Sequence record: PQ400056.1
From: a phage
DNA: 64,000 bases
Strand: one strand, 5' to 3'
Notes under the pieces: model-generated
Told to the model about the DNA's origin: nothing
Database searches by the model: none
Seen by the model: the letters and a program-made list of their open reading frames with translations, nothing else
Part shown: piece after piece, positions 1 to 64,000 of the stretch
Layout of the letters: each line of letters begins with the position of its first letter
How positions within the stretch are numbered: the stretch's first letter is position 1
Position numbers and translations under genes: made by a program

Positions 1-75
1 TAGAATCTACCTTTTATCGCTTTCTGTGTCTCGATATCCCAAAATTTTGTTTTTGCCACAACAAACACCTCACAC

Positions 76-83
76 AATAAATA
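76..83 (+). promoter_or_regulatory. possible T4-type late promoter variant (AATAAATA) upstream of gene 34
   Basis: AATAAATA about 29 nt upstream of the gene 34 ATG; differs from the TATAAATA late core at the first base. Confidence 0.25.
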
Positions 84-111
84 ATTTCATATTATAACAG
101 GAGACCCAATA

Positions 112-3100
112 ATGGCAGATTTTTCTCAACATTTCAAGGCCACATTTGGCTTTGACGCTGGTAATGAAAAGGTCGTCAATGTAGCATACGCAGATAAAAA
201 CACATCAACGGATGCGGTCAACGTTGAATTTTTCAATTACCATAATGGCATTACTCAGTATGACACAACTCGCGGTTATGATCAATACGGAACTACAATC
301 TATCAAAACCGTCCGTATTATGCAAAAGAAGATATCACAAAGCCAGCAGGTGATTTTGACCCGACTAAATGGCAAGCACTGCGCACGGACCCACGTTGGG
401 ATTATATTGCAGCAACTTCCGGTGATACTCCTTTACAGTCTGGTGATTATATCGCAGCAGATGGTCAATTTGCAAACTTGACTTTCTCTATGCCAACTAA
501 GCCAGCAGAGGGAGACACTATAACAGTAAAAGATATCGGTGGCAAGTGTGGTGTTAACGAATTATCGTTCTTGAGTACAGGACATGAGTTTTACCATAAC
601 GGTAATGTGTATAACCGAAAATGGTATTGCACTACCCCGTATGCAATGAACTATTTCATCTTTGTTCGTAATCGTTGGCATGTTTATCAGACAGGAACAG
701 AGCCACGCGGTGTGTACGCACAGCCAGCGATTGATGCTATTCAAATGCAGAATGGTGACCAGGTATTTCGTCGTAGTTCGTTGGGTAATATTACCTTAGT
801 GCTTCCTAAGTTTGCCAACAATGGCGACATGATCCAGACTACAGACCTTGACGGATTAACCGCAACCAACCACGTTACGGTTAAAGTTCATGAGCACGCA
901 GAAGAACAATCAATTGGCACGTCCGGTCTAAAAGAGATTATCGGTAAGCGTAGCGGTCATGGTGTATTCATCTTTGACAAGACGGAAAACTTATGGCGTT
1001 TGTGGGATGGTGATCAGTCTGTTCGTCTTAAACCGATCATCGATGACACTCGCTTGCAACCTAATAGCTATGTTGCTGTATTTGGTGATCGTGATGTTAC
1101 TCTGACGCTGCCGACCAATGTCGAGCCGGGTGATCGTATTCAAGTTTCTATGCAGTATATGAACGGAAACCAGAATTGCCGTATTATCACCGCCACAGAG
1201 GATACAAAAATCCTTATGCAGAAAAACATGGTTCAGTTTCCTAAGCGTAGCGAGTACCCATTCAATGGGACCGATACATGGACGGGAGTATCTGAATTGT
1301 CTTTCAACGCTGCAAATGATTATGTACCTTATCTGGAGTTCTCTTATTCAGAAGGTGATGATGGTAAGAAATACTGGTTGGTGGCACATGCTCACCCGAT
1401 TGTAGAACGAGTAGATCCGACTCGTAAAGATCGTGTTGGTGTAATTGCACTGGCTACCCAAACTGAAACGAATAAAAACCATGAAGAGAATCCTAGCGAC
1501 GAAGTTGCAGTAACACCAAAAATGCTGGCTAATAAAACCGCCAACGAAACTCGACGCGGTATTGCTCGCATTGCGACTCAAGCGGAAACGCATCAAGATA
1601 CTGGTTCCAACTTCCTGGATGATGTTATCGTTACGCCTAAAAAGTTAAATGACTGTGTTGCTACCGAAGCCCGTCGTGGTGTGATGGAAATTGCAACCCA
1701 GCACGAAACCAATGAAGGTTTAGACGATACCCGCGCTATTACTCCTAAGAAATTAGAAGAACGTCGCGCTTCCGAAGATCTCGCTGGTATTGCTGAAATT
1801 GTTCAGGCTGGCGGCAGTGCTGCCGCTCGACGTGGCGAAGCTGGTACAGGGATCTATAACATCAATGACCATGCTAAAATTGTTACGCCAAAAAACATCA
1901 ACGAAGTCAAGGCGACCGAAACTTCCCGTGGTGTTGGCTATCTGGCAACTGACGCGGAAGTGCAAGGGGCTACAGAATCAACCCCGCAAGATGCTTTACT
2001 AATCACGACTCGCACGCTAACGAAACGTACTGCTACCGAATCGCGCACTGGTATCGCTGAAATTGCAACTCAGGAAGAAACAAACTTAGGTCAAAGTGAT
2101 AACCATATCATCACGCCTAAAAAGTTGCATACTCGCCGCGCAACGGAAACTTTACACGGTTTAGCAGAAATTGCAACTCAACCGGAGTTTGACGCAGGTC
2201 GTGACGATTCTCGCATTTCTACCCCATTGAAGATTAAAACCTTCTTTGAGAATGCACAGCGTTTGAAAGTAGATCCGACTCAGGGGCTTAACCTTACTGG
2301 TGATTTGTGGCAAGGTATCATGATCAGCGGTCTGGATGCAACCGAAGACACAAAAGGTGTCGCTAAAGTTGCGACTACTCAGCTTACTGACGCTGGTCAA
2401 GATGATACTACAATCATCACGCCTAAAAAGCTGCAAGGCAAGAAGGCCACCGAAGGTAAAGAAGGCATTATCCGAGTTGGTACTCAAGCCGAAACCGTGG
2501 CTGGTATTATGGACAATGTAGCAATTTCTCCGAAGAACTTCAAATATGTTGTTCAGACAGAGGATACATGGAAAGCAACCGAAGCGCGTCGTGGATTCTT
2601 GAAAGTTGCTACTCAGGAAAACTGTTTTGTTGGTGATAATCTGCAAGGTTCTACTCAAGAACTAGGAAACTACCAGCATGACGGAATTGCTGTTACCCCT
2701 AAAGGATTAAACTACGCACTTGCTAATTTCTTACCTAAGATGGCAACCGCTCAGAATAGTTTGAAATTGGGTAACGTAGAGGCCTCTAAATGGGCGCGTA
2801 GAGACATTGATCAGACCATAGAGAGCAATTACACGTTTAATAAAAACGTTAACGTGAAGGGCGATTTAGAGTGCTTAAAATCAGGTTCCTTTGAAACTCT
2901 GTCTGTGACTAAGAACTCGACCGATGTTCCGAGTAATGGTCATCTGGTGTTGGGTGATCGTGGAGTTGACGGTCACACCGGAATTACTCTGCATGGCACA
3001 ACCGCATCGGAAGGAATGAAAAACTCTTGGTCTATTATCGTTGGTGGTACTGGAACAGCGCAAGTTGTTGATAGTGATGCTATCTCTTTCGGTAAAATCA

Positions 3101-3852
3101 ATGATGGTGGAGTCGTTGAGCATTACGCCTTTGCTATGAAACACAATGGCGACGCGACAGCATATAGAGACTTTATTGCAGGTCGTAACCTGTATGCGAA
3201 ACAAGGCGGTTTATACATTGTTGACCAGTCTAATCCGGCAATGACTCGTTCCCCAGATGGTACGCTGAATATCGGTCACGGTGGAAGTGTTAACATCAAG
3301 GCAGGGCATCAAACGTTAACTACAGAGATCGCCGGACAGAAGTATCAGATCGTACACGCAGGAAACGCCGACGAAGTTCTTAACCGTCAGTTTGTTAAGA
3401 ATGCTGGCGATACAATGGTCGGTAAGCTGACTATGGATAATGCGCCTATTGTTTCTGTTAAGCATGAAGCTAGCGCGGCAACCGCTCCGGCAATCGGTAA
3501 CATCGGTTTCTGGAATATGCGAGTTACTACCCAGAACATCAAAGAAACTTATCCAGAGAAGAAAAACGGTACTCTGATGCAATGGGGTACTGACGCGGAC
3601 GGGCTTACCCAGCTTTGGTCCCCTGATGGTACTCATAAACATTATATCCGTTCCGGTACTGGTGGTCAATGGACCGCATGGGGTGAAATTTACACCAAAC
3701 AGAACAAGCCTACCGCTCAGGAAATTGGGGCAGTGGTTGCCGAAGGTGGTTTGATGAACTCTATGACGGTTCGTGATTGGATCAAAGTTGGTAATGTTAA
3801 AATCATCGCCAATAATCTGACTCGTACCGTAGACTTTATCTGGGAAGACTAA
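112..3852 (+). CDS. 34: long tail fibre proximal subunit gp34
   Basis: 1246 aa; N-terminus and internal ITPKKL-type repeats match the remembered T4 gp34 pattern (PKPAGDFD, GDTITVKDIGGK, IARIATQAET); AGGAG SD at 99-103. Confidence 0.9.
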   Translation: MADFSQHFKATFGFDAGNEKVVNVAYADKNTSTDAVNVEFFNYHNGITQYDTTRGYDQYGTTIYQNRPYYAKEDITKPAGDFDPTKWQALRTDPRWDYIAATSGDTPLQSGDYIAADGQFANLTFSMPTKPAEGDTITVKDIGGKCGVNELSFLSTGHEFYHNGNVYNRKWYCTTPYAMNYFIFVRNRWHVYQTGTEPRGVYAQPAIDAIQMQNGDQVFRRSSLGNITLVLPKFANNGDMIQTTDLDGLTATNHVTVKVHEHAEEQSIGTSGLKEIIGKRSGHGVFIFDKTENLWRLWDGDQSVRLKPIIDDTRLQPNSYVAVFGDRDVTLTLPTNVEPGDRIQVSMQYMNGNQNCRIITATEDTKILMQKNMVQFPKRSEYPFNGTDTWTGVSELSFNAANDYVPYLEFSYSEGDDGKKYWLVAHAHPIVERVDPTRKDRVGVIALATQTETNKNHEENPSDEVAVTPKMLANKTANETRRGIARIATQAETHQDTGSNFLDDVIVTPKKLNDCVATEARRGVMEIATQHETNEGLDDTRAITPKKLEERRASEDLAGIAEIVQAGGSAAARRGEAGTGIYNINDHAKIVTPKNINEVKATETSRGVGYLATDAEVQGATESTPQDALLITTRTLTKRTATESRTGIAEIATQEETNLGQSDNHIITPKKLHTRRATETLHGLAEIATQPEFDAGRDDSRISTPLKIKTFFENAQRLKVDPTQGLNLTGDLWQGIMISGLDATEDTKGVAKVATTQLTDAGQDDTTIITPKKLQGKKATEGKEGIIRVGTQAETVAGIMDNVAISPKNFKYVVQTEDTWKATEARRGFLKVATQENCFVGDNLQGSTQELGNYQHDGIAVTPKGLNYALANFLPKMATAQNSLKLGNVEASKWARRDIDQTIESNYTFNKNVNVKGDLECLKSGSFETLSVTKNSTDVPSNGHLVLGDRGVDGHTGITLHGTTASEGMKNSWSIIVGGTGTAQVVDSDAISFGKINDGGVVEHYAFAMKHNGDATAYRDFIAGRNLYAKQGGLYIVDQSNPAMTRSPDGTLNIGHGGSVNIKAGHQTLTTEIAGQKYQIVHAGNADEVLNRQFVKNAGDTMVGKLTMDNAPIVSVKHEASAATAPAIGNIGFWNMRVTTQNIKETYPEKKNGTLMQWGTDADGLTQLWSPDGTHKHYIRSGTGGQWTAWGEIYTKQNKPTAQEIGAVVAEGGLMNSMTVRDWIKVGNVKIIANNLTRTVDFIWED

Positions 3853-3856
3853 TTAA

Positions 3857-3874
3857 AGGGGGCGAAAGCCCCCT
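3857..3874 (+). promoter_or_regulatory. GC hairpin between genes 34 and 35 (AGGGGGC-GAAA-GCCCCCT)
   Basis: perfect 7-bp stem with GAAA loop immediately after the gene 34 stop; no T-run, so probably an RNA structure rather than a full terminator. Confidence 0.3.
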
Positions 3875-3885
3875 ATGGGGTTATT

Positions 3886-5025
3886 ATGACACAAGATATA
3901 GAATTACGCAATACTGGAATTAGGTTTGCGCATTTCGACGAAGACTCTGCGACATTTACCAGCATTTCAGAAAATAACTCTGTGATGTATAAGCTGGAAG
4001 TGCGCGGATCTAATGCGGATTCTACCAAACCAGCAAGGATTAGATTTAATGGAGTGGAGATCGTTGGCACTGGCTATGAAAATGGCCTAAATTTTAAAGT
4101 TCTTACTCCAACTGGACAACTACACGAAGAAAAGGTATTCTATGGTCGCGGTGCTGTTTTGGCAATGCGTGATTATCTTTCTTTGCTGAAAGGTGACTAT
4201 ATCATTGCGATGGCAACGCATGGAGAATTGTTTGCAGATCCGATCAGTGATGGTGTATTCTCTAAGCTGGGATCTGTATCATTCCCGAATCACATTTTGC
4301 TACAGCAAATGCCTCGTGTATCATATGCAGCAATTTATTCTACTAAAATGGGTAAAATTGTGTGCGAAGGGATGCAAGCAACTCACGGGGAAGGACAAGA
4401 TTCATCTATACAAATTGAGAAAGTCTATGATACTATAGATGATCTTGCTATAACAGGAACACCACAACGATTTTTAGATTATCCGGTTGAGTATGTTAGC
4501 GAAGATGCCGAACATTTCGAGCTAATACAATGGCCTCATGATGAGACCAGCGCCCCACTTGAGGATTTTAACATAAAGGCAGGTGACAAACTATCAATAT
4601 CCTTTGAATTGTTCCGTGATAGTGCCGCAGCCGCAGCCAACGTAACAGCGCGTTTCTATCACAACTACTTCACCGATGGACAATATCAAACTGGTGTTCG
4701 ATACAATGCCAGCAAAAAAGACCAATGGGAAAAGTTTGAAGCCGTCTATACCGTACCGGAAGGAGTTGATAGTGTAGTAACTGGTTGTATCAGATATCCA
4801 ACCAACTCCAATGAAGGTATTGTTAAAATTAGAAACATACTAATAACGCCGATCAGTGGAGTCGTCAAAACTACTGGTCCTACTTCATTTGGTGTTAATG
4901 GTGTTAGAACAACTCATATTCAGGATAACGGTGATTTTACTAACCCTGTAATGAGTCTTCTTAAACTACCCAGAGATAATAAACACATCACATCCAACAA
5001 CTTTAAAGAGTTCGATGTTGATTAA
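3886..5025 (+). CDS. 35: long tail fibre hinge protein gp35
   Basis: 379 aa; position between 34 and 36 and size match T4 gp35 (about 372 aa). Confidence 0.7.
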   Translation: MTQDIELRNTGIRFAHFDEDSATFTSISENNSVMYKLEVRGSNADSTKPARIRFNGVEIVGTGYENGLNFKVLTPTGQLHEEKVFYGRGAVLAMRDYLSLLKGDYIIAMATHGELFADPISDGVFSKLGSVSFPNHILLQQMPRVSYAAIYSTKMGKIVCEGMQATHGEGQDSSIQIEKVYDTIDDLAITGTPQRFLDYPVEYVSEDAEHFELIQWPHDETSAPLEDFNIKAGDKLSISFELFRDSAAAAANVTARFYHNYFTDGQYQTGVRYNASKKDQWEKFEAVYTVPEGVDSVVTGCIRYPTNSNEGIVKIRNILITPISGVVKTTGPTSFGVNGVRTTHIQDNGDFTNPVMSLLKLPRDNKHITSNNFKEFDVD

Positions 5026-5035
5026 CATTTTTAAC

Positions 5036-5066
5036 AAGCCGATCCATGTGGTCGGCTTTATTTTTA
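5036..5066 (+). terminator. rho-independent terminator after gene 35
   Basis: stem AAGCCGA / TCGGCTT with 9-nt loop followed by TTTATTTTT. Confidence 0.6.
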
Positions 5067-5186
5067 TACAGTTGGTTAAATTGTAACCAAAACGAAGAAA
5101 GATCTTTAGAATAATAGAAAATTTGTTTCGGTTAAAAAATAGCCAGTGCCTACGGCACGTCGCGAAGCGATATTTTGTTAACATTC

Positions 5187-5194
5187 TATAAATA
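5187..5194 (+). promoter_or_regulatory. T4-type late promoter TATAAATA for gene 36
   Basis: exact TATAAATA 33 nt upstream of the gene 36 ATG. Confidence 0.55.
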
Positions 5195-5227
5195 CTCGGA
5201 ACTATAACTAATTTTTGAGGTTACTTT

Positions 5228-6718
5228 ATGGCAGATTTGAAATATGGATCTACTGTAGGTGGATCTCCCATTTGGACGCAAGGAAACTTGACGATCCAGC
5301 CAGCGGGGGATCAGCTTTTCTACAAAGGTCATAAAATCTATACCGCTTTTGATAGACCTTCGGCTACCGATTTTGATGCTGTTAGTGCATCCGAAGGTGG
5401 CACATTTCAAAAGCAAGTTCATTTCGAGGAAGGTTTAAGCGTAGGTAGCGCATCGGCTGGAGAAACCAAAAAGAATGGTATCTTTAAAGGTCAGAGCGAC
5501 GCTGCTAATTTTGACGGCGTAAGCTGGGGTTTGCATTCATGGAAGTCAATCGGCTTTGTTAATGCCCGTGATGGCGTTATTATGGCGTATATTGACACCA
5601 CAACGGGCGAATTTAAGTCTAAAGGGACTATCGAAGGGACAACCATTAAAGACACAGGTCAACGTGTCTATAGCCCTGTTAATAAACCAACGAATAATGA
5701 TTTGGATTTAGTTTCCCGTCGCGGTGATACTCTCTCAGGAACGTATAATTTAAACACTGTCACTGTTAAACTATCGGTTGATTCGAAATTAATTGCAAGG
5801 GAACGTGATTTAATTAATTTTGATGCGACTAAGATCTATTATGGTAACGTTCTTGATACGTTGGTCTTCCGAAGTAAAGATGAGCCTACCATTTTTGTTA
5901 ATGGCAGAGAAGGTCGTTTTTATCACACCAACAATAAACCAACTAAAGCCGATGTTGGGCTAGGCAATGTCACCAATGATGCACAGGTTAAACGTGCTGG
6001 TGATATTATGGAAGGTAACTTGCAAGCGCCTAGAATGTTGGCGACAAACGATCCCGCTGGTCCTAATGAATTGGTTCGTTTGAGCTACTTTGAGCGAAAA
6101 TCAATGGTAGCAAATCCAACCATCATTGGAAACGTTGATTGGAACACTCTTATTAATCGCGGTATCTATCGTGTGGAAAATGCTGGGTCAGGTACTAATA
6201 AACCGTCTGATAGCTATTATAACGGCGTTTTGATGGTATATCGACCAGAAGATGCGGTCGGTACTCGTCGAATTGTTCAGGTGTATTATCCTGAATCTAT
6301 TGACCATCCGATGTGCTGGCGTTCGTGTTCTAATGAATCATGGACTGCATGGAACTATGTAGATCACCGTAAATTAGCCGATATTCGCTATGTTAACGTA
6401 ACTGGCGATACCATGACAGGACCGTTAACTGTTCCGGCTGCAAATGGCGTTAGAACAGCTAAAACTAACTATAACGGGGATAACTGTTATGCGGCGTTAA
6501 GCGGTGCTGATGGTACTGCTATGATTCACCGCATTAGTGATATTAAAGGGACCGAAAAGCTGGGGATCACCCACGACTCAAAGGTCGTGTTTTTCCGTTC
6601 TCGAAACAATACTCAAACCGTGGACCGCTATCAGCTTTATCATGAAGGTAATAAACCTACTCCGGCTGATGTTGGAGCGGTTCCACTTAATGCGGTGATT
6701 GATTTTGGTACTTTCTAA
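5228..6718 (+). CDS. 36: long tail fibre distal subunit gp36 (enlarged)
   Basis: 496 aa; N-terminus MADLKYGSTVGGSPIWTQGN matches T4 gp36 MADLKVGSTTGGS; about twice the T4 length (about 221 aa). Confidence 0.8.
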   Translation: MADLKYGSTVGGSPIWTQGNLTIQPAGDQLFYKGHKIYTAFDRPSATDFDAVSASEGGTFQKQVHFEEGLSVGSASAGETKKNGIFKGQSDAANFDGVSWGLHSWKSIGFVNARDGVIMAYIDTTTGEFKSKGTIEGTTIKDTGQRVYSPVNKPTNNDLDLVSRRGDTLSGTYNLNTVTVKLSVDSKLIARERDLINFDATKIYYGNVLDTLVFRSKDEPTIFVNGREGRFYHTNNKPTKADVGLGNVTNDAQVKRAGDIMEGNLQAPRMLATNDPAGPNELVRLSYFERKSMVANPTIIGNVDWNTLINRGIYRVENAGSGTNKPSDSYYNGVLMVYRPEDAVGTRRIVQVYYPESIDHPMCWRSCSNESWTAWNYVDHRKLADIRYVNVTGDTMTGPLTVPAANGVRTAKTNYNGDNCYAALSGADGTAMIHRISDIKGTEKLGITHDSKVVFFRSRNNTQTVDRYQLYHEGNKPTPADVGAVPLNAVIDFGTF

Positions 6719-6722
6719 TTTT

Positions 6723-6747
6723 AGCGGGGATTATCTCCCCGCTTTTC
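6723..6747 (+). terminator. rho-independent terminator after gene 36
   Basis: AGCGGGGA-TTATC-TCCCCGCT followed by TTTC. Confidence 0.5.
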
Positions 6748-6788
6748 TAAATAATATTATTCTAATAACCGTTTAAGGATTTTATAAA

Positions 6789-9719
6789 ATGGCAGATTTA
6801 AGCAGAATCCAATTTAAACGCACTAGCACTAAAGGTCGTAAACCGGATGCTAGTACGATGAATCCGGGGGAATTGGCAATCAACCTTGCGGATCAATATC
6901 TTCTTACTAAAAATGATTCCGGTGATATTATCAATTTAAGTTGTCCTCCGGTGTATGACCGCGATGTTACAATGGCGGGTAAGGTTAAAGGTAATAATTA
7001 TATCTTAAGTAAAACCGCTAACTATCTGGAAGATCAGACAGCGAGAGATCTTAACTACTTTGGTGCTTTCCGTACCAATGGTCTTGATGGTCTTCTCGAA
7101 CTCACGCTAAACGTTCCTCACTCTTCCGGTGTCCAATATGGTCGAGGATTTACTTTCCAGTATGGACATACTGGATCACGAGTAGAAACCTATGGCTATA
7201 ATAGAGAAGGTCAAAAAGCATTTAGCTATAAAATGTATCACGAAGGTGATAAACCAACTCCAGGAGAATTGAACGTCTATAGCAAACAAGAAGTTGACCG
7301 TATGTTTGTTAAGAACGTTAAACTTGCTACATCTCCTCGTGATATCGTTGAAGGCTATTTTAAATTAGCAACTGCAATGATTCCACAAAACGGTCTTAGC
7401 GTATTTTTCCGTATTCATGGCGGTAACGGATATAACGTTACTGCATACGATCAAGTTGATATTGTAGAAATTGTTATTCGCAGTGGAAATGGTCGCCCTA
7501 AAGGTGTTAACGTTATTGCATATCGCCGAAATACAAACAAATCATTTGATGTTTTGGCTGTTAATACTTCTGGTGATAACTATGATATCTATGTGAAATA
7601 TCAGCGTTACACTGATAACGTTATTGTTGAATTTGGTAAAAGTGTTGGTGTTAATCTGGTAGTTCATGACGTTCCAGATTTTGTTGCTGAACGTCCTGCT
7701 GGTGATAATGTTATTGGCGGTCGTGCTGTAACTCTTTTCAACACCGAAAATAAACGTGGTGTGTTAAGTTTTGATGATAACACACAAAACAGCTATGACA
7801 TTGTTCATCTAAGTAATGATAAAGGTACTGGACGGAAATATATTCGTAAATTCCGTAGCAATTATAACGAAATGGTTTGGCATGAAACCGTTCAGGGTGC
7901 TGTATATCGTCTTGCTACTGGTGCTACAGATTCTACAGAAGTTATTAGAATTGATTCTAATAGTGCAATACCGGGTAATTATAAAGGATATGTAATTACT
8001 GGTAAAATGGAATTGCACGGTGGTGGTAATGCGATGACTTTACATCGACAGACTGGTCAAGCTGCATATATGGCGTGGTGGGGTCGTCGTGATGGTAAAA
8101 ACCAACGTAGTGGTTATATCGGTCATGCGGATGGTACTAGTGATGGTTTTGTGTGGCGTAATGATGTTGGTGCTAACTCATTTGATTTGGAAGGTAGTGG
8201 ACAAGTAAATTTGACTACAGGAAAAACAAAAATTGTATATACCAATGGTCAATATTATTCCGCTAACGCTGATGCATTCCGTATGATTTACGGTAAGTAT
8301 GGTGCATTCTGGCGAAATGATGGTGGTAAAGTTTATCTGTTGTCTACTGCCGAAAATGATAGATTTGGTGGTTGGAATACATATCGACCTTTTATCTACG
8401 ATCTTACTTCCGGTAACGTTCAATTAGGTGGTGATGGAAACGAAGATGTATTAACTCTAGAACGCGCAAGCAAGGCCGCTCGATTCTCTGGCAACGCTTA
8501 CATCAAAGGTCAACATTTAACATTTGATGCTGGTGCTGGACAATCCCGCGATTACTTCCGGTTTAACCATTGGGGCGATAGTAATAACGCTCGCGATAAC
8601 ATCCTACAGATTGAAGACAGTCAGGGTGCACACTTTACCACTGAACGCGCTATGGGTACTGGCAATATCACAGCACGTTTTAAAGGCTTTGTGCGTGTAG
8701 AATCCGGTGAGATTGCCTTTGATGCTAATCGTGGATCTGCGTCTCAATTTACCTTACATACATGGGGTAACGAGCAACGCAAACAGGTTTTTGAATGTAA
8801 GGATGCTACTAGTTATCATTGGTATACCGAACGTACAAACGGTGGAACTGGTCCTATCCTGTTCTCTGTTGCTGGTACATTAAAAACTGCGAGCAATATA
8901 CAGGTTGGCGGTGCTGATATTGAGTTTCGTCGCAGTGGTAATAAGCATTTATGGTTTAGAGATCCGAACGGTTTAGAATTAGGTTTGATGTACTGCGATG
9001 ATGCTGGTGTTATCCGCTTCCGTGGTCAGAAACAAGGTCAAACTTGGAAACTTGCTGATAAAATGATTCATCTTGAGGCGGGGACTGTCGGCGGGTCTGA
9101 TAAAGGTTTGATTCGTGGTAATGTTGCTGGTGGTAGCTGGGCTAGCTGGCGTGATCGTTCTGCCGGAATCCTCGTAGACTGTCCGAACTCAACCGATTCC
9201 GCTCATAACATCTGGAAAGCGACTCATTGGGGAAAATATCATATTGCGGCAATGGGTGTGCATGTTCCTAGTGGTACTATTACCAATGCTTTAGCTCGCC
9301 TAAACGTTCACGACGCCAACTTTGACTTTAACGCTGCGGGTGATTTTAGCGCAGGTCGTAACGGTAGCTTTAACGATGTTTATATTCGTTCTGATACTCG
9401 CCTTAAAATCAATAAGGAAGAGTATAAGGAGAATGCCACCGATAAAGTTAATCGCTTGACGGTATACACCTATGACAAGGTTAAATCTTTAACCGACCGT
9501 ACTGTCATTGCTCATGAAGTTGGTATTATTGCTCAGGATCTTGAAAAAGAATTGCCGGAAGCCGTAACAACTTCTAAGATCGGCGATCCAGATAATCCAG
9601 AAGAGATCTTAACAATTTCTAACTCCGCTGTCAACGCTCTTTTAATTAAGGCGTTTCAGGAAATGAGCGAAGAATTGAAAGCCGTTAAAGCTGAACTAGC
9701 GGAACTTAAAAAGAATTAA
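6789..9719 (+). CDS. 37: long tail fibre distal subunit gp37 with C-terminal intramolecular chaperone domain
   Basis: 976 aa; N-terminus MADLSRIQFKRTSTKGRKPDAS matches T4 gp37 MATLKQIQFKRSKIAG; last about 110 aa (9390-9716) carry the SDxRLK ... VGIIAQ ... coiled-coil signature of self-cleaving C-terminal chaperone domains. Confidence 0.85.
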   Translation: MADLSRIQFKRTSTKGRKPDASTMNPGELAINLADQYLLTKNDSGDIINLSCPPVYDRDVTMAGKVKGNNYILSKTANYLEDQTARDLNYFGAFRTNGLDGLLELTLNVPHSSGVQYGRGFTFQYGHTGSRVETYGYNREGQKAFSYKMYHEGDKPTPGELNVYSKQEVDRMFVKNVKLATSPRDIVEGYFKLATAMIPQNGLSVFFRIHGGNGYNVTAYDQVDIVEIVIRSGNGRPKGVNVIAYRRNTNKSFDVLAVNTSGDNYDIYVKYQRYTDNVIVEFGKSVGVNLVVHDVPDFVAERPAGDNVIGGRAVTLFNTENKRGVLSFDDNTQNSYDIVHLSNDKGTGRKYIRKFRSNYNEMVWHETVQGAVYRLATGATDSTEVIRIDSNSAIPGNYKGYVITGKMELHGGGNAMTLHRQTGQAAYMAWWGRRDGKNQRSGYIGHADGTSDGFVWRNDVGANSFDLEGSGQVNLTTGKTKIVYTNGQYYSANADAFRMIYGKYGAFWRNDGGKVYLLSTAENDRFGGWNTYRPFIYDLTSGNVQLGGDGNEDVLTLERASKAARFSGNAYIKGQHLTFDAGAGQSRDYFRFNHWGDSNNARDNILQIEDSQGAHFTTERAMGTGNITARFKGFVRVESGEIAFDANRGSASQFTLHTWGNEQRKQVFECKDATSYHWYTERTNGGTGPILFSVAGTLKTASNIQVGGADIEFRRSGNKHLWFRDPNGLELGLMYCDDAGVIRFRGQKQGQTWKLADKMIHLEAGTVGGSDKGLIRGNVAGGSWASWRDRSAGILVDCPNSTDSAHNIWKATHWGKYHIAAMGVHVPSGTITNALARLNVHDANFDFNAAGDFSAGRNGSFNDVYIRSDTRLKINKEEYKENATDKVNRLTVYTYDKVKSLTDRTVIAHEVGIIAQDLEKELPEAVTTSKIGDPDNPEEILTISNSAVNALLIKAFQEMSEELKAVKAELAELKKN

Positions 9720-9759
9720 GGAAACTCCCAGGGAAGGGAACTACTAAGGAGAAACGGCT

Positions 9760-9999
9760 ATGGTCTATAATATCGTCATTGGTGCTTTGTCTAATTTCGG
9801 AATGAAATTATTGTCAAAGTTAATTAGTGAAAAGATGCTCACTAAAATTTTCTTCTATTGCGCTCGTCGTCTTGCGGCCTATACCAATACGCCAATTGAT
9901 GATCGTTTCGTGGAAGAACTTTATAAGGAGTTTAATAAAGATCAGTCAGAAGATAGTAACGAGCAAGATAAACCTAGTGATAGTCAAGTACCTAAATAA
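9760..9999 (+). CDS. hypothetical protein (79 aa) in the position of gene 38
   Basis: ORF between gene 37 and holin t; no similarity to the T4 gp38 adhesin/chaperone recognised. Confidence 0.35.
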   Translation: MVYNIVIGALSNFGMKLLSKLISEKMLTKIFFYCARRLAAYTNTPIDDRFVEELYKEFNKDQSEDSNEQDKPSDSQVPK

Positions 10000-10032
10000 G
10001 AGTACACTGTCATAGTTATCTTAGGGCATTAT

Positions 10033-10689
10033 ATGCAAGTTTCTGAAAAAGGGAAAGACTTTGCTATCTCAAATGTCCTGCGCGCTATTTTCACAACTAA
10101 AAGCACGGAGTTGCTCGTACTTCGTGTTTTTGCTGCCGTCGTGTTGTCCATATTAGCATTTGTCGTTTATAGTAAAAACGAGTTATTTGCGCTTTATAAA
10201 GAGACTCGTTATGAGACTTATGCTCACATTCTCCAGGTAGAGAAAGACCGCAATTTTGATAATGCAGCACAGGAGCAGTTACAGATAGTTCATGTGTCGG
10301 CTGATGCCGATTTTTCTGCTGTTTTTAGTTTTCGTCCGAAAAACCTAAACTATTTTGTTGATTTGGTGGCATATGAAGGAAAGCTACCGCATACAATCGA
10401 TGAAAAAAATTTAGGCGGATTCCCTATCAATAAAACGAGTGAAGAATATCGTAGGCATCTTTTAGGTAAATCATATTTTACCGATAAAGATTTCCAGTAT
10501 ATTCCATCAAGAGAAAAGAAATTAGAGAATATCGATATAGGTTTCATGTATTCTTGTCCTATATTCAATCTCGATAATGTCTATTCTGGTAGTATCGCCA
10601 TTTCATGGAAGAATAAACCGGATATTGACATTGAGAATTTAGATACTCTTTGCAATCAATCTGCCAGAATCCTCGGAAGGATTAGATAA
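10033..10689 (+). CDS. t: holin T
   Basis: 218 aa, same length as T4 T; motifs LEQLQIVHVSADADFSAVFSFRPKNLNYFVD and YSCPIFNLDNVYSGSI match remembered T4 holin sequence. Confidence 0.9.
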   Translation: MQVSEKGKDFAISNVLRAIFTTKSTELLVLRVFAAVVLSILAFVVYSKNELFALYKETRYETYAHILQVEKDRNFDNAAQEQLQIVHVSADADFSAVFSFRPKNLNYFVDLVAYEGKLPHTIDEKNLGGFPINKTSEEYRRHLLGKSYFTDKDFQYIPSREKKLENIDIGFMYSCPIFNLDNVYSGSIAISWKNKPDIDIENLDTLCNQSARILGRIR

Positions 10690-10695
10690 CTTAAA

Positions 10696-10727
10696 GGGGA
10701 AGCCTTTCGGCCTCCCCTTCTTTTTTA
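10696..10727 (+). terminator. terminator after holin t, between convergent transcription units
   Basis: GGGGAAGCC-TTTC-GGCCTCCCC (one mismatch) followed by TTCTTTTTTATT. Confidence 0.55.
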
Positions 10728-10973
10728 TTGGCGCATAGAAGCCCCTGAATCACATTTTGACGCTGTATGATGAAAACAGGTAGCGTACCAGTCATCGGCT
10801 TGTTTGTCTTCGTCAGAAAACGCGTAATTGCGTTGTATGCCGTTTTCTACTTTGACCAGTGCAATAGCTGTTTCTGGAAGATCAATCAATCGGACAAAAT
10901 CGCCATCTTCCCATTCTACACGAGCAATATCATAACCCATCTCAAAATAAACAATCGCTTGTTCTAATTTCAT
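10725..10973 (-). CDS. hypothetical protein (82 aa)
   Basis: ORF in the coding-dense minus-strand array; start approximate. Confidence 0.45.
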   Translation of the reverse strand: MKLEQAIVYFEMGYDIARVEWEDGDFVRLIDLPETAIALVKVENGIQRNYAFSDEDKQADDWYATCFHHTASKCDSGASMRQ

Positions 10974-11302
10974 TCTGGAAACTTCCCGTAAATGTTCTCT
11001 GCTAACATACGCGCATCGCTAATGATATCTTTCATGCTATGACCGTAGTGTTCAGCCATTGAGTTGACACAATCAACAAAGAAATTATAACGGCGACGGT
11101 TTAAGATTTCTTCTCTGCTATAGTTTTCATATTTGACGGTCGAGTGTGCTTTCTCGATTGCCTTGATTGCTATATTGACTTCATTGATAATGGTTTTAGC
11201 ATTGTATGCGCCACGACGGATCAGGATATTTGTCAATTCTCTTGCAATATCTTGCAATTCTTCATATTCATGTTCAAACATAATCAACCTCTCAAAATAC
11301 AA
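10970..11302 (-). CDS. hypothetical protein (110 aa)
   Basis: ORF with stop-start overlap to neighbours in the minus-strand array. Confidence 0.5.
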   Translation of the reverse strand: MYFERLIMFEHEYEELQDIARELTNILIRRGAYNAKTIINEVNIAIKAIEKAHSTVKYENYSREEILNRRRYNFFVDCVNSMAEHYGHSMKDIISDARMLAENIYGKFPE

Positions 11303-11305
11303 TCC

Positions 11306-11638
11306 TTACAGATGAAAACCTGTTACGATCACCGCATCGATCTTACCGCTAGGAATAAACGGTTCGCCCTCTTTTATTTCAACTTTGAATTGATGCCATT
11401 TCGCTAATACTTCTTCCGGTACACCCAGCGATTCGGCGTCTGCTTTAGTTTCATCCATAATCCAACTAGGCTGCATGAGAGCATAGTTTACATAGTCCAT
11501 TTCTGGGGTCATGTCATCAATGTTAATATATTTGCAGTTGACGCGTTTCAGAATTTCAAATTCTTTATTGTCAACCTGTACCATGTATAATTCAGTAGTT
11601 TCTGGAATCAGTTCCCACACAATCAGTACATTTTTCAT
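11306..11638 (-). CDS. hypothetical protein (110 aa)
   Basis: tightly packed minus-strand ORF. Confidence 0.5.
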   Translation of the reverse strand: MKNVLIVWELIPETTELYMVQVDNKEFEILKRVNCKYINIDDMTPEMDYVNYALMQPSWIMDETKADAESLGVPEEVLAKWHQFKVEIKEGEPFIPSGKIDAVIVTGFHL

Positions 11639-11646
11639 AGTTCACC

Positions 11647-12015
11647 TCACTTAACAAAGATTTTCTTTAATGCTTTCAAGATCGTTGCTTCCGGCGCTTC
11701 TTCCGGTGGAGGAAGCAATTCTACCACTTCCTCTTCCAACTCGATATAGTCTACCAGATATTCTACATAGAATGCAAGTGCTTCCATGAAATTAGATGCT
11801 ACATCCGATTCGCCACACGCGCCCACATGCATTGTATAAACATCACTGCGATCAAGTTTGTGGATGCTTCCCAGATAGTTCCGGTTATACCAGACTTCCC
11901 ACACTTTCAGCTTTCCGGTTTTGGTTGCTGTTTTATAATCGGTTTCGTAATGATGCAATTGACGTTGCAAATCATTGATAATAACACATTTTTCGTAATT
12001 GTTTTGAATTTCCAT
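11647..12015 (-). CDS. hypothetical protein (122 aa)
   Basis: tightly packed minus-strand ORF. Confidence 0.5.
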   Translation of the reverse strand: MEIQNNYEKCVIINDLQRQLHHYETDYKTATKTGKLKVWEVWYNRNYLGSIHKLDRSDVYTMHVGACGESDVASNFMEALAFYVEYLVDYIELEEEVVELLPPPEEAPEATILKALKKIFVK

Positions 12016-12025
12016 GATGTAATCC

Positions 12026-12217
12026 TCACTTATCGTTAAGAAGTTCTAAAACTTTCTGTCGTACTTTGTCAATATTAGTTGATTCAAAAACTGTACGGTA
12101 TCCCCAGCTTTGACCGTATGAGCGGTTGCAATCTCCATATCCCCATTGTTCAACCTGATAGTATTCAAGGAATGGATGCTGCCGAACTATGATACCATCG
12201 CGATTAAAAATTACCAT
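12026..12217 (-). CDS. hypothetical protein (63 aa)
   Basis: ATG at 12217 with GAGG SD. Confidence 0.45.
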   Translation of the reverse strand: MVIFNRDGIIVRQHPFLEYYQVEQWGYGDCNRSYGQSWGYRTVFESTNIDKVRQKVLELLNDK

Positions 12218-12240
12218 AATATAATCCTCACGTCAACAAC

Positions 12241-12528
12241 TTATTTTCGGTTGTGGTCACGATATGTTTTAAAATATCCCTCGTACCACGGTAAAACATC
12301 TGGATTTTTACCACTATACAGACCTTTAACCATCATGTCAATAAGGCCATCTGGTGTTTGATAGTTTCCAGCTTTTATAAGCTCTCTGATTAAAATCTCT
12401 CTGTATATGTCTTTCGGATCTTCGTAATCAACTTGTATTGTGGTTGTGGTCTCATTCAATTTGGTTTCTGGAGTATCTCGCATTGCATCCCACCAATCTT
12501 TTGTGACCTTCATGTTATTGAATTGCAT
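12241..12528 (-). CDS. hypothetical protein (95 aa)
   Basis: minus-strand ORF. Confidence 0.45.
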   Translation of the reverse strand: MQFNNMKVTKDWWDAMRDTPETKLNETTTTIQVDYEDPKDIYREILIRELIKAGNYQTPDGLIDMMVKGLYSGKNPDVLPWYEGYFKTYRDHNRK

Positions 12529-12539
12529 AATTTAACCTC

Positions 12540-13298
12540 TTACTTGCAAACGTATTGATCTACATCAATTGCGCCACCGAATGTGGGATGACGTTTTTCA
12601 AATCGAATAGTTCCGTCGTTTGGTTCGAAAACGGAGTATTCATATAGATCTTTCTTGCCAACATTCTTATAAAACCCGCCTTTCGTCATAACGGTTTCTT
12701 GTACGTTTGCTTTGTGTACGTTGTATTCATCAATGTATACAAAATCAACCATCTTCCCATTTTTAATGGTTACTTTAAGATCCCCTGGCTGGTTTCCATA
12801 TTTTGCATACAGTGGAGCCTCTTTAATTTTTGTGGAAATTCCATCTTTCATACTCCACTCATAACGAACGGTGCATTGATAGGTAAAAGTTTCGACCTTC
12901 GGTTCTTCTACCACTTTTGCTTCCTGTTTCGGTTGTTCTTCTTCAACCTTCGCAGAAGTCTCTGAATCGCTTTCTGACGCGGTTTCTTCTTTAGGTAATA
13001 CATTCATCAAGTTTTGGATTTGAGCGTTATATACAGCCTCCAGTGGCTGAATCTGCCCGATATTGATCATTGTATCACGAACAGTTTTATTCCAGTTTCG
13101 TTGCTCTTGTTTCAGAGACGGATCAATCTTAACAGCCTTAACATACACCTCATGAAGTTTAGAGTCCAGTGCGGAGATAGACTCATTAGCACAAATAAAC
13201 TTCTCTGATTTGGTAGTAGCTTTAGCGCAATCAAAGGACGCAGCGTTAGCACCGAAAGCAGTAGCAGAAAGAACGATAGCAGCGATAATGTTTTTCAT
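12540..13298 (-). CDS. secreted protein with DUF1311/LprI-like N-terminal domain
   Basis: 252 aa; signal peptide MKNIIAAIVLSATAFGANA; ASFDCAKATTKSEKFICANESISALDSKLHEVY resembles the two-cysteine DUF1311 motif; E/K-rich linker then a C-terminal domain; ATG 13298 with GAGGA SD. Confidence 0.6.
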   Translation of the reverse strand: MKNIIAAIVLSATAFGANAASFDCAKATTKSEKFICANESISALDSKLHEVYVKAVKIDPSLKQEQRNWNKTVRDTMINIGQIQPLEAVYNAQIQNLMNVLPKEETASESDSETSAKVEEEQPKQEAKVVEEPKVETFTYQCTVRYEWSMKDGISTKIKEAPLYAKYGNQPGDLKVTIKNGKMVDFVYIDEYNVHKANVQETVMTKGGFYKNVGKKDLYEYSVFEPNDGTIRFEKRHPTFGGAIDVDQYVCK

Positions 13299-13332
13299 AA
13301 TATATTCCTCAGTGTTTTGTCTTGATGGGAGT

Positions 13333-13362
13333 ATCTTACTACTCCCTTAATCCGGTGTCAAC
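13333..13362 (-). promoter_or_regulatory. early promoter cassette copy: GTTGAC, 18 nt, TAAGAT, with conserved leader
   Basis: minus-strand GTTGAC (13362-13357) and TAAGAT (13338-13333); overlaps stem-loop GGGAGTA / TACTCCC (13327-13346); leader ACTCCCATCAAG ... GAGGA before ATG 13298. Confidence 0.5.
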
Positions 13363-13372
13363 TACTTTTAAA

Positions 13373-13693
13373 TTATTTTCGCCATTCACCGGAAACAATA
13401 AAGTTTGTAAAGTGATCGTGGTCCATGATAACGTCATTAAGTACCATATGTGGATACACTTTAGTGATAATTTTACTAAGTACCATATGCGGATATGCTT
13501 TAGTGTAATCACGTTTACGATCAGTCATCCAGCCAACGAAAGTTGGTGCAAAGTACGGTACACCGTCAGACGATGCCATATTAAACCCTTTATCAACCAT
13601 AAATGCAGCCGCCCTAAGATTTTTAATTGAAGTAGTGCGACTAATTTCAAAAACTTTATCGGTAAAATTCATTTTAAGCCCCCGCTCGTGCAT
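13373..13693 (-). CDS. hypothetical protein (106 aa)
   Basis: minus-strand ORF. Confidence 0.45.
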   Translation of the reverse strand: MHERGLKMNFTDKVFEISRTTSIKNLRAAAFMVDKGFNMASSDGVPYFAPTFVGWMTDRKRDYTKAYPHMVLSKIITKVYPHMVLNDVIMDHDHFTNFIVSGEWRK

Positions 13694-13883
13694 TAATACG
13701 CATTTTCTGTATAGCCATGATCTGGTTTACTGCTTCTTCTTTACGTTCTTGCGTGATAATGTGACCAGATTCCGCAAACTCTCCAGCAACTTCTTCTACG
13801 ATCTCGCGAACTTGAGAACGTCCAAAGATGCGGTTTCCTTCGTAGCTCATAAACTCTGTTACTACTTGCTCGATAGATTTCAT
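13674..13883 (-). CDS. hypothetical protein (69 aa)
   Basis: ATG 13883 preceded by conserved leader AAAGGAGAATCAC. Confidence 0.5.
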   Translation of the reverse strand: MKSIEQVVTEFMSYEGNRIFGRSQVREIVEEVAGEFAESGHIITQERKEEAVNQIMAIQKMRINARAGA

Positions 13884-13912
13884 GTGATTCTCCTTTCGTT
13901 TGGTATGGGAGT

Positions 13913-13942
13913 ATGTTACTACTCCCTTATCTTTACGTCAAC
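13913..13942 (-). promoter_or_regulatory. early promoter cassette copy: GTTGAC, 18 nt, TAACAT
   Basis: minus-strand GTTGAC (13942-13937), TAACAT (13918-13913); stem-loop GGGAGTA / TACTCCC 13907-13926; leader ACTCCCATACCAAACGAAAGGAGAATCAC then ATG 13883. Confidence 0.5.
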
Positions 13943-13948
13943 TAGTTT

Positions 13949-14191
13949 TTAGAAATTTTTCGCTTCTTCTTCGGTCATCATAACCGCGCATTCGTGCATA
14001 ACTTTGAAAACCGGATCAATCATGTCGAATGCTTCGCGGGACAGTTTACGAGAAGCGATTTTGATTGCTTCTACGTCTTCTACTACAGGAACAAAAACAG
14101 TTTTCAGTTCGTCGAGGACGGCAGCTTCTTTTTCATTCAGGAAGATCCCAGCGTCGTACAGTGCAACTTCGATAACATTAACTTTAACCAT
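13949..14191 (-). CDS. hypothetical protein (80 aa)
   Basis: track ORF 13949-14254 starts at TTG inside the promoter; first ATG with GGAGGA SD is at 14191. Confidence 0.5.
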   Translation of the reverse strand: MVKVNVIEVALYDAGIFLNEKEAAVLDELKTVFVPVVEDVEAIKIASRKLSREAFDMIDPVFKVMHECAVMMTEEEAKNF

Positions 14192-14225
14192 TTTTATTTC
14201 CTCCAGTTCGTTTCGGTATGGGAGT

Positions 14226-14255
14226 ATAATACTACCGATGACCTTTGGCGTCAAC
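14226..14255 (-). promoter_or_regulatory. early promoter cassette copy: GTTGAC, 18 nt, TATTAT
   Basis: minus-strand GTTGAC (14255-14250), TATTAT (14231-14226); leader ACTCCCATACCGAAACGAACTGGAGGAAATAAAA then ATG 14191. Confidence 0.5.
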
Positions 14256-14455
14256 TAGTTTTTTGTTATTTTCGTGAAATTTTTCGTCGCCTCATGTGCT
14301 TTTCGCTGGGCTTCTTGTTGTGCTTGCTGGCGTGCTGCCTCTTGCGATGTCATAACAGACGCATTTGCAGCAGTTACAGCCGCGACCATCGCTGCGGTAT
14401 TAGCATTTACCGTACATGCACTAGCCAGCAAAGCAATCGCAATCATTTTCTTCAT
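14255..14455 (-). CDS. small secreted protein (66 aa)
   Basis: N-terminal signal peptide MKKMIAIALLASACTVNA; A/Q-rich mature part. Confidence 0.5.
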   Translation of the reverse strand: MKKMIAIALLASACTVNANTAAMVAAVTAANASVMTSQEAARQQAQQEAQRKAHEATKNFTKITKN

Positions 14456-14691
14456 AGTTTCCCCTTTAGGTTATCTTCGACCTTCACCCATTCCGCGTAT
14501 TCTTGCGCGGCTACTTTCGGATTTAAGCCGTCTTCGTACATTGCTTCAAGTAATTCTTCGTCGGTGGGCTTATACCCTAGATAAGCCTCCACCTGATTTT
14601 TCCAAATTTTATACCAGTTCATATTATCACCAATCAAGAGCGCGTGTCTCTGCGTCTTCCCATGCTTGATCCATAACAGCCTTGAAAACAT
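14452..14691 (-). CDS. hypothetical protein (79 aa)
   Basis: minus-strand ORF with ATGA-type overlap to the downstream gene. Confidence 0.45.
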   Translation of the reverse strand: MFSRLLWIKHGKTQRHALLIGDNMNWYKIWKNQVEAYLGYKPTDEELLEAMYEDGLNPKVAAQEYAEWVKVEDNLKGKL

Positions 14692-14899
14692 ATTCTAGAG
14701 TATCATCTTTAGAGAATCCGAAGACCTTAGACGGAATATCTTCAATTGCTACTCCCGCAACTTCTGCATTACGCGCTTGGCAATAATGCAACTCTAAGTT
14801 ATCGAGATAGCGACCGCCTAATTTCTCCATATCATCCCAGCATTTCCAGTAACCTACTTTATCTGCAATTGCCAACACTTTGCTGTTTTCGTTGTTCAT
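14627..14899 (-). CDS. hypothetical protein (90 aa)
   Basis: track ORF starts at 14962 inside the promoter; first ATG with AGGAG SD is at 14899. Confidence 0.45.
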   Translation of the reverse strand: MNNENSKVLAIADKVGYWKCWDDMEKLGGRYLDNLELHYCQARNAEVAGVAIEDIPSKVFGFSKDDTLEYVFKAVMDQAWEDAETRALDW

Positions 14900-14930
14900 C
14901 TTTGATTCTCCTTTTGTTTGGTATGGGTGT

Positions 14931-14960
14931 ATTATGCAATGTTGGATTCTGTAAGTCAAC
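14931..14960 (-). promoter_or_regulatory. early promoter cassette copy: GTTGAC, 18 nt, CATAAT
   Basis: minus-strand GTTGAC (14960-14955), CATAAT (14936-14931); leader ACACCCATACCAAACAAAAGGAGAATCAAAG then ATG 14899. Confidence 0.5.
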
Positions 14961-14970
14961 AACTTTTTAA

Positions 14971-15000
14971 AATAAAAAAGCCGACCACAAGGATCGGCTT
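14971..15000 (-). terminator. rho-independent terminator (minus strand)
   Basis: minus-strand AAGCCGATCC-TTGT-GGTCGGCTT followed by TTTTTATTTT; lies just downstream of the 15010-15405 gene. Confidence 0.6.
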
Positions 15001-15009
15001 AATAATCAG

Positions 15010-15405
15010 TTACTTACTAAATTTCTTTTTGGCTTCGTCTACTGCATGAGATGCCAGCACCGCTGCCGCATGTGCACTTTTATCTGTGTTGCAGAGAACA
15101 CCCAGATAAACATCACGCCAAAGTTTAATCATCTCGTAGATCATATCAATATCATTTTCTTGTTTGTTGGCGATGCTATTCGTCGTTATCTGGTAAGGCA
15201 ACGGCTTGATCTGTACTGGTTCAGCCATCGGGCTAATCGGTTTCGGATCAGTCATAATAGGTGCTGTTGTTGGTGGTGTTTTCCATACACCATTATTCCA
15301 CGGTTTAATCGTTGTGTCGTAAAGTTTATAAGGATTTTTGTCTGGGTCAACCATCCATGCATGATGAGTACCCAAACCATTTGAAGTGATGCGTCGTTCA
15401 GTCAT
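15010..15405 (-). CDS. hypothetical protein (131 aa)
   Basis: minus-strand ORF followed by a terminator. Confidence 0.5.
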   Translation of the reverse strand: MTERRITSNGLGTHHAWMVDPDKNPYKLYDTTIKPWNNGVWKTPPTTAPIMTDPKPISPMAEPVQIKPLPYQITTNSIANKQENDIDMIYEMIKLWRDVYLGVLCNTDKSAHAAAVLASHAVDEAKKKFSK

Positions 15406-15408
15406 AAT

Positions 15409-15612
15409 TTATTTCCTCTCTGAAAATTCTTTCATCAAGCTGTCGATCTTTGCTCTGTGTTCTGGTGTGTTTGTCATCTCTGCTAATTTGCTCAGAGATT
15501 CAATAGTGATCCGGTTGGCTTCTTCCATAGTCTCAACGACCATTGGCACAATCTTTTTATTGTTGTACACAAATGCAATATAACCGCCTTCTGGATATTC
15601 TTTCATAATCAA
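15409..15612 (-). CDS. hypothetical protein (67 aa)
   Basis: minus-strand ORF immediately downstream of gene 52. Confidence 0.45.
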   Translation of the reverse strand: MIMKEYPEGGYIAFVYNNKKIVPMVVETMEEANRITIESLSKLAEMTNTPEHRAKIDSLMKEFSERK

Positions 15613-16955
15613 CCCTTCTTAAGTTCTTTAAGATCTTTCTTATATTCCTTCATTGCGGTCGTCTTTGTCCAATACTCATATTCACTATGATGTTTATCGG
15701 CATCTTTGACCAGTCGATCATACTCTTCTTGAGTAACGCTATACAATGGCATAGAAACTAGCTTATCGGCGTATGGACGCAGTTTTTCATGTCCATTGAT
15801 GGATTGCATTACCTCGGCCTTTTTCTTGCCCTGTAGCTCGATTTCGCCCTTAATTACGCGGTCGATAAATTCGGCTTTAGCCATTGCATAATTGTATGCT
15901 TCCAGCGTTTCCGCTTGCATCAATTCAATGCGTTTATCGACATACCCTAATCGGATTTCGACGAATCGACGGATCAGATCGCTCGCTTTCTCGAATACTT
16001 CTACTAAACCACGTTCATTAACCACTACGATATTCTGGGCTACTAACTGTGTTAGTTTAAAATCCTTCATGATTTGCTCATGTCGAGCGGATTCATCTTC
16101 GCTTTTGAAATAATCGCGTTTCAGTGTTACTTCAAATCTGAATCCGTCCTTAGAGCAACGGTCATTATACGATACAATCAGATCTTTTTCTTCCAGTGCA
16201 TCCAGTACCGCTACATATTCTTCACGGTCGAACTTATAAGGAACTTCTGATATTGTCAGTTTAGTCTTGCCGTTTAGTTCATATGTACCCTCAAGAATCA
16301 CACCATCGCGATCATCTCGCGGGATAACTTTACCCGTGAATTTCGGGAATTGAACATTAGGTTCTTTATCCAGTTTTCCGGCAAGTGCTAGCTCTGTGCA
16401 TTCAATAAGGCTTTCCAGTGAATGCGGTAAAATGTCAGTTTTATACCCTGAAGCAATACCACTAATACCATTAGCCAATACCATTGGCACAACTGGCAAG
16501 TAGAACGCTGGCGGGATGTGTTCCAGATCTTCGTGCTTAGGTGCGCAATTCATATCTTTATAGATTTTAAAGAAGTTTTCATGCACACGAGCAAAGATAT
16601 AACGTGCCGCTCCTGCTTTCTGGACTAAACGCGATCCGAAGTTACCTTGACCGTCAAGCAGTGGAGTATTATTGCTCCATGTATTCGCCATGAGTGATCC
16701 GGCTTCTACGGCATTAGTTTCGCCGTGGTGATACCCCAACTCAGCGACACCAGATCCAATATCTGCCATCTTACGGAATTTCTTACGGTCGCCTTTACTC
16801 TTTTGCAAAGCACATTCCATAACAAAGCGTTGCACTGGTTTAAGCCCATCCACTAATTGAGGAATCCCGCGTTCCTCGGCAGAATAGATCGCATATTCCT
16901 TAGCTTCATTATGTACAATGCTTTCAAGGCTGCGGTAAGTAACTGATTTATTCAT
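15609..16955 (-). CDS. 52: DNA topoisomerase II medium subunit gp52
   Basis: GyrA-like motifs LVDGLKPVQRF, LLDGQGNFGS, ARYIFARV matching remembered T4 gp52; track start 16970 is GTG, first ATG with SD is 16955. Confidence 0.92.
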   Translation of the reverse strand: MNKSVTYRSLESIVHNEAKEYAIYSAEERGIPQLVDGLKPVQRFVMECALQKSKGDRKKFRKMADIGSGVAELGYHHGETNAVEAGSLMANTWSNNTPLLDGQGNFGSRLVQKAGAARYIFARVHENFFKIYKDMNCAPKHEDLEHIPPAFYLPVVPMVLANGISGIASGYKTDILPHSLESLIECTELALAGKLDKEPNVQFPKFTGKVIPRDDRDGVILEGTYELNGKTKLTISEVPYKFDREEYVAVLDALEEKDLIVSYNDRCSKDGFRFEVTLKRDYFKSEDESARHEQIMKDFKLTQLVAQNIVVVNERGLVEVFEKASDLIRRFVEIRLGYVDKRIELMQAETLEAYNYAMAKAEFIDRVIKGEIELQGKKKAEVMQSINGHEKLRPYADKLVSMPLYSVTQEEYDRLVKDADKHHSEYEYWTKTTAMKEYKKDLKELKKG

Positions 16956-16962
16956 CTTCACC

Positions 16963-17325
16963 TCATACACGCTTACAAATCACATTCTTTACTTTATCAG
17001 ATTTATCAGCCCAATCCAATAGCCATTTTAACGGAAGGATTGACACAATAAACGGGGCAGCAATCAAAGCAAACATGATACACCTGATAATCAGGAAAAC
17101 GCAAGTGACAAAACTAGCGATAGTGATCCCGACAAAACAAAATACCATAGAAAACAGAGTAATGATATAGAAAGGCCAGAATACCCACTCCCGCATCTTA
17201 ACGCCTTTGTATTCTCTGAATTGCTTAAAATCTACAAACAACTCTCGGATAGACGCGTACAGGACCGAAAAATCATCTTTCATTGCTCTGAATGAGCAAT
17301 CTTCTATTTTAGAATGACCTAGCAT
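16963..17325 (-). CDS. small membrane protein (120 aa)
   Basis: two long hydrophobic segments (FWPFYIITLFSMVFCFVGITIASFVTCVFLIIRCIMFALIAAPFIVSIL). Confidence 0.5.
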   Translation of the reverse strand: MLGHSKIEDCSFRAMKDDFSVLYASIRELFVDFKQFREYKGVKMREWVFWPFYIITLFSMVFCFVGITIASFVTCVFLIIRCIMFALIAAPFIVSILPLKWLLDWADKSDKVKNVICKRV

Positions 17326-17327
17326 TA

Positions 17328-17621
17328 TTAACCGCCTTTAACCATTGATACAGGAATTGTTTTCTGATTTGTGTATAAGTGGCCTACTTCAATTTTTTCT
17401 TGAATCACCACGACGTTACAATATCCACTGTCTTTAAGTTTTCTGATAATGACTCGCTTTTGTTCGTCGGTGATAGGATTGACTGTTCTCACCAATTCAC
17501 CGCAAATAATAGCACCATCTTTACAATTACCAGTAACTTTCATGCTACGACCGTGAACAACAACCACGTCACCGTAAATCACATTTTCGTCGTCGTATTT
17601 GGTAATAACCGTGACCGTCAT
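17328..17621 (-). CDS. hypothetical protein (97 aa)
   Basis: minus-strand ORF preceded by hairpin 17641-17659 and SD. Confidence 0.45.
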   Translation of the reverse strand: MTVTVITKYDDENVIYGDVVVVHGRSMKVTGNCKDGAIICGELVRTVNPITDEQKRVIIRKLKDSGYCNVVVIQEKIEVGHLYTNQKTIPVSMVKGG

Positions 17622-17666
17622 AATATATTCCCTCTAAGAAAGGCCGCGCAAAGCGGCCTATGTTGA

Positions 17667-17993
17667 TTATTGTTCTACAGTATAACCGTTGTTTTCAAGC
17701 CATGCAATAACAATCTTTTCGCCAATTTCATCGAGCATTTCATCAGAGCCATATTCTTTGATGAAAGTCGATGGATCATTATTGCTTACTACGTGCTGGA
17801 TCACAACATGTTCAGGAATTGCGTCTAGTAGTTCGCTATGATCATACTCATTAACGATATCTTCAACACTAACATTATTAACCAAATCAACATCATCCAT
17901 AGTCACAGTAACGCGACCGGACGGACGCAATGAATATTGGCTACTTTCAACTTCAACATGTGCACTTTCGCAAGTAACTTTCATATCAACCAT
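17667..17993 (-). CDS. hypothetical acidic protein (108 aa)
   Basis: minus-strand ORF. Confidence 0.45.
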   Translation of the reverse strand: MVDMKVTCESAHVEVESSQYSLRPSGRVTVTMDDVDLVNNVSVEDIVNEYDHSELLDAIPEHVVIQHVVSNNDPSTFIKEYGSDEMLDEIGEKIVIAWLENNGYTVEQ

Positions 17994-18007
17994 AATTAAT
18001 TCCTCTG

Positions 18008-19009
18008 TTAGTAATGGCTAAAACCTTCGGTTACATCTTCAACCACATAGTAACGATGACAGCGCATTTTGGCATTCGCATAATCTTTCGGGATACTTAC
18101 AACGTGACGCGGATCAACTTTACATTTAATGATTCGGCCTCGTCCACCGCCATAGTGCGGAATATAGTGTTTAGCTGCAACGTGGAGGCCATTAGAGCAA
18201 GTGCGATCATCATCTGGGTCCACGTCTTTACGCTTCATTTTAACCGTGCGACCTGGGCTATTATCAAACGTATGCGTAAAGAAATCTTTATAATCAACAT
18301 CAACACGTTTCCATGCATAGAAACAACCATCTTCCACGATCTCAATGTCGTTGTGCTCTAAGAAGTCAAATAGACGATCTACGGCCTTACGGCTAGGGTT
18401 TTTCTTGCACTTCTCAAAGAAGTTAAGATAGTGCGTATATGGCTTATTCTCTTTAATCGACTCCACAACTCGACGAGTCAGATTATTATCAAGAACAATA
18501 TTATGATAATACACAATACCATTTTCGATACGGAAAGCGCCGTGATAATATACTTCAACCGCTTTCTTAATGTCAATCAGCGTAATAGCTTTGATGAAAT
18601 CATTATGTTTAATCGCTTCCAGTGCTTCCTTAAAGTTAACATGTGATGGATCAGCAGTATAAACAATGTCACCACATGTAATAGTAATAAACTTAGTTGA
18701 GGCTATGGCTACGATTTTTGAGGAAGTAGTTACGGGCTTTTTTGCGCGTTCACCGCCTTTTCCTTTACTGGTTTTACGGCGTGCTTTACGTTTTTCTAGT
18801 GCCTTGCGACCTTCCGCTACTGCGTCTTTCTGAATCAGTAATACACGGGAGGCAGTGCGACGAGATACACCAAATGCTGCCGCAAGTGCTTCGCGGGTAG
18901 TAAACTTACCTTCGCCCCACTGTTTAGCCAGTTTGATTTGTTTCGCAGAATCCAGACATTGAACGTTACGGTCAGAGACGGTGATTTTTGCTTTAGTCAT
19001 AGTATTCAT
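18008..19009 (-). CDS. rIIB: rIIB protein
   Basis: 333 aa; C-terminal two-thirds (SRLFDFL..NDIEI.EDG.FYAWK ... TFDNSPG ... HPRDVVSIP.DY.AKMR ... VVEDVTE) match remembered T4 rIIB; N-terminal HTH-like segment. Confidence 0.9.
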   Translation of the reverse strand: MNTMTKAKITVSDRNVQCLDSAKQIKLAKQWGEGKFTTREALAAAFGVSRRTASRVLLIQKDAVAEGRKALEKRKARRKTSKGKGGERAKKPVTTSSKIVAIASTKFITITCGDIVYTADPSHVNFKEALEAIKHNDFIKAITLIDIKKAVEVYYHGAFRIENGIVYYHNIVLDNNLTRRVVESIKENKPYTHYLNFFEKCKKNPSRKAVDRLFDFLEHNDIEIVEDGCFYAWKRVDVDYKDFFTHTFDNSPGRTVKMKRKDVDPDDDRTCSNGLHVAAKHYIPHYGGGRGRIIKCKVDPRHVVSIPKDYANAKMRCHRYYVVEDVTEGFSHY

Positions 19010-19062
19010 TCCTCTATTAGTTGGGCGACTATTGCCGCCCGATTCACATCATTATACCAGAA

Positions 19063-19194
19063 TTATTTTGCTTCGACAACCTTGCGGATTGTGCGGTCTG
19101 ATACATTATAGATTCGTGCCAGTTCGCCTTTAGTCAAACCGCGAGCGTATTGTTTACGGATGGTTTCTTTCTGGATGGCGGTCAGTTTAGTCAT
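19063..19194 (-). CDS. small HTH protein (43 aa) resembling the T4 rIIB N-terminus
   Basis: not in the ORF track (under 60 aa); MTKLTAIQKETIRKQYARGLTKGELARIYNVSDRTIRKVVEAK resembles T4 rIIB residues about 8-51 (LTKNEQAEIVKLYSSGNYTQQELADWQGVSVDTIRRVLKNAEEAK). Confidence 0.45.
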   Translation of the reverse strand: MTKLTAIQKETIRKQYARGLTKGELARIYNVSDRTIRKVVEAK

Positions 19195-19205
19195 AATATC
19201 ACCTC

Positions 19206-21320
19206 TTAAAATTTAACATTCTTAACCAGTTTCATAAAGTCTTGTGCGCGTTTGTCATTATGCAGAATACGATACCAGTTATCGACAATATCATACAGTA
19301 ACGGGCTATTCTCTTTAAACTTCGCACAAACTGCTTTAATTCGTTCGTTTGCTACCGTGAATTTTTCATCACAAATCTTTTTAGTTTCTTCGTCCATAAT
19401 CCAACGAGTACGAAGGAGTAACTTGGAAACCTCTTTATTATAATGACGACCGTACAGTCTGTCAATAAATTCTGGAACACAGCGTTCTAGTTCATCGTCA
19501 TGAAACAACATAGTGATCACACCCAGATATTCGCCATACCCCAGATGATTGGTCTTAACCTTCTTAGCCAGACCAGCCAGCTTACCGCGAACAAATTCTA
19601 GCGCACATTCCAATTGTTCGTCAACGAGATATTTTTGTGTCTCGTTTCGAGTAATAATATACTTTGTTACCCCGAAGTAGTCAAGCGCCGTGTGTAATGT
19701 ATTTTCACTATGGATCGATTTACGACTACGGCTTTCGAATGCATCACCTACGCGGAACATGTGCAAGCCTGATAACTCGCGAATCTCTGCCGCTTTCATG
19801 TGATGGCTGGTTTTATGCCAACTGTCACCAATCTTTTCCATGATATACACGTTAGGCAGCTTAGGAGTCGCTTCACGTTGTGTACGTGTACGCTCGGTCT
19901 TCTCCGGTTTAACTGCTTTAGCACGCAGATCATCGGCCTCAGAAACTTTAATCACGGTCATTTCAGAATCATCATAATACTGTTTGATGTACTCGAAAGT
20001 TTCCATATGTTTTTCGTTGCGCTGACGGAACACCAGTACCTTTTTATTGATGCCGTATTCCTGGACCATACCGTTAAGAGTCAGTGCGCGTAGTTTCGGT
20101 TTATCGGTATCATCAATAAGACACATAATATCTTCTTTATGCATCCATACAAAATGCGTAATGTTGTATTGACTGCTAACGAAAGCAGGGCGCAATTTAC
20201 TGATTGTGTGACGAGTACGATACAGAGTATACACCTGACCTTCTACGTCATTAGGCGAATCTTTACCCGCATTCACAAACTTATTATAGATTGCTACCGG
20301 ATCATCCCACTGCCCGATCTTACCCATCTTGCTAATAATATTGCGTTGAGTCGATGAATACTCGCTCATAAATTGCGCAAGTTTACGCTCTGTTTTAATG
20401 TTGGCGATCTTCTCTTTGACCTTTTCCAACATCATTTCATTGATTTCTGCAATGCGTTTTTCGATGTTCGCTTTAGTCTCAATTGACAAGTGAACTTCTT
20501 CACGCGATGGCATCAGGTCCAGATCACCCAACTCAAAATTAATGTAAATGGTCTGGTGCTGGCGGTTTACAGCTTCTAACCATGTTCCGCGAACATATTC
20601 ATACGGGATCGGATACTGGATCTTACCCATGATTGCATATACTACATAGGAATCGTTATCACGCCCATTACAAACATAATAATTATCAAAGCTAGGGAAA
20701 TAATTAATTTCGATTGCATTGATATTAGGTTTGTGTTCCCCAAAATGACGCAGTACAAATTGCGCTTCTCGATGCCATGTCTGAATATCTTTTTCTTTCA
20801 CCGGAATAGTGATTTTCAGACCATTGTCTTCATAGGTCGGTTCGTCGAAAATCTGCACCATTTTCGGCATAGAGTTTTGCACAAATGCCGTAAAGCCATA
20901 AGCGCGACCATTGTAATAGTTTACGATTGTAAAGGTGTCAGTGTAGCTATAAGCAGATTTCTCACCTAAACCAAAAGACCCGATATAGTCATTAGTCTGG
21001 TCTTTTGTTGATTCAAAGTAAACCGTAAACAGTTGTTCTAATTCTTTCTTAGACGGAATACCAGTACCATAATCACGCACAGAGAAATACGGTTCGATTG
21101 CAGTCGGTAAATGAATATCAAACGGACGATCTAAGGTTCCGGCTTCTTTGTGAGTGTCGGTAGCATTGCACGAATACTCACGGACGCAAGCACGCTCACA
21201 ATATTGATAAGTGTTCTTAGAAAGCACCATAAAAGCCTTGCTACTTGCTTTCAGTGAAAAATCAACCGCACCGCTCAGGTCACTGCCAAATACTTCTTCA
21301 TTATCAATATGCATTTTCAT
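19206..21320 (-). CDS. rIIA: rIIA protein (GHKL-type ATPase domain)
   Basis: 704 aa; FGLGEKSAYSYTDTFTI and SREEVHLS motifs match remembered T4 rIIA (FGLGSKSPFSYTDTFSI, SREALSL); ATG 21320. Confidence 0.9.
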   Translation of the reverse strand: MKMHIDNEEVFGSDLSGAVDFSLKASSKAFMVLSKNTYQYCERACVREYSCNATDTHKEAGTLDRPFDIHLPTAIEPYFSVRDYGTGIPSKKELEQLFTVYFESTKDQTNDYIGSFGLGEKSAYSYTDTFTIVNYYNGRAYGFTAFVQNSMPKMVQIFDEPTYEDNGLKITIPVKEKDIQTWHREAQFVLRHFGEHKPNINAIEINYFPSFDNYYVCNGRDNDSYVVYAIMGKIQYPIPYEYVRGTWLEAVNRQHQTIYINFELGDLDLMPSREEVHLSIETKANIEKRIAEINEMMLEKVKEKIANIKTERKLAQFMSEYSSTQRNIISKMGKIGQWDDPVAIYNKFVNAGKDSPNDVEGQVYTLYRTRHTISKLRPAFVSSQYNITHFVWMHKEDIMCLIDDTDKPKLRALTLNGMVQEYGINKKVLVFRQRNEKHMETFEYIKQYYDDSEMTVIKVSEADDLRAKAVKPEKTERTRTQREATPKLPNVYIMEKIGDSWHKTSHHMKAAEIRELSGLHMFRVGDAFESRSRKSIHSENTLHTALDYFGVTKYIITRNETQKYLVDEQLECALEFVRGKLAGLAKKVKTNHLGYGEYLGVITMLFHDDELERCVPEFIDRLYGRHYNKEVSKLLLRTRWIMDEETKKICDEKFTVANERIKAVCAKFKENSPLLYDIVDNWYRILHNDKRAQDFMKLVKNVKF

Positions 21321-21334
21321 AATATAATCCTCAC

Positions 21335-21592
21335 TTAATTAAAATCTTCTTTGTCCATCTCTGCGTAGATTACATCCCACGCCCATAAATCAATAAACGC
21401 ATTATATGTCACGGTGCAATCGTTGTCAATCACTTCTTTCGCATATTTCTTGATGTTTTCGTAGGAAACTTGCGGGTCAATTTTGTGTTTACGAAGGTGC
21501 GCATATTCATATCTCAGACATTTCATAAACAGGTCCATCGATTTCTTTTCTCGATGACACTTGGCGATCATAAAATCAAAACTTCGACTCAT
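21335..21592 (-). CDS. hypothetical protein (85 aa)
   Basis: minus-strand ORF upstream of rIIA. Confidence 0.45.
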   Translation of the reverse strand: MSRSFDFMIAKCHREKKSMDLFMKCLRYEYAHLRKHKIDPQVSYENIKKYAKEVIDNDCTVTYNAFIDLWAWDVIYAEMDKEDFN

Positions 21593-21603
21593 TTTTCTAC
21601 TCC

Positions 21604-21798
21604 TTATACATTTTCAATTACCCATTGCAGATGGGCTTCTGCGTCAACCAGTTCAGCGCGGCTTTTCTCTAAGCACTTGCTGTATTCTTTACGTTCCCAC
21701 TCGGCAATTTCGTTTTTCAGGACTTCTTCATAGTAAGCAATTACGCCTTTCAGGTCTGAAACTTTACGGCTTGCCAATTCGATGTAATGGTTACGCAT
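21604..21798 (-). CDS. hypothetical protein (64 aa)
   Basis: minus-strand ORF. Confidence 0.4.
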   Translation of the reverse strand: MRNHYIELASRKVSDLKGVIAYYEEVLKNEIAEWERKEYSKCLEKSRAELVDAEAHLQWVIENV

Positions 21799-21985
21799 TT
21801 TGATTCTCCTTTGTTACTAGATAACGAATTTGGTCTTGCATTGCGATCAGTTCCCAGCGTGCTACTTTCATCATGGAAACTGACTCTTTGAACATAATAT
21901 TAGCTTTTTCCTTCTCCCCTGTCAAGTAGATTTCTGCAATTTTTTCACAAAATTTTTGAGTTTCTTCATTCTTAAACGGTTTCAT
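21791..21985 (-). CDS. hypothetical protein (64 aa)
   Basis: track start 21994 is TTG; first ATG is 21985; preceded by GTTGAC, 18 nt, CATAAT promoter at 22016-22045. Confidence 0.4.
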   Translation of the reverse strand: MKPFKNEETQKFCEKIAEIYLTGEKEKANIMFKESVSMMKVARWELIAMQDQIRYLVTKENQNA

Positions 21986-22051
21986 ATAAGTCAACCTTTT
22001 GTTTTCGATGGGGACATTATGATATATCCCCGATCCAGTGTCAACAGATTT

Positions 22052-22351
22052 TTAATCTTTTTTCAATGCATCCATTACTCGCTCTGCGATCAGTTCTCGT
22101 AAGCACTGATAACCATGATATTTGATGGCAATGTCACGCAGATCATTAACCAGTTCCCGTACTTCATGGTCTTTCAGATCGTCTCTGTATTTCGATTTAA
22201 CCGTGTCTTTAGGTGGATTGTGGATAACCTGAAAACCTTGTTCTGCAATCACTGCGGCTTCTCGCTGGCGTTCATGTTGTACTGTATTTTTTATCAGGTC
22301 TACTTCCATGAACTTTGTCATACTCATCATCATGTTATTCTTTTTGCTCAT
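22052..22351 (-). CDS. hypothetical protein (99 aa)
   Basis: track ORF extends to 22432 and overlaps the gp39 stop; ATG with GAGGA SD at 22351. Confidence 0.45.
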   Translation of the reverse strand: MSKKNNMMMSMTKFMEVDLIKNTVQHERQREAAVIAEQGFQVIHNPPKDTVKSKYRDDLKDHEVRELVNDLRDIAIKYHGYQCLRELIAERVMDALKKD

Positions 22352-22385
22352 TATTAAATCCTCATAAACGAAAAGGGAGACTCCC

Positions 22386-22413
22386 ATTATAGAGAATCTC
22401 CCTTGTATGTCAA
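22386..22413 (-). promoter_or_regulatory. consensus sigma70-type early promoter TTGACA, 16 nt, TATAAT
   Basis: minus-strand TTGACA (22413-22408) and TATAAT (22391-22386) immediately after the gp39 stop; short inverted repeat GGGAG / CTCCC around the -10. Confidence 0.6.
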
Positions 22414-22416
22414 GTG

Positions 22417-24240
22417 TTATGATTGCATCCAAATTTTGCGGCGGTCTGAATCTTCGCTATAGAGCAAATCGAATAGCTCTTTATAGTTTTCCGGTAACGT
22501 GATGATTTCCATTACAGGATCGTTGATCACGCGATGATAATCTGATTCTGTAAGAGATGCTAACCCTTTGATATATCGAATGCTATAACCTTTGATATTA
22601 TCTCGGTCGTTCTCGAAATCTTCTAGGTCATAATACCATCGAACATCATCACCTTTCTTTGGTTCCGCAATGATAATAGGTGTTTTGATAAACCGGATTC
22701 GTCCATCTTCGAACAATTCAGGCCAACGTGCAAAGAAAGAGATCAGACTAGGTTTAATAGACCCGATCCCGTCAGTATCAGCGTCTGTCATAATCGCAAT
22801 ATTTTTGTATTGCATAACTTCCAATGCATCAACACCAAATTGCAAACCAGTGATCGCCATGATGTTAAAAATTTCGGCGTTCTTAACGATCTTTGCCTCC
22901 GGTTGTTCCCACGTTGTAAGAGTTTTGCCTCGCAACGGGAAACCTCCATGTAAATCTGGATCACGTACAGAGACCAGATAGTTGATCGCGGAATCACCTT
23001 CCGTCAAAAACAGGGTAGTTTCTGCGTCAGTTCCAATAAGGTTAGCTTTAACGTGTTTTGCTACCTTAGCCCGTTTCGCTGCTTTGGCTGCCTTAGTCGC
23101 TGCCGCTTTATCTGCTGCCTCTTTGCGTGCCAGGACTACAGCAATAATAGGCATGATAATGTTTTCTTTCTTCGCAATGACTTTAGCCAGCTTTTTAAAA
23201 TCAAGATCAATATGACGCTTGATATCACCAGTTGGATTAGTCAATCGTTCTTTTGTCTGTGAATCAAAACGAAGGTTAGGCAATTCACGAACAATAAGAA
23301 TACAGGTCAATCCAGACTTAACCGCAGCTTTAGTAACATCAACCTTATGTTCTTTCTTGATTCGTTTTACAATCTCTTCACAAAGATCATCTGTCACGTA
23401 GTCTACGTGTGTTCCCCCGTTTTTGGTAAACAGACCATTAGCAAAGGATACTGATTTAAAACCTTCTCCCTCGACCGCAGGAACTAGGGCAAGTGAAAAG
23501 TTTTTATCTTCAATGACAAACGGATCATCATTGTATAGTTTAGCATAATCCTTGAACTTACTAACAATACGTTTACCATTAAACTTAAACGTGATCTTAG
23601 GAAAGATTACGCTCAATGATTGCAGACGATCATGAACAATATCTAAAACAGAGTTGTCCATCATATAACCTTCGAAGTGGTCGAAGTCTGGACAAAATGT
23701 AACCTTTGTTCCCTTCAATTTTGATGGTTTCGATGACCATGTGATATTTTCAGCACCGTTTGTACATTGAACGGTCATTTCTGTTTCTCCGTCACAGGTC
23801 ACACCAGTAAACCAATCGCTAAAGAAATTTGACAACGACGACCCCACACCGTTCATCCCTTGCGTTAATCGATTGGTATCATCAAAGTTAGACCCTGCTT
23901 TTGTTCGTGTCCATGCGGCTACAGGTTGCGGAATCTGCGTGCCCTCTGGGGTAGTAACCATATGTTGAGGAATACCGCGACCGTTGTCTGTTACCGTAAC
24001 AATATTGTTTTGGATATCGACGCTAATCACATTGGCAAATTCAAAATTAGTGCGAATCGCCTCGTCTACAGAGTTGTCGATGATCTCATCAATGATTTTA
24101 ACCAGTCCTGGAACATATGAAATTTTTGTCCATTTACCGAACAGGAAACGTTGGTGTTCTTCGTAAGTTGTTGATCCTATATACATTCCTGCACGCTTAA
24201 GGACATGTTCACGATCAGATAAAATGCGAAACTCACTCAT
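22417..24240 (-). CDS. 39: DNA topoisomerase II large subunit, fused gp39 + gp60 equivalent
   Basis: 607 aa; GyrB-like ATPase N-terminus (GLVKIIDEIIDNSVDE, GRGIPQ) and TOPRIM C-terminus (NIAIMTDADTDG) in one continuous ORF; T4 splits this into genes 39 and 60. Confidence 0.92.
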   Translation of the reverse strand: MSEFRILSDREHVLKRAGMYIGSTTYEEHQRFLFGKWTKISYVPGLVKIIDEIIDNSVDEAIRTNFEFANVISVDIQNNIVTVTDNGRGIPQHMVTTPEGTQIPQPVAAWTRTKAGSNFDDTNRLTQGMNGVGSSLSNFFSDWFTGVTCDGETEMTVQCTNGAENITWSSKPSKLKGTKVTFCPDFDHFEGYMMDNSVLDIVHDRLQSLSVIFPKITFKFNGKRIVSKFKDYAKLYNDDPFVIEDKNFSLALVPAVEGEGFKSVSFANGLFTKNGGTHVDYVTDDLCEEIVKRIKKEHKVDVTKAAVKSGLTCILIVRELPNLRFDSQTKERLTNPTGDIKRHIDLDFKKLAKVIAKKENIIMPIIAVVLARKEAADKAAATKAAKAAKRAKVAKHVKANLIGTDAETTLFLTEGDSAINYLVSVRDPDLHGGFPLRGKTLTTWEQPEAKIVKNAEIFNIMAITGLQFGVDALEVMQYKNIAIMTDADTDGIGSIKPSLISFFARWPELFEDGRIRFIKTPIIIAEPKKGDDVRWYYDLEDFENDRDNIKGYSIRYIKGLASLTESDYHRVINDPVMEIITLPENYKELFDLLYSEDSDRRKIWMQS

Positions 24241-24339
24241 TATTAAACCTCTTCATAACATAACCATAACTTACTGCAACCGCCACAAAGACGGCTGCAA
24301 CAATCATATTAAAAATTGAGTGATTGTCAAGTATATGAC

Positions 24340-24513
24340 TCATGACACGCGCACATTTTTATCGTAATACCCGCCATTAATCCCGCGCGGGGCAGTTAAT
24401 CCCTGTTTACATTCTTTCCCACATTCAGGGCATTCTGCCTTTTCACGCTCGGAAATTTTGCGGATTTTCTGAAATTGACCGTGTTCTTCACAAGAATAAT
24501 CGTATAATGGCAT
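24340..24513 (-). CDS. zinc-ribbon protein (FmdB-like, 57 aa)
   Basis: MPLYDYSCEEHGQFQ ... CPECGKEC: two CxxC pairs; track ORF 24340-24594 has an upstream extension overlapping dexA, first ATG with SD is 24513. Confidence 0.55.
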   Translation of the reverse strand: MPLYDYSCEEHGQFQKIRKISEREKAECPECGKECKQGLTAPRGINGGYYDKNVRVS

Positions 24514-24514
24514 A

Positions 24515-25183
24515 TTATCCCCTTTGTTTCTTAACTGAATTTGGATCTGGATTTTCTGGTAGGTCTTCCAGACCCATAGCATAACGTTGTGCATAGATTA
24601 GCATAAGAATATCGCGAGCGCAATCATGAATTGCATCATGTGCGATAAAACCATCTAGCGTACCCATTGGTAACGGACACTCACACATCCCGCGATGCAT
24701 CAATGTACGCTCAATGGCGGTGCGAACATCTCGGATATTCCAGAATCGCACAGGTTCAAGATTGAACGTCTCTCGTGTATTGTGTGCACGGCGGATCATA
24801 TCAACTAGTAACGGAATATCAAACGCATTACCGCGTGACCACAATACGGATTTAACCGGATCTACCCCTACGGCTTCACAGAATGCGTTAAAACGCGCTA
24901 AACCTTCTTTAGTTGATACTTCCGTACCATTTGTGATTAATTGCTTTCTCATGCCTTCTGAGGCGGTATTCTTCCACCATTCAACCACACCATGATCAAA
25001 CACCCTTACACCTTTCTGGGAAGGAATATCAAATTTTACCAGAAAGGAATTGTCAACCAGTTCTTTAAATGTAGGTGGGTTGTGCGGATCTTCTTTAAAT
25101 CCGATTGCCGCCATATTGATAACCGCCCCATCAGGCGGATAACCTAAACTTTCAAAGTCAATCATTAAATCCACTGGAAGCAT
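24515..25183 (-). CDS. dexA: exonuclease DexA (DnaQ-like DEDDh 3'-5' exonuclease)
   Basis: LMIDFESLG (DxE motif) and HDAIHDCARD (H/D motif); adjacent to dda as in T4; ATG 25183 with GGAGGA SD. Confidence 0.8.
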   Translation of the reverse strand: MLPVDLMIDFESLGYPPDGAVINMAAIGFKEDPHNPPTFKELVDNSFLVKFDIPSQKGVRVFDHGVVEWWKNTASEGMRKQLITNGTEVSTKEGLARFNAFCEAVGVDPVKSVLWSRGNAFDIPLLVDMIRRAHNTRETFNLEPVRFWNIRDVRTAIERTLMHRGMCECPLPMGTLDGFIAHDAIHDCARDILMLIYAQRYAMGLEDLPENPDPNSVKKQRG

Positions 25184-25184
25184 T

Positions 25185-25604
25185 TTAAATATCCTCCGCG
25201 ATATGCCGGAACAACTCCAGATCGTTTTTATCCAGAATGAAACCGCTACAATCAATAATCCCGTTACCGTAATTATCGGTTAACAGTCGTTCCGTTGCCA
25301 TGTATGCGCGTACTTTGTTGTTAAAATTCATTACATGTTGTGCATAGTCACAATGAATCTTTTGACGGTTCCACGCGACAATTGATTGTAGATGTATTAC
25401 ATTAGCCACATTATTAATAACAACCATATCAAAACCCTCGCTTAGTGGAATGTTCTGACATTTTATTGATACATACAGCTTGGTAGTCACGAGATTTTTT
25501 GACGAATTAAGAGCTACGGCCAAAAAATCCTGTAACTGTTCGTTTGTCATTGTTGGCTTACACCGCGTATCTAAACTCTTCTTTCTTCTAGCTTCATTAG
25601 CCAT
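25185..25604 (-). CDS. hypothetical protein (139 aa)
   Basis: minus-strand ORF; contains copy B of a 57-bp direct repeat (25425-25481). Confidence 0.4.
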   Translation of the reverse strand: MANEARRKKSLDTRCKPTMTNEQLQDFLAVALNSSKNLVTTKLYVSIKCQNIPLSEGFDMVVINNVANVIHLQSIVAWNRQKIHCDYAQHVMNFNNKVRAYMATERLLTDNYGNGIIDCSGFILDKNDLELFRHIAEDI

Positions 25605-25605
25605 A

Positions 25606-25773
25606 TCAAAACCCTCGCTTAGTGAAATATTCGATCATTTTATTGATACATTCAGCTTCACTGTCGCCGGATACGTTCCATCCATAATGACCCCAACTAA
25701 AACACATGGTAACAGTTCCATTGTGACGGCGTACCGTCACTTCGTCAAATTCGGGGATACTTCGCATAATCAT
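25606..25773 (-). CDS. small hypothetical protein (55 aa)
   Basis: not in the ORF track; ATG 25773 with GAGGA SD; stop overlaps the next start (TGATATG); ends in copy A of the 57-bp repeat. Confidence 0.35.
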   Translation of the reverse strand: MIMRSIPEFDEVTVRRHNGTVTMCFSWGHYGWNVSGDSEAECINKMIEYFTKRGF

Positions 25774-25783
25774 AATAATTTCC

Positions 25784-27175
25784 TCAAATATAGTCTACTC
25801 GATACCTCGCACGGGTAACACCAACATATAATAACTGCATTGCCAATTCAAAGTCAACATTGTCTGTACACATGCAAGGAGTATACAGGAACACGCGGTC
25901 TACGCTGATCCCTTGTGACTTATGAATGGTGCAAGCTGGTAATGCTTTTACATTCAAGAACATACGCTTCATCGTCCAGAATGAATCCCAATCTGGTTTA
26001 AATTTTGGATTCTCTTTCTTCATTTCGCGATATTGTCCGGCAACCGTATTCAGATAGATAGAGAAAATGTTCTTCTGACGTTGTTCTGTCAGAATGTTGA
26101 TTTCTACCAAATCCGGTTTATCTGTAGTGATTCCGACTGTATCTAAACCGACTTTCTGATTTAGGATTTCTTTGTCTTCGTCATCATCGACGCTTTCCAC
26201 TTTCAGAGTATAGCCTAAAACTGGTTGCGGATCTACCCCCGTGCAACGTAATGTAAATTCGCGCGGTATAACCTCTTTAACTCGGATCATCTCACCATTG
26301 TTAAAAATAACATTGGGGATCTTCTTCCCGCGTTCATCTCGCAGATATTCGATCAATGGTTCCTGAGTAACCAGAATTTCATCTACAATCACTGGTTCAT
26401 CGGTGTTATAAACGCGCTTACGCACAATTTCATTGAGTTTTTCGACGCTCTTGTTAGTGTAGGCCAGAATACGGTTTTCTAGAAGGTCTTCCGGCGTTTT
26501 AACGGTTTCGAAATAATGCTTCATAAACTCCGGCAGAGTTGAGCTATGGAATACACCCTCGTTGCCGCACTGCTTTTCGAATACCCATTTACCATTACGG
26601 ACAGCGGTCGCCACATCAATTATTGGCGCATTAGATCGTTTAATCTCTGTAAGTTCTACATTCTGAAACCTTTCATCGGTGAAGAAAGGAGAGATCGACG
26701 TTGCACCGCTCGGATCAACTGGTCGTAACTGGTACAGATCACCCACGGCAATAATAACAATTCGACCGTTGATACTCTTCATGAGAATATCAAATAGTTT
26801 CTTATCGACCATACTCGCTTCATCAACAATGATGATCTGAACATCATCTAGCTTAGGAGTATCTTTTTGCTCAAATACTTGAGTATCTTCATAGTTGGTC
26901 GGGTTTAGTCGCAGTAGTGCATGTAAAGTAAATGCTTGACGACCTACCGCTTTACTCAAAACTTTTTTAGCCTGGTGGGTAGGCGTTGCCAAAACCACAC
27001 CAGTTACACCACGGCGGACCATTTCCTGAACAATGAATTTCATCATTGCGGTTTTACCAGTACCCGCCGCACCACGGACAGTTGTATGCTTCTTTTGTTC
27101 AATACGTTTCATTAGAACATCAAAAGCATGTTTTTGCCCGTCTGTTAACATATCGAAAGTTAATACTCTGCTCAT
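25784..27175 (-). CDS. dda: DNA helicase Dda (SF1)
   Basis: 463 aa; Walker A VRGAAGTGKT, then IIVDEASM, KRSNAPIIDVATAVRNGKW, YTPCMCTDNVDFELAMQLLYVGVTRARYRVDYI match remembered T4 Dda. Confidence 0.92.
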   Translation of the reverse strand: MSRVLTFDMLTDGQKHAFDVLMKRIEQKKHTTVRGAAGTGKTAMMKFIVQEMVRRGVTGVVLATPTHQAKKVLSKAVGRQAFTLHALLRLNPTNYEDTQVFEQKDTPKLDDVQIIIVDEASMVDKKLFDILMKSINGRIVIIAVGDLYQLRPVDPSGATSISPFFTDERFQNVELTEIKRSNAPIIDVATAVRNGKWVFEKQCGNEGVFHSSTLPEFMKHYFETVKTPEDLLENRILAYTNKSVEKLNEIVRKRVYNTDEPVIVDEILVTQEPLIEYLRDERGKKIPNVIFNNGEMIRVKEVIPREFTLRCTGVDPQPVLGYTLKVESVDDDEDKEILNQKVGLDTVGITTDKPDLVEINILTEQRQKNIFSIYLNTVAGQYREMKKENPKFKPDWDSFWTMKRMFLNVKALPACTIHKSQGISVDRVFLYTPCMCTDNVDFELAMQLLYVGVTRARYRVDYI

Positions 27176-27489
27176 TATCCTAAAATCCTCACCTTGCGAA
27201 CACAGATAGTATTGAGTTCTCGCCGTACCCGTTCTTTTTCATATTCAGGAATTTTATATTCGATACCATCCCGAACAATTTCAGAAGACCGGATTATGCC
27301 AAATTTTCGTTTAGGTACAACCTTGTATTTCGGTTCACCAGCCAATAGACTCTCACAATAATCTATCTGATCACACATTGACGCTAACGCAGCATCATGT
27401 GTTTCGCAAGTTAGGACGCGACCTTTCGCGTCCACTGAGTATTGAAAGAATCCGTCTTTATCACGATAACATACAGCAAATACATGCAT
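27175..27489 (-). CDS. hypothetical protein (104 aa), dda.1 position
   Basis: ORF with ATG/stop overlap to dda. Confidence 0.5.
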   Translation of the reverse strand: MHVFAVCYRDKDGFFQYSVDAKGRVLTCETHDAALASMCDQIDYCESLLAGEPKYKVVPKRKFGIIRSSEIVRDGIEYKIPEYEKERVRRELNTICVRKVRILG

Positions 27490-28244
27490 TATAAACCTAC
27501 CTTCGCTTTCATCAATTCAATCCACGACGCATCAATCGGAAGCCCGTATTTCACGCGTTCTTTTTGTGCTGGCGTTAAGTTCTCATACTTAGAAAGAGAT
27601 TCAATCAAAACGCTGGTATATTTTAGCACGATTTCGGTATTGTTTGCAATAGCCTTAAGTTTTTCTTCTTTCTTGTTGATTTCGCTAAGGGCTTGCTTGA
27701 GATCTGCAATTTTCTGATAACGTTCTTCCATACGGAAGAGAGTATTTTTAATCGCTCGCTCGGCTGCCTCTGCTTTCTCCGGTTCGTTGTGCTTTTTATG
27801 GCGCTCGATTGCTAATTTCTTTTCTTCGATTGCCATTTCCTGATTTTTGATGCGATTCTCGTTAAGTTCGATCCACTCGATGTACTTCGCACGTAGGGCA
27901 ATTTCATCATCAGAAAGTTTACCGTTAGTTCCTAGTTCCTGGATCTCTTTAAGAGATTCGATAGTGTGATTGCCACGGAAAGAATTGTATTTCAGTTTAA
28001 CCGGAATTACATTGCCATCAACATATCCCAGATTGCAATCAATGCGCTCTAAGGAGAGTCCGTCATCACCTTCACCGAAAGCCTCACCTGAATAGGCACA
28101 ATGAGTCTGACGGTAAATGTTACGAACAGTGACTAAGCTCATAGAGAAGTCTTTGTTGCGACGTGAAGCACCAGCCATGATAGAGTTCAGCCGGAAAACA
28201 ACCAGCGCCAATTCTTCGTTAGATTTAAAAGCAAACAGTTTCAT
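27489..28244 (-). CDS. hypothetical protein (251 aa), in the position and size of T4 Srd
   Basis: position after dda and size resemble T4 srd; CAYSGEAF...LSLERID..NLGY..GNV stretch of unclear affinity; coiled-coil C-terminus; assignment is tentative. Confidence 0.4.
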   Translation of the reverse strand: MKLFAFKSNEELALVVFRLNSIMAGASRRNKDFSMSLVTVRNIYRQTHCAYSGEAFGEGDDGLSLERIDCNLGYVDGNVIPVKLKYNSFRGNHTIESLKEIQELGTNGKLSDDEIALRAKYIEWIELNENRIKNQEMAIEEKKLAIERHKKHNEPEKAEAAERAIKNTLFRMEERYQKIADLKQALSEINKKEEKLKAIANNTEIVLKYTSVLIESLSKYENLTPAQKERVKYGLPIDASWIELMKAKVGL

Positions 28245-28305
28245 AATTGATTCTCCTTAGTTGGTATGTGTGTATTATTGTCTATCTGGTTTGTGCTGTC
28301 AACAC

Positions 28306-28809
28306 TTAAATTAAAGAAAATTTGTAAATCTCTATCAGATCGCCGTTACACGCGTAAACTTCCTCGATCTCATCAAGGATCATGGTCGTCCCTGTCTTGT
28401 ATATGCACTCGCGCTCATCTGCCAACATAGCATACAAAGACAGTCGAGTAGTCGGATTGTCATACTCTTTAGACACCACTCGGTCAATAGCATGTTCGTA
28501 ATAATTCATGCAAGGCTTGGTAGGTTTTATTGCAATAATCTTTCCTGTTGCATAAACATCGGTTGCAAAGTCCTCTGCTGTTGATTGTAGTGGCGTAAAG
28601 CTCATAGGACGCTCTACAACGAAAGAATCACCCACAATTAAGGTATCCAGCTTACGGCCTTCTCTTTTGCTCACACCGCGATACAAGGCTTCATGATGCA
28701 CTAACCGCTCAGTCTTTTCAATCAATCCATTAAGGATCGACATATCGATATTTTCTTTAGAGTTCATCACTTCATCAATGATGTTAAGTTCTTCTGGTGT
28801 AAATTGCAT
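28306..28809 (-). CDS. putative ADP-ribosyltransferase-like protein (ModA/ModB position)
   Basis: 167 aa; spacing of YRG ... QST ... ERE resembles the R / S-T / E-x-E arrangement of ADP-ribosyltransferases; between the Srd-like gene and gene 56 as in T4. Confidence 0.4.
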   Translation of the reverse strand: MQFTPEELNIIDEVMNSKENIDMSILNGLIEKTERLVHHEALYRGVSKREGRKLDTLIVGDSFVVERPMSFTPLQSTAEDFATDVYATGKIIAIKPTKPCMNYYEHAIDRVVSKEYDNPTTRLSLYAMLADERECIYKTGTTMILDEIEEVYACNGDLIEIYKFSLI

Positions 28810-28842
28810 AATAAAAAAGCCTCCAATCTTTCGACGGGAGGC

Positions 28843-28872
28843 ATAATAAAACCATTATAGAGTAGTGTCAAC
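28843..28872 (-). promoter_or_regulatory. early promoter GTTGAC, 18 nt, TATTAT followed by an SD-containing hairpin
   Basis: minus-strand GTTGAC (28872-28867), TATTAT (28848-28843); hairpin GCCTCC / GGAGGC (28819-28841) includes the SD for ATG 28809. Confidence 0.45.
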
Positions 28873-28878
28873 TAATTT

Positions 28879-29397
28879 TTAGTAGCCGCGTTCTTGACGG
28901 GCGAAGTTTTCAGCATTTTTCAGATAGTACAGAATAAAGAGTTCTTGAGCGTCAATACCCAGCGGGATCATCTTTGACAGAATGAAGTGGATCGCGTCCA
29001 CAAATTCAAATTTCACTTCAAGCTGATCTTCCGGTGACAGTTCAGAGAATTTACGCGCTCGCGCTTCTCCGTGGTTCTTTTTCCACATTTTCCAGATTGC
29101 ACTTGCATCTTTACCATTGGACATTCCACCCAGCGATGTGTAAAGCTCTCGTGTTTCGTCTGCGATAGCGTCATCCATCCGTTGCATCCAATCCAGCATT
29201 TCACCGCAAGTCTCTAGCTTAGTTGGATTTGGGACCCAATCAAATTTTTCGGATAATGCAACCTGCAAACCAGTTTGCATTTCGAGCATCACCTGAAACG
29301 GATCTTTACCTTCTGCAATAGCGTGATGATATGCGGCGATAGCCGCGTTAATATCTTTTTCGTTAACCAGACCAGCACAAGAATTAAATTCTGACAT
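28879..29397 (-). CDS. 56: dCTP pyrophosphatase gp56 (MazG-like)
   Basis: DPFQVMLEMQ, KLETCGEMLDWM, SPEDQLEVKFEFVDAIHFIL, YYLKNAENFARQERGY closely match remembered T4 gp56; track start is GTG, ATG at 29397. Confidence 0.88.
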   Translation of the reverse strand: MSEFNSCAGLVNEKDINAAIAAYHHAIAEGKDPFQVMLEMQTGLQVALSEKFDWVPNPTKLETCGEMLDWMQRMDDAIADETRELYTSLGGMSNGKDASAIWKMWKKNHGEARARKFSELSPEDQLEVKFEFVDAIHFILSKMIPLGIDAQELFILYYLKNAENFARQERGY

Positions 29398-29411
29398 ATT
29401 CACCTCATTAA

Positions 29412-30440
29412 TTAAAATTTACAATATTTCATAAACCGCATTTTAGCCATCAGACCTTGTACGGTGTTCTCTTTGATGTATTCCATGATCTGGTCGCGTG
29501 TAGCGCCCTCGTCCTGAATCATGGCGTTAACGTCTTTAGAATGCCACGGGCAGCGATCCCACAAAACAATCTTTTCCCCTGCATTGATAAACTTTTCCAG
29601 TCGGTGCATTGTATCGGCAGACCGTGGTTCCGCATCAAGTACAAACACTCGCTGGTCTGGGAAAGGGATTTCATCTAATCCCAACGTACCGCCAGTAATT
29701 GCACACCCGTTATCAATAAACAATGAATCGATCGGACCTTCTAAGAAATACACTGGTTTACTCGGATCGGCGCGTTCAAGACCATAGACCTTACTCGCTA
29801 ACTCGTGAGTTTTAATCGTCATATATTTGGTCTTTCCGTAATCCTTTCTCAATGCTCGCCCCTGAACGGATTCTATCTTGTTCTCGCGGTTAAAGATAGG
29901 AATAACTAAACGCGGTTCAGGTTGTGGATTCTTGAAAGTATCAGCCTTAATGTGATTTGCTACCTTTTGCCATTCTCTCGTGAAATACAGAAGATCCCAT
30001 TTATCGTGGGGAATGCAACGATCACTGACATACTTTATTATAGGATGATTAGCCGGAAGAGTATCTAATCTCTCGCAGAAAGGCAATGTTTGCACTTTCT
30101 TAATCTCCGGCTTTTCTACCTTTTTCAGTGGCTTGAACGTGGTGTTCTTGTGGTCGCCTTGTTCCTTCCGTCGTTCCATAAGCCATTCCCTGAATAGGTC
30201 CGGCTTATACTGTTTGAGAAATTCACCTAACGGCTGATTGTAGTTACAGTTGAAACAGCCGCAACGCAAACTATCTTTATAGGTATAGATACGGAATCGC
30301 GCTTGAGTATGATTTTTCTTTGAGTCACCGCAGATCGGACAACTACAGACCAGCGTAAATGAGCTAGTATGCAACCGTTTAAAATTTCGTTCGCCGTATA
30401 TGGCTTTTTCCGCTATTTCATAATCTGCGTAGTAAATCAT
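29412..30440 (-). CDS. 61: DNA primase gp61
   Basis: 342 aa, same as T4 gp61; zinc-finger CPICGDSKKN, PRLVIPIFN, LEGPIDSLFI, EGATRDQIMEYIKEN. Confidence 0.92.
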   Translation of the reverse strand: MIYYADYEIAEKAIYGERNFKRLHTSSFTLVCSCPICGDSKKNHTQARFRIYTYKDSLRCGCFNCNYNQPLGEFLKQYKPDLFREWLMERRKEQGDHKNTTFKPLKKVEKPEIKKVQTLPFCERLDTLPANHPIIKYVSDRCIPHDKWDLLYFTREWQKVANHIKADTFKNPQPEPRLVIPIFNRENKIESVQGRALRKDYGKTKYMTIKTHELASKVYGLERADPSKPVYFLEGPIDSLFIDNGCAITGGTLGLDEIPFPDQRVFVLDAEPRSADTMHRLEKFINAGEKIVLWDRCPWHSKDVNAMIQDEGATRDQIMEYIKENTVQGLMAKMRFMKYCKF

Positions 30441-30449
30441 AATAACCTC

Positions 30450-30653
30450 TTATAGCTCAAATTTCATGAAAGTTCCTACACTTTCATTTTCATTCTCTCC
30501 GTTTTCATCTAAGCCAAATTTGTATACACTACCATCTGGCGATGTGTAAGAGAATACACGAAAACGGCCTACCGAATCAAGTTCTGTAAATTCATATTCT
30601 TTTCCGGCTTCAAAAAGTGCATATGTGCTTTTAAGACATTTCATCGTAATCAT
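30450..30653 (-). CDS. hypothetical protein (67 aa)
   Basis: ORF immediately downstream of gene 61. Confidence 0.45.
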   Translation of the reverse strand: MITMKCLKSTYALFEAGKEYEFTELDSVGRFRVFSYTSPDGSVYKFGLDENGENENESVGTFMKFEL

Positions 30654-30973
30654 TTAAGCGCCACCGACAACAGAATGAGAACTACACCAACATACATTGT
30701 GATCTCGGATAACTTTTCTGTTTTTGTTTTGTGTCCAGATAATCCGAAAACAACAACACCGATAATAGCGGACAGCAAGCCAACGATAAACATGATGATA
30801 CTAAGCACCGTCTTTCTCCTTTTTGCGTTTTTCTTTACCCGCTACACTAGGTCCACGATTGGTAATAGATCCGCTCGTTTCCCCTGCTGCGATCTTCTCA
30901 GGATTGCCGCCAGCATCGCCAGCGGTCATATCTTCTTTGAGTTTATTTTCTTCAACAAACTGTTTAAATCCAA

Positions 30974-31351
30974 TCATAGAATAATCTCTTTCAGTAAGTC
31001 AACAATCTGGTCTTTCGTCAGTTTATCCTGATTCTCTACAATCTTGATAACACAAGCATTAACATCTTTTCGAGTCACGCGGGAGATCGTTTTAATACGA
31101 TGAAACGGTTCGTAGAAATATACTGCTTCATTATAGAGCGCAGCAATTTTTCGACGCATTTGATCTTTATCTGACAAGAAAACAAGTGCTGTTTTATGAC
31201 CTTCTACACCCGCCACGTTATATAGTTCAGCAACACCCCAGCGACCTTCCGGTTCAATCATTCCGGCGTGTTTACCGTCGATAAAAATAAGAATATCTCC
31301 GTTGAATGCGGTTTTGAATGCTACATCTTCCGGCGTAATCATATTTTTCAT
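30974..31351 (-). CDS. hypothetical protein (125 aa)
   Basis: minus-strand ORF; two further sub-60-aa ORFs (one hydrophobic) lie at 30650-30978. Confidence 0.5.
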   Translation of the reverse strand: MKNMITPEDVAFKTAFNGDILIFIDGKHAGMIEPEGRWGVAELYNVAGVEGHKTALVFLSDKDQMRRKIAALYNEAVYFYEPFHRIKTISRVTRKDVNACVIKIVENQDKLTKDQIVDLLKEIIL

Positions 31352-31381
31352 AATATCGTCTCCTTAGAGTTTCATTATAGA

Positions 31382-32017
31382 TCAAGCGAATGTAGAAAGC
31401 AAACGTTTTGTTTCTTTCAGTTGTCGTTCAAGATCTTTGCGTTTCTCTTTAAGTTGCATTTTAGCATTATTTCGCTCTCTTGTAACCTCTTTATCAATGC
31501 TCTTATTCCAGTTATCAATATCAGAATAAGTTGGCATACCCAATTCTAGACCTAATGCGGTTGGATACAGGGTAACAGTCCATAAACCGCTAATCTTCTT
31601 AAATAGGTCGGGGTGTAGTGTACTATCTACATCTTCCGGTGTCAACTCTTTTTCTTCTTTCAGTGGTGGGATCTCGTCATATGGTTCCAGTGCATTTACT
31701 TTAATATCAGATACCTCATCAAAGAATCCGCGTACATCCGCAGGAAATACACAAGCAATTTCCCAACCGTGATCACGCAGAGAAGTAATATTTTTCACTC
31801 CCCCACCATGTGTGATGATTGATGTGACATTGCCATCAAGGTCCACCGAATTTACGAGAAATGGCTTATCGTCTGTCAGATCATTATAAAACTGTGCTTC
31901 GGCTGTAGTCATCTCCAGAAACAGATCTCGGATCGGACGACCATCAGGTGCGTTACCTTCCTTGAGAGTATAAAAGCGACTTACGATCCATTTTGGCGGT
32001 AAAGCATTAGCGATCAT
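31382..32017 (-). CDS. hypothetical protein (211 aa)
   Basis: minus-strand ORF between genes 41 and 61. Confidence 0.5.
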   Translation of the reverse strand: MIANALPPKWIVSRFYTLKEGNAPDGRPIRDLFLEMTTAEAQFYNDLTDDKPFLVNSVDLDGNVTSIITHGGGVKNITSLRDHGWEIACVFPADVRGFFDEVSDIKVNALEPYDEIPPLKEEKELTPEDVDSTLHPDLFKKISGLWTVTLYPTALGLELGMPTYSDIDNWNKSIDKEVTRERNNAKMQLKEKRKDLERQLKETKRLLSTFA

Positions 32018-32067
32018 GTTATATCTCCTATCAAATCATTCACCAGCGCCCCGTAGGGCGCATTTTA

Positions 32068-33480
32068 TTAGAAAGTCATGTTATTTGCTAGCTCGTCGAG
32101 TTTTTCTCGTTTCTCGGCTTGCTGTGCGCTTTGTGGTTTAACTTGTGCATTCTCCTGATCTGCGATCTGGTTTGGGACTTCATACCAACGCTGATTGCCT
32201 TTTTTCACACCAACGTTAAACCGTGAATAATAGTTCTTATCACCGTAACGAGACTTGATCTGCTTCATGAGTTGGACGCCCATTTTAGCCAGGTCTTCGG
32301 TTTCGATAACACCCAACATAAAGTCGGCAGTAGCCGGAAGACCTGCTGATTCAGCGGTATCACTCATGTTAAGGTCGGAAGCATCCCAACCAGCACGGGT
32401 AGTTTGTGCCGCAGTCCAACCAACAACATCCCACTTAACAAAAAATCCGCGAAGTTCTTCCGCAATCGCTTTAACGAGAGTGTAGCTATTCTCAGAGTAT
32501 ACACGCAAGCGAGACGATGCGCAAATCCCCAGATAGTCAACAATCACAACATCAGGTTTAAACTGTTTCTTGAGTCGCAATTCATTCATTAACGCCTCAA
32601 AGTGATTGGAGTTCGCGCCACCAGTCGGATACTGCTTGATCATCAATTTTCCAACCGGACGATCTCCGATCTTCTTATTCTTAACACGCTTCATACGTGC
32701 GGAATATTCCGCAAAAGAAACATTACCATTATCCAATTCATCTAATGTAATGTCAAGCAAGTTTGCGTCGATACGTTTGGCTACGACATGCTCTGCCATC
32801 TCCATTGAGATATACAATACATCATAACCACATTCCATATAATCCGCAGCAAGAGAACATAATCCAAGCGATTTACCAACATTTACACCAGCAAGCAACA
32901 CATTTAGCGTTTTTCTTTCCGCACCTCCTTTCGTGATTTTATTCAACATCGGCAGCTTAAACGGGATCTTATTCGCCTTAGTCTGATATAGCAAGAATCG
33001 TTTTTCAAAGTCATTAAACCAGTCATGACCTACATCAGAATCAAACGTAATGGATAGTGCTTCCTGCATGATCTCAGGAATAGCACCCTCACTCGGCAAT
33101 TTCTTATTCTGTTTCTCTTTTGGTAGTTGTGCGTTCGCCTGAATCTCTAGCGCCCGTGACATTGCATTATACATGGCACGGTCACGAATAAATTTTTCGG
33201 TTTCCTTCATTAACCAATCAAGGTCTTCCGGTGTATTCTCAAGCGAATCAAGAAGAGTTTTAGCCCCTTCATATGTTGTCTGATTGCCTCTCTCCTTGTC
33301 TAAAGCAATCTGTAATGCAGTTGGCGTAGGAATGTTGGAATATTCGTCTACGTGCTTTTTAATCAGCTTATAAATCAGTTTTTCTTCGTCTTCGGTGAAG
33401 TAGTCCGCTTTAAGGTGAGGCCATACATTCGTAAAGAATGCGCCATTGTAAATCAACTGTGAAAAGATAGTTTTAATCAT
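32068..33480 (-). CDS. 41: replicative DNA helicase gp41 (DnaB-like)
   Basis: 470 aa; Walker A LAGVNVGKSLGLCSLAADY, YISMEMAE, IVDYLGIC, KQIKSRYGDKN match remembered T4 gp41. Confidence 0.92.
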   Translation of the reverse strand: MIKTIFSQLIYNGAFFTNVWPHLKADYFTEDEEKLIYKLIKKHVDEYSNIPTPTALQIALDKERGNQTTYEGAKTLLDSLENTPEDLDWLMKETEKFIRDRAMYNAMSRALEIQANAQLPKEKQNKKLPSEGAIPEIMQEALSITFDSDVGHDWFNDFEKRFLLYQTKANKIPFKLPMLNKITKGGAERKTLNVLLAGVNVGKSLGLCSLAADYMECGYDVLYISMEMAEHVVAKRIDANLLDITLDELDNGNVSFAEYSARMKRVKNKKIGDRPVGKLMIKQYPTGGANSNHFEALMNELRLKKQFKPDVVIVDYLGICASSRLRVYSENSYTLVKAIAEELRGFFVKWDVVGWTAAQTTRAGWDASDLNMSDTAESAGLPATADFMLGVIETEDLAKMGVQLMKQIKSRYGDKNYYSRFNVGVKKGNQRWYEVPNQIADQENAQVKPQSAQQAEKREKLDELANNMTF

Positions 33481-33794
33481 ACATAGCCCCCAACTACACG
33501 CATAACAAAGGTCTTGAGTTTATACCAGAAAGTTTCTTTTTTCAACTTTTCTTCTGCTTCTTTGATCTGCGCGGTTAACGCCTTAATGACGTGTGGATAT
33601 ACCACATCACGATCTGACGGCGTGGAGTAGTCGACCACAATACCTTTAGTGTCTGTATCGTATTCAACATTATGAATATAGACAATATGATGTTCTCCCT
33701 CTTCATCAACAATTATCAGTTCCTGAATAACTGTCTTCATTGCTTCTTGAATCAAGCCGTGTGCTTCTTCTAAACTTGTTGGTTTCTTATCCAT
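33477..33794 (-). CDS. 40: gp40-position protein (105 aa)
   Basis: position between uvsX and 41 as in T4; sequence identity to T4 gp40 not verified. Confidence 0.45.
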   Translation of the reverse strand: MDKKPTSLEEAHGLIQEAMKTVIQELIIVDEEGEHHIVYIHNVEYDTDTKGIVVDYSTPSDRDVVYPHVIKALTAQIKEAEEKLKKETFWYKLKTFVMRVVGGYV

Positions 33795-33815
33795 AATATA
33801 ATCCTCTCTAGATAT

Positions 33816-33837
33816 GAAAAAGGGGCACGTAGCCCCT
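33816..33837 (-). terminator. hairpin with T-run after uvsX (minus strand)
   Basis: minus-strand AGGGGC-TACGT-GCCCCT followed by TTTTT. Confidence 0.45.
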
Positions 33838-33849
33838 TTACTACCATTG

Positions 33850-34920
33850 TTATGCTAACATATCTTCGATTTCTTTGTCAACTGCTTCGTCGCTGATCAC
33901 TTGCCCCAGCTTATAATGATCGTTGATTGCTTCGTTAAACTTATCGTTTGTCAGAAGTGGTTTCCAGAACTCAATGCTATTGGTTTCTTTAGCACGGAAC
34001 TTGCGTTCTTCGGTTTCCATCTCTCCGGTCTCGGTATTTAGGATTGAACGAGAATACCAGCCGTTTGACGGTTTCACTACCCAGCCTAAATCTACAGCCA
34101 ATTCCAGCAACCCGGAATAAGGATCGATACCACCGCTAAATGTTACGCTAATCGGGAACTTAGATTTTTCTTTAACGGTTCGTGATTTTTCCGCATTCAG
34201 GATAAAATCATAACCAGTAATTTCGGTTCCTTCTTTCTGCTGACGACGACCAATAATGAAAACTTCATTGGCTGAATACATCGCGCCCGTACCGCCGGAC
34301 ATAACGGTCTTACTAAACATTTCTTGCGTTTCGTAAGTGTGGTTAATAGCGATGCACGGGATATCATTCATAGTCAGATACGGCGTAACCATACGGAACA
34401 AGCCTTTAAGTGCTTTAGCTCGCGTCATATCCTGCGCTGATTTCTCATTAATCGCGTCTTCAACTTCTTTTTTGCTTGCTAAGTTACCGATTGAGTCAAT
34501 AAAGATGATCACTTTATCTTCACGGGTAATTTGCTCAAGCTGGTTCATGATTTCAAATTTCAGTTCTTCGATGTTCTTGATTGGAACATGCACCACGCGA
34601 TCAGGATCTACACCCATAGATTCAAGATAAGCGGACGTAATACCAAACTCAGAATCAAAGAACAAGCACGCCGCATCAGGATTCTGTTTCATGTATGCAC
34701 TAACGCAAGTTAATCCCATGTTTGATTTAAAGTGCTTAGACGGACCAGCAAAGAAAATCAGACCAGATTGAAAGCCTTTTTTAAGATCACCTGAAAACGC
34801 AATATTCAGCATCGGGATCTTAGTGCGAGTATTTGTTTTTTCGTTAAAGAAGCTGGATTTAGACAGTACCGCAGTAGTTTTCAGGGTAGAGTTCTTTTTC
34901 AGTTTTTCCAGTACAGACAT
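33850..34920 (-). CDS. uvsX: recombinase UvsX (RecA-like)
   Basis: 356 aa; Walker A FAGPSKHFKSN, IPCIAINHTYETQEMFSKTVMSGGTG, KSRTVKEKSKF match remembered T4 UvsX. Confidence 0.92.
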   Translation of the reverse strand: MSVLEKLKKNSTLKTTAVLSKSSFFNEKTNTRTKIPMLNIAFSGDLKKGFQSGLIFFAGPSKHFKSNMGLTCVSAYMKQNPDAACLFFDSEFGITSAYLESMGVDPDRVVHVPIKNIEELKFEIMNQLEQITREDKVIIFIDSIGNLASKKEVEDAINEKSAQDMTRAKALKGLFRMVTPYLTMNDIPCIAINHTYETQEMFSKTVMSGGTGAMYSANEVFIIGRRQQKEGTEITGYDFILNAEKSRTVKEKSKFPISVTFSGGIDPYSGLLELAVDLGWVVKPSNGWYSRSILNTETGEMETEERKFRAKETNSIEFWKPLLTNDKFNEAINDHYKLGQVISDEAVDKEIEDMLA

Positions 34921-34931
34921 TATTAATACCT

Positions 34932-35120
34932 CTATTCAGTTAATCCGTAATACTTTAATTGCTTCATTGTTATTCGATCTTTGTAGTGCTCTTGAATTAA
35001 CTTTTTCATCGCATCAACATCGATCGTCACAAATACTTCGTTGCTGTGATTTCCGTGAACTTTCTTGAAATGCTCTATGCCTTCCTCACGTTCACGTTTA
35101 ATCTTTTCAATGTCTCTCAT
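34932..35120 (-). CDS. hypothetical protein (62 aa)
   Basis: track ORF 34932-35159 starts at GTG; first ATG at 35120; the only ORF between uvsX and 43. Confidence 0.4.
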   Translation of the reverse strand: MRDIEKIKREREEGIEHFKKVHGNHSNEVFVTIDVDAMKKLIQEHYKDRITMKQLKYYGLTE

Positions 35121-35164
35121 CGTATATTTCTCACGTTGGCGGGTATCGTCACCCAACACCCGCC

Positions 35165-35192
35165 ATTATACACACTTTATCTTAAATGTCAA
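35165..35192 (-). promoter_or_regulatory. consensus sigma70-type promoter TTGACA, 16 nt, TATAAT downstream of gene 43
   Basis: minus-strand TTGACA (35192-35187), TATAAT (35170-35165); followed by hairpin GGCGGGT / ACCCGCC (35137-35163). Confidence 0.55.
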
Positions 35193-37860
35193 ACAGGTCA
35201 GTCAGAGAAGCAACTTTCTCATATTGCAGCTTTGCAGCCGTGGTAATGTTCTCCAGTGGTTTGACGAAAGTCTTATTAAACAACAAAGGCCAGTCTAACC
35301 ACTTTAACACCTCTGATTCAATTTCTGGAGGAATACGAGTACCGGACAACCAACCAAAACAGATTTCTCCAAACGGATTTCGATCTTTCAGCGGTACAAT
35401 CATAACCTTCTCGCCCTCACGAATTGGATCTAGTCCGAATTTTCGAGCATTACGATTATAACACAATACACTCTTAACCGCATACGGACAACCCTTAATC
35501 GGATACCCGTTTGAATCGCTGTATTTCTGTAGGTTGTTTGCAGATGATACCGCAGCAACCTCAAGATAATCAAGTTTTCTAAATTCTTGCTCAAAAATAC
35601 CGTAGTATTCCTGCAATGACTCTTCACCTTCCTGCAACATACGGCGAATACATTCTTTCAGTGATTTCTGACATGCTTTAGGGGTGGAGCTACGTTGCGT
35701 TTCCAAGCCCATGATTTTTAGCTTAGGTTCAGCAAAGCGCGTTCCTTCCATATCCCAAACATTAAGAGCATAACGCTTTTTGCCAGTCCAGAATCCACCG
35801 ATACCCGCAGATTTCAACGGAGGACCAGCAATTGCCTCACGGTCCATAAACATCAAGTGCTCATAGTTGTTCATGTACTCGCATAACTCGCGATATCCCT
35901 TGTCGATAATAGGTTCCATTCGATGTTTACCGAAATTATCAAGGAAGTCAACAAGTTTTTCGGTATCGTCGAAACGGTCTTCCCCGCCAACCTTATCAAC
36001 AACATTGTTAACCAGCACATAAACGGAGTCAGTATCACAATAACGAACATATGCAAAATCGGTTGTTCCGCAAAGCTCGTTTAAGTATTCGTTAATCTTA
36101 CGCTCAATCCACTGAATTGCAAGCTGACCAAACAAGGTGATCGCACTAGCGTTACGGAGATCATAAAAACGGAATTTAGGATTCCCCAACGCACCATAAA
36201 GGGAGTTGATCAAAACTTTTCGAGAAAGCTGGTTTGTATTGCACAAGATCGACTCGTCTTTACATTCTTCCAGCAATTTCTCTAAGGCATCTTTACTTAA
36301 TTCAGAAAGCATCGATTTAAACGCTTCATCAAAGTCGTGACGTACTTCAACGCTATAGCTAATGGTTCCCCCATAAACATGATTTTCATCGTGTAGAATC
36401 GCTTTACAGAGTTCAGCATTGCGATCACATGCCAACATCATGTTTTTGTACTGCTTACGCTGATCGAATACCTTTTTAATCTCAATCGGTACGATACCGT
36501 GAATATCTTTTCTATACATCCATCCGTTAGGAGAGCAAGAATACTCATCACTCGGACGTGGTGCAGTTTTATTGATATACTCGTGCATCGGTGCAGCATC
36601 AAAAGATCCGGCGATTGTTTCCGGCGAAATGTTAACCTGTCGAATAATAGATGGGTACAGACTTGTTAAGTCAAAGCTCATCATCCAACGGTAAGCATTC
36701 GGCACAGGTTCTTTTACGAATGCGCCTGGATACGTCTGCTTAGGCTGTATCTTATTTTCCGGTACTACTTTACCCTCAGCTTTCAGAGATCCGAAGATAA
36801 TAGCATCCCATACTTTCATCGGGTTATAAACATGGTTAAATTTAATCTTTGCATAGAAACATAGACTATACACAAGATCGATAAATCCACGCTTTTTATC
36901 AATCGCCAGCACACGATCAACGTCGCCGATGTTATAATCGATGTAAAGTTGATGGTTGTCATCACGCAATTTCTTTAACGGACCATCATAATCAACCTTA
37001 CCGATTCCTGTCTCATATTCAGCAACATAATCTAACGCATATGTTGGTTGAGTCGTAAAGCTAAATTTCTTGTACAGGTCAATATAATCAAGGCTTTCGA
37101 TCCCCATGATCGTAAATGCTTCACGCTCGTTGCCAAAATCATCCTGTGAGATTCGGGATTTAATCTTACCGCACGGGCTTAGACGGTTAGCGGTTCTACT
37201 TCCGAACTTATTACTGATACGTTTAATGATATATGGAATATCGAATGTTTCTGTGTTCCAGCCAGTGAAACCAACGGGTCGGTTTTCCTCAAAGAATCGG
37301 ATGTATTCTAACAGCAATTCATCTTCTGTGTCATAGACGTTATAAACAACGCGCTCTACAATATCAGGTCGAAGAATAGACTTGCTTGCTTCCCAGATTT
37401 CACCGTTTTTTCCCTTCAAATCAAATACAAAGAAACGATCATGTACTGAATCATAATGCGTAATTGCATCGATAGGATATTTCGCTTCTTCTGGTTTAGG
37501 AAATTCTGGGGCAGTGACCTCGATATCAACCCATGCTACACGGATTTTATTTCGGTCATATCGAATCTCTCCTTTATACGTATCAGACAGATAGGAGATG
37601 ATAAAATCATCCATCCCTAGCGCCTCTTGCCCCATTTCTCCCATCTTTTTACGCCATTTGTTGGCCTCGTTCATAGAGGGGAATTTTTTAGCAATGCAAG
37701 GCTTGCCATAGATATCTTTATAATTCGTAACCATACCAGGCGCGGCATGATGAAATAAAGTTGGCGTATATTCAACGTAACGCTCTTGTTCTTGTCCAGC
37801 ATCATCAATATAACGCTCGTAGATCTTATCACCTACTCGCTCACATGACAGAAAATACAT
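35182..37860 (-). CDS. 43: DNA polymerase gp43 (family B)
   Basis: VGDKIYERYID, GWNTETFDIPYI, MSFDLTSLYPSIIRQVNISPETI, YCDTDSVYV, KKRYALNVWDMEG match remembered T4 gp43; track start 37890 is GTG, ATG with AAGGAG SD at 37860. Confidence 0.95.
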   Translation of the reverse strand: MYFLSCERVGDKIYERYIDDAGQEQERYVEYTPTLFHHAAPGMVTNYKDIYGKPCIAKKFPSMNEANKWRKKMGEMGQEALGMDDFIISYLSDTYKGEIRYDRNKIRVAWVDIEVTAPEFPKPEEAKYPIDAITHYDSVHDRFFVFDLKGKNGEIWEASKSILRPDIVERVVYNVYDTEDELLLEYIRFFEENRPVGFTGWNTETFDIPYIIKRISNKFGSRTANRLSPCGKIKSRISQDDFGNEREAFTIMGIESLDYIDLYKKFSFTTQPTYALDYVAEYETGIGKVDYDGPLKKLRDDNHQLYIDYNIGDVDRVLAIDKKRGFIDLVYSLCFYAKIKFNHVYNPMKVWDAIIFGSLKAEGKVVPENKIQPKQTYPGAFVKEPVPNAYRWMMSFDLTSLYPSIIRQVNISPETIAGSFDAAPMHEYINKTAPRPSDEYSCSPNGWMYRKDIHGIVPIEIKKVFDQRKQYKNMMLACDRNAELCKAILHDENHVYGGTISYSVEVRHDFDEAFKSMLSELSKDALEKLLEECKDESILCNTNQLSRKVLINSLYGALGNPKFRFYDLRNASAITLFGQLAIQWIERKINEYLNELCGTTDFAYVRYCDTDSVYVLVNNVVDKVGGEDRFDDTEKLVDFLDNFGKHRMEPIIDKGYRELCEYMNNYEHLMFMDREAIAGPPLKSAGIGGFWTGKKRYALNVWDMEGTRFAEPKLKIMGLETQRSSTPKACQKSLKECIRRMLQEGEESLQEYYGIFEQEFRKLDYLEVAAVSSANNLQKYSDSNGYPIKGCPYAVKSVLCYNRNARKFGLDPIREGEKVMIVPLKDRNPFGEICFGWLSGTRIPPEIESEVLKWLDWPLLFNKTFVKPLENITTAAKLQYEKVASLTDLFDI

Positions 37861-37892
37861 AATATAAACTCCTTCACTTACGAAAGACACTC

Positions 37893-37921
37893 ATTATAGG
37901 GGAATCGACTTAGTTTGTCAA
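37893..37921 (-). promoter_or_regulatory. consensus sigma70-type promoter TTGACA, 17 nt, TATAAT for gene 43, embedded in an inverted repeat
   Basis: minus-strand TTGACA (37921-37916), TATAAT (37898-37893); flanked by inverted repeat ATAGGGG / CCCCTAT (37896-37930). Confidence 0.6.
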
Positions 37922-37942
37922 TACCCCTATCCCATCAGTATC

Positions 37943-38305
37943 TTATCGCCCGATCTGATATTTCTCGATCAGCGTCCACTCTTCTTTCTGTTTGAAAGAC
38001 AATACACGGAAATTATTAACTTCGGTAGTTTCAAAATCACTATCAATCAGGGTACACAGATTCCACTGCGCCAGAAGTTTTGCAATGTTATTACGGCGTA
38101 ATTCATCTTCCCACGTCATTTTAACACTACGACCATCTAATTTCAACAACTCCTTGAAATGAACGATGTAATAGCGCCCTTTCTTCTGGAGAATATGACA
38201 AGACTGATACAGTGTCTTGTCTCGATTGTTGGCAATGCCGCAGCGGGTTAAAGTTTCCTTAATTTTAAGGAAGTTTTCAGGACTAATCAAATTAATTTCA
38301 ATCAT
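37943..38305 (-). CDS. regA: translational repressor RegA
   Basis: 120 aa; IKETLTRCGIANNRDKTLYQSCHILQKKGRYYIVHFKELLKLDGR and NNFRVLSFKQKEEW match remembered T4 RegA. Confidence 0.92.
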   Translation of the reverse strand: MIEINLISPENFLKIKETLTRCGIANNRDKTLYQSCHILQKKGRYYIVHFKELLKLDGRSVKMTWEDELRRNNIAKLLAQWNLCTLIDSDFETTEVNNFRVLSFKQKEEWTLIEKYQIGR

Positions 38306-38306
38306 T

Positions 38307-38885
38307 TTACCACCTTTCTATAATCTTTTTAAGTCGTTTCCTTTCTGTCTGATTCTTAGTAACACCCGCCAAAAGTTCATCGGTCGCATACGGTTTAATG
38401 TGCTTCAATAACTTGTCCATATATCCCTTTTCATTAGCCAAATCGAGATAAAACCGGGCGTCATCCATATTTACACAATATGCTTTCGCCACTGCCATTA
38501 AAACCAATTTTTGGTCCAATTCTTCTGTTAGTTTAGCCCATTTACCGTATCGTTTCCCCTTAGAAATACTCTGTAAGAGATAATCAAAATGCATTTGATC
38601 TGGGAGGCCATGACCGATTAAATTCATCACATACGCGCTATATAGGCAATCTGCGTGCTGGGAAAGAGCGGTGTTAATCCATCTCTGGTTATATGCAGAA
38701 TTGTTTCCCACATTAACGCGCTGTTTATCTAAGGTGATATGATCCATCAGAGCAAATAATGCATTGTCGGTTTTCTCGGTGAATGTGTCCGCTAATTCAG
38801 ACACCTTTTCCCAATCACGAGAGCGCCATGCAATTTCATGCTCGTTTAATTGTGTATCATCTTCACCGAAAAATTGACCTAACAT
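38307..38885 (-). CDS. 62: clamp loader small subunit gp62
   Basis: 192 aa; QLNEHEIAW, YVMNLIGHGL, KGKRYGKWAKL match remembered T4 gp62. Confidence 0.88.
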   Translation of the reverse strand: MLGQFFGEDDTQLNEHEIAWRSRDWEKVSELADTFTEKTDNALFALMDHITLDKQRVNVGNNSAYNQRWINTALSQHADCLYSAYVMNLIGHGLPDQMHFDYLLQSISKGKRYGKWAKLTEELDQKLVLMAVAKAYCVNMDDARFYLDLANEKGYMDKLLKHIKPYATDELLAGVTKNQTERKRLKKIIERW

Positions 38886-39859
38886 TATACGAACTCCAAT
38901 TCAACCATTAATTGCATTAACAAAAAGACAATGTGAATCTCTTTATCAGCCGCGTGCGCAAACATCTGATTATTTTCACCAATAATCTCGGTCAGACGAA
39001 TAATAGACGCTGGCTTAACTTGAGTATACAACTCATTATAAAGTTTCTTGACAAATTGAGCGTATGTATTGGTATAGCGTGGCGCGAGTTTACGCACATT
39101 AGCAAACTGTTTAGTTTTAAGTGCTTCCACCACATCGGTTACTTCGGTATTGCTACTTTCGATAACCATGCTCAATACGCCAGCATCAATTTTACCATGT
39201 TTAGCGTAGCGGTCCAAAAGTTTCATTACGCGTCGGAAGTCTGGGAAGTTCTGCTTAACCAATTCCGCTAATACGCGCATTTCTTCTACTGGTACACCTT
39301 CTTTATCAAGAATTGCTTTACACCGGACGATCATTTCTTTCATCATGCGAAGCTGATCATCTTTAGTCGGAGATCCAAACGTGATGGGGTCAAAACGAGA
39401 TCGTAACGCTGGGATAATACCTTCTAGATCGTTTGCTGTGATAATGAATGTTACATTGTTTGAGTATGCCTCAGAGAAACTACGCAAGTGTCTTTGAGCA
39501 TCAGCTAGCCCCGCTCGGTCATACTCATCGATAATAACAACTTTGCCTTTTTCTCGTTTTTCTTCATCGAGTGATACACTCTGCGCAAAGCGTGTAATCT
39601 CATCTCGGATAAAATCAATCTTACAATCTGCGCCGTTAACAAACAGATAATCAACACCCACATCTTCGCAAAGCGCCTTAGCAACGGTTGTTTTACCAGT
39701 ACCCGGCGATGGGCTATGCAGAATCATTGAAGGGATTCGGCCTTGCTTAACAATCTGCGCGAAGATCTTTTTATCTGCTTCCGGCAGAATACATTCAGAA
39801 ATTGATTTCGGACGGTATTTCTGTTCCCACTGAAACTCATTTTCATTAACACTCAGCAT
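38885..39859 (-). CDS. 44: clamp loader large subunit gp44 (AAA+)
   Basis: EQKYRP, ILHSPSPGTGKTTVAKAL, VIIDEYDR, PDFRRVM, HIVFLLMQL match remembered T4 gp44; ATG with GAGGTG SD at 39859 (track start 39874 is GTG). Confidence 0.92.
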   Translation of the reverse strand: MLSVNENEFQWEQKYRPKSISECILPEADKKIFAQIVKQGRIPSMILHSPSPGTGKTTVAKALCEDVGVDYLFVNGADCKIDFIRDEITRFAQSVSLDEEKREKGKVVIIDEYDRAGLADAQRHLRSFSEAYSNNVTFIITANDLEGIIPALRSRFDPITFGSPTKDDQLRMMKEMIVRCKAILDKEGVPVEEMRVLAELVKQNFPDFRRVMKLLDRYAKHGKIDAGVLSMVIESSNTEVTDVVEALKTKQFANVRKLAPRYTNTYAQFVKKLYNELYTQVKPASIIRLTEIIGENNQMFAHAADKEIHIVFLLMQLMVELEFV

Positions 39860-39925
39860 ATAATCACCTCTCACAAATTACATCATTAAAACGGGGAGTA
39901 TTTTATACTCCCCACAAACATTATA

Positions 39926-40612
39926 TTAGTCGGTGTAGCTGGAGTCAAGGTCACACGCGATCATATAAGATACGGTTTCACTTGCCAGCCATACAGCCTT
40001 ACGGCGAGTGAAGCTCAGTTTGTAATCGCCGAAGTCAGTAGCAACCAGTTTCATGTTATCTTTACGAATAAAGAAATGGAAGTCTGCGGTTCCGGTATAT
40101 TCGCCCATATCAAGACAAAACATCTCATTAGGATTATTTTTGTCAATCTCTTCCCAACCTTTGATCATCAGACGACCATCAATCGGAAGAAATTCAAGGC
40201 GGTCCACTTTAAGCTGATTGCTCATTTTCATAAGCTGTTTCAGATCGTCGTTGCTCAGTTCGTAATCTACATCGCTTGCAGGTGGAGTAACTCGGCCTTT
40301 CGGTGATACGATAGCAGCAGCACTAGCACCAGGATAATTAATTTTCAGACGATCATTAGACACACGAATGTTTCCGGTGCGGTCATCAACCGTAATATCT
40401 GCTTCATCGCCTACCAGATTCAGAATACCCAGGAAAGAGTTAAGATCATAGATCCCAATTTCGTGTTCCAGTTCTTGATTCAGAGTCGCTTCACCATATA
40501 CAACGTTTGTCATGTTTTTGGTGATTAGGACGTTTCCTTTTTTCAGGATGATACCTGGGTTAATAGCGGAAAAGTTTTTCAGGGTAGCAATGGTTTCTTT
40601 AGTCAGTTTCAT
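39926..40612 (-). CDS. 45: sliding clamp gp45
   Basis: LKNFSAINPGIILKKG, IGIYDLNSFLGILNLVGDEADI match remembered T4 gp45. Confidence 0.9.
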   Translation of the reverse strand: MKLTKETIATLKNFSAINPGIILKKGNVLITKNMTNVVYGEATLNQELEHEIGIYDLNSFLGILNLVGDEADITVDDRTGNIRVSNDRLKINYPGASAAAIVSPKGRVTPPASDVDYELSNDDLKQLMKMSNQLKVDRLEFLPIDGRLMIKGWEEIDKNNPNEMFCLDMGEYTGTADFHFFIRKDNMKLVATDFGDYKLSFTRRKAVWLASETVSYMIACDLDSSYTD

Positions 40613-40642
40613 CAAATCACCTTTATCATGTTAATCAATTAA

Positions 40643-41041
40643 TTACGGGTTTACTTCGTGCTCATTTTGAATCTTTAGCATTCTTTCGATAAATTTTTTC
40701 TCGGCTTCCTTGTCGGATGAGTGAGTATACTTCAATCCAATGTAAGCTGTCAAGTATTGTTGCAGAGCATAGACAGTAACAGGATTCTTTGCGGTCTTTT
40801 TGCCGTCGAGATATACCAGATCACCACGAACATCAAACGCAAGTTTACGACGAATCACATCATCAACAAATTTATCTAGAACAAAATACCACTCAATACA
40901 CTCTATCCCGTGACGGTAGTTCATTACATCATTATCTTTGATATAGTCAAACGGAATATGACATAATTTACTATTTTGTAGGATGAATAGCATTTGTTCT
41001 TTTAAGCTCATACGTTTCATTCTATCACTTCCCATCAGCAA
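40643..41041 (-). CDS. hypothetical protein (132 aa), rpbA position
   Basis: position after gene 45 and size (T4 RpbA about 129 aa) only; sequence not verified. Confidence 0.4.
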   Translation of the reverse strand: MLMGSDRMKRMSLKEQMLFILQNSKLCHIPFDYIKDNDVMNYRHGIECIEWYFVLDKFVDDVIRRKLAFDVRGDLVYLDGKKTAKNPVTVYALQQYLTAYIGLKYTHSSDKEAEKKFIERMLKIQNEHEVNP

Positions 41042-41417
41042 TTGCGATCAGACGAGTTACTACTACGCTAGCGGCTTCAATCAGCAGTTCATCAGTGTCA
41101 ATCTGATAACCCTTTTCGAGAATATCTTTACCTCGAATAGTTTTAGCGCCTTTAGCAATTGAATCATCGTAATACTTGCGCATTGCCGCGATCCATTCTT
41201 TTTGCACCATATCATCAATATGCGCGTACAGTTCAAAGCGTGCTTGCTGCGGGATAACCTTCATTTTAGCTTTCTCGCTTTCCGGCATTTGTAGTACCCA
41301 CGCTTTACGGATCTTGTTCATTGCTCGGTCAAATTCGAGACTGGTTTTCTTGTTCTGAATGTCTGCTACAGTAATTTTAGCCAGGTTTGCGGAAGTAGTC
41401 ATAATATTAATCTCCAA
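41025..41417 (-). CDS. hypothetical protein (130 aa)
   Basis: minus-strand ORF between rpbA-position gene and gene 46. Confidence 0.45.
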   Translation of the reverse strand: MEINIMTTSANLAKITVADIQNKKTSLEFDRAMNKIRKAWVLQMPESEKAKMKVIPQQARFELYAHIDDMVQKEWIAAMRKYYDDSIAKGAKTIRGKDILEKGYQIDTDELLIEAASVVVTRLIAIADGK

Positions 41418-41432
41418 AATAAAATCAGTATA

Positions 41433-41663
41433 TCACGTTCTAAAGTTTGTTGCAACCCCAGCATCAGGGTAATCGAGTTTATCAAAGTTGGGGACCAGCA
41501 TAAACTCATGATGACGACAAGACAACATTTTTGTTATGTCTGCATCGCTGTATATGCTGTTTTTCATATCCCCCATACTAACTACATATTCTTCACCGGA
41601 ATATAGATTGATTAAGGTATACAATTCTAACTCCGGCTGCGTTACTCTGTCAAATGTTAACAT
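41433..41663 (-). CDS. hypothetical protein (76 aa)
   Basis: minus-strand ORF overlapping the gene 46 stop. Confidence 0.4.
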   Translation of the reverse strand: MLTFDRVTQPELELYTLINLYSGEEYVVSMGDMKNSIYSDADITKMLSCRHHEFMLVPNFDKLDYPDAGVATNFRT

Positions 41664-43332
41664 TCATTTCAGTGAATCGCCCACGTTTAACCATCTTGAG
41701 ATGACGGCTAAAATCATCAGGGTTATGGTCACGATGGCTGATAATATACACGTTATCATCTAACTTGTCAATGATGGAATCAAGTGCTTTTACGCCTTGA
41801 ACGTCCGTAGCCCCATCATAAATTTCGTCGAGTACCAACAAAGAAATGTTAGTACCAGATACTTTACCAGCAACATCACGCCATGTAAAGAGCATCGCAA
41901 GGTCAATACGTGCTTTTTCGCCTTGACTGAACGATGTATACGAAAACGATTCACGCCCCCGTGATTTGATTGTTTCGTTAAACTCTTCATCTAGCGTAAA
42001 GATATAATCCGCTTCCATGATATCAAGATAATACGCAATCCGATCATTGAAATATGGAATATATTTCTTGACGATAGACGCCTTAACACCGGAATCCTTC
42101 AACATTTCTGTTACAAATCCACGGTGATATTTTTCAAGAACTAGCTTTGATTTTTCATTAGTAATCTCTACCAGTTCGTGTTCCAGTTTAGCAAGTTCTT
42201 CGGAATTGTCAACCCTTTCTTTTTGTAATTCCTGAATTGCTTTCTGGATCTGTTTAGCCCGACCTACAGATGCCGTTAAATTCGCTCTCTGTGACTCTAT
42301 AGCGCGTTTAATTTCCAAGACCTTAGTTTGTGCTGTCTGGAAAGAATTGGCTTTCTCTGCGTATTCTACGCGTTTCTCGTCAATAAGAGACAGTTTATGT
42401 TCGGCTTGTGCTTTTTGTTCGCGTACAGCCTGATCATTACCCTGAATGATCGGTTGTGTGCACGTAGGACAGATCCCGCCTTTCTCGTGCATATGGATAA
42501 CACGGTCAAAGTTCTGGATCTGCGCACCAATCTGTGCGATAGCAGTATTAATTTTAGCCAATGCTGCGCTAGGATCTTCCGGCATAACAACAGCCAATAG
42601 CTCATCGGTCAAGCGCGTTTCTTCGGCTTTAAACGCTTTAGCTGATTCTACTTCTTTCTCGTACATATTCTGCAAACGCTGTAGATTCTCGGCACTCGCC
42701 TTGCTAGCGTCTTCTATGTACTTTTTATGAGTGTTGATTTGTTGCTGAACGTGATTAGCTTTCATTTCCTGCATTTGGATATTCTGGGTAATCTCTCGCA
42801 CATACGCTTTATTCAGTTTATCCATTTCGCCTAGCGTAGCAATATCAAGCAAATCCTCGACCAGTTTACGGCGACCCGCTGCCGGAAGACTCATAAACGG
42901 AACATAACCAGCAGTGCCTAAAACAACGATCTGTTTAAAGCTGGCTAGGTTCATGCCTATGATACCTTCAAAATATTCCTGAAAGTCTTTGGTGCTTGCG
43001 CTCTCGTCGATCTTTTGACCGTCGCGATGCACTTCGAATACTTCCGGTTTTTGACCACGTTTGATATAAAACTCTTTCCCGTCCAGTTCAAACCAGACTT
43101 CGACTAACAGTTTCTTTTTGTTGACGCTGTTAATCAATTGGCCTTTCTTGATACTACGAAACGGTTTACCGAACAACACAAAGCAAAGCGCCTCGATCAT
43201 TGTTGATTTACCAGCACCGTTAACACCAGTGATTAGTGTCTTTTTGAATCCGTCTAGCTGAATCTCTACAGGTTCAGCACCCACGCTCATTATATTTTGA
43301 TAGCGCAAGGTTTTAAAATTTAACTTTGCCAT
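41650..43332 (-). CDS. 46: recombination endonuclease subunit gp46 (Rad50/SbcC-like)
   Basis: Walker A ITGVNGAGKSTMIEAL, central coiled coil with CPTC zinc hook, C-terminal FSYTSFSQGEKARIDLAMLFTWRDV and LLVLDEIYDG match remembered T4 gp46; ATG at 43332 (track start is TTG). Confidence 0.92.
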   Translation of the reverse strand: MAKLNFKTLRYQNIMSVGAEPVEIQLDGFKKTLITGVNGAGKSTMIEALCFVLFGKPFRSIKKGQLINSVNKKKLLVEVWFELDGKEFYIKRGQKPEVFEVHRDGQKIDESASTKDFQEYFEGIIGMNLASFKQIVVLGTAGYVPFMSLPAAGRRKLVEDLLDIATLGEMDKLNKAYVREITQNIQMQEMKANHVQQQINTHKKYIEDASKASAENLQRLQNMYEKEVESAKAFKAEETRLTDELLAVVMPEDPSAALAKINTAIAQIGAQIQNFDRVIHMHEKGGICPTCTQPIIQGNDQAVREQKAQAEHKLSLIDEKRVEYAEKANSFQTAQTKVLEIKRAIESQRANLTASVGRAKQIQKAIQELQKERVDNSEELAKLEHELVEITNEKSKLVLEKYHRGFVTEMLKDSGVKASIVKKYIPYFNDRIAYYLDIMEADYIFTLDEEFNETIKSRGRESFSYTSFSQGEKARIDLAMLFTWRDVAGKVSGTNISLLVLDEIYDGATDVQGVKALDSIIDKLDDNVYIISHRDHNPDDFSRHLKMVKRGRFTEMNVNI

Positions 43333-43576
43333 TAATCCACTCCGCAATCACACATTCCATAATATTAAATGCTAACACATCTTCATCAATGTTGTAAACA
43401 CTTGCCGCCTTCACTTTAACTAATGTGTCTCTGCGATCTGGCAACATGATCACATAATCCAGTGTCGCAGGATCATATGTCATAAAGGGATCAACATAAA
43501 TCCCTTTATTCAATGCCAGATATTCGTGAAGACCTTCTATAACCCTGTGTCTAAGGTAGGTCATCGATAGAATCAT
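43313..43576 (-). CDS. hypothetical protein (87 aa)
   Basis: minus-strand ORF between 47 and 46. Confidence 0.45.
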   Translation of the reverse strand: MILSMTYLRHRVIEGLHEYLALNKGIYVDPFMTYDPATLDYVIMLPDRRDTLVKVKAASVYNIDEDVLAFNIMECVIAEWINGKVKF

Positions 43577-44169
43577 TTTAGTTTATGTTCCTCTAAAAAT
43601 TCTTCAATTTCACCTTGCAGGTCTTCCGCTTGCTGTTCCAGAATATCGCGAAATTCACCTACAGTCAAGCGGTGATCACATTTCACCAGTCGATGCGGGA
43701 GAATATATCCCTTGTACATTGTCTCTGACGCTTCCAGGAATACACCGCTATGCATGACAGAGATCCAACCTGTTAGCGTCAATGGAGTATTCGGAAAATA
43801 ATACTTGCTGGATTGTATCCACTGGACGAAAGCACCATATACAATCGGATTATATTCACCAACCACACTCTTAATAATTGCTTCTACTTTGTCTTTTACA
43901 AAGTCGCCAATGTCCATAGTTACCATCAAATCCTGTGGATGAATAACTTTAAGGTAACGACGGTAGCCGTCATCATACCACATCTTAACCACTGGCTGAC
44001 CCCACATTTTAGCAATACGCGCTTTCAGATAGCCATAGATTGGATTCTTGTGATATGATTGTTTTATTGTGTATTTGTTCACCAATTCAATAAAATGTTC
44101 AATTACCAGCGAATCAGAATCAGCCGCGACCATAGTCATATTCATAATATGTTCCTCGTTCAATCTCAT
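43573..44169 (-). CDS. hypothetical protein (198 aa)
   Basis: minus-strand ORF between 47 and 46. Confidence 0.5.
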   Translation of the reverse strand: MRLNEEHIMNMTMVAADSDSLVIEHFIELVNKYTIKQSYHKNPIYGYLKARIAKMWGQPVVKMWYDDGYRRYLKVIHPQDLMVTMDIGDFVKDKVEAIIKSVVGEYNPIVYGAFVQWIQSSKYYFPNTPLTLTGWISVMHSGVFLEASETMYKGYILPHRLVKCDHRLTVGEFRDILEQQAEDLQGEIEEFLEEHKLK

Positions 44170-44437
44170 ATTGTTTCAGGTCTTCTAAAAGTTCATCCAT
44201 TGCTTGTTTCAGCACATGACGCAGCGTAAAGTAATAGCTTTCATCAAATTCTATCTCCTCGCGAGGAATAGAACGAATCTTACACTTAACGGTAGTGTCA
44301 GTGAGTCGCTTTTCTAGCATCATCCGAACTTCTTCATGCTCTTTGGAATACCATACGTCAACGGAGATCCCCTTACGGCGAGCGAACATCGGCAACGCTG
44401 CATTAAATTCCATTACTTTTTGTGTAAGTGTTTTCAT
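44120..44437 (-). CDS. hypothetical protein (105 aa)
   Basis: minus-strand ORF. Confidence 0.45.
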   Translation of the reverse strand: MKTLTQKVMEFNAALPMFARRKGISVDVWYSKEHEEVRMMLEKRLTDTTVKCKIRSIPREEIEFDESYYFTLRHVLKQAMDELLEDLKQYEIERGTYYEYDYGRG

Positions 44438-44685
44438 CGTACAGACTCCATAGATCCACGCGCAATAACATTCTGGGTAATATCAGCAATCTTACGGGAT
44501 ACAATGGTTGCTAGTTCCAGTCTAGTGATATTGTCTCGGTCGAAAGGAATTTCGTCATGTGTCCACATCCCGTAGTTAGAACGGAAGGATAGCATATGTT
44601 GACCATTCCGAACAACCTCAAAAACTCGGATCTTAGTAAACTTCTCTAAACTTGCGTTAAATTCTTTCAGTGCATCAGTAATCAT
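44434..44685 (-). CDS. hypothetical protein (83 aa)
   Basis: ATG with GGAGG SD at 44685 (track start 44697 is TTG). Confidence 0.45.
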   Translation of the reverse strand: MITDALKEFNASLEKFTKIRVFEVVRNGQHMLSFRSNYGMWTHDEIPFDRDNITRLELATIVSRKIADITQNVIARGSMESVR

Positions 44686-44710
44686 AATAACCTCCAATCA
44701 ATTTTTAATG

Positions 44711-44740
44711 AGTATAACGGGGATTTCTCCCCGCGTCAAC
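44711..44740 (-). promoter_or_regulatory. early promoter GTTGAC, 18 nt, TATACT
   Basis: minus-strand GTTGAC (44740-44735), TATACT (44716-44711); spacer contains hairpin CGGGGA / TCCCCG. Confidence 0.45.
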
Positions 44741-45765
44741 TAACTTTTTGCGCTATTTACTTCTGCTAAAAGTTCATCAGAGATACGCTTAACTGCCGCA
44801 AGTTCTTCCGGTTCTAGGTTTTGTTCTTCCAGATATTCATAGACCATCTGAATAGTGCTTTTAACTTCAATAACACCTGTTTCCTGTGATGCGCTACTCT
44901 CCAGTTTATGGACCACTTTTAGCTTGTGTACAACGGCCTCTAACGCGCTTTCTAACTTAGTTAACCCATTATCAGCAACCGTTGCAATAAGACGCACACT
45001 AAGCCCCTTAAAGCGTTCTACATCGATTTTATCATCTGACGGGTAAGTGATACGCACATGATAAGTTTTGTCATTCTGGATAAACTCTTTTTTGTGTGTA
45101 TCGGTATCGAATACCCAAAACCCACGCGGATCGTTTTCGTCACCCGCCGTTAGTGTGTATGGTGTACCGATATACGTTACATTACCGCCATCGCTGATAG
45201 TATGAAAATGACCGGAAAACACTTCACGGTATTTCTTGAGGAAGTCCGCGCTATAACCTTCGGATTTTAGCCCTTTATAGAAATAGTAACCGGACAATTC
45301 CCAATGGCCTACACAATATTCGCTGAATGAGTTTTGAATAAACTCTAAAATCTCTGATTTATTGTCATCACAAAACCACGGGAACAGATCAAATGATACA
45401 CCATCAAAGGTAACTGTTTCCGGTTTATCGATAACCTTAATGCAATCATACTGGCTTAACACTTCACGCGGTGCGTTAGGCTGGATCTTGTTTCGTTTAA
45501 ACATATCATGGTTCCCGACCGTGATATAACAAGTAATTCCAGCCTCTTCCAGTAATGGGATGACCTTAGTACGGTTAAATTTCATGGTTTCATGGGTAAT
45601 TGCTTTTCGGCAATCAAACCAATCCCCTGTTTGAATCCATGTCTTAATATTATGCTCTTTGGAGTATTCAACCGCCTTCTTGATGGTATCAAGAATATAC
45701 TCATGCACCCACGGATCATCGCCACCGATACCAGTATGCAGATCACCTAAAAGCAAAATTTTCAT
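44740..45765 (-). CDS. 47: recombination nuclease gp47 (Mre11/SbcD-like)
   Basis: 341 aa; MKILLLGDLH, GDWFD, TVGNHD, GHWELSGYYFYKG, GHFHTIS, GDENDPRGFWVFDT match remembered T4 gp47. Confidence 0.92.
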   Translation of the reverse strand: MKILLLGDLHTGIGGDDPWVHEYILDTIKKAVEYSKEHNIKTWIQTGDWFDCRKAITHETMKFNRTKVIPLLEEAGITCYITVGNHDMFKRNKIQPNAPREVLSQYDCIKVIDKPETVTFDGVSFDLFPWFCDDNKSEILEFIQNSFSEYCVGHWELSGYYFYKGLKSEGYSADFLKKYREVFSGHFHTISDGGNVTYIGTPYTLTAGDENDPRGFWVFDTDTHKKEFIQNDKTYHVRITYPSDDKIDVERFKGLSVRLIATVADNGLTKLESALEAVVHKLKVVHKLESSASQETGVIEVKSTIQMVYEYLEEQNLEPEELAAVKRISDELLAEVNSAKS

Positions 45766-45855
45766 AGTCTCTTCCTCTCTTCGTTTTCGATGCTCTCACT
45801 ATATCACAGAAAAATAAAAAGGGAAACCCCTTTCAGAGTCTCCCTTATAAAGCCA

Positions 45856-46143
45856 TTACAGCATACTTAATACCGTTTGCCGTGTACTAATCCACATAGC
45901 AGAAAGCAGTTCTGGCGTGTGTGGCTGTTTGTAGATATCACGTAACTTTCCGATAGCGTAGATATACGCATCACGGTTATCATCGATGATAGCTTGTTCA
46001 GCCCACCGCTTAAGGCGTGCAATCTCTCGCGAGTTCTTACGCAAGATCTTTTCCGCTTTCTTAGCGGCTTTAGCCTCTAGTTCTGCTTGTACTTTGTCTA
46101 CTTCATTCACTGCAATCTGGTCATGCTGTTCATTGCAAGTCAT
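45856..46143 (-). CDS. hypothetical protein (95 aa)
   Basis: minus-strand ORF between 55 and 47; no alpha-glucosyltransferase-sized gene here. Confidence 0.45.
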   Translation of the reverse strand: MTCNEQHDQIAVNEVDKVQAELEAKAAKKAEKILRKNSREIARLKRWAEQAIIDDNRDAYIYAIGKLRDIYKQPHTPELLSAMWISTRQTVLSML

Positions 46144-46144
46144 A

Positions 46145-46378
46145 TTATTTTACCTCTGGGATATAATCAATTATTAAAGAAAATTCATCTTCTGATACAT
46201 TATAGCTATGTGAGATTGTACCCGTAAAGACCTCAAGATCCGGTGATTTGATATTGCACGGATCGATAATCACCGGAACGCCGCAATCTCTCAAAAATAA
46301 TTTGGCGAAATACGGCACAAGGTCAGTTTCAAACTCTGCTTCTTCCAGCAAACGGGAAATGTTAATTTTCAATCTCAT
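46145..46378 (-). CDS. hypothetical protein (77 aa)
   Basis: minus-strand ORF. Confidence 0.4.
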
Positions 46379-46895
46379 AAAATTGGTCCAAGCTAGGCAA
46401 TTCCTCGGTCAATACATCTTCAACCTTTGGCGCTTTCGGTTTATTGACCGATTCCTCGTAGTTGTTGATTTTATCGTAAATGTCCTGTATGAATGCCTCA
46501 TCAGCAATCTGGCACATATCAGCGTCGCGTTCGTCATATACATGATGCACAAAATATTTGTATTTTGCGGCTGTCGCTGTTCTCTCTTTTTTAATGCGCT
46601 GTACAAAAGCATTAAAGCACGCTTGCGTGATGTAAGCATGAGGATTTTTATACTTTGTCTCGTCAAAATTAATCAAACCCTTGACCGCCGCTTCGATTCC
46701 GTCGTCGATCATTTCTTCGCGCCACGTTTGACTATAACCAGAAAAGTTAAAACGACGTGATAGATTTTTAGAGATTTGCATAATTGCTAGGCCGATTTGA
46801 TCGCTCATTGGAACTTGCCGACCTTCTGCTGCAATTTGTTGTTTCCAACGGCAAATTTCTTCGTAAAGCTCTTTATTGTTTACATAATCAGACAC
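46362..46895 (-). CDS. 55: late sigma factor gp55
   Basis: [60 protein letters not shown] is near-identical to remembered T4 gp55; GTG start with GAGGGTG SD. Confidence 0.92.
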
Positions 46896-46935
46896 TTCGC
46901 ACCCTCGCTATTATTTAGGAAATAACCCTTTCGGG

Positions 46936-48405
46936 CTATTCCCCATTACCATTATACTTTCTTTGCTTAGTTATCCACACTCTAACCATCTCTACAGATT
47001 CGCCGTCAGACGGATCAAGAGTTTTTCCTTTTTTCTTCATGCGGTACTTAAATCCGTTAAATCTTGCATTCTCTTGCTCGTTAAAGTCGAACATCTTTTT
47101 AAATGATTTTCGCCCTTTACGTTCACCACATTCTAGCGGAATCATTCGATCTGTTATTACATTGGCATTAGGCAGAAACGTTTTTAGATAATCCACCAAC
47201 GCCCAATCAGGAACATATAGATTAACATTCTCCTTGCTCTCGTTGTCTCTCAGGTTACAACGCAAACATAATTGAAATGCTGGTTCCAGATAATCAGACA
47301 CATGACGCGCTTTCAAAAACTCGTTTGTCGGGAGATCACAACTATTAGCAAGACCTTTTAAAATATCAATCTCCCATCGTTGAGGGTTAAAGCTGAACAT
47401 CACAGCAACATTTTTATGATGAATGTAAGAGTTAAGACCATAAGACCCGTAAGGTATCCGCTCACCAATACCATTTGTACACGCTTCACGGTCCCGATTC
47501 ACGGTATAAATGAAGTCATCGCCACATTCATTTTTAACCATATCAACAAGACGTTCAAAGGTATTGTTTGTTTCTGACTGGTGACGCGACCATCGTTCAG
47601 AGTCCGTCATAAGGATGATATTAACTCTATCTGTATTTTTATACTCTTTGAAATATAGTCTGGATTCTAGCGCACTCGGAACAAAATCGCAATTTGCATA
47701 GTATCGTAGATACTTCCCACTATATGTATCAAAGAGATTTGCACATGCTATCGTAACCTTTTTAAAGTCTCCCCACGTACCGTGTTTGTTATCGTTCAAG
47801 AAAACAATTTTCGACCCATTCTTCCGGTGTCCTTCGTTATGTTTTACCATAACGTTGATTTTCTTCTCTAATAACGCCTCATAAAGCCCTCTAAGAGAAG
47901 AATCGATCATATCAGTACCATCCTTCGCACTTTCTATCTTTTCTTTGATAGCGGCCTTCTCAGAGTCTTTTAGAACTAAGTTCTGTAGGCATTCCGATTC
48001 GTCGGCGATTGGTTCGCAATGCTTCGTGATAAGTTCAAGATTAGACTTAAACGGATACTCATTAAATTCAACCAGTTGAGGAACTTCATCAATGTAAAGA
48101 GCATAATCACCAAACATTTTTGAACGTTCCATATTAGATAACGCTGTATGTGTAATGAATATCACATCAGCACCATCTTTAACTGATTGCATTATCGACG
48201 CTTGCACTGTCTTAAGGCTTCTTAGTCTTGTGCTATCAATCAAGACAGCACGACCGCCCATTCTTTTAAACTTATTGTAAGATTGTTCACTTAAAACACG
48301 AGATGGCGAAGCAATAACCGCTTTTTCTTTTGTCTCTAGGACGTGGGAAAGTATAGCATCAGTTTTCCCCGCCGCTGGCAATGCGATTAATGTTTCAATC
48401 TTCAT
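46936..48405 (-). CDS. P-loop NTPase of unknown function (489 aa)
   Basis: N-terminal Walker A IALPAAGKTD (residues 7-16), Walker B-like LYIDEVPQ about 95 aa later; no counterpart remembered at this position in T4; ATG 48405 with SD. Confidence 0.6.
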   Translation of the reverse strand: MKIETLIALPAAGKTDAILSHVLETKEKAVIASPSRVLSEQSYNKFKRMGGRAVLIDSTRLRSLKTVQASIMQSVKDGADVIFITHTALSNMERSKMFGDYALYIDEVPQLVEFNEYPFKSNLELITKHCEPIADESECLQNLVLKDSEKAAIKEKIESAKDGTDMIDSSLRGLYEALLEKKINVMVKHNEGHRKNGSKIVFLNDNKHGTWGDFKKVTIACANLFDTYSGKYLRYYANCDFVPSALESRLYFKEYKNTDRVNIILMTDSERWSRHQSETNNTFERLVDMVKNECGDDFIYTVNRDREACTNGIGERIPYGSYGLNSYIHHKNVAVMFSFNPQRWEIDILKGLANSCDLPTNEFLKARHVSDYLEPAFQLCLRCNLRDNESKENVNLYVPDWALVDYLKTFLPNANVITDRMIPLECGERKGRKSFKKMFDFNEQENARFNGFKYRMKKKGKTLDPSDGESVEMVRVWITKQRKYNGNGE

Positions 48406-48710
48406 TAGAAACCCTTACGTCGTGCTTTCTGGCATTTCTTGATCATTTTATCAGAAATTTCGCGCTTAGGTGCAATCTCTTTCACACCGAAAGCACTAAT
48501 GCCAAATTCAGAGAGAATATATTCAACAAACAATTCACGCACACGCGCTTTACCGATATTCACGCCGTTATTTTTCAGATATGTCTGGCCTTCGACTTGC
48601 ATCAGATCTAAATCTGCGTCGGTAATATTGATTTCTTCCATGCGCCCAAATCGAGAATAAACCATGTGTGCGATTGCATTGTGTACTAACATAATATATT
48701 CCTCACTCAA
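48405..48710 (-). CDS. hypothetical protein (101 aa)
   Basis: minus-strand ORF with TAATG overlap to the P-loop gene. Confidence 0.45.
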   Translation of the reverse strand: MSEEYIMLVHNAIAHMVYSRFGRMEEINITDADLDLMQVEGQTYLKNNGVNIGKARVRELFVEYILSEFGISAFGVKEIAPKREISDKMIKKCQKARRKGF

Positions 48711-48713
48711 GAA

Positions 48714-48872
48714 TTACTTAATGATACTTACTTTACCAGATCCATGACAATGAGCGCAACACCCATCACCACGCAATCCTGTTCCGTTACAGTGTTTACA
48801 CTTCTTCAACGGTAAAGCCATTATAGCAAATAAAGCAATAATGAATACCGAAACTAAATTCTCAATAATCAT
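48714..48872 (-). CDS. small membrane-anchored DnaJ-type zinc-finger protein (52 aa)
   Basis: not in the ORF track; hydrophobic N-terminus then CKHCNGTG and CAHCHGSG (two CxxCxGxG repeats); ATG 48872 with GAGGG SD, overlaps the nrdH stop by 11 nt. Confidence 0.4.
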   Translation of the reverse strand: MIIENLVSVFIIALFAIMALPLKKCKHCNGTGLRGDGCCAHCHGSGKVSIIK

Positions 48873-49131
48873 AAATCGCCCTCAGTTCTTTATAGCCTCC
48901 AATGTGCTCGTTGTCAATGAATATCTGGGGGTATACAAACCGGAGGCTCTTTGAGTTTAGCCTCCCCGCCAGTTCTTCAATCATATCACGGTCGGGAATA
49001 ATGTCAACCCCGACCTGCTTGAATACTGGTTTAAGTGTATACGGAATACCCAGATCATCCAGTAGCTTCATTGCACTAATACAACCATAACAATGATAAG
49101 CCTCTTTCGGTATACCGTATATCTCGATCAT
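48862..49131 (-). CDS. nrdH: NrdH-like glutaredoxin
   Basis: 89 aa; redox motif CYGC near N-terminus; position upstream of nrdG/nrdD as in T4. Confidence 0.7.
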   Translation of the reverse strand: MIEIYGIPKEAYHCYGCISAMKLLDDLGIPYTLKPVFKQVGVDIIPDRDMIEELAGRLNSKSLRFVYPQIFIDNEHIGGYKELRAIYDY

Positions 49132-49625
49132 TTCTCAGCCTTTAATCTTTCTAGTTCTTCTTCCAGTTCCTTGATCCGTTGGTCACGTTCAAAGTCACGC
49201 TGTAGCTTAGTGGCAAATACTCGCTTAAACTGATTGTAATCATCGATTTTAAACACTTCTTCTTCGCCATAGCGACGTACAGAAACTTCGTAGTTGTTGA
49301 AAAATTGTTCCAACATTGCATCAGTAGTCAGTTCTGACGACACCACTTTAAAATAACGTTCTTCTGATTGCAAAAACCAGTTGTGCGCGTATTCCCGTAC
49401 ATCATCAACATCTCGACAGGTGTATGTTTTTCCATCAATTTCAATCGCAGAAACATATTCGATATCTGACGCAATTTTTTCAAAAGCGATAACTTTAAAT
49501 GTACGGTCACCGATAAAGTCTGCTATTGCATCATTTGCAACACTGGTTGCAAATGCTTTCCGCGCTCGCTCGTTTTTCCACTGATAGGTCATACCAACAA
49601 CAAACATATTACCATCAACAAACAT
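49128..49625 (-). CDS. paralogous-family protein (WExGKTY family), member 1
   Basis: MTYQWKNERARKAF...FKVIAFEKI...IEIDGKTY...RYFKVV resembles the neighbouring paralogs; N-terminus has an 18-bp tandem duplication; start uncertain (several in-frame ATGs 49592-49649). Confidence 0.45.
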   Translation of the reverse strand: MFVDGNMFVVGMTYQWKNERARKAFATSVANDAIADFIGDRTFKVIAFEKIASDIEYVSAIEIDGKTYTCRDVDDVREYAHNWFLQSEERYFKVVSSELTTDAMLEQFFNNYEVSVRRYGEEEVFKIDDYNQFKRVFATKLQRDFERDQRIKELEEELERLKAEK

Positions 49626-49634
49626 ATTACCAAC
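49599..49634 (-). repeat. 18-bp tandem duplication (2 copies, 17/18 identical)
   Basis: plus-strand AACAAACATATTACCATC then AACAAACATATTACCAAC; duplicates GNMFVD/GNMFVV codons. Confidence 0.8.
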
Positions 49635-50451
49635 CTCGCTCTTTACCAATCAAAAATTCAACTTCACGACGTTTAATGTCTTCTTGAAGGTCTTTAATCT
49701 TCTGGCGATCTTGCATGATTTCATCCATCTTGTCAAGTGCCGCAATGAAATCATCGAAACGTTCAAAGGTTTTACCTTCATTTGCTTCGCCAAATTTAAC
49801 CATTGTCAGGCCGTAACGACTACTAAACAGACGTTTCAACTGTCCAACGATCTTAGAATCAGTGGTTATAACTTCCAATTCTTCTACTTCACGAAAGAAT
49901 TTTCTATCAGAATCAATAAACCAGCTAGTTCCTTTATGGTCTCTATCTTCGGTTGCGCTCATTAGAGTATGGTCTTTACCATCAATTTCAATTACATCAA
50001 TTTGCCCACATGGACTAACATTTTTAACAGTAAAAGGTCTATAATTTATTGCTCGTGCAATAACATAATTAAGGTTAGATACGTTTTCAGCATAATGGCA
50101 GAAGTCGGTCATAGCATTCGCATCTTTCCAAGTATAAGTTTTACCAACTTCCCATTTCTGGGGAACTTCTTCAACTTCACGAAAGAATTTTCTATCGAAT
50201 GGACTAAAGAAATATGTGGCAGTCCAAATGTCTTTTCCTGTAGCAGTTTTCGCCGTATGATAAACACCGTCTAGCTCTATTGCATCAATCCAACCGTTAC
50301 CATCGATCTCGATGATGGTAAATGGCTTGTCACCAATAGCTGCACTAATATCGCTGTTAAGTGGAGAAAGAACACCTTCTCCGTTAGTAATAAACTCAGT
50401 TTTAGCGTTTTCATCTTTCCAGGTGTAGGTTTTACCAATTTCCCATTTCAT
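49627..50451 (-). CDS. paralogous-family protein, member 2 (internal two-fold repeat)
   Basis: 274 aa; MKWEIGKTYTWKDENA ... DRKFFREVEE repeated as QKWEVGKTYTWKDANA ... DRKFFREVEE. Confidence 0.55.
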   Translation of the reverse strand: MKWEIGKTYTWKDENAKTEFITNGEGVLSPLNSDISAAIGDKPFTIIEIDGNGWIDAIELDGVYHTAKTATGKDIWTATYFFSPFDRKFFREVEEVPQKWEVGKTYTWKDANAMTDFCHYAENVSNLNYVIARAINYRPFTVKNVSPCGQIDVIEIDGKDHTLMSATEDRDHKGTSWFIDSDRKFFREVEELEVITTDSKIVGQLKRLFSSRYGLTMVKFGEANEGKTFERFDDFIAALDKMDEIMQDRQKIKDLQEDIKRREVEFLIGKERGW

Positions 50452-50463
50452 AATATATTCCCC

Positions 50464-50964
50464 TTAACCGATTTTATCAAGTTCGTTTAATGCTTTCTCT
50501 GCTTCCTGTATAGCTTGCACTCTTTCCGGCATTTTGTCAAGAAAATCTTTCAACTCTTCAAAACTGGAGATATGACGCAAGGCATTAGCACCGATAGCCG
50601 CATGTGATTTGCATTCAAAGCGAATTTTATAATTATCCATCGCCAATTTGAGAAGGTCTATTAGATCATATTCATGACCAGGCAATAAAACTTCTTTGAA
50701 GCACGCTCGGTCGCCATCGGAAAACCATATATTATCACCAACATCGATAGAACTAATATAATCCCCTTCGTGATTATAGATTGAACGTACATTACCCCAA
50801 CGGTCTACCGTAGCGACAGTAAATGGTTTATCTAGATATGTAAACACACCATCAATATTAGGTTTTTGTTCGTAACGCCAACAATCACGCAAAATGCGCT
50901 TTTCGTCCTCACCAACCAACTTATATGTCTTCCCTTCTTCCCATTTCATAATATCATCTCTCAT
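50464..50964 (-). CDS. paralogous-family protein, member 3
   Basis: 166 aa; MKWEEGKTYKL ... DRACFKEV plus coiled-coil C-terminus. Confidence 0.55.
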   Translation of the reverse strand: MRDDIMKWEEGKTYKLVGEDEKRILRDCWRYEQKPNIDGVFTYLDKPFTVATVDRWGNVRSIYNHEGDYISSIDVGDNIWFSDGDRACFKEVLLPGHEYDLIDLLKLAMDNYKIRFECKSHAAIGANALRHISSFEELKDFLDKMPERVQAIQEAEKALNELDKIG

Positions 50965-51491
50965 TTTTTGATACGTGATTCTAATTGGATCATACGGTCG
51001 CGCGTTTGCTTGTATTCGCGGATAGCACCGATCCGGCTAGGCATACCATCAAGCACGCTCTTAATCCCTTCTAGGGTAGTGATTTTAGCAATGCTATTAT
51101 GTAACCCCATCTTATCGATCAACTGAATGTCGTAGGCTTCCATAAGCAGACCCAGACGTTCTAAAGTTAGGTCTTCTTCTTTTTCTTCCGATTCTGGAAT
51201 CTTAGGTTCAATAATAACTTCGGTAAAGAAACGACGCTCACCCGACCAAAACCACACACCGGAACAGCCAATAGGGGATTCTTTTAACGTCATAGAGTCG
51301 AAATCACTACCGATAATAGTAATTTCTCTAACATCACCATCATCGTCAATGTCTTCTACCCTAAACGGGCGACCAGCCAACAAGTCAACAATACATCTGT
51401 TAATAGACGACGAAAATTTAGTCAGTTCGGCTTTCGACGCTTCGCATTCAATCTTGTAAGTTTTACCAACTTCCCATTCCATAATAATCAC
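50961..51491 (-). CDS. paralogous-family protein, member 4
   Basis: 176 aa; MEWEVGKTYKI ... ERRFFTEV plus coiled-coil C-terminus. Confidence 0.55.
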   Translation of the reverse strand: MIIMEWEVGKTYKIECEASKAELTKFSSSINRCIVDLLAGRPFRVEDIDDDGDVREITIIGSDFDSMTLKESPIGCSGVWFWSGERRFFTEVIIEPKIPESEEKEEDLTLERLGLLMEAYDIQLIDKMGLHNSIAKITTLEGIKSVLDGMPSRIGAIREYKQTRDRMIQLESRIKK

Positions 51492-51492
51492 C

Positions 51493-51996
51493 TCAAATAA
51501 TTTTCACTGGAATACTATTAACAATCTTGTATTGTACTTGATTGTCAGACCCCCGCCACGGCTTCTTCGTTGGCATATCTTTAATATAACGCCCATCGAT
51601 GAACATGTCAACTGATTCTACAATTTTTCTTTGCTCATCATTCAATTGGTCAAGGGTATAACCGGACCATAGCCAAATATCTTTATTTGGCATCCATGAT
51701 TTTACTTCATCGATGATCCGCTGTACACCCTTTAAATTGCGTTTATACAGTGGATCGCCACCTAAGAATGTTAGCCCCTGAATAAAATCAGGTCTAAGCA
51801 GGTCCAGAATCAATCCCATTGTATCATCGGTGAATGGTTCCCCGTTCTTAGGATTGAGTAGGCTAGCATTAAAGCAACCATCACATGCGTGTGAACATCC
51901 GGTAACGTAAAGGGAGACTCTCACTCCCTCACCGTTAACCATATCACAATCTTTAATATCGGCATAGCGTAGTTTGCCGTATGTATCAGAACTCAT
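51493..51996 (-). CDS. nrdG: anaerobic ribonucleotide reductase activating protein NrdG (radical SAM)
   Basis: CSHACDGC (CxxxCxxC), GLTFLGGDPLY, KDIWLWSGY, KPWRGSDNQ match remembered T4 NrdG; ATG 51996 (track start is TTG). Confidence 0.88.
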   Translation of the reverse strand: MSSDTYGKLRYADIKDCDMVNGEGVRVSLYVTGCSHACDGCFNASLLNPKNGEPFTDDTMGLILDLLRPDFIQGLTFLGGDPLYKRNLKGVQRIIDEVKSWMPNKDIWLWSGYTLDQLNDEQRKIVESVDMFIDGRYIKDMPTKKPWRGSDNQVQYKIVNSIPVKII

Positions 51997-52213
51997 ATTC
52001 AATTACCCCGAACTCGTTTACAATCTGCGCTTTATAGTAACCACCGCGAGATGCTAATAGATAAGCTGGGCTTAGGTATTCGTATTCACGGATTTCTACT
52101 TGTGCGTTTTCAGTTTCCCAAATCAGTAAAGTCCACATATTTGATTCTCCTGTAAAGTTGTATCTCGTCTTGATGAATATAGTATAGGGGATCTCGCGAT
52201 CCCCGTCAAGCAT
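51986..52213 (-). CDS. hypothetical protein (75 aa)
   Basis: minus-strand ORF just outside the inverted-repeat arm. Confidence 0.4.
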   Translation of the reverse strand: MLDGDREIPYTIFIKTRYNFTGESNMWTLLIWETENAQVEIREYEYLSPAYLLASRGGYYKAQIVNEFGVIEYEF

Positions 52214-52741
52214 TTATTTTAAATTTTTTCGAATGTAGTCAGACCATTCCTTCCCTGTCAGTTCGGTCCCATTCTGGAAACTGAAATATTCATACGGCAT
52301 CGAGTCAAGATAAAACAGGATCATACATCGCGCCATATAATACCAATCACGATTAAAGTAAACTACGTTATCGCCAGTACCATCAGCACCTTTATCATAA
52401 CCATCGCGGGTACGGGCGACCCATTGAATAGTATCATTTTTCTCACGGATCGTAACAGGTTCCCAATATCCAGCACATCCAGCATGACCACACGAACAAG
52501 TAATGAAATATTGTCCTTTTGCTTTGTTGTCATCCCATTCACGATGGATTGGTTCGATCTCGTGAAACAGTGCTAAGCAATCATGATTATGCAACACTGG
52601 CTTACCATCAATCAATGCATGGAATGTATACAAACGACCCGTAGACAAATAGCTATCCTCACGCTCAACCAGTTCAATAGCAATCTTTTTAGCTCGTTCT
52701 TTGTGTCGTTGTGCTTTACGCTTACGGTTTAATGATTTCAT
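52214..52741 (-). CDS. hypothetical Cys/His-rich protein (175 aa)
   Basis: basic N-terminus MKSLNRKRKAQRHKERAKK; HNHDCLALFHEIEPIHREW and CSCGHAGCAGYW suggest metal binding; ATG 52741 with GAGGTGA SD. Confidence 0.5.
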   Translation of the reverse strand: MKSLNRKRKAQRHKERAKKIAIELVEREDSYLSTGRLYTFHALIDGKPVLHNHDCLALFHEIEPIHREWDDNKAKGQYFITCSCGHAGCAGYWEPVTIREKNDTIQWVARTRDGYDKGADGTGDNVVYFNRDWYYMARCMILFYLDSMPYEYFSFQNGTELTGKEWSDYIRKNLK

Positions 52742-52758
52742 ATTCACCTCACACATTA

Positions 52759-53298
52759 TCAAAGGTCGCGATATAGTACATTATGAAAATGAGAACTTGC
52801 ATTACCAATATTGTAGATAATAAATTCTTCATCCGGCGCTTGCGCTACAAATTGAGTATGAGCAACCGCCACAACCTTAAAAATACGATCCGTGATCTTG
52901 TGTTTAATTTCTGCCCCTACTTCCATAGGAACATATTCATTTGTTTCTGTTTCAGTCGCAAAACAGCCATCTTCTTCATAAGCACGAACAAATCGATCGC
53001 AATCAGTACGCTTAACAAATTCAAGAGTATACAATTCTCGTGAATTGTCGGTATAGACCAATACAGAATTATTATGATAGCGAATCACATACAGGTTATT
53101 ATCATCGTCAATTACGCAAAAGCTACGGATTCCTTCGCCTTTACTCCAGCAGATATTAACCACCGTTCCTCTAATAAAAAAACTTTCCTTTAAATTAAAA
53201 CTAGTCAATGTGCTAGCGTGCATTTTAACAACAACACCATCGCCAATTTCCAGTTTACGAAGTTTAACTTCTTTGTTCAGTACACAAAACATCATCAT
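52759..53298 (-). CDS. hypothetical protein (179 aa)
   Basis: first gene after the nrdD terminator-promoter pair; ATG 53298 with GAGAGG SD. Confidence 0.5.
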   Translation of the reverse strand: MMMFCVLNKEVKLRKLEIGDGVVVKMHASTLTSFNLKESFFIRGTVVNICWSKGEGIRSFCVIDDDNNLYVIRYHNNSVLVYTDNSRELYTLEFVKRTDCDRFVRAYEEDGCFATETETNEYVPMEVGAEIKHKITDRIFKVVAVAHTQFVAQAPDEEFIIYNIGNASSHFHNVLYRDL

Positions 53299-53327
53299 GT
53301 TGTCCTCTCGTTGTTTTCGATGTGAGC

Positions 53328-53355
53328 ATTATACATTAGCTAATCATGTTGTCAA
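53328..53355 (-). promoter_or_regulatory. consensus sigma70-type promoter TTGACA, 16 nt, TATAAT
   Basis: minus-strand TTGACA (53355-53350), TATAAT (53333-53328); mirrored on the plus strand at 56596-56623 in the inverted copy. Confidence 0.6.
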
Positions 53356-53361
53356 CACCCC

Positions 53362-53393
53362 AAAACGAAAAAGCCGACCCTTTCGGATCGGCT
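53362..53393 (-). terminator. rho-independent terminator after nrdD
   Basis: minus-strand AGCCGATCCGAAAGGGTCGGCT followed by TTTTCGTTTT. Confidence 0.6.
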
Positions 53394-53398
53394 GAAAT

Positions 53399-55262
53399 TT
53401 ACATGTGCTTAACGCGGTTTACCATCTCGGAGTGTTTCCCGTGGTTGAATGGACGCAGATCAACAGATCCAAGATATCCACTAACGCGACGGATAACATT
53501 CATCTTTTCCAGATTGTCATTACCGCAATCAGGACAAACAAAACCAGACTCGGTCGCTCTCATTTCCTTAGTAGATCCGCATACATGACATACATCAGAA
53601 GGAGTATTAACACCGAAGTAGTGCAATTTATCCATTGCATAGTCTACTACAGTTTCAAGACCTTTCAGGTTGTTTTTCATGTCTGGGAACTCAACATAAG
53701 AGATCATGCCACCGGACGCCAGCCAGTGATAATCTTTCTCAAAGTCAATTTTCTCAAATGGAGTGACTTTCCGGTCTACGTCAAGGTGGAATGAGTTGGT
53801 GTACCAGTCTTTATCGGTAGCACCCTTAACAATACCAAATTGCTCTCGGTCCAGTCGATTAAATCGATAGCAAAGGCTCTCGGCTGGAGTACCGTAAAGA
53901 CTAAACCCAAGTCCGGTTTCGTCCTTCCATTTTTCAGTATAATGACGCAAGATCTTAAGAATATGTTTACCGTATCGCTGCGCATCTTCCGAATCAAACG
54001 GATGAACACCAAACAGGACGCTCAATACCTCATGTAAACCAATATATCCAAGAGAGATACTAGCGCGACCATCTTTCAACACTTCCAAAATTTCATCGTT
54101 TTGATGAATACGGAAAAACGCACCTTCGGTATACAGCACCGGAGCAACATTGGCTTTAGCCCCTTTTAAAGCGTCTACGCGACTCATGAGCGCATCAAAG
54201 CAAATAGGCATACGATTGGCTAGCTCTTGTTCGAATAGCTCAATTCTGCGCATTACAGACGCTTTACCAGCACGACGCGCGGCAATAAGGGCAATACGCG
54301 GAAGATTCAGGGTCACAACACCCAAGTTATTACGTCCGTCTAATACTTCTTCTCCTTTCTCATTATGCCACACACCCAGGAAGCTACGACAACCCATCGG
54401 GCTAACCGGAACACTAGATCCGGTGATACTACGGTTATTCTTCGCAGAGATATAATCAGGGTAAAGACGCTTACTAGAACATTCCAATGCAAGTTGCTTA
54501 ATGTCGTAGTTCGGATCTTCCGGTTTAAGGTTTAATCCTTCTTCTAAGAACATCACCAGCTTAGGAAACACCGGAGTGATACCATCTTTACCTAAACCTT
54601 TAGTTCGAACGTTCAGGATCGCTTTCTGAATCAGTTTTTTCTTCCCAGCTAGTACCCATACCAAAGGTTAAAGTCACAAAAGGCGTTTGACCGTTGGTGG
54701 AGAACAAAGTGTTGATTTCATATTCCAACGCCTGATATCCGTCTAACGTTTCTTTTTCTGTTTTCTCTTGTGCATAGAGAGTATCAGCTTTGATTCCGTA
54801 GGTTTCGGCATCAGCAAGGTGTTTATAATATGTTTTCTCAACATACGGTGCTAACACCTGATCGATGTTTGCGATTGTGGTCCCGCCATATTGATGACTT
54901 GCCACCTGTGCGATAATTTGAGCGGTTACAGCACAAGCAACGCCGATTGATTTCGGACTTTCGATTTGTGCGCTACCCAATTTAAAACCATTCTCTAACA
55001 TGTCTTTGAGATTAACAAGACAGCAGTTAGTAAACGGCATAGCGGGTGCATAATCCATATCATGATAATGAATGTCACCGTCTACATGCGCTTTATAGAT
55101 GTGCTCAGGTAACACGGTTTTAGCAATCTGTTTAGACACAGCACCAGCAATCAGATCTCGACGTGTCGGGAATGTTCGCGCGTCTTTGTTCGCGTTCTCT
55201 TTGCTTACTTCGTTTTCTTTACCCGTTGCGATCTCTGTAATGTCTTTGATTAGTTTTTCCAT
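53399..55262 (-). pseudogene. nrdD: anaerobic ribonucleotide reductase NrdD, interrupted by a 1-nt frameshift in an A6 run
   Basis: N-terminal ORF 54600-55262 (ENANKDARTFPTRRDL, FTNCCLVNLKDMLENGFKLG, TFGMGTSW) and C-terminal ORF 53399-54664 (LIQKAILNVRTKGLGKDGITPVFPKLV ... C-terminal CPDCG zinc ribbon) match remembered T4 NrdD; frames join if the A run at 54635-54640 (minus strand) is 5 nt; no intron. Confidence 0.85.
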
Positions 55263-55404
55263 TGTATCACCTATGAAAAAGCGGGATTTCTCCCGCTCGT
55301 TGATAGTTATTTTACCAGTTCTGCTAATTCTTTTTCTTTAGCTTCTAGTTCAGCTTTAAGCTGTTTAATCTCTTGTCGCTTCTTATTCATATTACGCTAA
55401 AGAA

Positions 55405-57721
55405 TAGAAGAAGGATTAAACCTTAAACCGGAAGATCCGAACTACGACATTAAGCAACTTGCATTGGAATGTTCTAGTAAGCGTCTTTACCCTGATTATA
55501 TCTCTGCGAAGAATAACCGTAGTATCACCGGATCTAGTGTTCCGGTTAGCCCGATGGGTTGTCGTAGCTTCCTGGGTGTGTGGCATAATGAGAAAGGAGA
55601 AGAAGTATTAGACGGACGTAATAACTTGGGTGTTGTGACCCTGAATCTTCCGCGTATTGCCCTTATTGCCGCGCGTCGTGCTGGTAAAGCGTCTGTAATG
55701 CGCAGAATTGAGCTATTCGAACAAGAGCTAGCCAATCGTATGCCTATTTGCTTTGATGCGCTCATGAGTCGCGTAGACGCTTTAAAAGGGGCTAAAGCCA
55801 ATGTTGCTCCGGTGCTGTATACCGAAGGTGCGTTTTTCCGTATTCATCAAAACGATGAAATTTTGGAAGTGTTGAAAGATGGTCGCGCTAGTATCTCTCT
55901 TGGATATATTGGTTTACATGAGGTATTGAGCGTCCTGTTTGGTGTTCATCCGTTTGATTCGGAAGATGCGCAGCGATACGGTAAACATATTCTTAAGATC
56001 TTGCGTCATTATACTGAAAAATGGAAGGACGAAACCGGACTTGGGTTTAGTCTTTACGGTACTCCAGCCGAGAGCCTTTGCTATCGATTTAATCGACTGG
56101 ACCGAGAGCAATTTGGTATTGTTAAGGGTGCTACCGATAAAGACTGGTACACCAACTCATTCCACCTTGACGTAGACCGGAAAGTCACTCCATTTGAGAA
56201 AATTGACTTTGAGAAAGATTATCACTGGCTGGCGTCCGGTGGCATGATCTCTTATGTTGAGTTCCCAGACATGAAAAACAACCTGAAAGGTCTTGAAACT
56301 GTAGTAGACTATGCAATGGATAAATTGCACTACTTCGGTGTTAATACTCCTTCTGATGTATGTCATGTATGCGGATCTACTAAGGAAATGAGAGCGACCG
56401 AGTCTGGTTTTGTTTGTCCTGATTGCGGTAATGACAATCTGGAAAAGATGAATGTTATCCGTCGCGTTAGTGGATATCTTGGATCTGTTGATCTGCGTCC
56501 ATTCAACCACGGGAAACACTCCGAGATGGTAAACCGCGTTAAGCACATGTAAATTTCAGCCGATCCGAAAGGGTCGGCTTTTTCGTTTTGGGGTGTTGAC
56601 AACATGATTAGCTAATGTATAATGCTCACATCGAAAACAACGAGAGGACAACATGATGATGTTTTGTGTACTGAACAAAGAAGTTAAACTTCGTAAACTG
56701 GAAATTGGCGATGGTGTTGTTGTTAAAATGCACGCTAGCACATTGACTAGTTTTAATTTAAAGGAAAGTTTTTTTATTAGAGGAACGGTGGTTAATATCT
56801 GCTGGAGTAAAGGCGAAGGAATCCGTAGCTTTTGCGTAATTGACGATGATAATAACCTGTATGTGATTCGCTATCATAATAATTCTGTATTGGTCTATAC
56901 CGACAATTCACGAGAATTGTATACTCTTGAATTTGTTAAGCGTACTGATTGCGATCGATTTGTTCGTGCTTATGAAGAAGATGGCTGTTTTGCGACTGAA
57001 ACAGAAACAAATGAATATGTTCCTATGGAAGTAGGGGCAGAAATTAAACACAAGATCACGGATCGTATTTTTAAGGTTGTGGCGGTTGCTCATACTCAAT
57101 TTGTAGCGCAAGCGCCGGATGAAGAATTTATTATCTACAATATTGGTAATGCAAGTTCTCATTTTCATAATGTACTATATCGCGACCTTTGATAATGTGT
57201 GAGGTGAATATGAAATCATTAAACCGTAAGCGTAAAGCACAACGACACAAAGAACGAGCTAAAAAGATTGCTATTGAACTGGTTGAGCGTGAGGATAGCT
57301 ATTTGTCTACGGGTCGTTTGTATACATTCCATGCATTGATTGATGGTAAGCCAGTGTTGCATAATCATGATTGCTTAGCACTGTTTCACGAGATCGAACC
57401 AATCCATCGTGAATGGGATGACAACAAAGCAAAAGGACAATATTTCATTACTTGTTCGTGTGGTCATGCTGGATGTGCTGGATATTGGGAACCTGTTACG
57501 ATCCGTGAGAAAAATGATACTATTCAATGGGTCGCCCGTACCCGCGATGGTTATGATAAAGGTGCTGATGGTACTGGCGATAACGTAGTTTACTTTAATC
57601 GTGATTGGTATTATATGGCGCGATGTATGATCCTGTTTTATCTTGACTCGATGCCGTATGAATATTTCAGTTTCCAGAATGGGACCGAACTGACAGGGAA
57701 GGAATGGTCTGACTACATTCG
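55405..57721. repeat. inverted repeat arm 2: inverted duplicate of nrdD 3' part, terminator, promoter and two ORFs
   Basis: track ORFs 55464-56552, 56653-57192 and 57189-57800 duplicate the 53399-54664, 52759-53298 and 52214-52762 products; the last acquires a different C-terminus past the repeat boundary at 57721. Confidence 0.9.
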
Positions 57722-57800
57722 CCATCTGATGGTTGCTTTTAGTGATTGCCGACAGCATCCGGGGAAGTACAATAATAAATGGGAATTGATGACCTGTTAA

Positions 57801-58060
57801 GACCTGATTTATTGGGGTAAATTTTAGGTGAAATCACTGTATAAAAAATTAAAGGGGCTGAGGATATAAATAAAATAAAATGGAGAGCCAAAGAGTCTCA
57901 GGGAACCTCCAGAAAAAAAGGGGAGGGGGGGGGGGAGAGAGTATTTATTAGTGGGTGTGGCTGTCGGGGAATTTTTATGAGGGGAATTGATGGTTCAAAT
58001 TGATTAAAAAGATGGGCTGCATATAAAAAGGGATCGGGAAAAAATATCTAAAACAGTAAC
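57801..58060. other. purine-rich low-complexity bridge with no coding capacity (probable chimeric junction)
   Basis: strong A/G bias with very few C, G run of 11 at 57925-57935, GGGGAGAGAG-type strings; separates AT-rich phage sequence from GC-rich P2-like sequence. Confidence 0.6.
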
Positions 58061-58166
58061 TCATCCAAGCATCACACATCACTATGCCGACACAGAAGAC
58101 ACCGTGCTGGAAATTCAGCGGCTGGCTACCGTCTGCCGCGACACCCTGAATGGCATGACGAAGTAA
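58061..58166 (+). other. 3' fragment of a truncated upstream ORF of the P2-like replication region
   Basis: open frame ...HPSITHHYADTEDTVLEIQRLATVCRDTLNGMTK ending 7 nt before the gene A start; 5' part absent. Confidence 0.3.
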
Positions 58167-58172
58167 ATCACT

Positions 58173-60938
58173 ATGACGGCAGAGCACATCAGGGACTGGC
58201 AACAACCGCGCCACGCAGTGGGGCGTGAAGGAACGGGGATCCCCGCTCCTGAATCCGCGCTTTCCTCCTGGCTGGATGCCTACCGGGCAGAGAACGAGCG
58301 CCGCAAGGAAATGGCTGATGCGGCGTTCTCCGCCACGCCGCTGGGCAACCTGATTAATAAAAGCCTGGACGCACAGGAAAAACAGGACAAAACCATCACA
58401 CTGGCAGGAGACGCCAGAAAACAGGCACGCGGCGCAGTGGATGAAGCCATGGCCTCGCTGCGCCTGCTGCCGTCCTATCTGCGCGATCCGCTTATTCGCC
58501 ACCTCTCCTTCCTGCGCAAAAAACAGGAAGCCGATCGCCGGAAAGGCAAAAAGAGCTGGCAGGCGGAACGCTATGCACGCGGAACCCTGCGCAAAATATT
58601 CGAACGTCTGGACCGCACCGATCACCGCTGGCTGACACCGGGTTATCGCTCCCTTGCCGGACGCGAACGCCTGGACGATTTGCTTTACCTGCCGCAGCTC
58701 AACAAACACCAGATACAGACGCTGGCCACCATGACGGCGGCGATGTTCAGCAGCACCTTCGAAAAACTCTGCGATGGCTTTGGCGCGACCGATGGCGAGC
58801 TGACCATGGATGTAACGCTGAAGGCGTATCAGATGCTGGCCCGCATGGCGTTACACCTGCACGCCATGCCTCCACATTATGACGCACTGACAACAGACAA
58901 AGACCGGAGGAACGAACCAGACACGGAGCTGCTGCCGGGCGCAATCCTTCGCCTGACCTGTGCGGAATGGTGGAAACGCAAACTGTGGCTGTTACGTTGC
59001 GAGTGGCGGGAAGAACAACTCCGCGCCGCCTGTCTGGTTTCCAGAAAAACATCGCCCTATCTGAGCCAGGACGCGTTAAGCGAGTTTCGCGCACAGCGCG
59101 AGAAAACACGCGATTTCCTGAAAAGTTTCATGCTGGAAAATGAAGACGGGTTCACGATTGATCTCGAGACGGTGTATTACGCGGGAGTAAGTAACCCGGT
59201 TCACCGTAAGGCAGAAATGATGGCCACCATGAAGGGACTGGAACTTCTGGCCGAAGCCCGTGGCGACAGAGCGGTGTTTCTGACCGTCACCTGCCCGTCA
59301 AAATACCACGCAACAACGGAGAACGGTCATCCGAACCCCAAATGGAACGGGGCCACCATGCGCGACTCCAGCGATTACCTGGTTAACACGTTTTTTGCGG
59401 CGGTCCGCAAAAAACTGAACCGCGACGGCCTGCGCTGGTATGGCATCCGCACGGTGGAGCCTCACCATGACGGCACTGTGCACTGGCATATGATGGTCTT
59501 TGCACATCCGGACGAGATTGAAACCATCGTGTCCCACGTCTGCGATATTGCCATTCAGGAGGACCGCCACGAGCTGGGCGATGACATAACTCCGCGTTTT
59601 AAGGCGGAGTATGTCGACGGCTCAAAAGGCACACCAACCAGCTACATCGCCACCTACATCGGAAAGAACCTGGACAGCCGCGCCGTGGATGGCATCGACC
59701 CGAAAACGGGCAAGCCACGCGTTGACCACGAAACCGGAAAATCAATGGCCGAGAGCGTGGAGCGCGCCATCGGCTGGGCGCGCCTTCACCGGGTCCGTCA
59801 GTTCCAGTTCTTTGGCATCCCCTCCCGTCAGGTGTGGCGTGAACTGCGCCGCCTTGCCAGCCAGATGGCACGCAATCCGGAAGGCCCGCAACGGCTGAAA
59901 GATGATGCAATGGATGCGGTACTCGCTGCCGCCGATGCCGGGTGTTTTGCCACCTACATTGAAAAACAGGGTGGCGTGCTTGTTCCACGCAAGGACTACC
60001 TGATTCGCACCGCCTACGACCTCGCAGATGAGCTGAACGATTACGGCGAACAGAGCGTACAGATTTACGGGATCTGGTCACCACTCATCGGGGAATCCTC
60101 CCGTGTGTGCACGCATCCGGATAACTGGAAATTGGTAAGACGTAAACCAGAACCAGAAGACAACGCCCACGAAAATGGTTTTGACCTTCAGGGCGGCCCT
60201 GCCGCCCCTTGGACTCGTGGCAATAACTGTCCCCGTGTACAGGAAACAGGCAACAGCGGGACAGAACAGTCGGAAGAACGGCCAGCACCGTGGCCGCAGC
60301 TTCCTGACGGCGTTGATGTGGATGAATGGATGCGCTCACTGAAACGGCACGAACGCCGGGCGCTGATGCGTTCGCTGCGTGACAAACAGGCAAAAAACAA
60401 CAGTGATGAAATGCAGAACTGGACACAGAGCCGCAAACAGCCGCGGCCTTTGCCTGATAACCACGAGTTACTCGCTAAAGAATGGCGGGAGTCTGCCGAA
60501 TCTCTCGGCCTGCATATCGGTGAACAACAGATGCTGCACCTGTTACGGGGCGGCAGTCTGTACGTTGACGGCAGCATCATTGCGCCGCAGGGATATGAAA
60601 TTGTATGTAAACCGGATACCCGACCGGACAGCCGAATCACGCAACTCTGGCAGCGCCTGAGTCGTAATCACAGCGTAAACAGCACGGAAATCCGCCATAA
60701 CCCGGTTTCCAGCTATCTGAAACAGCTCGGGGCATCAGACCCAGAAGCCGCCGCACGCCTGGCATCCACAATTCAGCAGGACCAGAACACCATGAAAACT
60801 CCCGTTACCGTGCTTTCTGACATGCTGCGCGCCATCCGTGACGCAGAGCACGCACAGAGAATCAATGAAACCACTGAACGCGCACGTCACAAGGCGGGTC
60901 TGTTGCAGGGCAAAGGCAATAGCGAGAAGAAAAAATAA
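58173..60938 (+). CDS. A: P2-type replication initiation protein A (HUH rolling-circle endonuclease)
   Basis: 921 aa, GC-rich; HUH motif VHWHMMVF and dual-tyrosine motif YIATYIGKN typical of the P2/186 gpA family; minus-strand track ORFs inside it are judged spurious. Confidence 0.85.
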   Translation: MTAEHIRDWQQPRHAVGREGTGIPAPESALSSWLDAYRAENERRKEMADAAFSATPLGNLINKSLDAQEKQDKTITLAGDARKQARGAVDEAMASLRLLPSYLRDPLIRHLSFLRKKQEADRRKGKKSWQAERYARGTLRKIFERLDRTDHRWLTPGYRSLAGRERLDDLLYLPQLNKHQIQTLATMTAAMFSSTFEKLCDGFGATDGELTMDVTLKAYQMLARMALHLHAMPPHYDALTTDKDRRNEPDTELLPGAILRLTCAEWWKRKLWLLRCEWREEQLRAACLVSRKTSPYLSQDALSEFRAQREKTRDFLKSFMLENEDGFTIDLETVYYAGVSNPVHRKAEMMATMKGLELLAEARGDRAVFLTVTCPSKYHATTENGHPNPKWNGATMRDSSDYLVNTFFAAVRKKLNRDGLRWYGIRTVEPHHDGTVHWHMMVFAHPDEIETIVSHVCDIAIQEDRHELGDDITPRFKAEYVDGSKGTPTSYIATYIGKNLDSRAVDGIDPKTGKPRVDHETGKSMAESVERAIGWARLHRVRQFQFFGIPSRQVWRELRRLASQMARNPEGPQRLKDDAMDAVLAAADAGCFATYIEKQGGVLVPRKDYLIRTAYDLADELNDYGEQSVQIYGIWSPLIGESSRVCTHPDNWKLVRRKPEPEDNAHENGFDLQGGPAAPWTRGNNCPRVQETGNSGTEQSEERPAPWPQLPDGVDVDEWMRSLKRHERRALMRSLRDKQAKNNSDEMQNWTQSRKQPRPLPDNHELLAKEWRESAESLGLHIGEQQMLHLLRGGSLYVDGSIIAPQGYEIVCKPDTRPDSRITQLWQRLSRNHSVNSTEIRHNPVSSYLKQLGASDPEAAARLASTIQQDQNTMKTPVTVLSDMLRAIRDAEHAQRINETTERARHKAGLLQGKGNSEKKK

Positions 60939-61118
60939 CCAAGAAAGAAATCATCAATTGTATGAAGGTAGAGTTTAGACATGGTAAGGACGTTCCATGA
61001 GGCACACTGTAATTTCATATAGTATTCCTCTTCCCTGTTTGATAAAAAAGTGCAATACTATAAATAGTCCAGTTAAATGTTTTTTCAATTCACTTAAAAT
61101 CAAGAGGTTACAGTTAAG

Positions 61119-62240
61119 ATGGGCGACTTAGGTGGTATTCAGTCAGATTTAGCCCAACTAGTTAGACTGGTAATAACTGAACAGTATGATGACGTTCGGT
61201 TATATGTCGCTCGCTTGGTGCGTAAATATCGGGAAACTATGCCTGCTCTATCCGAGCAGCTTGATCTTTATCTACGAAATAAACCGCAAAAGCCTGCACA
61301 AAGCCTGCGTAAGGTTACCGCACCAAAACAAGCGCTGCCTCAAACCATGCCTGTGGACGAGGAGTCAAGGCTTACCTTGCTTAAAGCACCAAATGAAAAG
61401 ATTGTGAGCAAACCTCTACTGTCCAGTCAGATAGAAGACTCACTGGATCAAATTATTCTTGAGCGGAAGCACATCGATCGCCTCAAGACTCTCGGCTTAC
61501 AACCAACACGCTCTGCCATTTTTGTTGGCCCTCCGGGTGTAGGTAAAACACTTACGGCAAGCTGGTTAGCTCAGAAATTAGGGGTTCCTTTTTACGTTCT
61601 TGATTTAACGGCAGTAATGAGCAGCTATCTGGGCAAAAGCGGAAATAACCTTCGGGCAGCTCTAGATTTTGCGAAGAAAGGGCCGTGCGTTCTTCTGTTA
61701 GATGAAATTGATTCAATCGCCAAAAAGAGAAGTGATGATTCTGATGTTGGAGAATTAAAAAGACTTGTTACCGTAATACTCCAGGAGGTTGACGAATGGC
61801 CGTCTTCTAGTTTGCTACTTGCTGCAACTAACTTCGCTGAGTTGATTGATCCAGCACTATGGAGACGTTTTGATTTAGTGCTCAATTTTGAGAAGCCAGA
61901 TAGCGAAAGTATTAAAGAAGCAATTAAACGCTTTTCAGGTCCCGACTACGCGATTTTTGCACGTTGGATAGATCTACTGGCTATTATGTTCAAAAATGAA
62001 TCTTTTAGTAATATTGAGCGTTCTATCAACAAATTCCGACGTTCGGTCGCTTTAGGTATTTCCTCAGATGAAGAGTTGATTGGGTCGTTCATTAAAGATG
62101 GTTTATCAGAATTAGACAGGAATGAACGTAAAGAAATTGCAGTTACTCTAAAAAGAAATTCTAAATTATCCCAGCATGCCATATCAGACTTAACCGGAGT
62201 CAGTAGGGATACAATTAGAAAATACAGTCAAAAAATGTAA
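61119..62240 (+). CDS. AAA+ ATPase (373 aa), candidate defence-module component
   Basis: Walker A GPPGVGKT, Walker B VLLLDEID, sensor-1 LLLAATN, arginine-finger region PALWRRFD; AAGAGG SD; AT-rich island directly downstream of GC-rich gene A. Confidence 0.85.
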   Translation: MGDLGGIQSDLAQLVRLVITEQYDDVRLYVARLVRKYRETMPALSEQLDLYLRNKPQKPAQSLRKVTAPKQALPQTMPVDEESRLTLLKAPNEKIVSKPLLSSQIEDSLDQIILERKHIDRLKTLGLQPTRSAIFVGPPGVGKTLTASWLAQKLGVPFYVLDLTAVMSSYLGKSGNNLRAALDFAKKGPCVLLLDEIDSIAKKRSDDSDVGELKRLVTVILQEVDEWPSSSLLLAATNFAELIDPALWRRFDLVLNFEKPDSESIKEAIKRFSGPDYAIFARWIDLLAIMFKNESFSNIERSINKFRRSVALGISSDEELIGSFIKDGLSELDRNERKEIAVTLKRNSKLSQHAISDLTGVSRDTIRKYSQKM

Positions 62241-62263
62241 TACAGCATAGATAAGGAGTATGT

Positions 62264-62521
62264 ATGGCGAAAACTAATTTTCTGATTGGACGCGGCGAAT
62301 TATTAACCAGCGATATTCCTGGTCCTAAAAGAGTGCCCGGAAAAGCTGAGGTTTATTCTCTTTACGAATCGAAACAACGTTTATTGCCGCAAATTGCATC
62401 TACTATAGAAAATTTTGATGATTTACCCAGTCAGGCATGTCCTTATGATTATGCTGTGGCTAAGTTGACGTTGAATCCGAGCTATATTGCACGCTCTTTT
62501 TTTTCCTGCAAAAATGCTTAA
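62264..62521 (+). CDS. small ORF (85 aa), possibly the frameshifted N-terminus of the downstream subtilase
   Basis: strong AAGGAG SD; ends 3' of a T8 run (62497-62504); removing one T fuses it in frame to the subtilase ORF. Confidence 0.45.
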   Translation: MAKTNFLIGRGELLTSDIPGPKRVPGKAEVYSLYESKQRLLPQIASTIENFDDLPSQACPYDYAVAKLTLNPSYIARSFFSCKNA

Positions 62522-64000
62522 GTCTACCGGGTTAACGTCTATTGGCAGCAGGACGGTAAAAATTACGCCTCAAAGCTGGAAGCGAAAAGTTACTGTGTCA
62601 GAAGTAACTACGACACAAATGTTTGTTGCTGGTAAAAGAGAATCCTTCAAAGAGTTACCTCATTGGGTGTCAGGACTCAAAGAGTTTTCTGACGAAGCGA
62701 TTGATTTTGCACGCATAGAACGGTTCGATGCCTATTTACCCGAAGAGCGTATTATTACCATTGGTGAGCAGGATTCTTCGTATTTTGAGGTTGGTGTTCA
62801 TTTACTGCCAGATAATGAACAAGACTTGGTTCAGCAACAATTTGTTCAGTTTGCATCAAATTTGAACATCAAAGTACATACTTCATTAGCTTTTACCGCT
62901 GGTACATTATGGTTCGTGCCAATCCAGGCCGATAGAATTACTATTAGTAAGCTTGCGAAATTTACATTTGTACGAGTAATAAGACCGGTTCCAAGATTGC
63001 GTGGGATTAGACCAATACAAAGGAACTACGGTCCTTTAGCTCAGTGTAAATTGCCTGCTGAGGGCCCCGTATCTTCAGAAATAAAAGTTGCGATTCTTGA
63101 TGGTGGTTTACCATCAGAGCACGCTATATCGCCATGGTTAAAATCCTATAGAGTTTTGGACGATCATGCAGAGGATGATCCAGACGGTTTAGAGCATGGT
63201 TTAGCTGTGTCTTCAGCCTTTTTATTTGGACCAATAAGTAATAAATCGGAAGCGAAAAGACCATACTCTTATATTGATAACTTAAGAGTTTTGGACAACA
63301 AGACCTGCCAAGAAGATCCGCTGGAACTATATCGAACTTTGGGCTTTATTGAAGAGGTATTGTTGTCTCGCCAGTATCAGTTTATCAATCTAAGTTTAGG
63401 TCCAGACCTACCAATTGAAGATACGGAAGTTCATGCATGGACTTCCGTTATTGATGATTTGTTAAGTGATGGTGAAACATTAATGACTGTTGCTGTTGGC
63501 AACAATGGAGAAATGGATCGCAAGTCTGGTAATGCAAGAATTCAAGTACCAGCCGATTGCGTTAATGCTCTTGCTGTTGGTGCTTGTGATACAGTTAATG
63601 ATACGGAATGGAAACGAGCACCATATAGCGCCATTGGGCCAGGCAGAAGTCCTGGCGTGATGAAACCGGATTTAGTTGCGTTTGGTGGTGACACAGACGA
63701 GTACTTTCATGTTTTAGGTAAAGGTAAGAAGCCTGTAATCATACCCCAGCTAGGAACAAGCTTTGCCTCTCCTTACGCCTTACGAGCAGCTGTTGGTGTT
63801 CGGGCAATTTTAGGGAACGATTTGAGCCTACTAGCAATCAAAGCTTTGTTAATTCATGCGTCAAAACAGCTTGATCATCCTTGTACAGAAGTTGGCTGGG
63901 GAAAACTTCCTGAAGACTTGAACGACATTATAGTCAGCCCTGATGGTGTTGCCCCGCTCGGAAGGTTACACAAACCCTGGACAAGGTCTCGTGGGCTCGG
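62514..64000 (+). CDS. subtilisin-like serine protease (peptidase S8), partial at window end
   Basis: catalytic motifs in D-H-S order: VAILDGG, LEHGLAV, VAVGNNGE (oxyanion Asn), GTSFASPY; ORF remains open to 64000; no SD before its own ATG. Confidence 0.8.
   Translation, partial: MLKSTGLTSIGSRTVKITPQSWKRKVTVSEVTTTQMFVAGKRESFKELPHWVSGLKEFSDEAIDFARIERFDAYLPEERIITIGEQDSSYFEVGVHLLPDNEQDLVQQQFVQFASNLNIKVHTSLAFTAGTLWFVPIQADRITISKLAKFTFVRVIRPVPRLRGIRPIQRNYGPLAQCKLPAEGPVSSEIKVAILDGGLPSEHAISPWLKSYRVLDDHAEDDPDGLEHGLAVSSAFLFGPISNKSEAKRPYSYIDNLRVLDNKTCQEDPLELYRTLGFIEEVLLSRQYQFINLSLGPDLPIEDTEVHAWTSVIDDLLSDGETLMTVAVGNNGEMDRKSGNARIQVPADCVNALAVGACDTVNDTEWKRAPYSAIGPGRSPGVMKPDLVAFGGDTDEYFHVLGKGKKPVIIPQLGTSFASPYALRAAVGVRAILGNDLSLLAIKALLIHASKQLDHPCTEVGWGKLPEDLNDIIVSPDGVAPLGRLHKPWTRSRGL

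What the first reader, a model, noticed from the sequence alone, without database searches (positions are those of the whole stretch)
46936..48405. 489-aa P-loop NTPase inserted between gene 55 and nrdH with no remembered T4 counterpart
The protein has a Walker A at the extreme N-terminus (ALPAAGKTD) and a Walker B-like LYIDEVPQ about 95 residues later, then about 350 residues without recognisable motifs. This architecture recalls Zot-like or kinase-like P-loop proteins. T4 has only small ORFs in this interval, so this looks like accessory cargo, possibly host-takeover or anti-defence.
Basis: partly seen in the sequence, partly recalled or inferred. Interest (0 to 1): 0.5.

Follow-up and report, generated by a model that had tools for sequence, protein, structure and literature searches.

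The report
Uncharacterised XPD-like helicase of T4-like phages
The 489-residue protein is a complete, probably active DNA helicase whose fold resembles XPD/DinG repair helicases; many T4-like phages outside the T-even subfamily inherit it at a fixed position, and its relatives are fused to primase-like domains in other mobile elements, so it is more likely a replication or recombination helper than anti-defence cargo.

The parts
46936..48405 (-). CDS of the 489-aa SF2 helicase-like protein; the stop codon TAG is at 46936-46938
   Evidence: ORF list. 100% identical to JSE EpJSE_00045, annotated 'hypothetical protein'. PHROG 2467, E 2.9e-175.
48076..48405 (-). Residues 1-110: first part of RecA-like domain 1, with motifs I (PAAGKT, 48361-48378), Ia (48280-48312), Ib (48139-48159) and II/Walker B (LYIDEVP, 48079-48099)
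   Evidence: Pfam DEAD, residues 11-130, 27.3 bits against a cut-off of 26. K14, D106 and E107 are invariant in 74 divergent members. Coordinates. Domain limits are approximate, from the secondary structure.
47764..48075 (-). Residues 111-214: accessory domain inserted into RecA1 between motifs II and III. From my own knowledge, XPD/DinG carry their Arch domain at about this place.
47641..47763 (-). Residues 215-255: return to RecA1, with motif III (VTIACAN, 47737-47757)
   Evidence: T218 and N223 are nearly invariant. Coordinates.
47122..47640 (-). Residues 256-428: RecA-like domain 2, with motifs IV (47488-47514), V (47425-47442) and VI (FQLCLRCNLR, 47248-47277) and a conserved VPD (47206-47214)
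   Evidence: G323, N325, Q378, R382 and R386 are invariant in 74 divergent members. Model. Coordinates.
46939..47121 (-). Residues 429-489: basic helical C-terminal tail (pI 10.1; 16 K/R in the last 60 residues), at the position where distant relatives carry an HTH_23 DNA-binding domain or a 'GRP...' basic helix
   Evidence: The T4-like tail itself gives no HTH match and shows no profile similarity to the HTH tails (hhalign probability 0.3%). DNA binding by this tail is therefore inferred.
48405..48710 (-). Upstream gene: homologue of T4 gp55.2. The JSE annotation starts it at the ATG at 48692. Its stop codon overlaps the helicase start codon (TAATG), which suggests translational coupling.
   Evidence: 40.6% identity to T4 ORF 55.2, E 6e-11. 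JSE annotation. Junction sequence. T4 gp55.2 is a DNA-binding inhibitor of E. coli topoisomerase I (PMC4396842).
46362..46895 (-). Downstream gene 55 (late sigma factor): the syntenic anchor, not part of the helicase
   Evidence: JSE annotation. Same order in 44RR, Pm5461 and CC2.

Best explanation
The gene encodes a stand-alone, catalytically competent superfamily 2 ATP-dependent DNA helicase or translocase. It has two RecA-like domains, an accessory domain inserted into the first one, and a basic C-terminal tail. Its nearest structural relatives are the XPD/Rad3/DinG 5'-3' DNA helicases, but it has no Fe-S domain. It belongs to a large, experimentally uncharacterised helicase family of phages and integrative elements (PHROG 2467/31024, probably the 'pVOG1685' group of Kazlauskas et al. 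2018). In other elements the same motor is joined to an HTH DNA-binding domain or to a primase-like domain, and it occupies the replicase position next to an integrase and an AlpA-like gene. In T4-like phages outside Tevenvirinae it is inherited at a fixed position in the early replication/recombination/nucleotide-metabolism block (46/47, 55, 55.2, nrdH/G/D). It is probably co-translated with the gp55.2 homologue. It most likely acts on phage DNA as an accessory helicase in replication initiation or recombination-dependent replication, for example by opening or clearing D-loops, R-loops or forks. It acts in addition to gp41, Dda and (by established knowledge of the T4 core genome) UvsW. Shown here: the ORF, its conservation, the SF2 motifs, the predicted fold, synteny, and the fusions in relatives. 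Inferred: ATPase and helicase activity, DNA rather than RNA as substrate, 5'-3' polarity, and the replication/recombination role.
Against: There is no biochemical or genetic data for any member. The phage already encodes gp41, gp61, Dda and UvsX, so no replication function is visibly missing. The three Tevenvirinae genera examined manage without the gene. No iterons or AT-rich element lie in or beside it. The T4-like tail is not a recognisable HTH. The primase assignment of the fused domain rests on PHROG matches and my reading of motifs; Pfam and PDB sequence searches found nothing and the fold search could not isolate that domain. The XPD-family Pfam models DEAD_2 and Helicase_C_2 are not matched. 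Adjacency to 55.2 fails in 44RR, and 55.2 sits at the same locus in phages without the helicase, so the pairing may be synteny alone.
Confidence: 0.65

Rival explanations
1. Anti-defence or host-takeover accessory protein: a helicase-like ATPase that counteracts a host nuclease or defence system, or remodels host DNA or protein complexes, rather than serving phage DNA replication.
Against: The syntenic position is stable in five genera, with full-length conservation at 35-74% identity, unlike fast-turnover counter-defence cargo. PADLOC gives no real hit. In the islands the protein sits in the integrase/AlpA/replicase position, not among the cargo. The family is fused to primase-like domains.
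Confidence: 0.12
2. RNA helicase or RNA-remodelling ATPase (DEAD-box-like) acting on phage or host transcripts, for example in mRNA stability or R-loop and transcript turnover.
Against: The DEAD hit is marginal (27.3 against 26). Only 9 residues precede the P-loop, which from my own knowledge leaves no room for a Q motif. Motif II is DEVP and motif III is CAN, not DEAD and SAT. DNA helicases of the XPD/DinG group score 4 Z units higher and align over more residues. Relatives are fused to primase-like and HTH DNA-binding domains.
Confidence: 0.08
3. Dedicated origin-recognising initiator helicase (in the manner of N15 RepA or herpesvirus UL9) that melts a specific phage origin, giving these phages a protein-based initiation route that T4 lacks.
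For: Relatives combine the motor with a sequence-reading HTH or with a primase-like domain, and sit in the replicase position of an integrative element. Two of 74 members weakly match Herpes_ori_bp, and Kazlauskas et al. link the sister group pVOG9714 to UL9. The tail is basic.
Against: No iterons or AT-rich unwinding element lie in or next to the gene. The T4-like tail is not a detectable HTH. The query itself has no UL9 match.
Confidence: 0.13
4. Zot-like or kinase-like P-loop protein, or an inactive helicase relic with a structural role.
For: Walker A lies at the extreme N-terminus. Two of 74 family members give weak Zot hits (E about 0.007).
Against: The query has no Zot hit. Both RecA domains and all helicase motifs are present, and the catalytic residues are the only invariant positions across the family, which argues against loss of activity.
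Confidence: 0.02

Closest known systems
XPD/Rad3/DinG family of SF2 5'-3' DNA helicases (e.g. S. acidocaldarius XPD 3crv, E. coli DinG 6fwr/6fws, F. magna DinG 9kqh)
   Different: No Fe-S domain: nothing is inserted between motifs Ia and II, and only C130 and C380 are invariant. Motif II is DEVP rather than DEAH. There is no match to Pfam DEAD_2 or Helicase_C_2. It is much shorter (489 aa) and has a basic C-terminal tail. Polarity is untested.
Fe-S-less DinG variants (CRISPR-associated CasDinG 8e2w/7xex; S. aureus DinG 9ii8)
   Different: There is no sequence-level relationship, no CRISPR or exonuclease context, and a different accessory-domain content.
'pVOG1685/pVOG9714' predicted helicase family of viruses and plasmids (Kazlauskas et al. 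2018, PMC5862659)
   Same: [quoted passage not shown] My profile retrieves P0130, a protein with N-terminal primase-like motifs followed by this helicase, at E 2e-27. This is probably the same family.
   Different: I could not check pVOG membership directly, because the paper's alignment figure is an image. The paper gives no fold assignment, synteny or T4-like-specific analysis, and its fusions place the helicase C-terminal to the primase. The long forms found here have the opposite order.
SF2 helicase-primase replicases of phages N15 and PY54 (RepA) and phage PAU gp68 (PMC4889955)
   Same: They are precedent that an SF2 motor joined to a primase can act as the replicative or initiator helicase of a mobile element. 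The long relatives of this protein have an analogous architecture.
   Different: The T4-like protein has no primase domain, and its phage has a gp41/gp61 primosome. No homology to RepA was tested here.
Herpesvirus origin-binding protein UL9 (Pfam PF02399)
   Same: An SF2 helicase followed by a C-terminal DNA-recognition module. Two of 74 family members match weakly. A link to the sister group pVOG9714 is reported.
   Different: The query does not match PF02399, and no origin-like repeats lie nearby.
T4 accessory helicases UvsW (SF2) and Dda (SF1B)
   Same: They are non-replicative helicases of T4-like phages acting on forks, D-loops and R-loops, which is the functional niche proposed here.

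Membership tests
Superfamily 2 helicases/translocases | Two tandem RecA-like domains | tested here: met
Superfamily 2 helicases/translocases | Conserved motifs I, Ia, II, III, IV, V and VI, with catalytic Lys, Asp-Glu and arginine fingers | tested here: met
   Motif positions. K14, D106, E107, G323, N325, Q378, R382 and R386 are invariant in 74 divergent members. Pfam DEAD hits 54 of 74 members and ResIII 32 of 74.
Superfamily 2 helicases/translocases | Nucleic-acid-dependent ATPase or unwinding activity | not testable with these tools
   Requires purified protein.
XPD/Rad3/DinG family | Closest overall fold | tested here: met
XPD/Rad3/DinG family | 4Fe-4S cluster domain with four cysteines inserted between motifs Ia and II | tested here: not met
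   Only about 60 residues separate Ia and II, and none is a cysteine. Only C130 and C380 are invariant.
XPD/Rad3/DinG family | Arch domain inserted in helicase domain 1 | tested here: inconclusive
XPD/Rad3/DinG family | Sequence membership (Pfam DEAD_2 PF06733, Helicase_C_2 PF13307; DEAH motif II) | tested here: not met
   The query has no such hit at E<=10. These models are not among the 25 most frequent families for 74 members. Motif II is DEVP.
XPD/Rad3/DinG family | 5'-3' translocation polarity on ssDNA | not testable with these tools
   Needs helicase assays with 5'- and 3'-tailed substrates.
DEAD-box RNA helicases | Q motif upstream of motif I, D-E-A-D motif II, S-A-T motif III | tested here: not met
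   Only 9 residues precede the P-loop. Motif II is DEVP and motif III is CAN. The Pfam DEAD score is marginal, 27.3 against 26.
pVOG1685/9714-like helicases of viruses and plasmids (Kazlauskas 2018) | Remote SF2 helicase present in T4-like phages and fused to AEP primases in other elements | tested here: inconclusive
   It is present in T4-like phages. Family members are fused to primase-like domains in both orders. pVOG membership itself could not be looked up, and the N-terminal region of P0130 has no Pfam hit.
Herpesvirus UL9-type origin-binding helicases (PF02399) | Match to the Herpes_ori_bp profile | tested here: not met
   The query has no hit. Only 2 of 74 members match weakly, best E 0.0014.
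Zot-like P-loop NTPases (PF05707) | Match to the Zot profile; single P-loop domain | tested here: not met
   The query has no hit. Two of 74 members match weakly. The model has two RecA domains.
Known anti-phage defence or counter-defence proteins (PADLOC) | Significant match to a PADLOC model | tested here: not met
   The only hit is a 13.6-bit, E 0.009 match to an unrelated model.

The most novel reading that the evidence does not exclude
The protein is a dedicated initiator helicase that recognises and melts a phage replication origin or a specific DNA structure. In effect it would be the motor half of a helicase-primase replicase domesticated by the non-T-even branch of T4-like phages. That would give these phages a protein-driven initiation pathway, possibly working together with topoisomerase I inhibition by gp55.2, that T4, the textbook model, lacks.
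Probability: 0.13. Interest if true: 0.7.

Novelty: new variant of a known kind. Interest (0 to 1): 0.4.

Why it matters
T4 is the reference system for phage DNA replication, and its helicase set (gp41, Dda, UvsW) is usually treated as complete for the group. This work shows that a large branch of T4-like phages carries a fourth conserved helicase. The branch includes the RB49, RB43, 44RR, Aeromonas, Proteus, Serratia, Erwinia and Cronobacter groups, several of which are used in phage therapy. The helicase has an XPD/DinG-like fold without an Fe-S cluster and is annotated 'hypothetical' in every record listed from the phage collection. The same motor is joined to primase-like or HTH domains in more than a thousand protein clusters from phages and integrative islands. 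Working out its activity once would therefore annotate a large, currently blank family and would clarify how such elements start replication. It also removes this gene from the list of likely anti-defence candidates.

Tried and rejected
1. Link to unmodified cytosine DNA: rejected. Aeromonas phages 44RR, 31 and 25 carry gene 42 (PMC2993671) and also carry the helicase.
2. Functional replacement of Dda: rejected. The window encodes a Dda-like helicase, and also gp41, gp61 and UvsX homologues.
3. Fe-S cluster: rejected. Only two cysteines are invariant, and none lies between motifs Ia and II.
4. HTH in the T4-like tail: no Pfam hit, hhalign probability 0.3% against the HTH tails of relatives, and only a non-significant IclR wHTH match.
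5. Origin next to the gene: no iterons, tandem repeats or AT-rich dip.
6. Obligate partnership with gp55.2: weakened. The upstream gene in 44RR is unrelated, and 55.2 occurs at the same locus without the helicase in T-evens.
7. Sequence searches that gave nothing: PDB by phmmer and by profile, NCBIfam, PADLOC.
8. Naming the C-terminal domain of long forms: Pfam and PDB sequence searches were empty. Foldseek on the full model was dominated by the helicase part. Only the PHROG primase matches remain.
9. The afdb50 fold library was unavailable.
10. The alignment-based genome scan failed for lack of a conserved stretch. The single-protein scan gave one Mesorhizobium locus, where the gene is split into two ORFs.
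11. Iyer et al. 2005 on the bll5242-like AEP family is not held, so my recollection that this family is fused to an SF2 helicase stays unverified.
12. The promoter and terminator scan is not above chance for the region: 23 sites against 23.0 expected.

Full report
OBSERVATION. The ORF exists exactly as stated: 46936-48405 on the minus strand, 489 aa, starting with ATG. Its GC content (about 0.39) and its strand skew match those of the neighbouring minus-strand genes. The Walker A sequence ALPAAGKTD is at residues 8-16 and LYIDEVPQ at 103-110. The window comes from an RB49/JSE/Phi1-type coliphage (Krischvirus). The protein is 100% identical to JSE EpJSE_00045, which is annotated 'hypothetical protein'. 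The gene order on the minus strand is nrdG, four paralogous ORFs, nrdH, a 52-aa ORF, a 55.2 homologue, this gene, gene 55, a-gt.5, a-gt.4, gene 47. The stop codon of the 55.2 homologue overlaps the start codon of this gene (TAATG).

The C-terminal 350 residues are not free of motifs. An alignment of 42 homologues at 32-74% identity shows a full SF2 helicase motif set:
- I, PAAGKT (10-15)
- Ia, ASxSRxLSxQS (32-42)
- Ib, FITHxAL (83-89)
- II, LYIDEVP (103-109)
- III, TIAxAN (217-223)
- IV, FIYTxNxxR (298-306)
- V, HGLN (322-327)
- VI, FQLCxRxNxR (377-386)

In an alignment of 74 much more divergent members (17% mean column identity), the only invariant columns are K14, D106, E107, G323, N325, Q378, R382 and R386. 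These are the residues an active SF2 ATPase needs, so selection is acting on catalysis.

NOT CARGO. Homologues occur in 244 phage records, including Aeromonas, Escherichia, Cronobacter, Enterobacter, Citrobacter, Klebsiella, Serratia, Proteus and Erwinia phages, and every listed record labels them hypothetical. The gene directly follows, and overlaps or abuts, a small upstream gene in JSE (Krischvirus), 44RR (Biquartavirus), RB16 (Pseudotevenvirus), Pm5461 (Bragavirus) and CC2 (Ceceduovirus). It precedes gene 55 in four of these five genera; RB16 has gene 34 downstream. The upstream gene is a true homologue of T4 gp55.2 in the window (E 6e-11), in Pm5461, in CC2 and in RB16, but not in 44RR. 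In Tevenvirinae (RB14, CC31, Boboto) the interval between 55.2 and 55 holds only small ORFs such as 55.1. The simplest history is inheritance within Straboviridae with loss or replacement in the T-even lineage, rather than a recent insertion.

THE WIDER FAMILY. An exhaustive profile search of 1.84 billion cluster representatives finds 1,329 proteins at E<=0.001 and 765 at E<=1e-10. They fall into two size classes, about 480-550 aa and about 750-890 aa.
- Long forms carry a C-terminal extension with conserved 'lDxDxG', 'NSxS..RYRVxIP' and 'GxDxxK....FYLPC' motifs. Ten of 14 such domains match PHROG 'DNA primase' families, best E 4.8e-10. Pfam and PDB sequence searches are silent.
- Long forms are absent from sequenced phages and rare on plasmids. 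They occur in Bradyrhizobium, Mesorhizobium and Belnapia genomes.
- In two contigs of one island, a long form lies directly after a tyrosine integrase and an HTH_17 (AlpA-like) gene and before defence-like cargo. From my own knowledge, that is the position of the primase-helicase replicase in P4-like integrative elements.
- P0130 has the opposite order: N-terminal DxD, sxH and CHC2-like motifs (my reading; no Pfam hit) followed by this helicase.
- In many divergent short forms the tail after the helicase core is an HTH_23-type DNA-binding domain, above Pfam's cut-off in three of the tails tested. Others have a basic 'GRP...AEKQRxYRxR' helix.
- The T4-like tail is basic (pI 10.1) but is not a detectable HTH.

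LITERATURE. Kazlauskas et al. 2018 (PMC5862659) note All3500-type AEP primases fused to a remote SF2 helicase. [quoted passage not shown] This is very probably the present family, but I could not verify pVOG membership. SF2-primase replicases have experimental precedent in N15 and PY54 RepA (PMC4889955). T4 gp55.2 is a DNA-binding inhibitor of E. coli topoisomerase I that improves phage fitness (PMC4396842). I found no paper on the T4-like helicase itself.

MECHANISM. Most likely (0.65), this is an active ATP-dependent DNA helicase or translocase that serves phage DNA replication or recombination as an accessory motor. The grounds are the intact catalytic motifs, the XPD/DinG-like fold, the basic tail, its place in the early replication/recombination/nucleotide block, and the repeated joining of this motor to primase-like and DNA-binding modules elsewhere. 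One extra hint is that the phiRSL1 family member lies beside a gp47-like recombination endonuclease and near a Dda-like helicase. A more specific idea is that it works with gp55.2 on supercoiling-dependent structures such as R-loops or D-loops. That idea is coherent with DinG biology (my own knowledge) but is speculative, and the 55.2 pairing may be synteny only. The initiator-helicase version (0.13) is weakened by the absence of iterons or an AT-rich element nearby. Anti-defence (0.12), RNA helicase (0.08) and Zot-like or inactive (0.02) readings are less well supported, for the reasons listed under the rival explanations.

REJECTED IDEAS. Presence of the gene does not track unmodified cytosine, because 44RR, 31 and 25 have gene 42. 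It does not replace Dda, which is encoded in the window together with gp41, gp61 and UvsX homologues.

VERDICT. This is a conserved, uncharacterised, Fe-S-less XPD/DinG-like SF2 helicase belonging to a large family associated with the replication of mobile elements. The family was noticed once in the literature and has never been studied. That makes it a new variant of a known kind, of moderate interest (0.4).

Noticed in passing
window 53399-55262 (minus strand): The anaerobic ribonucleotide reductase gene nrdD is split by a frameshift into two overlapping ORFs. ORF 54600-55262 matches T4 NrdD residues 14-209, and ORF 53399-54664 matches residues 207-604. They overlap by 65 nt in different frames. 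JSE annotates only a truncated 332-aa nrdD. No group I intron or other Rfam family is detected in the window. This could be a split gene, a recoding site, a pseudogene or a sequencing error.
   Followed up: partly
window 49128-51491 (minus strand): Four tandem paralogous ORFs (173, 274, 166 and 176 aa) lie between nrdH and nrdG. They share an N-terminal 'W(E/K)xGKTYxW...' module, and the 274-aa protein contains it twice. They match PHROG 5347 (unknown function). The 274-aa ORF also matches PHROGs named 'goF mRNA metabolism modulator' (only two of the four were scanned). An 18-nt tandem repeat lies at 49592-49634.
   Followed up: partly
window 48714-48872 (minus strand): A 52-aa ORF has a hydrophobic N-terminal segment followed by 'CKHCNGTGLRGDGCCAHCHGSGK'. 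By eye this is two CxxCxGxG units of the DnaJ-type zinc-finger pattern. It matches PHROG 3931 (unknown function) and overlaps the end of nrdH by 11 nt.
   Followed up: no
window 48980-49007 and 48721-48750 (minus strand): Two strong sigma-70-like promoter matches lie upstream of the 55.2-helicase pair. One is TTGACA-16-TATGAT with an extended TG (11 of 12), inside nrdH. The other is TTGTCA-18-TATCAT (10 of 12), just before 55.2. The total number of promoter-like sites in the region is not above the shuffled expectation, so these are only candidates.
   Followed up: no
window 46924-46937 (minus strand): A short hairpin AGCCC-GAAA-GGGTT overlaps the helicase stop codon and is followed by ATTTCC. 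The terminator scan did not call it. In Proteus phage Pm5461 a rho-independent terminator is annotated at the equivalent place, between the helicase and gene 55.
   Followed up: no
L008 8168-20834 and L009 6023-18689 (metagenome contigs): An integrative island carries an integrase, an HTH_17 gene and the 814-aa helicase-primase-like protein. These are followed by cargo resembling defence genes: Metallophos, PLDc_2, a phosphatase fused to an ADP-ribosylglycohydrolase, and an Mrr_cat nuclease with DUF8426.
   Followed up: no
L006 7998-10385 (Mesorhizobium sp. Root552): Here the long-form gene is broken into a 462-aa helicase ORF and a 289-aa ORF for the primase-like domain. A 490-aa protein with a type I restriction R-subunit domain 3 (T1R_D3-like) lies next to them. 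This is either a decaying copy or a natural split of the two modules.
   Followed up: no
L007 12669-13604 (Bradyrhizobium sp. 172 chromosome): The 808-aa long form lies next to an ATP-dependent DNA ligase gene, and within 8 kb of a 707-aa protein with a faint ORC/CDC6-like hit. This is consistent with a DNA-replication or repair module.
   Followed up: no

Follow-up and report, generated by a model that had tools for sequence, protein, structure and literature searches.

A tandem array of diverged GoF/Frd.2/MotB.1-type genes between nrdG and nrdH of an RB49-like coliphage

Four consecutive genes between nrdG and nrdH of an RB49-like coliphage (Krischvirus) encode diverged paralogues of the GoF/Frd.2/MotB.1 family, of which only the three T4 members giving it its name have been described (PMC12152347). 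The locus is best explained as an old GoF-family array that encodes accessory binding proteins and is reshaped by recombination, a reading to which we assign a probability of about three in four. Its components differ in strength: the family assignment, together with the picture of an old and recombining array, is very probable, and the biochemical role proposed below is put forward tentatively. The window analysed is the whole 64,000-nt stretch of sequence record PQ400056.1. Our literature search found no paper describing this array.

Layout and paralogy of the array

The ORF list and the RB49 annotation place four minus-strand ORFs in succession between nrdG (51493-52002) and nrdH (48862-49131). 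These genes, designated A to D, and one related gene elsewhere in the window are as follows.

50961-51482, minus strand: gene A, 173 aa from the ATG at 51482, with an upstream GTG at 51491 as a possible alternative start; AF2 predicts a GoF-like barrel at the N terminus (aa 1-91), an acidic, disordered linker and a helical C-terminal domain
50464-50949, minus strand: gene B, 161 aa from the ATG at 50949; one GoF-like domain; its tail and the gene A tail are homologous
49627-50451, minus strand: gene C, 274 aa; tandem GoF-like domains C1 (50164-50451) and C2 (49876-50163), then the tail
49128-49625, minus strand: gene D, 165 aa if translation begins at the first ATG and 159 aa if at the second (49607); one GoF-like domain and the tail
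31382-32017, minus strand: distant GoF-like protein, 211 aa, orthologue of RB49 Dc2 (RB49p021)

Gene A has a Shine-Dalgarno sequence (GAGGTGA) 7 nt 5' of its ATG, and an alternative ATG of gene B (50964) overlaps the gene A stop. An Rfam scan of the window returned no matches.

The initial annotation described a domain of about 90 aa at the N terminus of all four products, and this is borne out by pairwise BLASTP and by matches to phrog_5347 over essentially its full length (E of 7e-67, 3e-59, 2e-93, and 2e-54 for A to D, respectively; positions ∼1-165 of 165). BLASTP E values were 6e-28 for C1 against C2 and ranged from 1e-15 to 2e-4 in eight further pairs; B against D was the sole pair lacking direct significance (E of 1.3). 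Alignments, BLASTP, and HMM comparisons all extend the paralogy beyond the short N-terminal motif, and the tails are homologous too, the alignment of A with B spanning 170 residues (E of 1e-15). Identity between array genes is 25-37% at the amino acid level. The two domain copies reported in the 274-aa member were both recovered (HMM E of 2e-40 and 3e-42); C1 and C2 share 51% amino acid and 57% nucleotide identity, and their ends stay nearly identical, with an identical 23-nt run at the 3' end.

Other elements of that description needed adjustment. The array contains five domains, not about six; a sixth copy is the distant gene at 31382-32017, 17 kb away and directly downstream of helicase gene 41. 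Its product is detected with an E of 8e-6 by an HMM made solely from the five array units and matches phrog_16187 over its full length. The motifs WExGKTY and RxFFxEV are shared in general, but D, whose GoF-like domain has diverged furthest in the array, has degenerate versions (FVVGMTY ... ERYFKVV), and B has a partly degenerate one (RACFKEV). The proposed coiled-coil tail is supported only in part: AF2 predicts a helix, a beta-hairpin, and a 36-residue helix, and when PDB sequences were searched with the family profile, the sole return was a weak match to a coiled coil, the JIP3 leucine zipper (E of 0.019).

Family assignment and predicted fold

The designation "unknown function" is out of date, as PHROG and hhalign comparisons place the domain in the GoF/Frd.2/MotB.1 family as a GoF-type N-terminal barrel (PMC12152347). 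First, A to D match phrog_622, the family containing T4 GoF and Frd.2, with E values of 5e-19 to 3e-4 (2e-10 for A), and match further phrogs annotated as goF. Second, T4 GoF matches phrog_5347 in the reverse search (E of 6.5e-7). Third, the five-unit HMM matches GoF residues 4-90, and aligning the array family to GoF orthologues with hhalign yields a probability of 97% (E of 8e-11, 89 columns). The array genes are a Krischvirus-specific subfamily (phrog_5347) of GoF/Frd.2/MotB.1. The relationship is confined to the N-terminal domain, the only part aligned by hhalign; no homology was found between the C-terminal domains and GoF. Pfam FRD2 (PF03197), which scores 133 bits against T4 Frd.2, had no match in A to D at E values up to 1, and Pfam and NCBIfam scans of A to D, Dc2, and GoF returned no significant family. 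A profile search of 1.84 billion representative proteins yielded 55 matches, about one-quarter of which, long proteins (∼500-2,500 aa) matched in several short segments, are taken as spurious; on this distribution the array family appears to be confined to phages.

The N-terminal domain is modelled with a pLDDT of 90.2 and a pTM of 0.82 as a bent antiparallel beta-barrel, and the PDB structures closest to it are FeoA and IdeR-type SH3-like domains. In the AF2 model, linker residues 93-102 have a pLDDT of <50 and are followed by a helix, a hairpin, and a long helix (residues 137-172). A flexible linker leading to a variable C-terminal domain, a feature of the GoF family, is thus present.

GoF-family proteins are early, abundant, and non-essential, and the D25Y mutant of GoF ties the family to mRNA stability; for GoF, Kim et al. 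proposed direct binding and stabilisation of transcripts (PMC12152347). By extension, the array could encode LSm/Hfq-like chaperones that stabilise phage or host transcripts by direct binding, with RNA specificities differing among paralogues. The homology of the domain to GoF is in keeping with this, as are the longer half-life that GoF(D25Y) confers on a reporter with the gene 41 5' untranslated region (PMC12152347) and the basic residue (K or R) that four of the five array domains have opposite GoF G84, the site of the rho-suppressor mutation G84R. Nevertheless, we consider it unlikely. The array proteins are acidic (pI 4.8-5.1), and direct RNA binding is therefore not favoured; charge calculation gives the N-terminal domains a pI of 4.5-5.3 and a net charge of −3 to −7. 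The Sm fold (an N-terminal helix and five strongly bent strands) was not recovered as a structural neighbour of the predicted domain. Only the gain-of-function D25Y mutant affected reporter mRNA, wild-type GoF and MotB.1 having no clear effect (Kim et al. 2025, PMC12152347), so that the label "mRNA metabolism" is weak even for GoF, a reservation that applies also to the role in mRNA turnover proposed below. An alternative with a similarly low likelihood is that the barrels are Tudor/KOW-like protein-protein adaptors that dock on host machinery for transcription or its termination (RNA polymerase, Rho, NusG, or ribosomal partners), which would account for goF and rho interacting genetically.

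Conservation, recombination, and the 18-bp duplication

Fifty-nine Krischvirus GenBank records match the array DNA at 90-98% identity, at least 52 of them containing most of it, and all Krischvirus loci inspected, including RB49p048-051, have this arrangement of four genes between nrdG and nrdH. An IMG/VR scan for related loci returned two Krischvirus contigs only. To the right of the locus the window is chimeric, with a perfect inverted repeat of 2317 nt and then a P2-like segment, and misassembly might be suspected as the source of the repeated genes. However, the array lies outside the rearranged part and is collinear with the 59 independent genomes. That the repeats are instead decaying junk conflicts with the intact ORFs and with dN/dS values of 0.12-0.51 in the array genes. 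The collinearity and these ratios effectively refute both suggestions, to which we attach next to no weight. By the dN/dS measure, the array genes are under purifying selection.

The array had also been described as actively expanding, which our comparisons do not support: the copies are old (25-51% amino acid identity), their layout is stable, and the 18-bp duplication discussed below adds no domain. Present variation consists of loss of a C domain, a possible A/C fusion, and allele replacement. Single-domain C alleles occur in E26, ELT4, and AV108; the allele of E26, like P0057 and P0059, is C1 plus tail, and P0055 is a C1(1-13)/C2 hybrid. P0069 is an A/C fusion located between nrdG and nrdH, found in one SRA assembly and possibly an assembly error. 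In one metagenomic phage, B is apparently absent and D is frameshifted, which hints that array genes may be dispensable.

Identity is 98-100% for the flanking proteins but drops to 65-77% for array members, and divergent alleles have a dS of 0.36-0.59, compared to 0.03-0.05 in nrdG; allele exchange is therefore indicated. Very probably, the array arose by ancient tandem duplication, homologous and unequal recombination between the conserved domain ends now reshuffles it, and co-infecting Krischviruses swap its diverged alleles.

A hypervariable island between near-invariant flanks, with allele dS 10-fold above that of nrdG, domain gain and loss, and a possible fusion, might alternatively be a fast-turnover counter-defence or host-range cassette, in which each paralogue neutralises a different host factor and an arms race drives diversifying allele exchange. 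The restriction of the family to phages (the 55 representatives noted above) and its abundance in RB49 would be in keeping with this. RB49 has at least 12 GoF-type domains in 9 genes, a lower bound because the iterated HMM missed T4 Frd.2 and MotB.1, and its GoF-family genes form two clusters flanking the anaerobic reductase genes. In contrast, dN/dS is <1 throughout, with no sign of whole-gene positive selection, no anti-defence homology was found, and the arrangement of the four genes is stable among the Krischvirus relatives examined. We regard a counter-defence cassette as improbable, more so than either the chaperone or the adaptor model. Equally speculative is the suggestion that the array, RB49p057-p060, and Dc2 form a 12-domain repertoire of GoF-type adaptors that diversifies by allele exchange and domain shuffling, its barrels targeting different host factors (such as components of the degradosome, Rho, or RNA polymerase, or defence proteins). 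If so, the array would belong to a modular host-takeover or counter-defence arsenal built on one small fold.

The 18-bp tandem duplication noted in the initial annotation is real (TRF, 49592-49634; 2.4 copies, 92% match, one mismatch), but its description needed correction. Rather than lying inside the body of the first member's gene, it covers the TAA stop of gene C and the ATG start of gene D, and it is not unique to this genome, being present also in ELT4, phiS, MIZ4, MIZ5, and ELT3. Among 46 GenBank matches to the C/D junction, 5 have the duplication, 30 lack it, and 11 aligned only partly; it was also found in one IMG/VR contig and in the metagenomic protein clusters P0089 and P0102. In an alignment of duplicated and unduplicated junctions with G5211, ELT3, ECD7, and GEC-3S, the most likely origin is slippage between direct repeats (GTTGGTA or TGGTA) that lie 18 bp apart in the unduplicated allele. 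The duplication adds at most six residues (MFVDGN) to the N terminus of gene D. Creation of a new start or a fusion was considered and rejected: the stop/start junction is copied in frame, and the stop of gene C is unchanged.

Expression, proposed role, and comparison with known systems

Two sites upstream of the array may bear on its transcription.

51583-51611, minus strand: sigma-70-like promoter match, TTGACA-17-TATATT (11/12), within the 3' end of nrdG, ∼100 nt upstream of A
53393-53328, minus strand: located downstream of nrdD; a terminator-like hairpin (53393-53372), then a perfect TTGACA-16-TATAAT promoter (53355-53328)

The former is a candidate early promoter. The latter is likely to be the start of a transcription unit running through nrdG and the array to nrdH, and no terminator-like sites were found from there to 48500. 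Both promoter calls are consensus matches, which in this region are not enriched over shuffled sequence. We propose the following. (i) The array genes would be co-transcribed with nrdG and nrdH in the prereplicative period. (ii) Their products are probably non-essential accessory proteins. (iii) The barrel may serve to bind a macromolecule, of the host or of the phage, that takes part in gene expression or mRNA turnover; the genetics of GoF suggest this. The C-terminal helix may mediate self-association.

The contribution is incremental and reveals no new kind of system. It provides a family name and a confident predicted fold for four genes that are "hypothetical" in the Krischvirus records seen, and it indicates that the GoF family is far larger in RB49-type phages than in T4, with two- and three-domain members. 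Natural variants (one- and two-domain alleles, chimeras, and the basic residue at the G84-aligned site) could steer experiments on the family.

The closest known system is T4 GoF (comC-alpha), which has a homologous N-terminal barrel of ∼90 aa with FeoA/IdeR SH3-like structural neighbours, is likewise acidic with a flexible acidic linker and a small C-terminal domain, and is similarly restricted to T4-type phages and located among prereplicative genes. Identity is only ∼24%, however, and the C-terminal domain common to the four array paralogues is absent from GoF. Further, the array consists of tandem genes with one two-domain member, while the T4 genes are single and scattered.

RB49p057-p060 and Dc2 also carry GoF-like domains, three in tandem in RB49p058 and one in each of the others, and are encoded in the same genome as RB49p048-p051. 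The RB49p057-p060 cluster lies on the opposite side of the nrdG-nrdD block from the array. Unlike the array genes (phrog_5347), these genes belong to phrog_8944, 13003, and 16187, and their C-terminal parts differ. RefSeq names RB49p058 "frd.2 / goF mRNA metabolism modulator" and labels p058 and p059 goF-like, while every record seen calls p048-p051 "hypothetical."

FeoA and the SH3-like domains of DtxR/IdeR resemble the array domain in fold only (11-15% identity, no sequence similarity). The array proteins have no Pfam or NCBIfam match to the FeoA family, lack metal-binding histidines, and are encoded beside nrdG and nrdH rather than in an FeoB or metal-regulator context. Hfq and LSm proteins share a small, bent, five-stranded antiparallel beta-sheet with the array domain, and the analogy of GoF to them, as a "phage LSm-like fold," was proposed by Kim et al. 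2025 (PMC12152347).

Organization and family of the array

Four successive minus-strand ORFs occupy positions 49128-51491, with nrdG on one side and nrdH on the other, as the initial annotation had described. The same four genes fill this interval in all relatives inspected, where they are always annotated as "hypothetical protein." The coding ranges listed are the most likely choice from reading the sequence.

Array genes (A to D) and flanks
51493-52002, nrdG, array flank
50961-51482, minus strand, gene A, 173 aa; most likely range, GAGGTGA Shine-Dalgarno sequence before the ATG
50464-50949, minus strand, gene B, 161 aa; most likely range, other possible ATG at 50964 overlapping the A stop
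49627-50451, minus strand, gene C, 274 aa; most likely range
49128-49625, minus strand, gene D, 165 aa; most likely range
48862-49131, nrdH, array flank

The array DNA is 90 to 98% identical to that of 59 Krischvirus phages in GenBank (RB49, JSE, Phi1, GEC-3S, ECD7, and others), and its RB49 counterparts are RB49p048-051.

Multiple alignment, BLASTP, and HMM searches agree that the four genes share an N-terminal domain of ∼90 aa (the unit). When the five units are aligned together with their tails, G6, T8, Y9, N28, F40, I54, F78, F86, and V89 are conserved. In pairwise BLASTP, the two tandem domains of gene C (C1 and C2) are 51% identical in amino acids (E = 6e-28), and the remaining unit pairs, B/D excepted, give E values of 1e-15 to 2e-4. 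The C-terminal tails are homologous too: the A/B alignment extends over 170 residues, tails included, and all four proteins match the PHROG family phrog_5347 end to end. With the unit HMM, the domain count for the array is exactly five (E of 4e-33 or better for each) rather than the "about six" first proposed; one further, distant copy (E = 8e-6) lies 17 kb away at 31382-32017 on the minus strand and is the orthologue of RB49 Dc2.

Pfam and NCBIfam scans of the array proteins found nothing, but the family is already known. Beyond phrog_5347, the PHROG scan recovered phrog_622, which includes both T4 GoF and T4 Frd.2, and three families labeled "goF mRNA metabolism modulator"; T4 GoF also matches phrog_5347 (E = 6.5e-7). 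Comparison by hhalign of a 58-sequence array-family alignment with 16 GoF orthologues gave a probability of 97% (E = 8e-11) over 89 columns, covering the N-terminal domain only. The array is thus a new (sub)family member of the known GoF kind. The GoF/Frd.2/MotB.1 proteins of T4-type phages are nonessential, abundant, and early (Kim et al., PMC12152347); RB49, tandem arrays, and paralogues are not mentioned there.

Age, recombination, and the C/D junction

The initial annotation was largely correct about the array, but its interpretation needs revision: the family is a known one, and the array is ancient, recombining, and now and then contracting rather than actively expanding. The copies are old: the genes share 25 to 37% amino acid identity, and C1 and C2 share 57% nucleotide identity. 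dN/dS values of 0.12 to 0.51 show that the genes are constrained. Variation lies in allele content and domain loss. Across relatives, nrdG, nrdH, and the gp55.2-like protein are 97 to 100% identical; identity of the array proteins falls to 77% (D), 73% (C), and 65% (B). Divergent array alleles have a dS of 0.36 to 0.59, versus 0.03 to 0.05 in nrdG, and reflect mosaic replacement.

Gene C of E26 has one domain (C1 plus tail), and those of ELT4 and AV108 are apparently single-domain as well. Among metagenomic protein clusters, P0057 and P0059 are C1 plus tail and P0055 is a C1(1-13)/C2 hybrid. The C1 and C2 domain ends are near-identical, with a perfect 23-nt run at the 3′ end, and these three forms are as expected from unequal crossing-over there. 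A Krischvirus-like contig from a single SRA assembly (Logan SRR11185258, 3001-3938) encodes a 154-aa A(1-50)/C-tail fusion between nrdG and nrdH, with B absent and D frameshifted; this could be a contraction that occurred in nature or a misassembly across paralogues.

The in-frame 18-bp tandem duplication reported initially as fresh is real, as found by TRF (49592-49634; period 18, 2.4 copies, 92% match) and by alignment with relatives (present in the window and ELT3; absent from G5211, ECD7, and GEC-3S), but it covers the junction of two genes and is shared by other phages. The duplicated stretch (...TGGTAATATGTTTGTTG...) includes both the stop codon of C (TAA) and the start codon of D (ATG). 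Short direct repeats are a classic substrate for slipped-strand duplication, and GTTGGTA (or TGGTA) is present twice at 18-bp spacing in the unduplicated allele, from which the duplication most likely arose in this way. Gene C is unaltered. Gene D gains an extra in-frame upstream ATG that retains the GAGG Shine-Dalgarno sequence, and its product therefore likely carries six additional N-terminal residues (MFVDGN); little structural effect would be expected, because the first seven residues precede beta-1 in the A-based model.

An 86-nt junction probe matched 46 GenBank records. The duplication is present in five of these (ELT4 and phiS, both 100% identical, MIZ4, MIZ5, and ELT3) and absent from 30; in the other 11, the alignment covered only about half the probe length. 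The duplication also occurs in one IMG/VR Krischvirus contig and in metagenomic clusters P0089 and P0102. Both a sequencing artifact and a change private to this genome are rejected by these shared occurrences, and the duplication is a real segregating polymorphism. In T4 goF, a 21-bp deletion that removes part of the acidic region in frame reached 72% frequency during gut-on-a-chip experimental evolution (PMC9271167), a parallel which shows that small in-frame indels in the GoF family arise and spread readily.

Further GoF-like genes and the right end of the window

An iterated HMM search of the whole RB49 genome found 12 GoF-type domains across 9 genes.

GoF-type domains per RB49 gene
p048-051, 5
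Dc2/p021, 1
p057, 1
p058, 3 (392 aa, in tandem; annotated frd.2/goF)
p059, 1
p060, 1

Genes p057-p060 form a second cluster (RB49 36433-39070) just beyond nrdD, so that GoF-like clusters bracket the nrdG-nrdD block (anaerobic ribonucleotide reductase genes), a layout repeated in one IMG/VR Krischvirus contig. RefSeq already labels p058 and p059 goF-like. The array subfamily is rare beyond Krischvirus: a 5.8-billion set contains 129 protein clusters of it, those on long contigs all matching a Krischvirus genome in size, and a search of 1.84 billion proteins yielded just 55 representatives. The Dc2 orthologue, which has its own coiled-coil-like tail, lies directly downstream of helicase gene 41, whose mRNA T4 GoF(D25Y) affects; this position may be coincidental.

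Homologues of p057-p060 are missing from the window because of a perfect 2,317-nt inverted repeat (52230-54546 and 55405-57721; 858-nt spacer), in which a Krischvirus segment carrying the 3′ part of nrdD and homologues of RB49p055 and RB49p054 doubles back on itself just upstream of nrdD. It is probably a fold-back chimera from assembly or sequencing. The nrdD reading frame (53399-55262) is broken into two ORFs that overlap (53399-54664 and 54600-55262); the implied frameshift, at about 54600-54664, falls just beyond the repeat arm. GC content rises from about 0.40 to 0.57 at ∼58000-61000, and 58062-60883 matches the P2-like phage P88 (replication-endonuclease region) at 96.7% identity; the right end of the window thus derives from a source other than Krischvirus, and the contig is chimeric.

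Proposed expression, role, and fold

Like T4 goF, the array would be transcribed in the prereplicative period, in one unit with nrdG and nrdH. This fits the upstream candidate promoters, one a perfect sigma-70 match preceded by a hairpin terminator downstream of nrdD (53393-53328) and the other an 11/12 match ∼100 nt upstream of A, and the finding of no terminator-like site between 53328 and 48500. The barrel may act as a binding module; candidate targets are RNA, the one suggested by Kim et al., and proteins of the machinery for transcription or RNA decay. The C-terminal helix may mediate self-association, since GoF and MotB.1 run in part as dimers (PMC12152347) and the array tail has a weak leucine-zipper-like match. 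The sole functional handle in Kim et al. is the stabilization of mRNA with the gene 41 leader by GoF(D25Y); wild-type GoF and MotB.1 do not stabilize it. GoF G84R suppresses restrictive rho alleles (PMC12152347). Read per domain (window 49876-51482), the residue aligned with G84, just before FF(x)EV, is R in A and D, K in C1 and C2, and A in B; it is G in Dc2.

All array proteins are acidic (pI 4.8 to 5.1). In the AF2 model of A (overall pLDDT 77; N-terminal domain about 88), a disordered linker (93-102) precedes a C-terminal domain of helix 105-117, a beta-hairpin, and long helix 137-172. The N-terminal domain modeled by itself reached a pLDDT of 90.2 and a pTM of 0.82. Foldseek against viral models found relatives in many large myoviruses, for the most part T4-type (Aeromonas Aeh1, phiAS5, and 65.2; Proteus; Edwardsiella; Morganella; Citrobacter Moon; the Dc2 protein of ECD7). 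Kim et al. describe the common N-terminal beta-barrel as an "LSm-like fold" with FeoA and IdeR-type SH3-like domains as nearest PDB relatives (PMC12152347), and the structural neighbors of the array domain agree with those published for GoF. An LSm fold is rejected, since no Hfq or Sm protein is among the top 60 neighbors, and the model points to an SH3-like or FeoA-like fold: as in FeoA, two helices sit between beta-1 and beta-2.

Follow-up and report, generated by a model that had tools for sequence, protein, structure and literature searches.

The inverted duplication of 2,317 bp near the end of the phage sequence in record PQ400056.1 is almost certainly not a real feature: it lies in stitched junk that ends with a synthetic nanopore barcoding primer, and almost certainly arose as an artefact of library preparation or assembly. 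In the window (the whole stretch of 64,000 nt that was analysed) it very probably marks a false join where a nanopore-PCR contig ends, in which chimeric molecules from a BARSEQ-type barcoded random-fragment library were assembled with primer BRK05 left untrimmed, and it would then belong to no phage genome.

The duplication and its phage context

Using a repeat search and a base-by-base comparison, we found that positions 52230-54546 and 55405-57721 are reverse complements over 2317 nt each with 0 mismatches (100% identity), that the two arms are 858 nt apart and that complementarity extends by 0 nt beyond either arm on any side; this identity exceeds chance by far. The two independent checks agree with the coordinates given by an earlier sequence-only reading, and the arm content it listed (the 3' part of nrdD, a terminator, a promoter and two downstream ORFs) was found as described (Table 1). 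Its statement that an ORF is cut mid-gene at the outer boundary was incorrect, since the boundary lies 16 nt ahead of the point where the 175-aa ORF reaches its stop codon, while its 858-nt spacer was right in length and proved to be composite, with natural phage sequence at 54547-55387 followed by a 17-nt filler at 55388-55404. The start-to-stop span of nrdD, matched by Pfam NRDD and Gly_radical, is 1864 nt (53399-55262), and its 3' 1148 nt (62%) fall within the arm.

Table 1. Features of the window discussed in the text, with positions, strand and basis of assignment.
Feature	Position	Strand	Basis or remark
RB49-type Krischvirus sequence	88-55387		Five colinear megablast blocks vs MN850574 (kaaroe), 96.5-99.2%
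175-aa ORF	52214-52741	(-)	Downstream ORF; arm holds all except last 16 nt; no Pfam match
Left arm, natural copy	52230-54546	(-)	kaaroe locus L002 7231-9547, natural orientation
179-aa ORF	52759-53298	(-)	ORF downstream of nrdD; no Pfam match
Promoter-like site TTGACA-16-TATAAT	53355-53328	(-)	Sequence, 12/12 consensus, inside arm
Terminator-like hairpin	53393-53372	(-)	Sequence, inside arm
C-terminal 62% of nrdD	In left arm	(-)	Pfam
Natural phage sequence between arms	54547-55387	(-)	nrdD 5' part and start of intergenic/upstream region
Orphan filler CATATTACGCTAAAGAA, 17 nt	55388-55404		Matches neither phage nor arm
Right arm, almost certainly artefactual copy	55405-57721	(+)	Exact reverse complement of 52230-54546; kaaroe L002 9547-7231, opposite strand
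Degraded phage copy	57722-57856		C-poor, deletion-rich, ~70% to reverse complement of 51728-51888
Junk, ~205 nt, purine-/homopolymer-rich (AAAAAAAGGGGAGGGGGGGGGGGAGAGAG...)	57857-58061		Poly-G/A; matches nothing
E. coli P2-like prophage fragment, 5.9 kb	58062-63953	(+)	99.9-100% identity to ETEC1749 and UMNK88
End of small ORF	Start of prophage fragment	(+)	Prophage gene content
gpA replication endonuclease	58173-60938	(+)	Prophage fragment
IetA ATPase	61119-62240	(+)	Prophage fragment
IetS S8 peptidase	From 62264	(+)	Prophage fragment; frameshifted
Synthetic oligonucleotide	63954-64000	(+)	47/47 nt = positions 8-54 of PCR primer BRK05

According to the alignment to phage kaaroe, genuine phage sequence ends at 55387, within the putative spacer. 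Up to this point the window encodes tail fibres, rIIA/B, DNA polymerase and other functions up to nrdG and nrdD, with colinearity broken only by the usual variable blocks and with 99.2% identity over the final block (50923-55387). Past the equivalent of 55387, kaaroe runs on into the next gene with no turn-back. The arm was detected at 60 places in 59 records of related phages, essentially once per record, the repeat lies at the point beyond which 59-73 related phage genomes are no longer colinear, and this comparison, which the sequence-only reading had proposed as a check, supports its view of the repeat as an artefact. Phage sequence never picks up again after the right arm, which makes the structure a terminal turn-back and not an insertion. 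The genomes of T4-type phages are circularly permuted, without fixed ends, and the other option raised beforehand, a genome-end structure, is unsupported, as the related genomes examined read straight through both junction sites.

A real inverted duplication, carried by a phage subpopulation or by replication intermediates and arising through an in vivo template switch near nrdD (e.g. a hairpin-capped or snap-back concatemer branch captured by sequencing), is very improbable. Perfect arm identity is expected of a very recent event, and the recombination-driven, highly branched replication of T4-type phages counts in its favour, whereas long perfect palindromic structures are substrates of the phage endonuclease VII, the duplication is missing from the 59 related genomes, and the right arm is followed by noise, junk, host prophage and a synthetic primer, with no return to phage sequence. 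Template-switch models have been put forward for inverted duplications elsewhere (ODIRA, PMC10766183), although long perfect palindromic structures also amplify poorly by PCR (PMC12870357). Equally slight is the chance that the junction 55387/54546 alone is a real, rare Krischvirus snap-back or template-switch intermediate captured before library preparation, with the downstream junk, prophage and primer as unrelated assembly debris.

Sequence beyond the right arm and library chemistry

The last 8.6 kb of the window contain five discontinuities, at 55387/88, 55404/05, 57721/22, about 58061/62 and 63953/54. Beyond the right arm, the degraded copy continues on the same strand, resumed after a skip of 341 nt, and aligns with 113/162 identities and 30 gap columns, 27 of which are bases missing from the window copy. 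Within it, the 20 nt at 57742-57761 match the P2-like prophage exactly (prophage locus L001 3987-4006), an observation that a simple single-read model does not account for. The junk that follows has no match in phage, E. coli genomes or plasmids, its alignment scores against phage, prophage and spacer were below those of shuffled controls, and BRK05 and the ONT adapter aligned to it permissively scored no better than shuffles. For the linker as a whole (about 57722-58068), no meaningful match was found in E. coli genomes or plasmids, and only 57723-57856 aligns, to phage at ~70%. Positions 57722-58061 look like raw long-read sequence without polishing rather than like evolved DNA.

The prophage fragment starts and ends abruptly; GC changes from 0.40 to 0.57 on entering it, and its match breaks off mid-gene at 63954. 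The adjacency of phage and prophage sequence in the window, together with the 20-nt prophage piece near the arm, could be read as a real hybrid molecule or integration, in which T4-like phage DNA was joined to a host P2-like prophage and the inverted repeat marks the rearranged junction. This is the least probable of the explanations considered and extremely unlikely: ~340 nt of degraded and junk sequence separate phage from prophage, a survey of 5,426 complete E. coli genomes showed none with phage-like sequence at this prophage site or with such a phage-prophage junction, and after 5.9 kb a synthetic primer interrupts the fragment itself in the middle of a gene. Moreover, we know of no integration by lytic T4-type phages.

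The primer match reads ...CCGCTCGG, then ONT barcode 05 AAGGTTACACAAACCCTGGACAAG, then GTCTCGTGGGCTCGG, BRK05 carrying ONT barcode 05 (BC05/NB05; for its identity see PMC8643650 and bioRxiv 2024.02.26.582005) and a Nextera-type stub. Its sequence is given in Table S2 of PMC11649196, as part of the BARSEQ primer set BRK01-BRK96. In the published BARSEQ method, DNA sheared to ~3 kb is given adapter GTCTCGTGGGCTCGGT and amplified by single-primer PCR over 18 cycles, then made into an ONT ligation library and assembled with Flye. The PCR primer in the sequence shows that the library was amplified in vitro; the chemistry it indicates is adapter ligation with single-primer PCR for nanopore sequencing (BARSEQ-type). 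Multiple displacement amplification (MDA), which had been suggested as a source, is indicated by nothing in the window. A screen for Illumina/Nextera, TruSeq, ONT, Mu-end and SMRTbell sequences found none in the window outside 63962-64000, bar one 14-mer. This lone adapter-like 14-mer, with 1 mismatch, is at 1104-1117, inside a kaaroe-colinear block. Primer sequence was found only at 63954-64000; neither the inversion junction nor the linker at 57722-58061 showed any.

Single-nucleotide homopolymer differences were also observed. An additional T (T5 to T6) at 54635 splits nrdD into ORFs 54600-55262 and 53399-54664, and an additional T (T7 to T8) at 62497 frameshifts IetS, which is intact in UMNK88 and ETEC1749. 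Compared with kaaroe there are six isolated 1-nt homopolymer differences (5061, 5118, 5212, 14964, 50964 and 54635), and of the three that were placed against genes, 54635 is the one shown to be gene-breaking in the phage part, 14964 is intergenic and 50964 sits at the edge of a gene. As a general signature of error these indels, including 62497, are supportive but not decisive, as they could be real mutations.

Origin of the inverted join

Read along the window, the sequence follows the + strand to 55387, passes the filler and continues on the - strand from 54546, backwards for 2317 nt, before noise, junk, the P2-like prophage fragment and the synthetic primer follow. The breakpoints 55387 and 54546 are 841 nt apart (858 nt including the filler). 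The filler CATATTACGCTAAAGAA is unique in the window even with 2 mismatches allowed, and primer BRK05 showed no significant match to it, the alignment being no better than shuffles. No exact inverted microhomology was found at the inversion junction, where the filler occupies the site, and an imperfect hairpin across it is marginal (z = -2.4; 4 of 200 shuffles fold as well). An exact 41-mer spanning the inner junction gave 0 matches in viral, genome and metagenome contig collections, and searches for recorded proteins identical to the frameshifted nrdD N-terminal ORF, to the chimeric 196-aa ORF or to the native 175-aa ORF gave no result.

We infer that one or a few chimeric reads linked + strand 55387 to - strand 54546, possibly when the polymerase switched templates during the 18 cycles of PCR or as another library chimera, and that the assembler may have taken this link and re-walked the same high-coverage phage sequence in reverse; such a re-traversal would account for the 100% identity of the arms. 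Position 52230 would then be the end of the well-supported consensus, where an unpolished read overhang starts, and further chimeric or shared-primer links may have added co-purified host prophage DNA and the primer of the next amplicon. Inverted and foldback chimeras are documented for ONT libraries and for amplified ones; the segments of a read are separated by unmapped sequence rich in homopolymers, and the second copy is of lower quality (PMC12870357; PMC9484634).

The earlier interpretation as an inverted chimera from amplification or long-read sequencing is supported by the end of colinearity, the degraded, junk and prophage sequence after it and the 47-nt BRK05 match; the geometry is not that of a foldback in the strict sense, the 841-nt offset being beyond the ≤200 bp of PMC12870357. 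Another technical subclass, distinct from a PCR or graph-path mis-join, is unlikely, namely a true physical snap-back molecule made by MDA, or a nanopore read of template and then complement (2D-like foldback) in which poor base-calling cost the first ~840 nt of the second strand. Gapped inverted chimeras are a classical MDA product (Lasken & Stockwell 2007 as cited in PMC9484634; Pacasus, PMC6218980), and nanopores read the second copy of an inverted repeat faster and with poorer base-calling (Spealman 2020, as relayed in PMC9484634), which fits the deletion-rich sequence after the arm; however, adapter-ligation PCR is the sole visible library chemistry, the offset again lies beyond the 200-bp limit, and the junction shows no remnant of an ONT adapter. 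For the mis-join at the contig end, the value lies in quality control and not in biology, as a clean example of untrimmed BARSEQ-type primers and chimeric amplicons in assemblies. In any public record, all sequence after 55387 (inverted copy, noise, prophage fragment and primer) should be trimmed. Left untrimmed, the contig would give rise to a spurious structural variant and a spurious phage-prophage junction, to a chimeric ORF of 196 aa (203 codons when counted from the upstream TTG) and to Iet defence genes wrongly taken as "phage-encoded". A true duplication would give a T4-type genome a large palindrome of an unusual kind, for which the evidence leaves very little room, and a true snap-back intermediate would report strand-switching of a T4-type replisome near nrdD.

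Comparison with known systems

With phage terminal inverted repeats or hairpin telomeres and with Gin/Cin/Hin segments, the structure shares only the bare geometry of inverted copies and a spacer. A terminal inverted repeat or genome terminus was rejected, since the arm is single-copy in relatives and carries ordinary metabolic genes, no genome end is located here and no protelomerase is nearby. A Gin/Cin/Hin-type invertible segment was rejected as well, with no recombinase present, arms consisting of nrdD and two ORFs without Pfam match, and a spacer consisting of the nrdD 5' part; so was a composite transposon or IS-flanked element, the arms being native phage genes colinear with relatives.

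Foldback reads, defined by breakpoints ≤200 bp apart (Heinz, Meyerson & Li 2026, PMC12870357), are found with other chimeric reads in ONT genomic libraries at low frequency and mimic duplicated inversions. Like them, the window has its second segment at the same locus on the opposite strand (kaaroe L002 7231-9547) and homopolymer-rich unmapped sequence between joined segments; unlike them, its breakpoints exceed this distance and its structure is known from an assembled sequence and not from a single read. Template-switch chimeras, as described for MDA (Pacasus, PMC6218980), T7 replisome SDA (PMC9484634) and PCR, share with it the inverted junction with a loop, an amplified library (here attested by BRK05) and poor sequence quality after the second copy, whereas the window has a 17-nt untemplated filler in place of a clean inverted microhomology and, in contrast to the MDA type, its indicated amplification is PCR and not strand displacement. 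As in adapter or primer contamination of assemblies (BARSEQ primers, PMC11649196), the exact 47-nt BRK05 match abuts a truncated prophage. All amplicons of a BARSEQ library have common ends that an assembler meets as repeats, as in adapter-mediated mis-joins, from which the window differs in that its primer sequence is seen at 63954-64000 alone.

The inverted repeat and its phage setting

A repeat finder and a base-by-base comparison concordantly showed that 52230-54546 (left arm) and 55405-57721 (right arm) are perfect reverse complements, exactly where the sequence-only reading had placed them: each arm comprises 2317 nt with 0 mismatches, the arms are separated by 858 nt and the match extends 0 further bases at either edge. 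The gene content of the arm also agreed with the earlier description, namely part of nrdD, a terminator-like hairpin, a promoter-like site and two small ORFs, for which a Pfam search gave no match. The outer boundary had been said to cut an ORF mid-gene; it actually falls 16 nt short of the stop codon in a 175-aa phage ORF at the outer end of the arm (52214-52741, minus strand).

Features of the inverted repeat and of the sequence following it (window positions)
Feature	Position	Strand	Details
nrdD, C-terminal 62%			in arm; Pfam NRDD and Gly_radical
Terminator-like hairpin	53393-53372	-	in arm
Perfect TTGACA-16-TATAAT site	53355-53328	-	in arm
Filler CATATTACGCTAAAGAA	55388-55404		17 nt, between 55387 and right arm
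Chimeric ORF	57189-57800	+	203 codons from TTG at 57189; 196 aa from ATG at 57210
Purine/homopolymer junk (…AAAAAAAGGGGAGGGGGGGGGGGAGAGAG…)	57857-58061
gpA replication endonuclease			first gene of prophage fragment
IetA (AAA ATPase)	61119-62240		second gene; PADLOC E = 1e-77
IetS (S8 peptidase)	62264 to ~63953		third gene; PADLOC E = 7e-52

The window is mosaic. Its region 88-55387 is colinear with RB49-type Krischvirus genomes and aligns to Escherichia phage kaaroe (MN850574) in five megablast blocks of 96.5-99.2% identity, the final one covering 50923-55387; according to this alignment, natural phage sequence covers the left arm and then 54547-55387, which makes up most of the spacer. GC content is ~0.40 and GC skew is negative as far as ~55000, the sign of the skew reverses across the right arm and GC rises to 0.57 at 58000. 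Both arms map to a single kaaroe interval on opposite strands. Past the point matching 55387, kaaroe reads on into the next gene, whereas the window continues with the filler, which has no second occurrence within the window, and then with the right arm. At the inversion junction (55387/55405) neither a primer nor clean microhomology was found, and an imperfect hairpin spanning it is only marginally better than shuffled sequences (z = -2.4). The arm sequence occurs at 60 places in 59 related phage records, essentially once per record, and the relatives are continuous through both junction sites. T4-type genomes are circularly permuted, and a genome-end structure, previously offered as an alternative to an artefact, is not expected in them. 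Readings as an invertible segment or a transposon were rejected, since no recombinase or transposase was found and both arms consist of native metabolic genes.

Elsewhere in the phage part, a hypothetical gene is 18 nt longer than in kaaroe through an in-frame insertion (49598-49615) that resembles a tandem duplication of CAACAAACATAT(TACCAT), and the neighbouring block 49325-49502 is locally divergent and indel-rich; both are ordinary strain variation. Megablast left 1-87, 7648-9350 and 11084-11302 unaligned to kaaroe. These blocks, located near the window start and in the long-tail-fibre/adhesin region, are probably the host-range variable blocks typical of Krischvirus; the segment 1-24000 aligns to vB_EcoM_PTE-Eco09 from position 1, with 97% of it covered overall.

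Noisy sequence, prophage fragment and terminal primer

Directly after the right arm, 57722-57856 reproduces 51728-51888 in reverse complement at ~70% identity, resuming the strand of the right arm after a 341-nt skip. The copy is strongly C-poor, and 30 of the 162 columns in its alignment are gaps, 27 of them bases absent from the window copy. It encloses, at 57742-57761, an exact prophage 20-mer (3987-4006 of the P2-like prophage reference locus), which adjoins on the upstream side the prophage point (4001) where the match restarts 300 nt later in the window, and CATCC flanks both sides of the junk between the 20-mer and the resumed match. The 20-mer within the noisy phage copy suggests that several poor reads may have been merged into a mosaic consensus here. 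For the junk, nothing matched in E. coli genomes or plasmids, and local alignment against phage and prophage gave no match, with scores below those of shuffled controls.

From 58062, the window is 99.9-100% identical to the P2-like prophage of the porcine ETEC strains UMNK88 and ETEC1749. PADLOC calls the AAA ATPase and S8 peptidase of this fragment as an IetA/IetS anti-phage defence pair; the pair sits in a hotspot downstream of gpA. IetS, intact in UMNK88 and ETEC1749, is frameshifted by an additional T at 62497 (T7 to T8), and the prophage match breaks off abruptly at 63954, within this gene.

The final 47 nt of the window (63954-64000), directly abutting the prophage gene cut mid-ORF, read CCGCTCGG-AAGGTTACACAAACCCTGGACAAG-GTCTCGTGGGCTCGG and are an exact substring (positions 8-54) of BRK05, a barcoded PCR primer of the BARSEQ nanopore library method listed in Table S2 of PMC11649196. 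They contain a 24-mer identical to Oxford Nanopore barcode 05 (NB05 forward, reverse complement of BC05/RB05) and a 15-mer Nextera-type read-2 adapter stub, and are untrimmed primer contamination. The BARSEQ method begins with DNA sheared to ~3 kb, to which the duplex adapter GTCTCGTGGGCTCGGT is ligated; one barcoded primer then drives 18 cycles of PCR, and the product goes into an ONT ligation library, with assembly by Flye (PMC11649196). The presence of BRK05 inside the sequence proves that artificial joins are present and identifies the data as nanopore reads of PCR amplicons with common ends; another amplicon probably follows past the window end. A real in-vivo inverted duplication is very improbable, and a real phage-prophage hybrid even more so: either would require degraded sequence, junk, a cut prophage and a synthetic primer to coincide within a few kb, neither is present in the 59 relatives and phage sequence does not resume 3' of the right arm within the window.

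Origin of the inverted copy

The inverted duplication is almost certainly a library/assembly artefact and no real biological feature. An artefact had already been favoured in the sequence-only reading, and the primer, the junk, the prophage fragment and the single-copy arm in relatives support it; the multiple displacement amplification suggested there gives way to a PCR-amplicon nanopore library with an assembly mis-join. Five discontinuities within 8.6 kb (55387/55388, 55404/55405, 57721/57722, 58061/58062 and 63953/63954), together with the terminal primer, have the appearance of a contig end assembled from a handful of chimeric or low-quality reads. As the most economical account we infer a chimeric link followed by an assembler back-walk. 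A chimeric molecule or read would join the plus strand at 55387 to the minus strand at 54546, and the assembler, taking this link, would retrace the same well-covered phage sequence backwards; arms walked twice in this way would be 100% identical. Supported consensus would stop at 52230, where unpolished read overhang would start with the skip, the degraded copy and the junk, and additional links would add host prophage DNA that had co-purified, as well as the primer belonging to the next amplicon.

Relative to kaaroe, an additional T at 54635 (T5 to T6) frameshifts nrdD on the minus strand into ORFs 54600-55262 and 53399-54664, either as a residual homopolymer sequencing error or as real inactivation of a gene dispensable under aerobic propagation. 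The homopolymer insertions at 54635 and 62497 lend weaker support to an artefact.

The chimeric ORF consists of the duplicated 175-aa phage ORF minus its final 5 codons, running on into noisy sequence, and a gene caller would list it as a novel protein variant. This ORF (57210-57800 from its ATG) is spurious, as is the apparent phage-Iet linkage; given the artefact verdict, both should be discounted and the sequence truncated at 55387.

Each element of the inferred account has precedent in the literature. Inverted/foldback chimeras make up ~0.6% of reads in ONT genomic libraries, and unmapped homopolymer-rich sequence is found between read segments (PMC12870357). PMC9484634 states that amplified DNA yields template-switch inverted chimeras (citing Lasken & Stockwell 2007) and that base-calling is poorer in the second arm of an inverted repeat (citing Spealman 2020). 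The foldback definition of PMC12870357 places the breakpoints <=200 bp apart, whereas those of the inversion described here are offset by 841 nt, which excludes a foldback in this strict sense.

Follow-up and report, generated by a model that had tools for sequence, protein, structure and literature searches.

Viral reference records are known to contain foreign sequence, and this has been recognised as a problem (PMC9765019). Contaminated or misassembled phage contig ends are marked by a high-identity fragment of host prophage, by a synthetic adapter and by joins that are unique to the contig. Lasken and Stockwell (2007, PMC1855051) reported that inverted sequences with an intervening deletion dominate among the chimeras formed during MDA and make up more than 85% of them, and that at more than 70% of the junctions priming began where 2-21 nt of the new template were complementary. 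For phages of the RB49 type, general transduction has been reported (Taniashin et al. 2003, as cited in a passage of PMC8056088). The P2-like prophage of the porcine ETEC chromosome UMNK88 has a hotspot in which gpA, IetA and IetS follow each other and are then followed by the portal gene. In two-colour sequencing chemistry, dark cycles are called as G.

Here we analysed a window, that is the whole stretch of 64,000 nt of phage DNA under study (sequence record PQ400056.1), in which a T4-type phage genome runs into P2-like prophage DNA. As in contaminated or misassembled phage contig ends, a high-identity host prophage fragment, a synthetic adapter and unique joins were present, but the arrangement was more elaborate than usual, in that it combined four joins with a perfect fold-back of 2.3 kb and, in the filler, a corrupted copy of a gene. 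The sequence comparisons suggested that the last 8.6 kb is very probably an artefactual chimeric contig tail with host prophage DNA, in which the pieces follow in the order phage, 17-nt filler, inverted phage copy, 340-nt filler, prophage fragment, 31 nt and adapter (Table 1).

Table 1 Pieces of the 64,000-nt window, with their positions and the observations that define them
Feature	Position	Strand	Details
Genuine Krischvirus (RB49-like, T4-type) segment	1-55387		runs from the long tail fibre genes to a point upstream of nrdD
Left arm of the inverted duplication, natural context	52230-54546	-	nrdD 3' part, gene 118, most of gene 119
17-nt filler CATATTACGCTAAAGAA	55388-55404		natural continuation of neither flank accounts for it
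Right arm, inverted copy of 52230-54546	55405-57721	+	kaaroe 71331 to 73647, plus strand
Corrupted nrdG copy, first half of the 340-nt filler	57722-57892	+	reverse complement of window 51684-51889
Exact prophage 20-mer GTGATTGCCGACAGCATCCG	57742-57761	+	identical to UMNK88 locus L002 3982-4001
Orphan purine-rich second half of the filler, with G11	57893-58061		no source detectable
3' remnant of a 121-aa P2-like hypothetical gene	58062-58166	+	about 34 codons left; match starts at 3996 in CDS 3733-4098
P2-type replication endonuclease gpA, 921 aa	58173-60938	+	Phage_GPA, E 1.7e-129
IetA AAA ATPase of the IetAS anti-phage system	61119-62240	+	IetA E 1e-77; AAA domain
IetS S8 peptidase, frameshifted and broken off at 63954	62264-63954	+	E 6.7e-52 on the intact UMNK88 copy
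31 orphan nt in place of the natural prophage continuation	63955-63985		sequence comparison with the prophage
GTCTCGTGGGCTCGG, first 15 nt of the Nextera read-2 transposase adapter	63986-64000	+	one exact match

The Krischvirus segment and its inverted copy

The left flank of the junction belongs to Krischvirus (Straboviridae). The sequence from 1 to 55387 matched the phages kaaroe and pEJ01 in colinear blocks with 97-99% identity, and 88-55387 tracked the minus strand of kaaroe from 125841 down to 70491. Next to the junction, 56000-57721 was 99.7% identical to kaaroe. The natural Krischvirus order of nrdD, 118, 119, 120 and nrdG was not continued past 55387. The high-identity colinear match over 1-55387 indicated that the phage part is an ordinary Krischvirus.

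After 55387 and the 17-nt filler, the phage sequence folds back on itself. The two arms of the inverted duplication are 2317 nt long and aligned with 0 mismatches and 0 gaps, and in kaaroe coordinates the fold-back jumps from 70491 (descending) to 71331 (ascending), which leaves an offset of 840 nt. All 59 matching Krischvirus records break exactly at 55387/55405, and a search of viral contigs for the fold-back join did not find it. The joins were scanned for ONT, PacBio, Ion Torrent, 454, MGI, TruSeq and Nextera adapters in about 120 comparisons. The result showed a weak resemblance of CATATTACGCTAAAGAA to Nextera read-1 adapter read-through (z 4.1), which is at most suggestive given that number of comparisons.

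The phage sequence near this point also contains a 31-nt direct repeat, present in four copies at 50135-51487 on the minus strand and adjoining nrdG. At least three of the four copies span start codons of small paralogous genes, and the N-termini of these paralogues read MKWEIGKTY, MKWEEGKTY and MEWEVGKTY (the VOG4723 family in kaaroe). This native paralogue cluster could tangle the assembly graph near the end of colinearity. In nrdD (53398-55262, minus strand; anaerobic ribonucleotide reductase), a T6 run was observed at 54635-54640, compared with T5 in kaaroe and pEJ01, and the extra T splits the gene between one ORF of 220 aa and another of 421 aa; the 220-aa product is on record nowhere. 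Either the extra T is an error of sequencing in a homopolymer, or nrdD is a pseudogene private to this phage.

The 340-nt filler

Homology to the phage ends at 57721, and the true span of the filler is 57722-58061, 340 nt. The base make-up of 57801-58060 was A 37.7%, G 30.0%, T 23.8% and C 8.5%, with a C fraction close to the window minimum. The purine fraction of the same stretch was 0.68, at most 0.004 below the top 260-nt value of the 64 kb (0.681, at 57799), and over the whole window the purine fraction had a mean of 0.473 (sd 0.048) and reached the level of the filler nowhere else. The G11 at 57925-57935 is the sole G/C run of at least 7 or A/T run of at least 9 in the 64 kb, and the 3-mer entropy of the 340-nt segment was the lowest in the window. 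At least three stops were found in each of the six frames, and the final 26 codons of the ORF at 57189-57800 are encoded by the filler. At 58060-58100 the GC content rises abruptly, from about 0.40 to about 0.60. Rfam gave no match to the filler, and tandem repeats were not found in it. The original prediction had described a purine-rich, C-poor segment with a G run of 11, about 260 bp long and without an ORF. Its description of the composition was borne out by the composition and homopolymer scan of the 64 kb, and the stops in every frame agree with it as well, but the segment is 340 nt long and starts at 57722.

Two kinds of recognisable sequence were found in the filler. The first half, compared with the phage's own nrdG, gave a local score of 155, as against 73.7 ± 8.2 for shuffles, with 145 of the 208 alignment columns identical and 63 differing. 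The indels of this copy comprised 36 deletions and 3 insertions. Among the 40 C of the reference 22 were lost, 16 of them through deletion, and A, G and T were each kept at 75-80%. Skipped in the filler are the 342 nt that would naturally follow the inverted arm; they hold the last part of gene 119, then gene 120 and the first part of nrdG. Within the nrdG-like sequence stands the exact prophage 20-mer, GTGATTGCCGACAGCATCCG, which in the prophage directly precedes the start of the block, with a 6-nt overlap. A patch of loose similarity between nrdG and the prophage ORF was seen, as judged by eye.

When 57893-58061 was aligned to the rest of the window, to the prophage block and to the UMNK88 prophage locus, the scores were not above those of shuffles. 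The same segment had zero matches in E. coli genomes and only chance-level short hits in phage records searched in distant mode, and a 48-mer from this half was absent from viral, metagenome and genome contig collections. Two other readings of the filler were rejected. As degraded upstream prophage sequence, the filler scored 35.5, compared with a shuffle mean of 35.4. The 5-nt CATCC that flanks 57762-58061 was considered as the target-site duplication of a small insertion element, and this reading was discarded because terminal repeats and coding capacity are absent and the content is nrdG-like.

The prophage fragment and the end of the contig

The right flank of the junction is 5.9 kb of P2-like prophage (Peduoviridae, P88/Xuanwuvirus type), as indicated by gpA and by the nucleotide identity to P2-like phages, with 96.7% identity to phage P88 over the gpA region. 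At 58069-63954 (5886 nt), 5885 nt match the four porcine ETEC chromosomes UMNK88, ETEC1749, rl0044 and ETEC4085, the one difference being an extra T, and the next-best genomes were 98.1% identical. An extra AA stands at 58067-58068, and from 58069 onward the identity to the prophage is clean. The block covers only positions 3996-9885 of the UMNK88 locus, with both ends inside genes. The remnant of the small ORF at its left end had no Pfam match. No att, cos or int was found in the block, which by these marks is not a complete element, and its genes are limited to gpA, IetA, IetS and the remnant of the small ORF, with no recombinase, transposase or homing endonuclease among them. Terminal repeats around the block were not found, the sole flanking repeat being the 5-nt CATCC. 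These results suggested that the prophage part is an ordinary P88-like fragment. The contiguity of T4-like and P2-like DNA, and a P2 ORF cut mid-gene with its last 34 codons left, had both been predicted, and both agree with the Krischvirus on the left, the P88-type prophage on the right and the truncated CDS.

The adjacency of IetA and IetS identifies the IetAS system, of which the copy of IetS in the window is damaged, and the system occupies the hotspot between gpA and the portal gene (61119-63954; 7051-10421 in the UMNK88 locus). Of 5426 complete E. coli genomes, about 42 have the block in full. The gene order is identical to that of the UMNK88 hotspot, but the window has no more than an internal fragment of 5.9 kb, in which IetS carries a frameshift and is cut short. 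A T8 run was observed at 62490-62497, compared with T7 in all four near-identical ETEC prophages, and IetS is frameshifted after 85 codons. Both nrdD and IetS thus carry one additional T in a plus-strand T-run, which suggests a systematic homopolymer error in the assembly.

At the right end of the window, the prophage sequence is replaced by orphan nucleotides and these by the adapter GTCTCGTGGGCTCGG, for which shuffles averaged 0.04 matches with up to 2 mismatches allowed. The presence of this synthetic adapter means that library-derived sequence entered the contig. The 31-nt tail weakly resembles an ONT barcode flank (z 3.2-4.2), again at most suggestive over about 120 comparisons.

Origin of the contig tail and consequences for the record

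The unnatural joins of the last 8.6 kb were counted as four, at 55388-55404, 57722-58061 and 63955-63985 and then at the adapter. The joins are spanned by no record among the 59 of Krischvirus and the 1444 of E. coli that match this region, and neither a phage record nor any of the 1444 E. coli records extends leftward past 58062. A catalogue of 153 billion gene positions contained neither the product of the ORF extended by the filler nor that of either frameshifted gene. Three marks of a chimera were found, namely unique joins, a synthetic adapter inside the contig and an error-like profile beside perfect sequence. Since 0% and 30% divergence stand side by side, a single evolutionary process is excluded, and good sequence around bad is the pattern that fits. 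The phage/prophage junction is very probably not a biological feature. The original prediction had read the junction as artefactual or chimeric, and this view gained support from the inverted duplication, the corrupted nrdG, the arbitrary prophage fragment, the adapter and the absence of the joins from public records.

In the series of events that we propose, the genuine Krischvirus segment would stop at 55387, and the contig would then have been extended via a few aberrant reads or molecules. The extension would fold back into an exact inverted 2.3-kb copy of the same phage, continue through 340 nt of low-quality filler, made up of deletion-riddled, C-depleted nrdG with the prophage 20-mer and then of sourceless noise, pass into 5.9 kb from the interior of the propagation host's P2-like prophage, and be closed by 31 orphan nt and the Nextera adapter. 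Host or prophage DNA would have been co-purified with the phage lysate, and the joins would have arisen in library preparation, sequencing or assembly. The general transduction reported for RB49-type phages in a passage of PMC8056088 makes host DNA in the lysate plausible, and would be a plausible route for host prophage DNA into a DNase-treated lysate. An arbitrary piece of prophage, cut within genes and virtually identical to that of one E. coli lineage, is what carry-over of DNA from the propagation strain would be expected to give. As judged from the prophage match, the propagation host was likely a porcine ETEC-type E. coli with a P88-like prophage. Our best guess is that the filler comes from a noisy read of a single molecule, or from a consensus that filled a gap, between polished flanks; alternatively, the inverted join may be an in vitro chimera. 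Some observations speak against an artefact of this kind. The Nextera adapter implies Illumina sequencing, yet the deletion-rich filler with its recovery of identity resembles single-molecule noise; a 340-nt filler built from short reads alone would need several overlapping reads, which would hint at a physical in vitro molecule; and general transduction by RB49-type phages, as mentioned in the same passage of PMC8056088, makes contact between phage and host DNA possible in virions.

We hold it as a tentative possibility that the chimeras were physical molecules, made in vitro by whole-genome amplification, ligation or PCR of a lysate with phage and prophage DNA and then faithfully sequenced. 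The join at 55388-55404 consists of inverted sequence with an 840-nt intervening offset within the same molecule, as in the MDA inverted chimera, and the adapter in the contig is evidence that sequence from the library found its way into the assembly. However, this join carries a 17-nt filler in place of 2-21 nt of complementary sequence, which is unlike MDA, and a signature such as the 340-nt corrupted filler does not belong to the MDA inverted chimera, while high-fidelity amplification would leave 340 nt of 70%-identical, deletion-rich and C-depleted sequence unexplained. A more specific cause for the filler, already raised in the original prediction as a poly-G-type signal, is the low-signal read tail of two-colour Illumina instruments (NextSeq/NovaSeq), which would have bridged phage and host reads in the assembly. 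The G11 within a purine excess (68% purines, 8.5% C) is shared with such an artefact, and the Nextera adapter is evidence of a library of the Illumina type. Here, however, the G run is internal and not terminal, the errors against nrdG are mostly deletions (36, with 3 insertions) and not substitutions, perfect prophage identity is regained after 58069, unlike in a decaying read tail, and the filler exceeds the length of most reads. In addition, G exceeds C on both sides of the G11, so the filler is not formed by two opposed read tails meeting. The poly-G claim was thus left doubtful, and we regard the read-tail explanation as unlikely.

Illegitimate recombination in vivo between a replicating Krischvirus and a resident P2-like prophage, for example giving a transducing or defective particle of which the filler is the poorly sequenced part, was also considered and is very improbable. 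The packaging of host DNA by RB49-type phages in general transduction (in a passage of PMC8056088) favours it, the near-identity to ETEC prophages fits a very recent event, and the prophage 20-mer in the filler, together with the by-eye similarity of nrdG and the prophage ORF, could serve as microhomology. Several features argue against it. After the block come orphan nucleotides and a synthetic adapter, with no return to phage DNA; neither the adjoining perfect inverted duplication nor the corrupted copy of nrdG makes biological sense; three genes are disrupted (gene 119, the prophage ORF and IetS); and none of the 59 matching Krischvirus genomes shows a similar arrangement. Transducing particles, moreover, are not known to contain anything but host DNA, such as covalent phage-host hybrids with filler and adapters. 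We give hardly any credence to a true covalent hybrid of a strictly lytic RB49-like phage and a resident P2-like prophage that arose in vivo, for example in an infected ETEC host; if true, it would have brought a prophage replication gene and IetAS into a T4-type genome.

With the chimeric contig tail as the preferred reading, the value of the result lies in curation and not in biology, and in a deposited phage genome or contig with this sequence the roughly 8.6 kb from 55388 onward should be trimmed. Left untrimmed, a lytic T4-type phage would wrongly appear to bear a temperate-phage replication gene and the IetAS defence system, and predictions of lifestyle, the screening of therapeutic phages for safety and work on horizontal gene transfer could all be misled. 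The prophage fragment, for its part, reveals the likely propagation host.

Several minor observations concern the phage segment itself. The stretches 7648-9362, 11096-11302 and 50664-50922 had no match in kaaroe, and 50664-50922 was unmatched in pEJ01 too. The first of them lies in the distal long tail fibre gene, was matched at only about 95% in pEJ01, and is probably a host-range variable region. Relative to kaaroe, insertions of 18 nt (TCAACAAACATATTACCA) at 49615 and of 6 nt (TGTACG) at 19887 were found, both of in-frame length, and from their local context they look like tandem duplications. Both look like natural variation. A 15-mer at 1101-1115 (TCTGACGCTGCCGAC), within the proximal tail fibre gene, equals part of the reverse complement of the Nextera read-1 adapter. 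It was discounted as an adapter and is native sequence, the same 15-mer being present in kaaroe and pEJ01, and adapter trimmers could clip such sequence.
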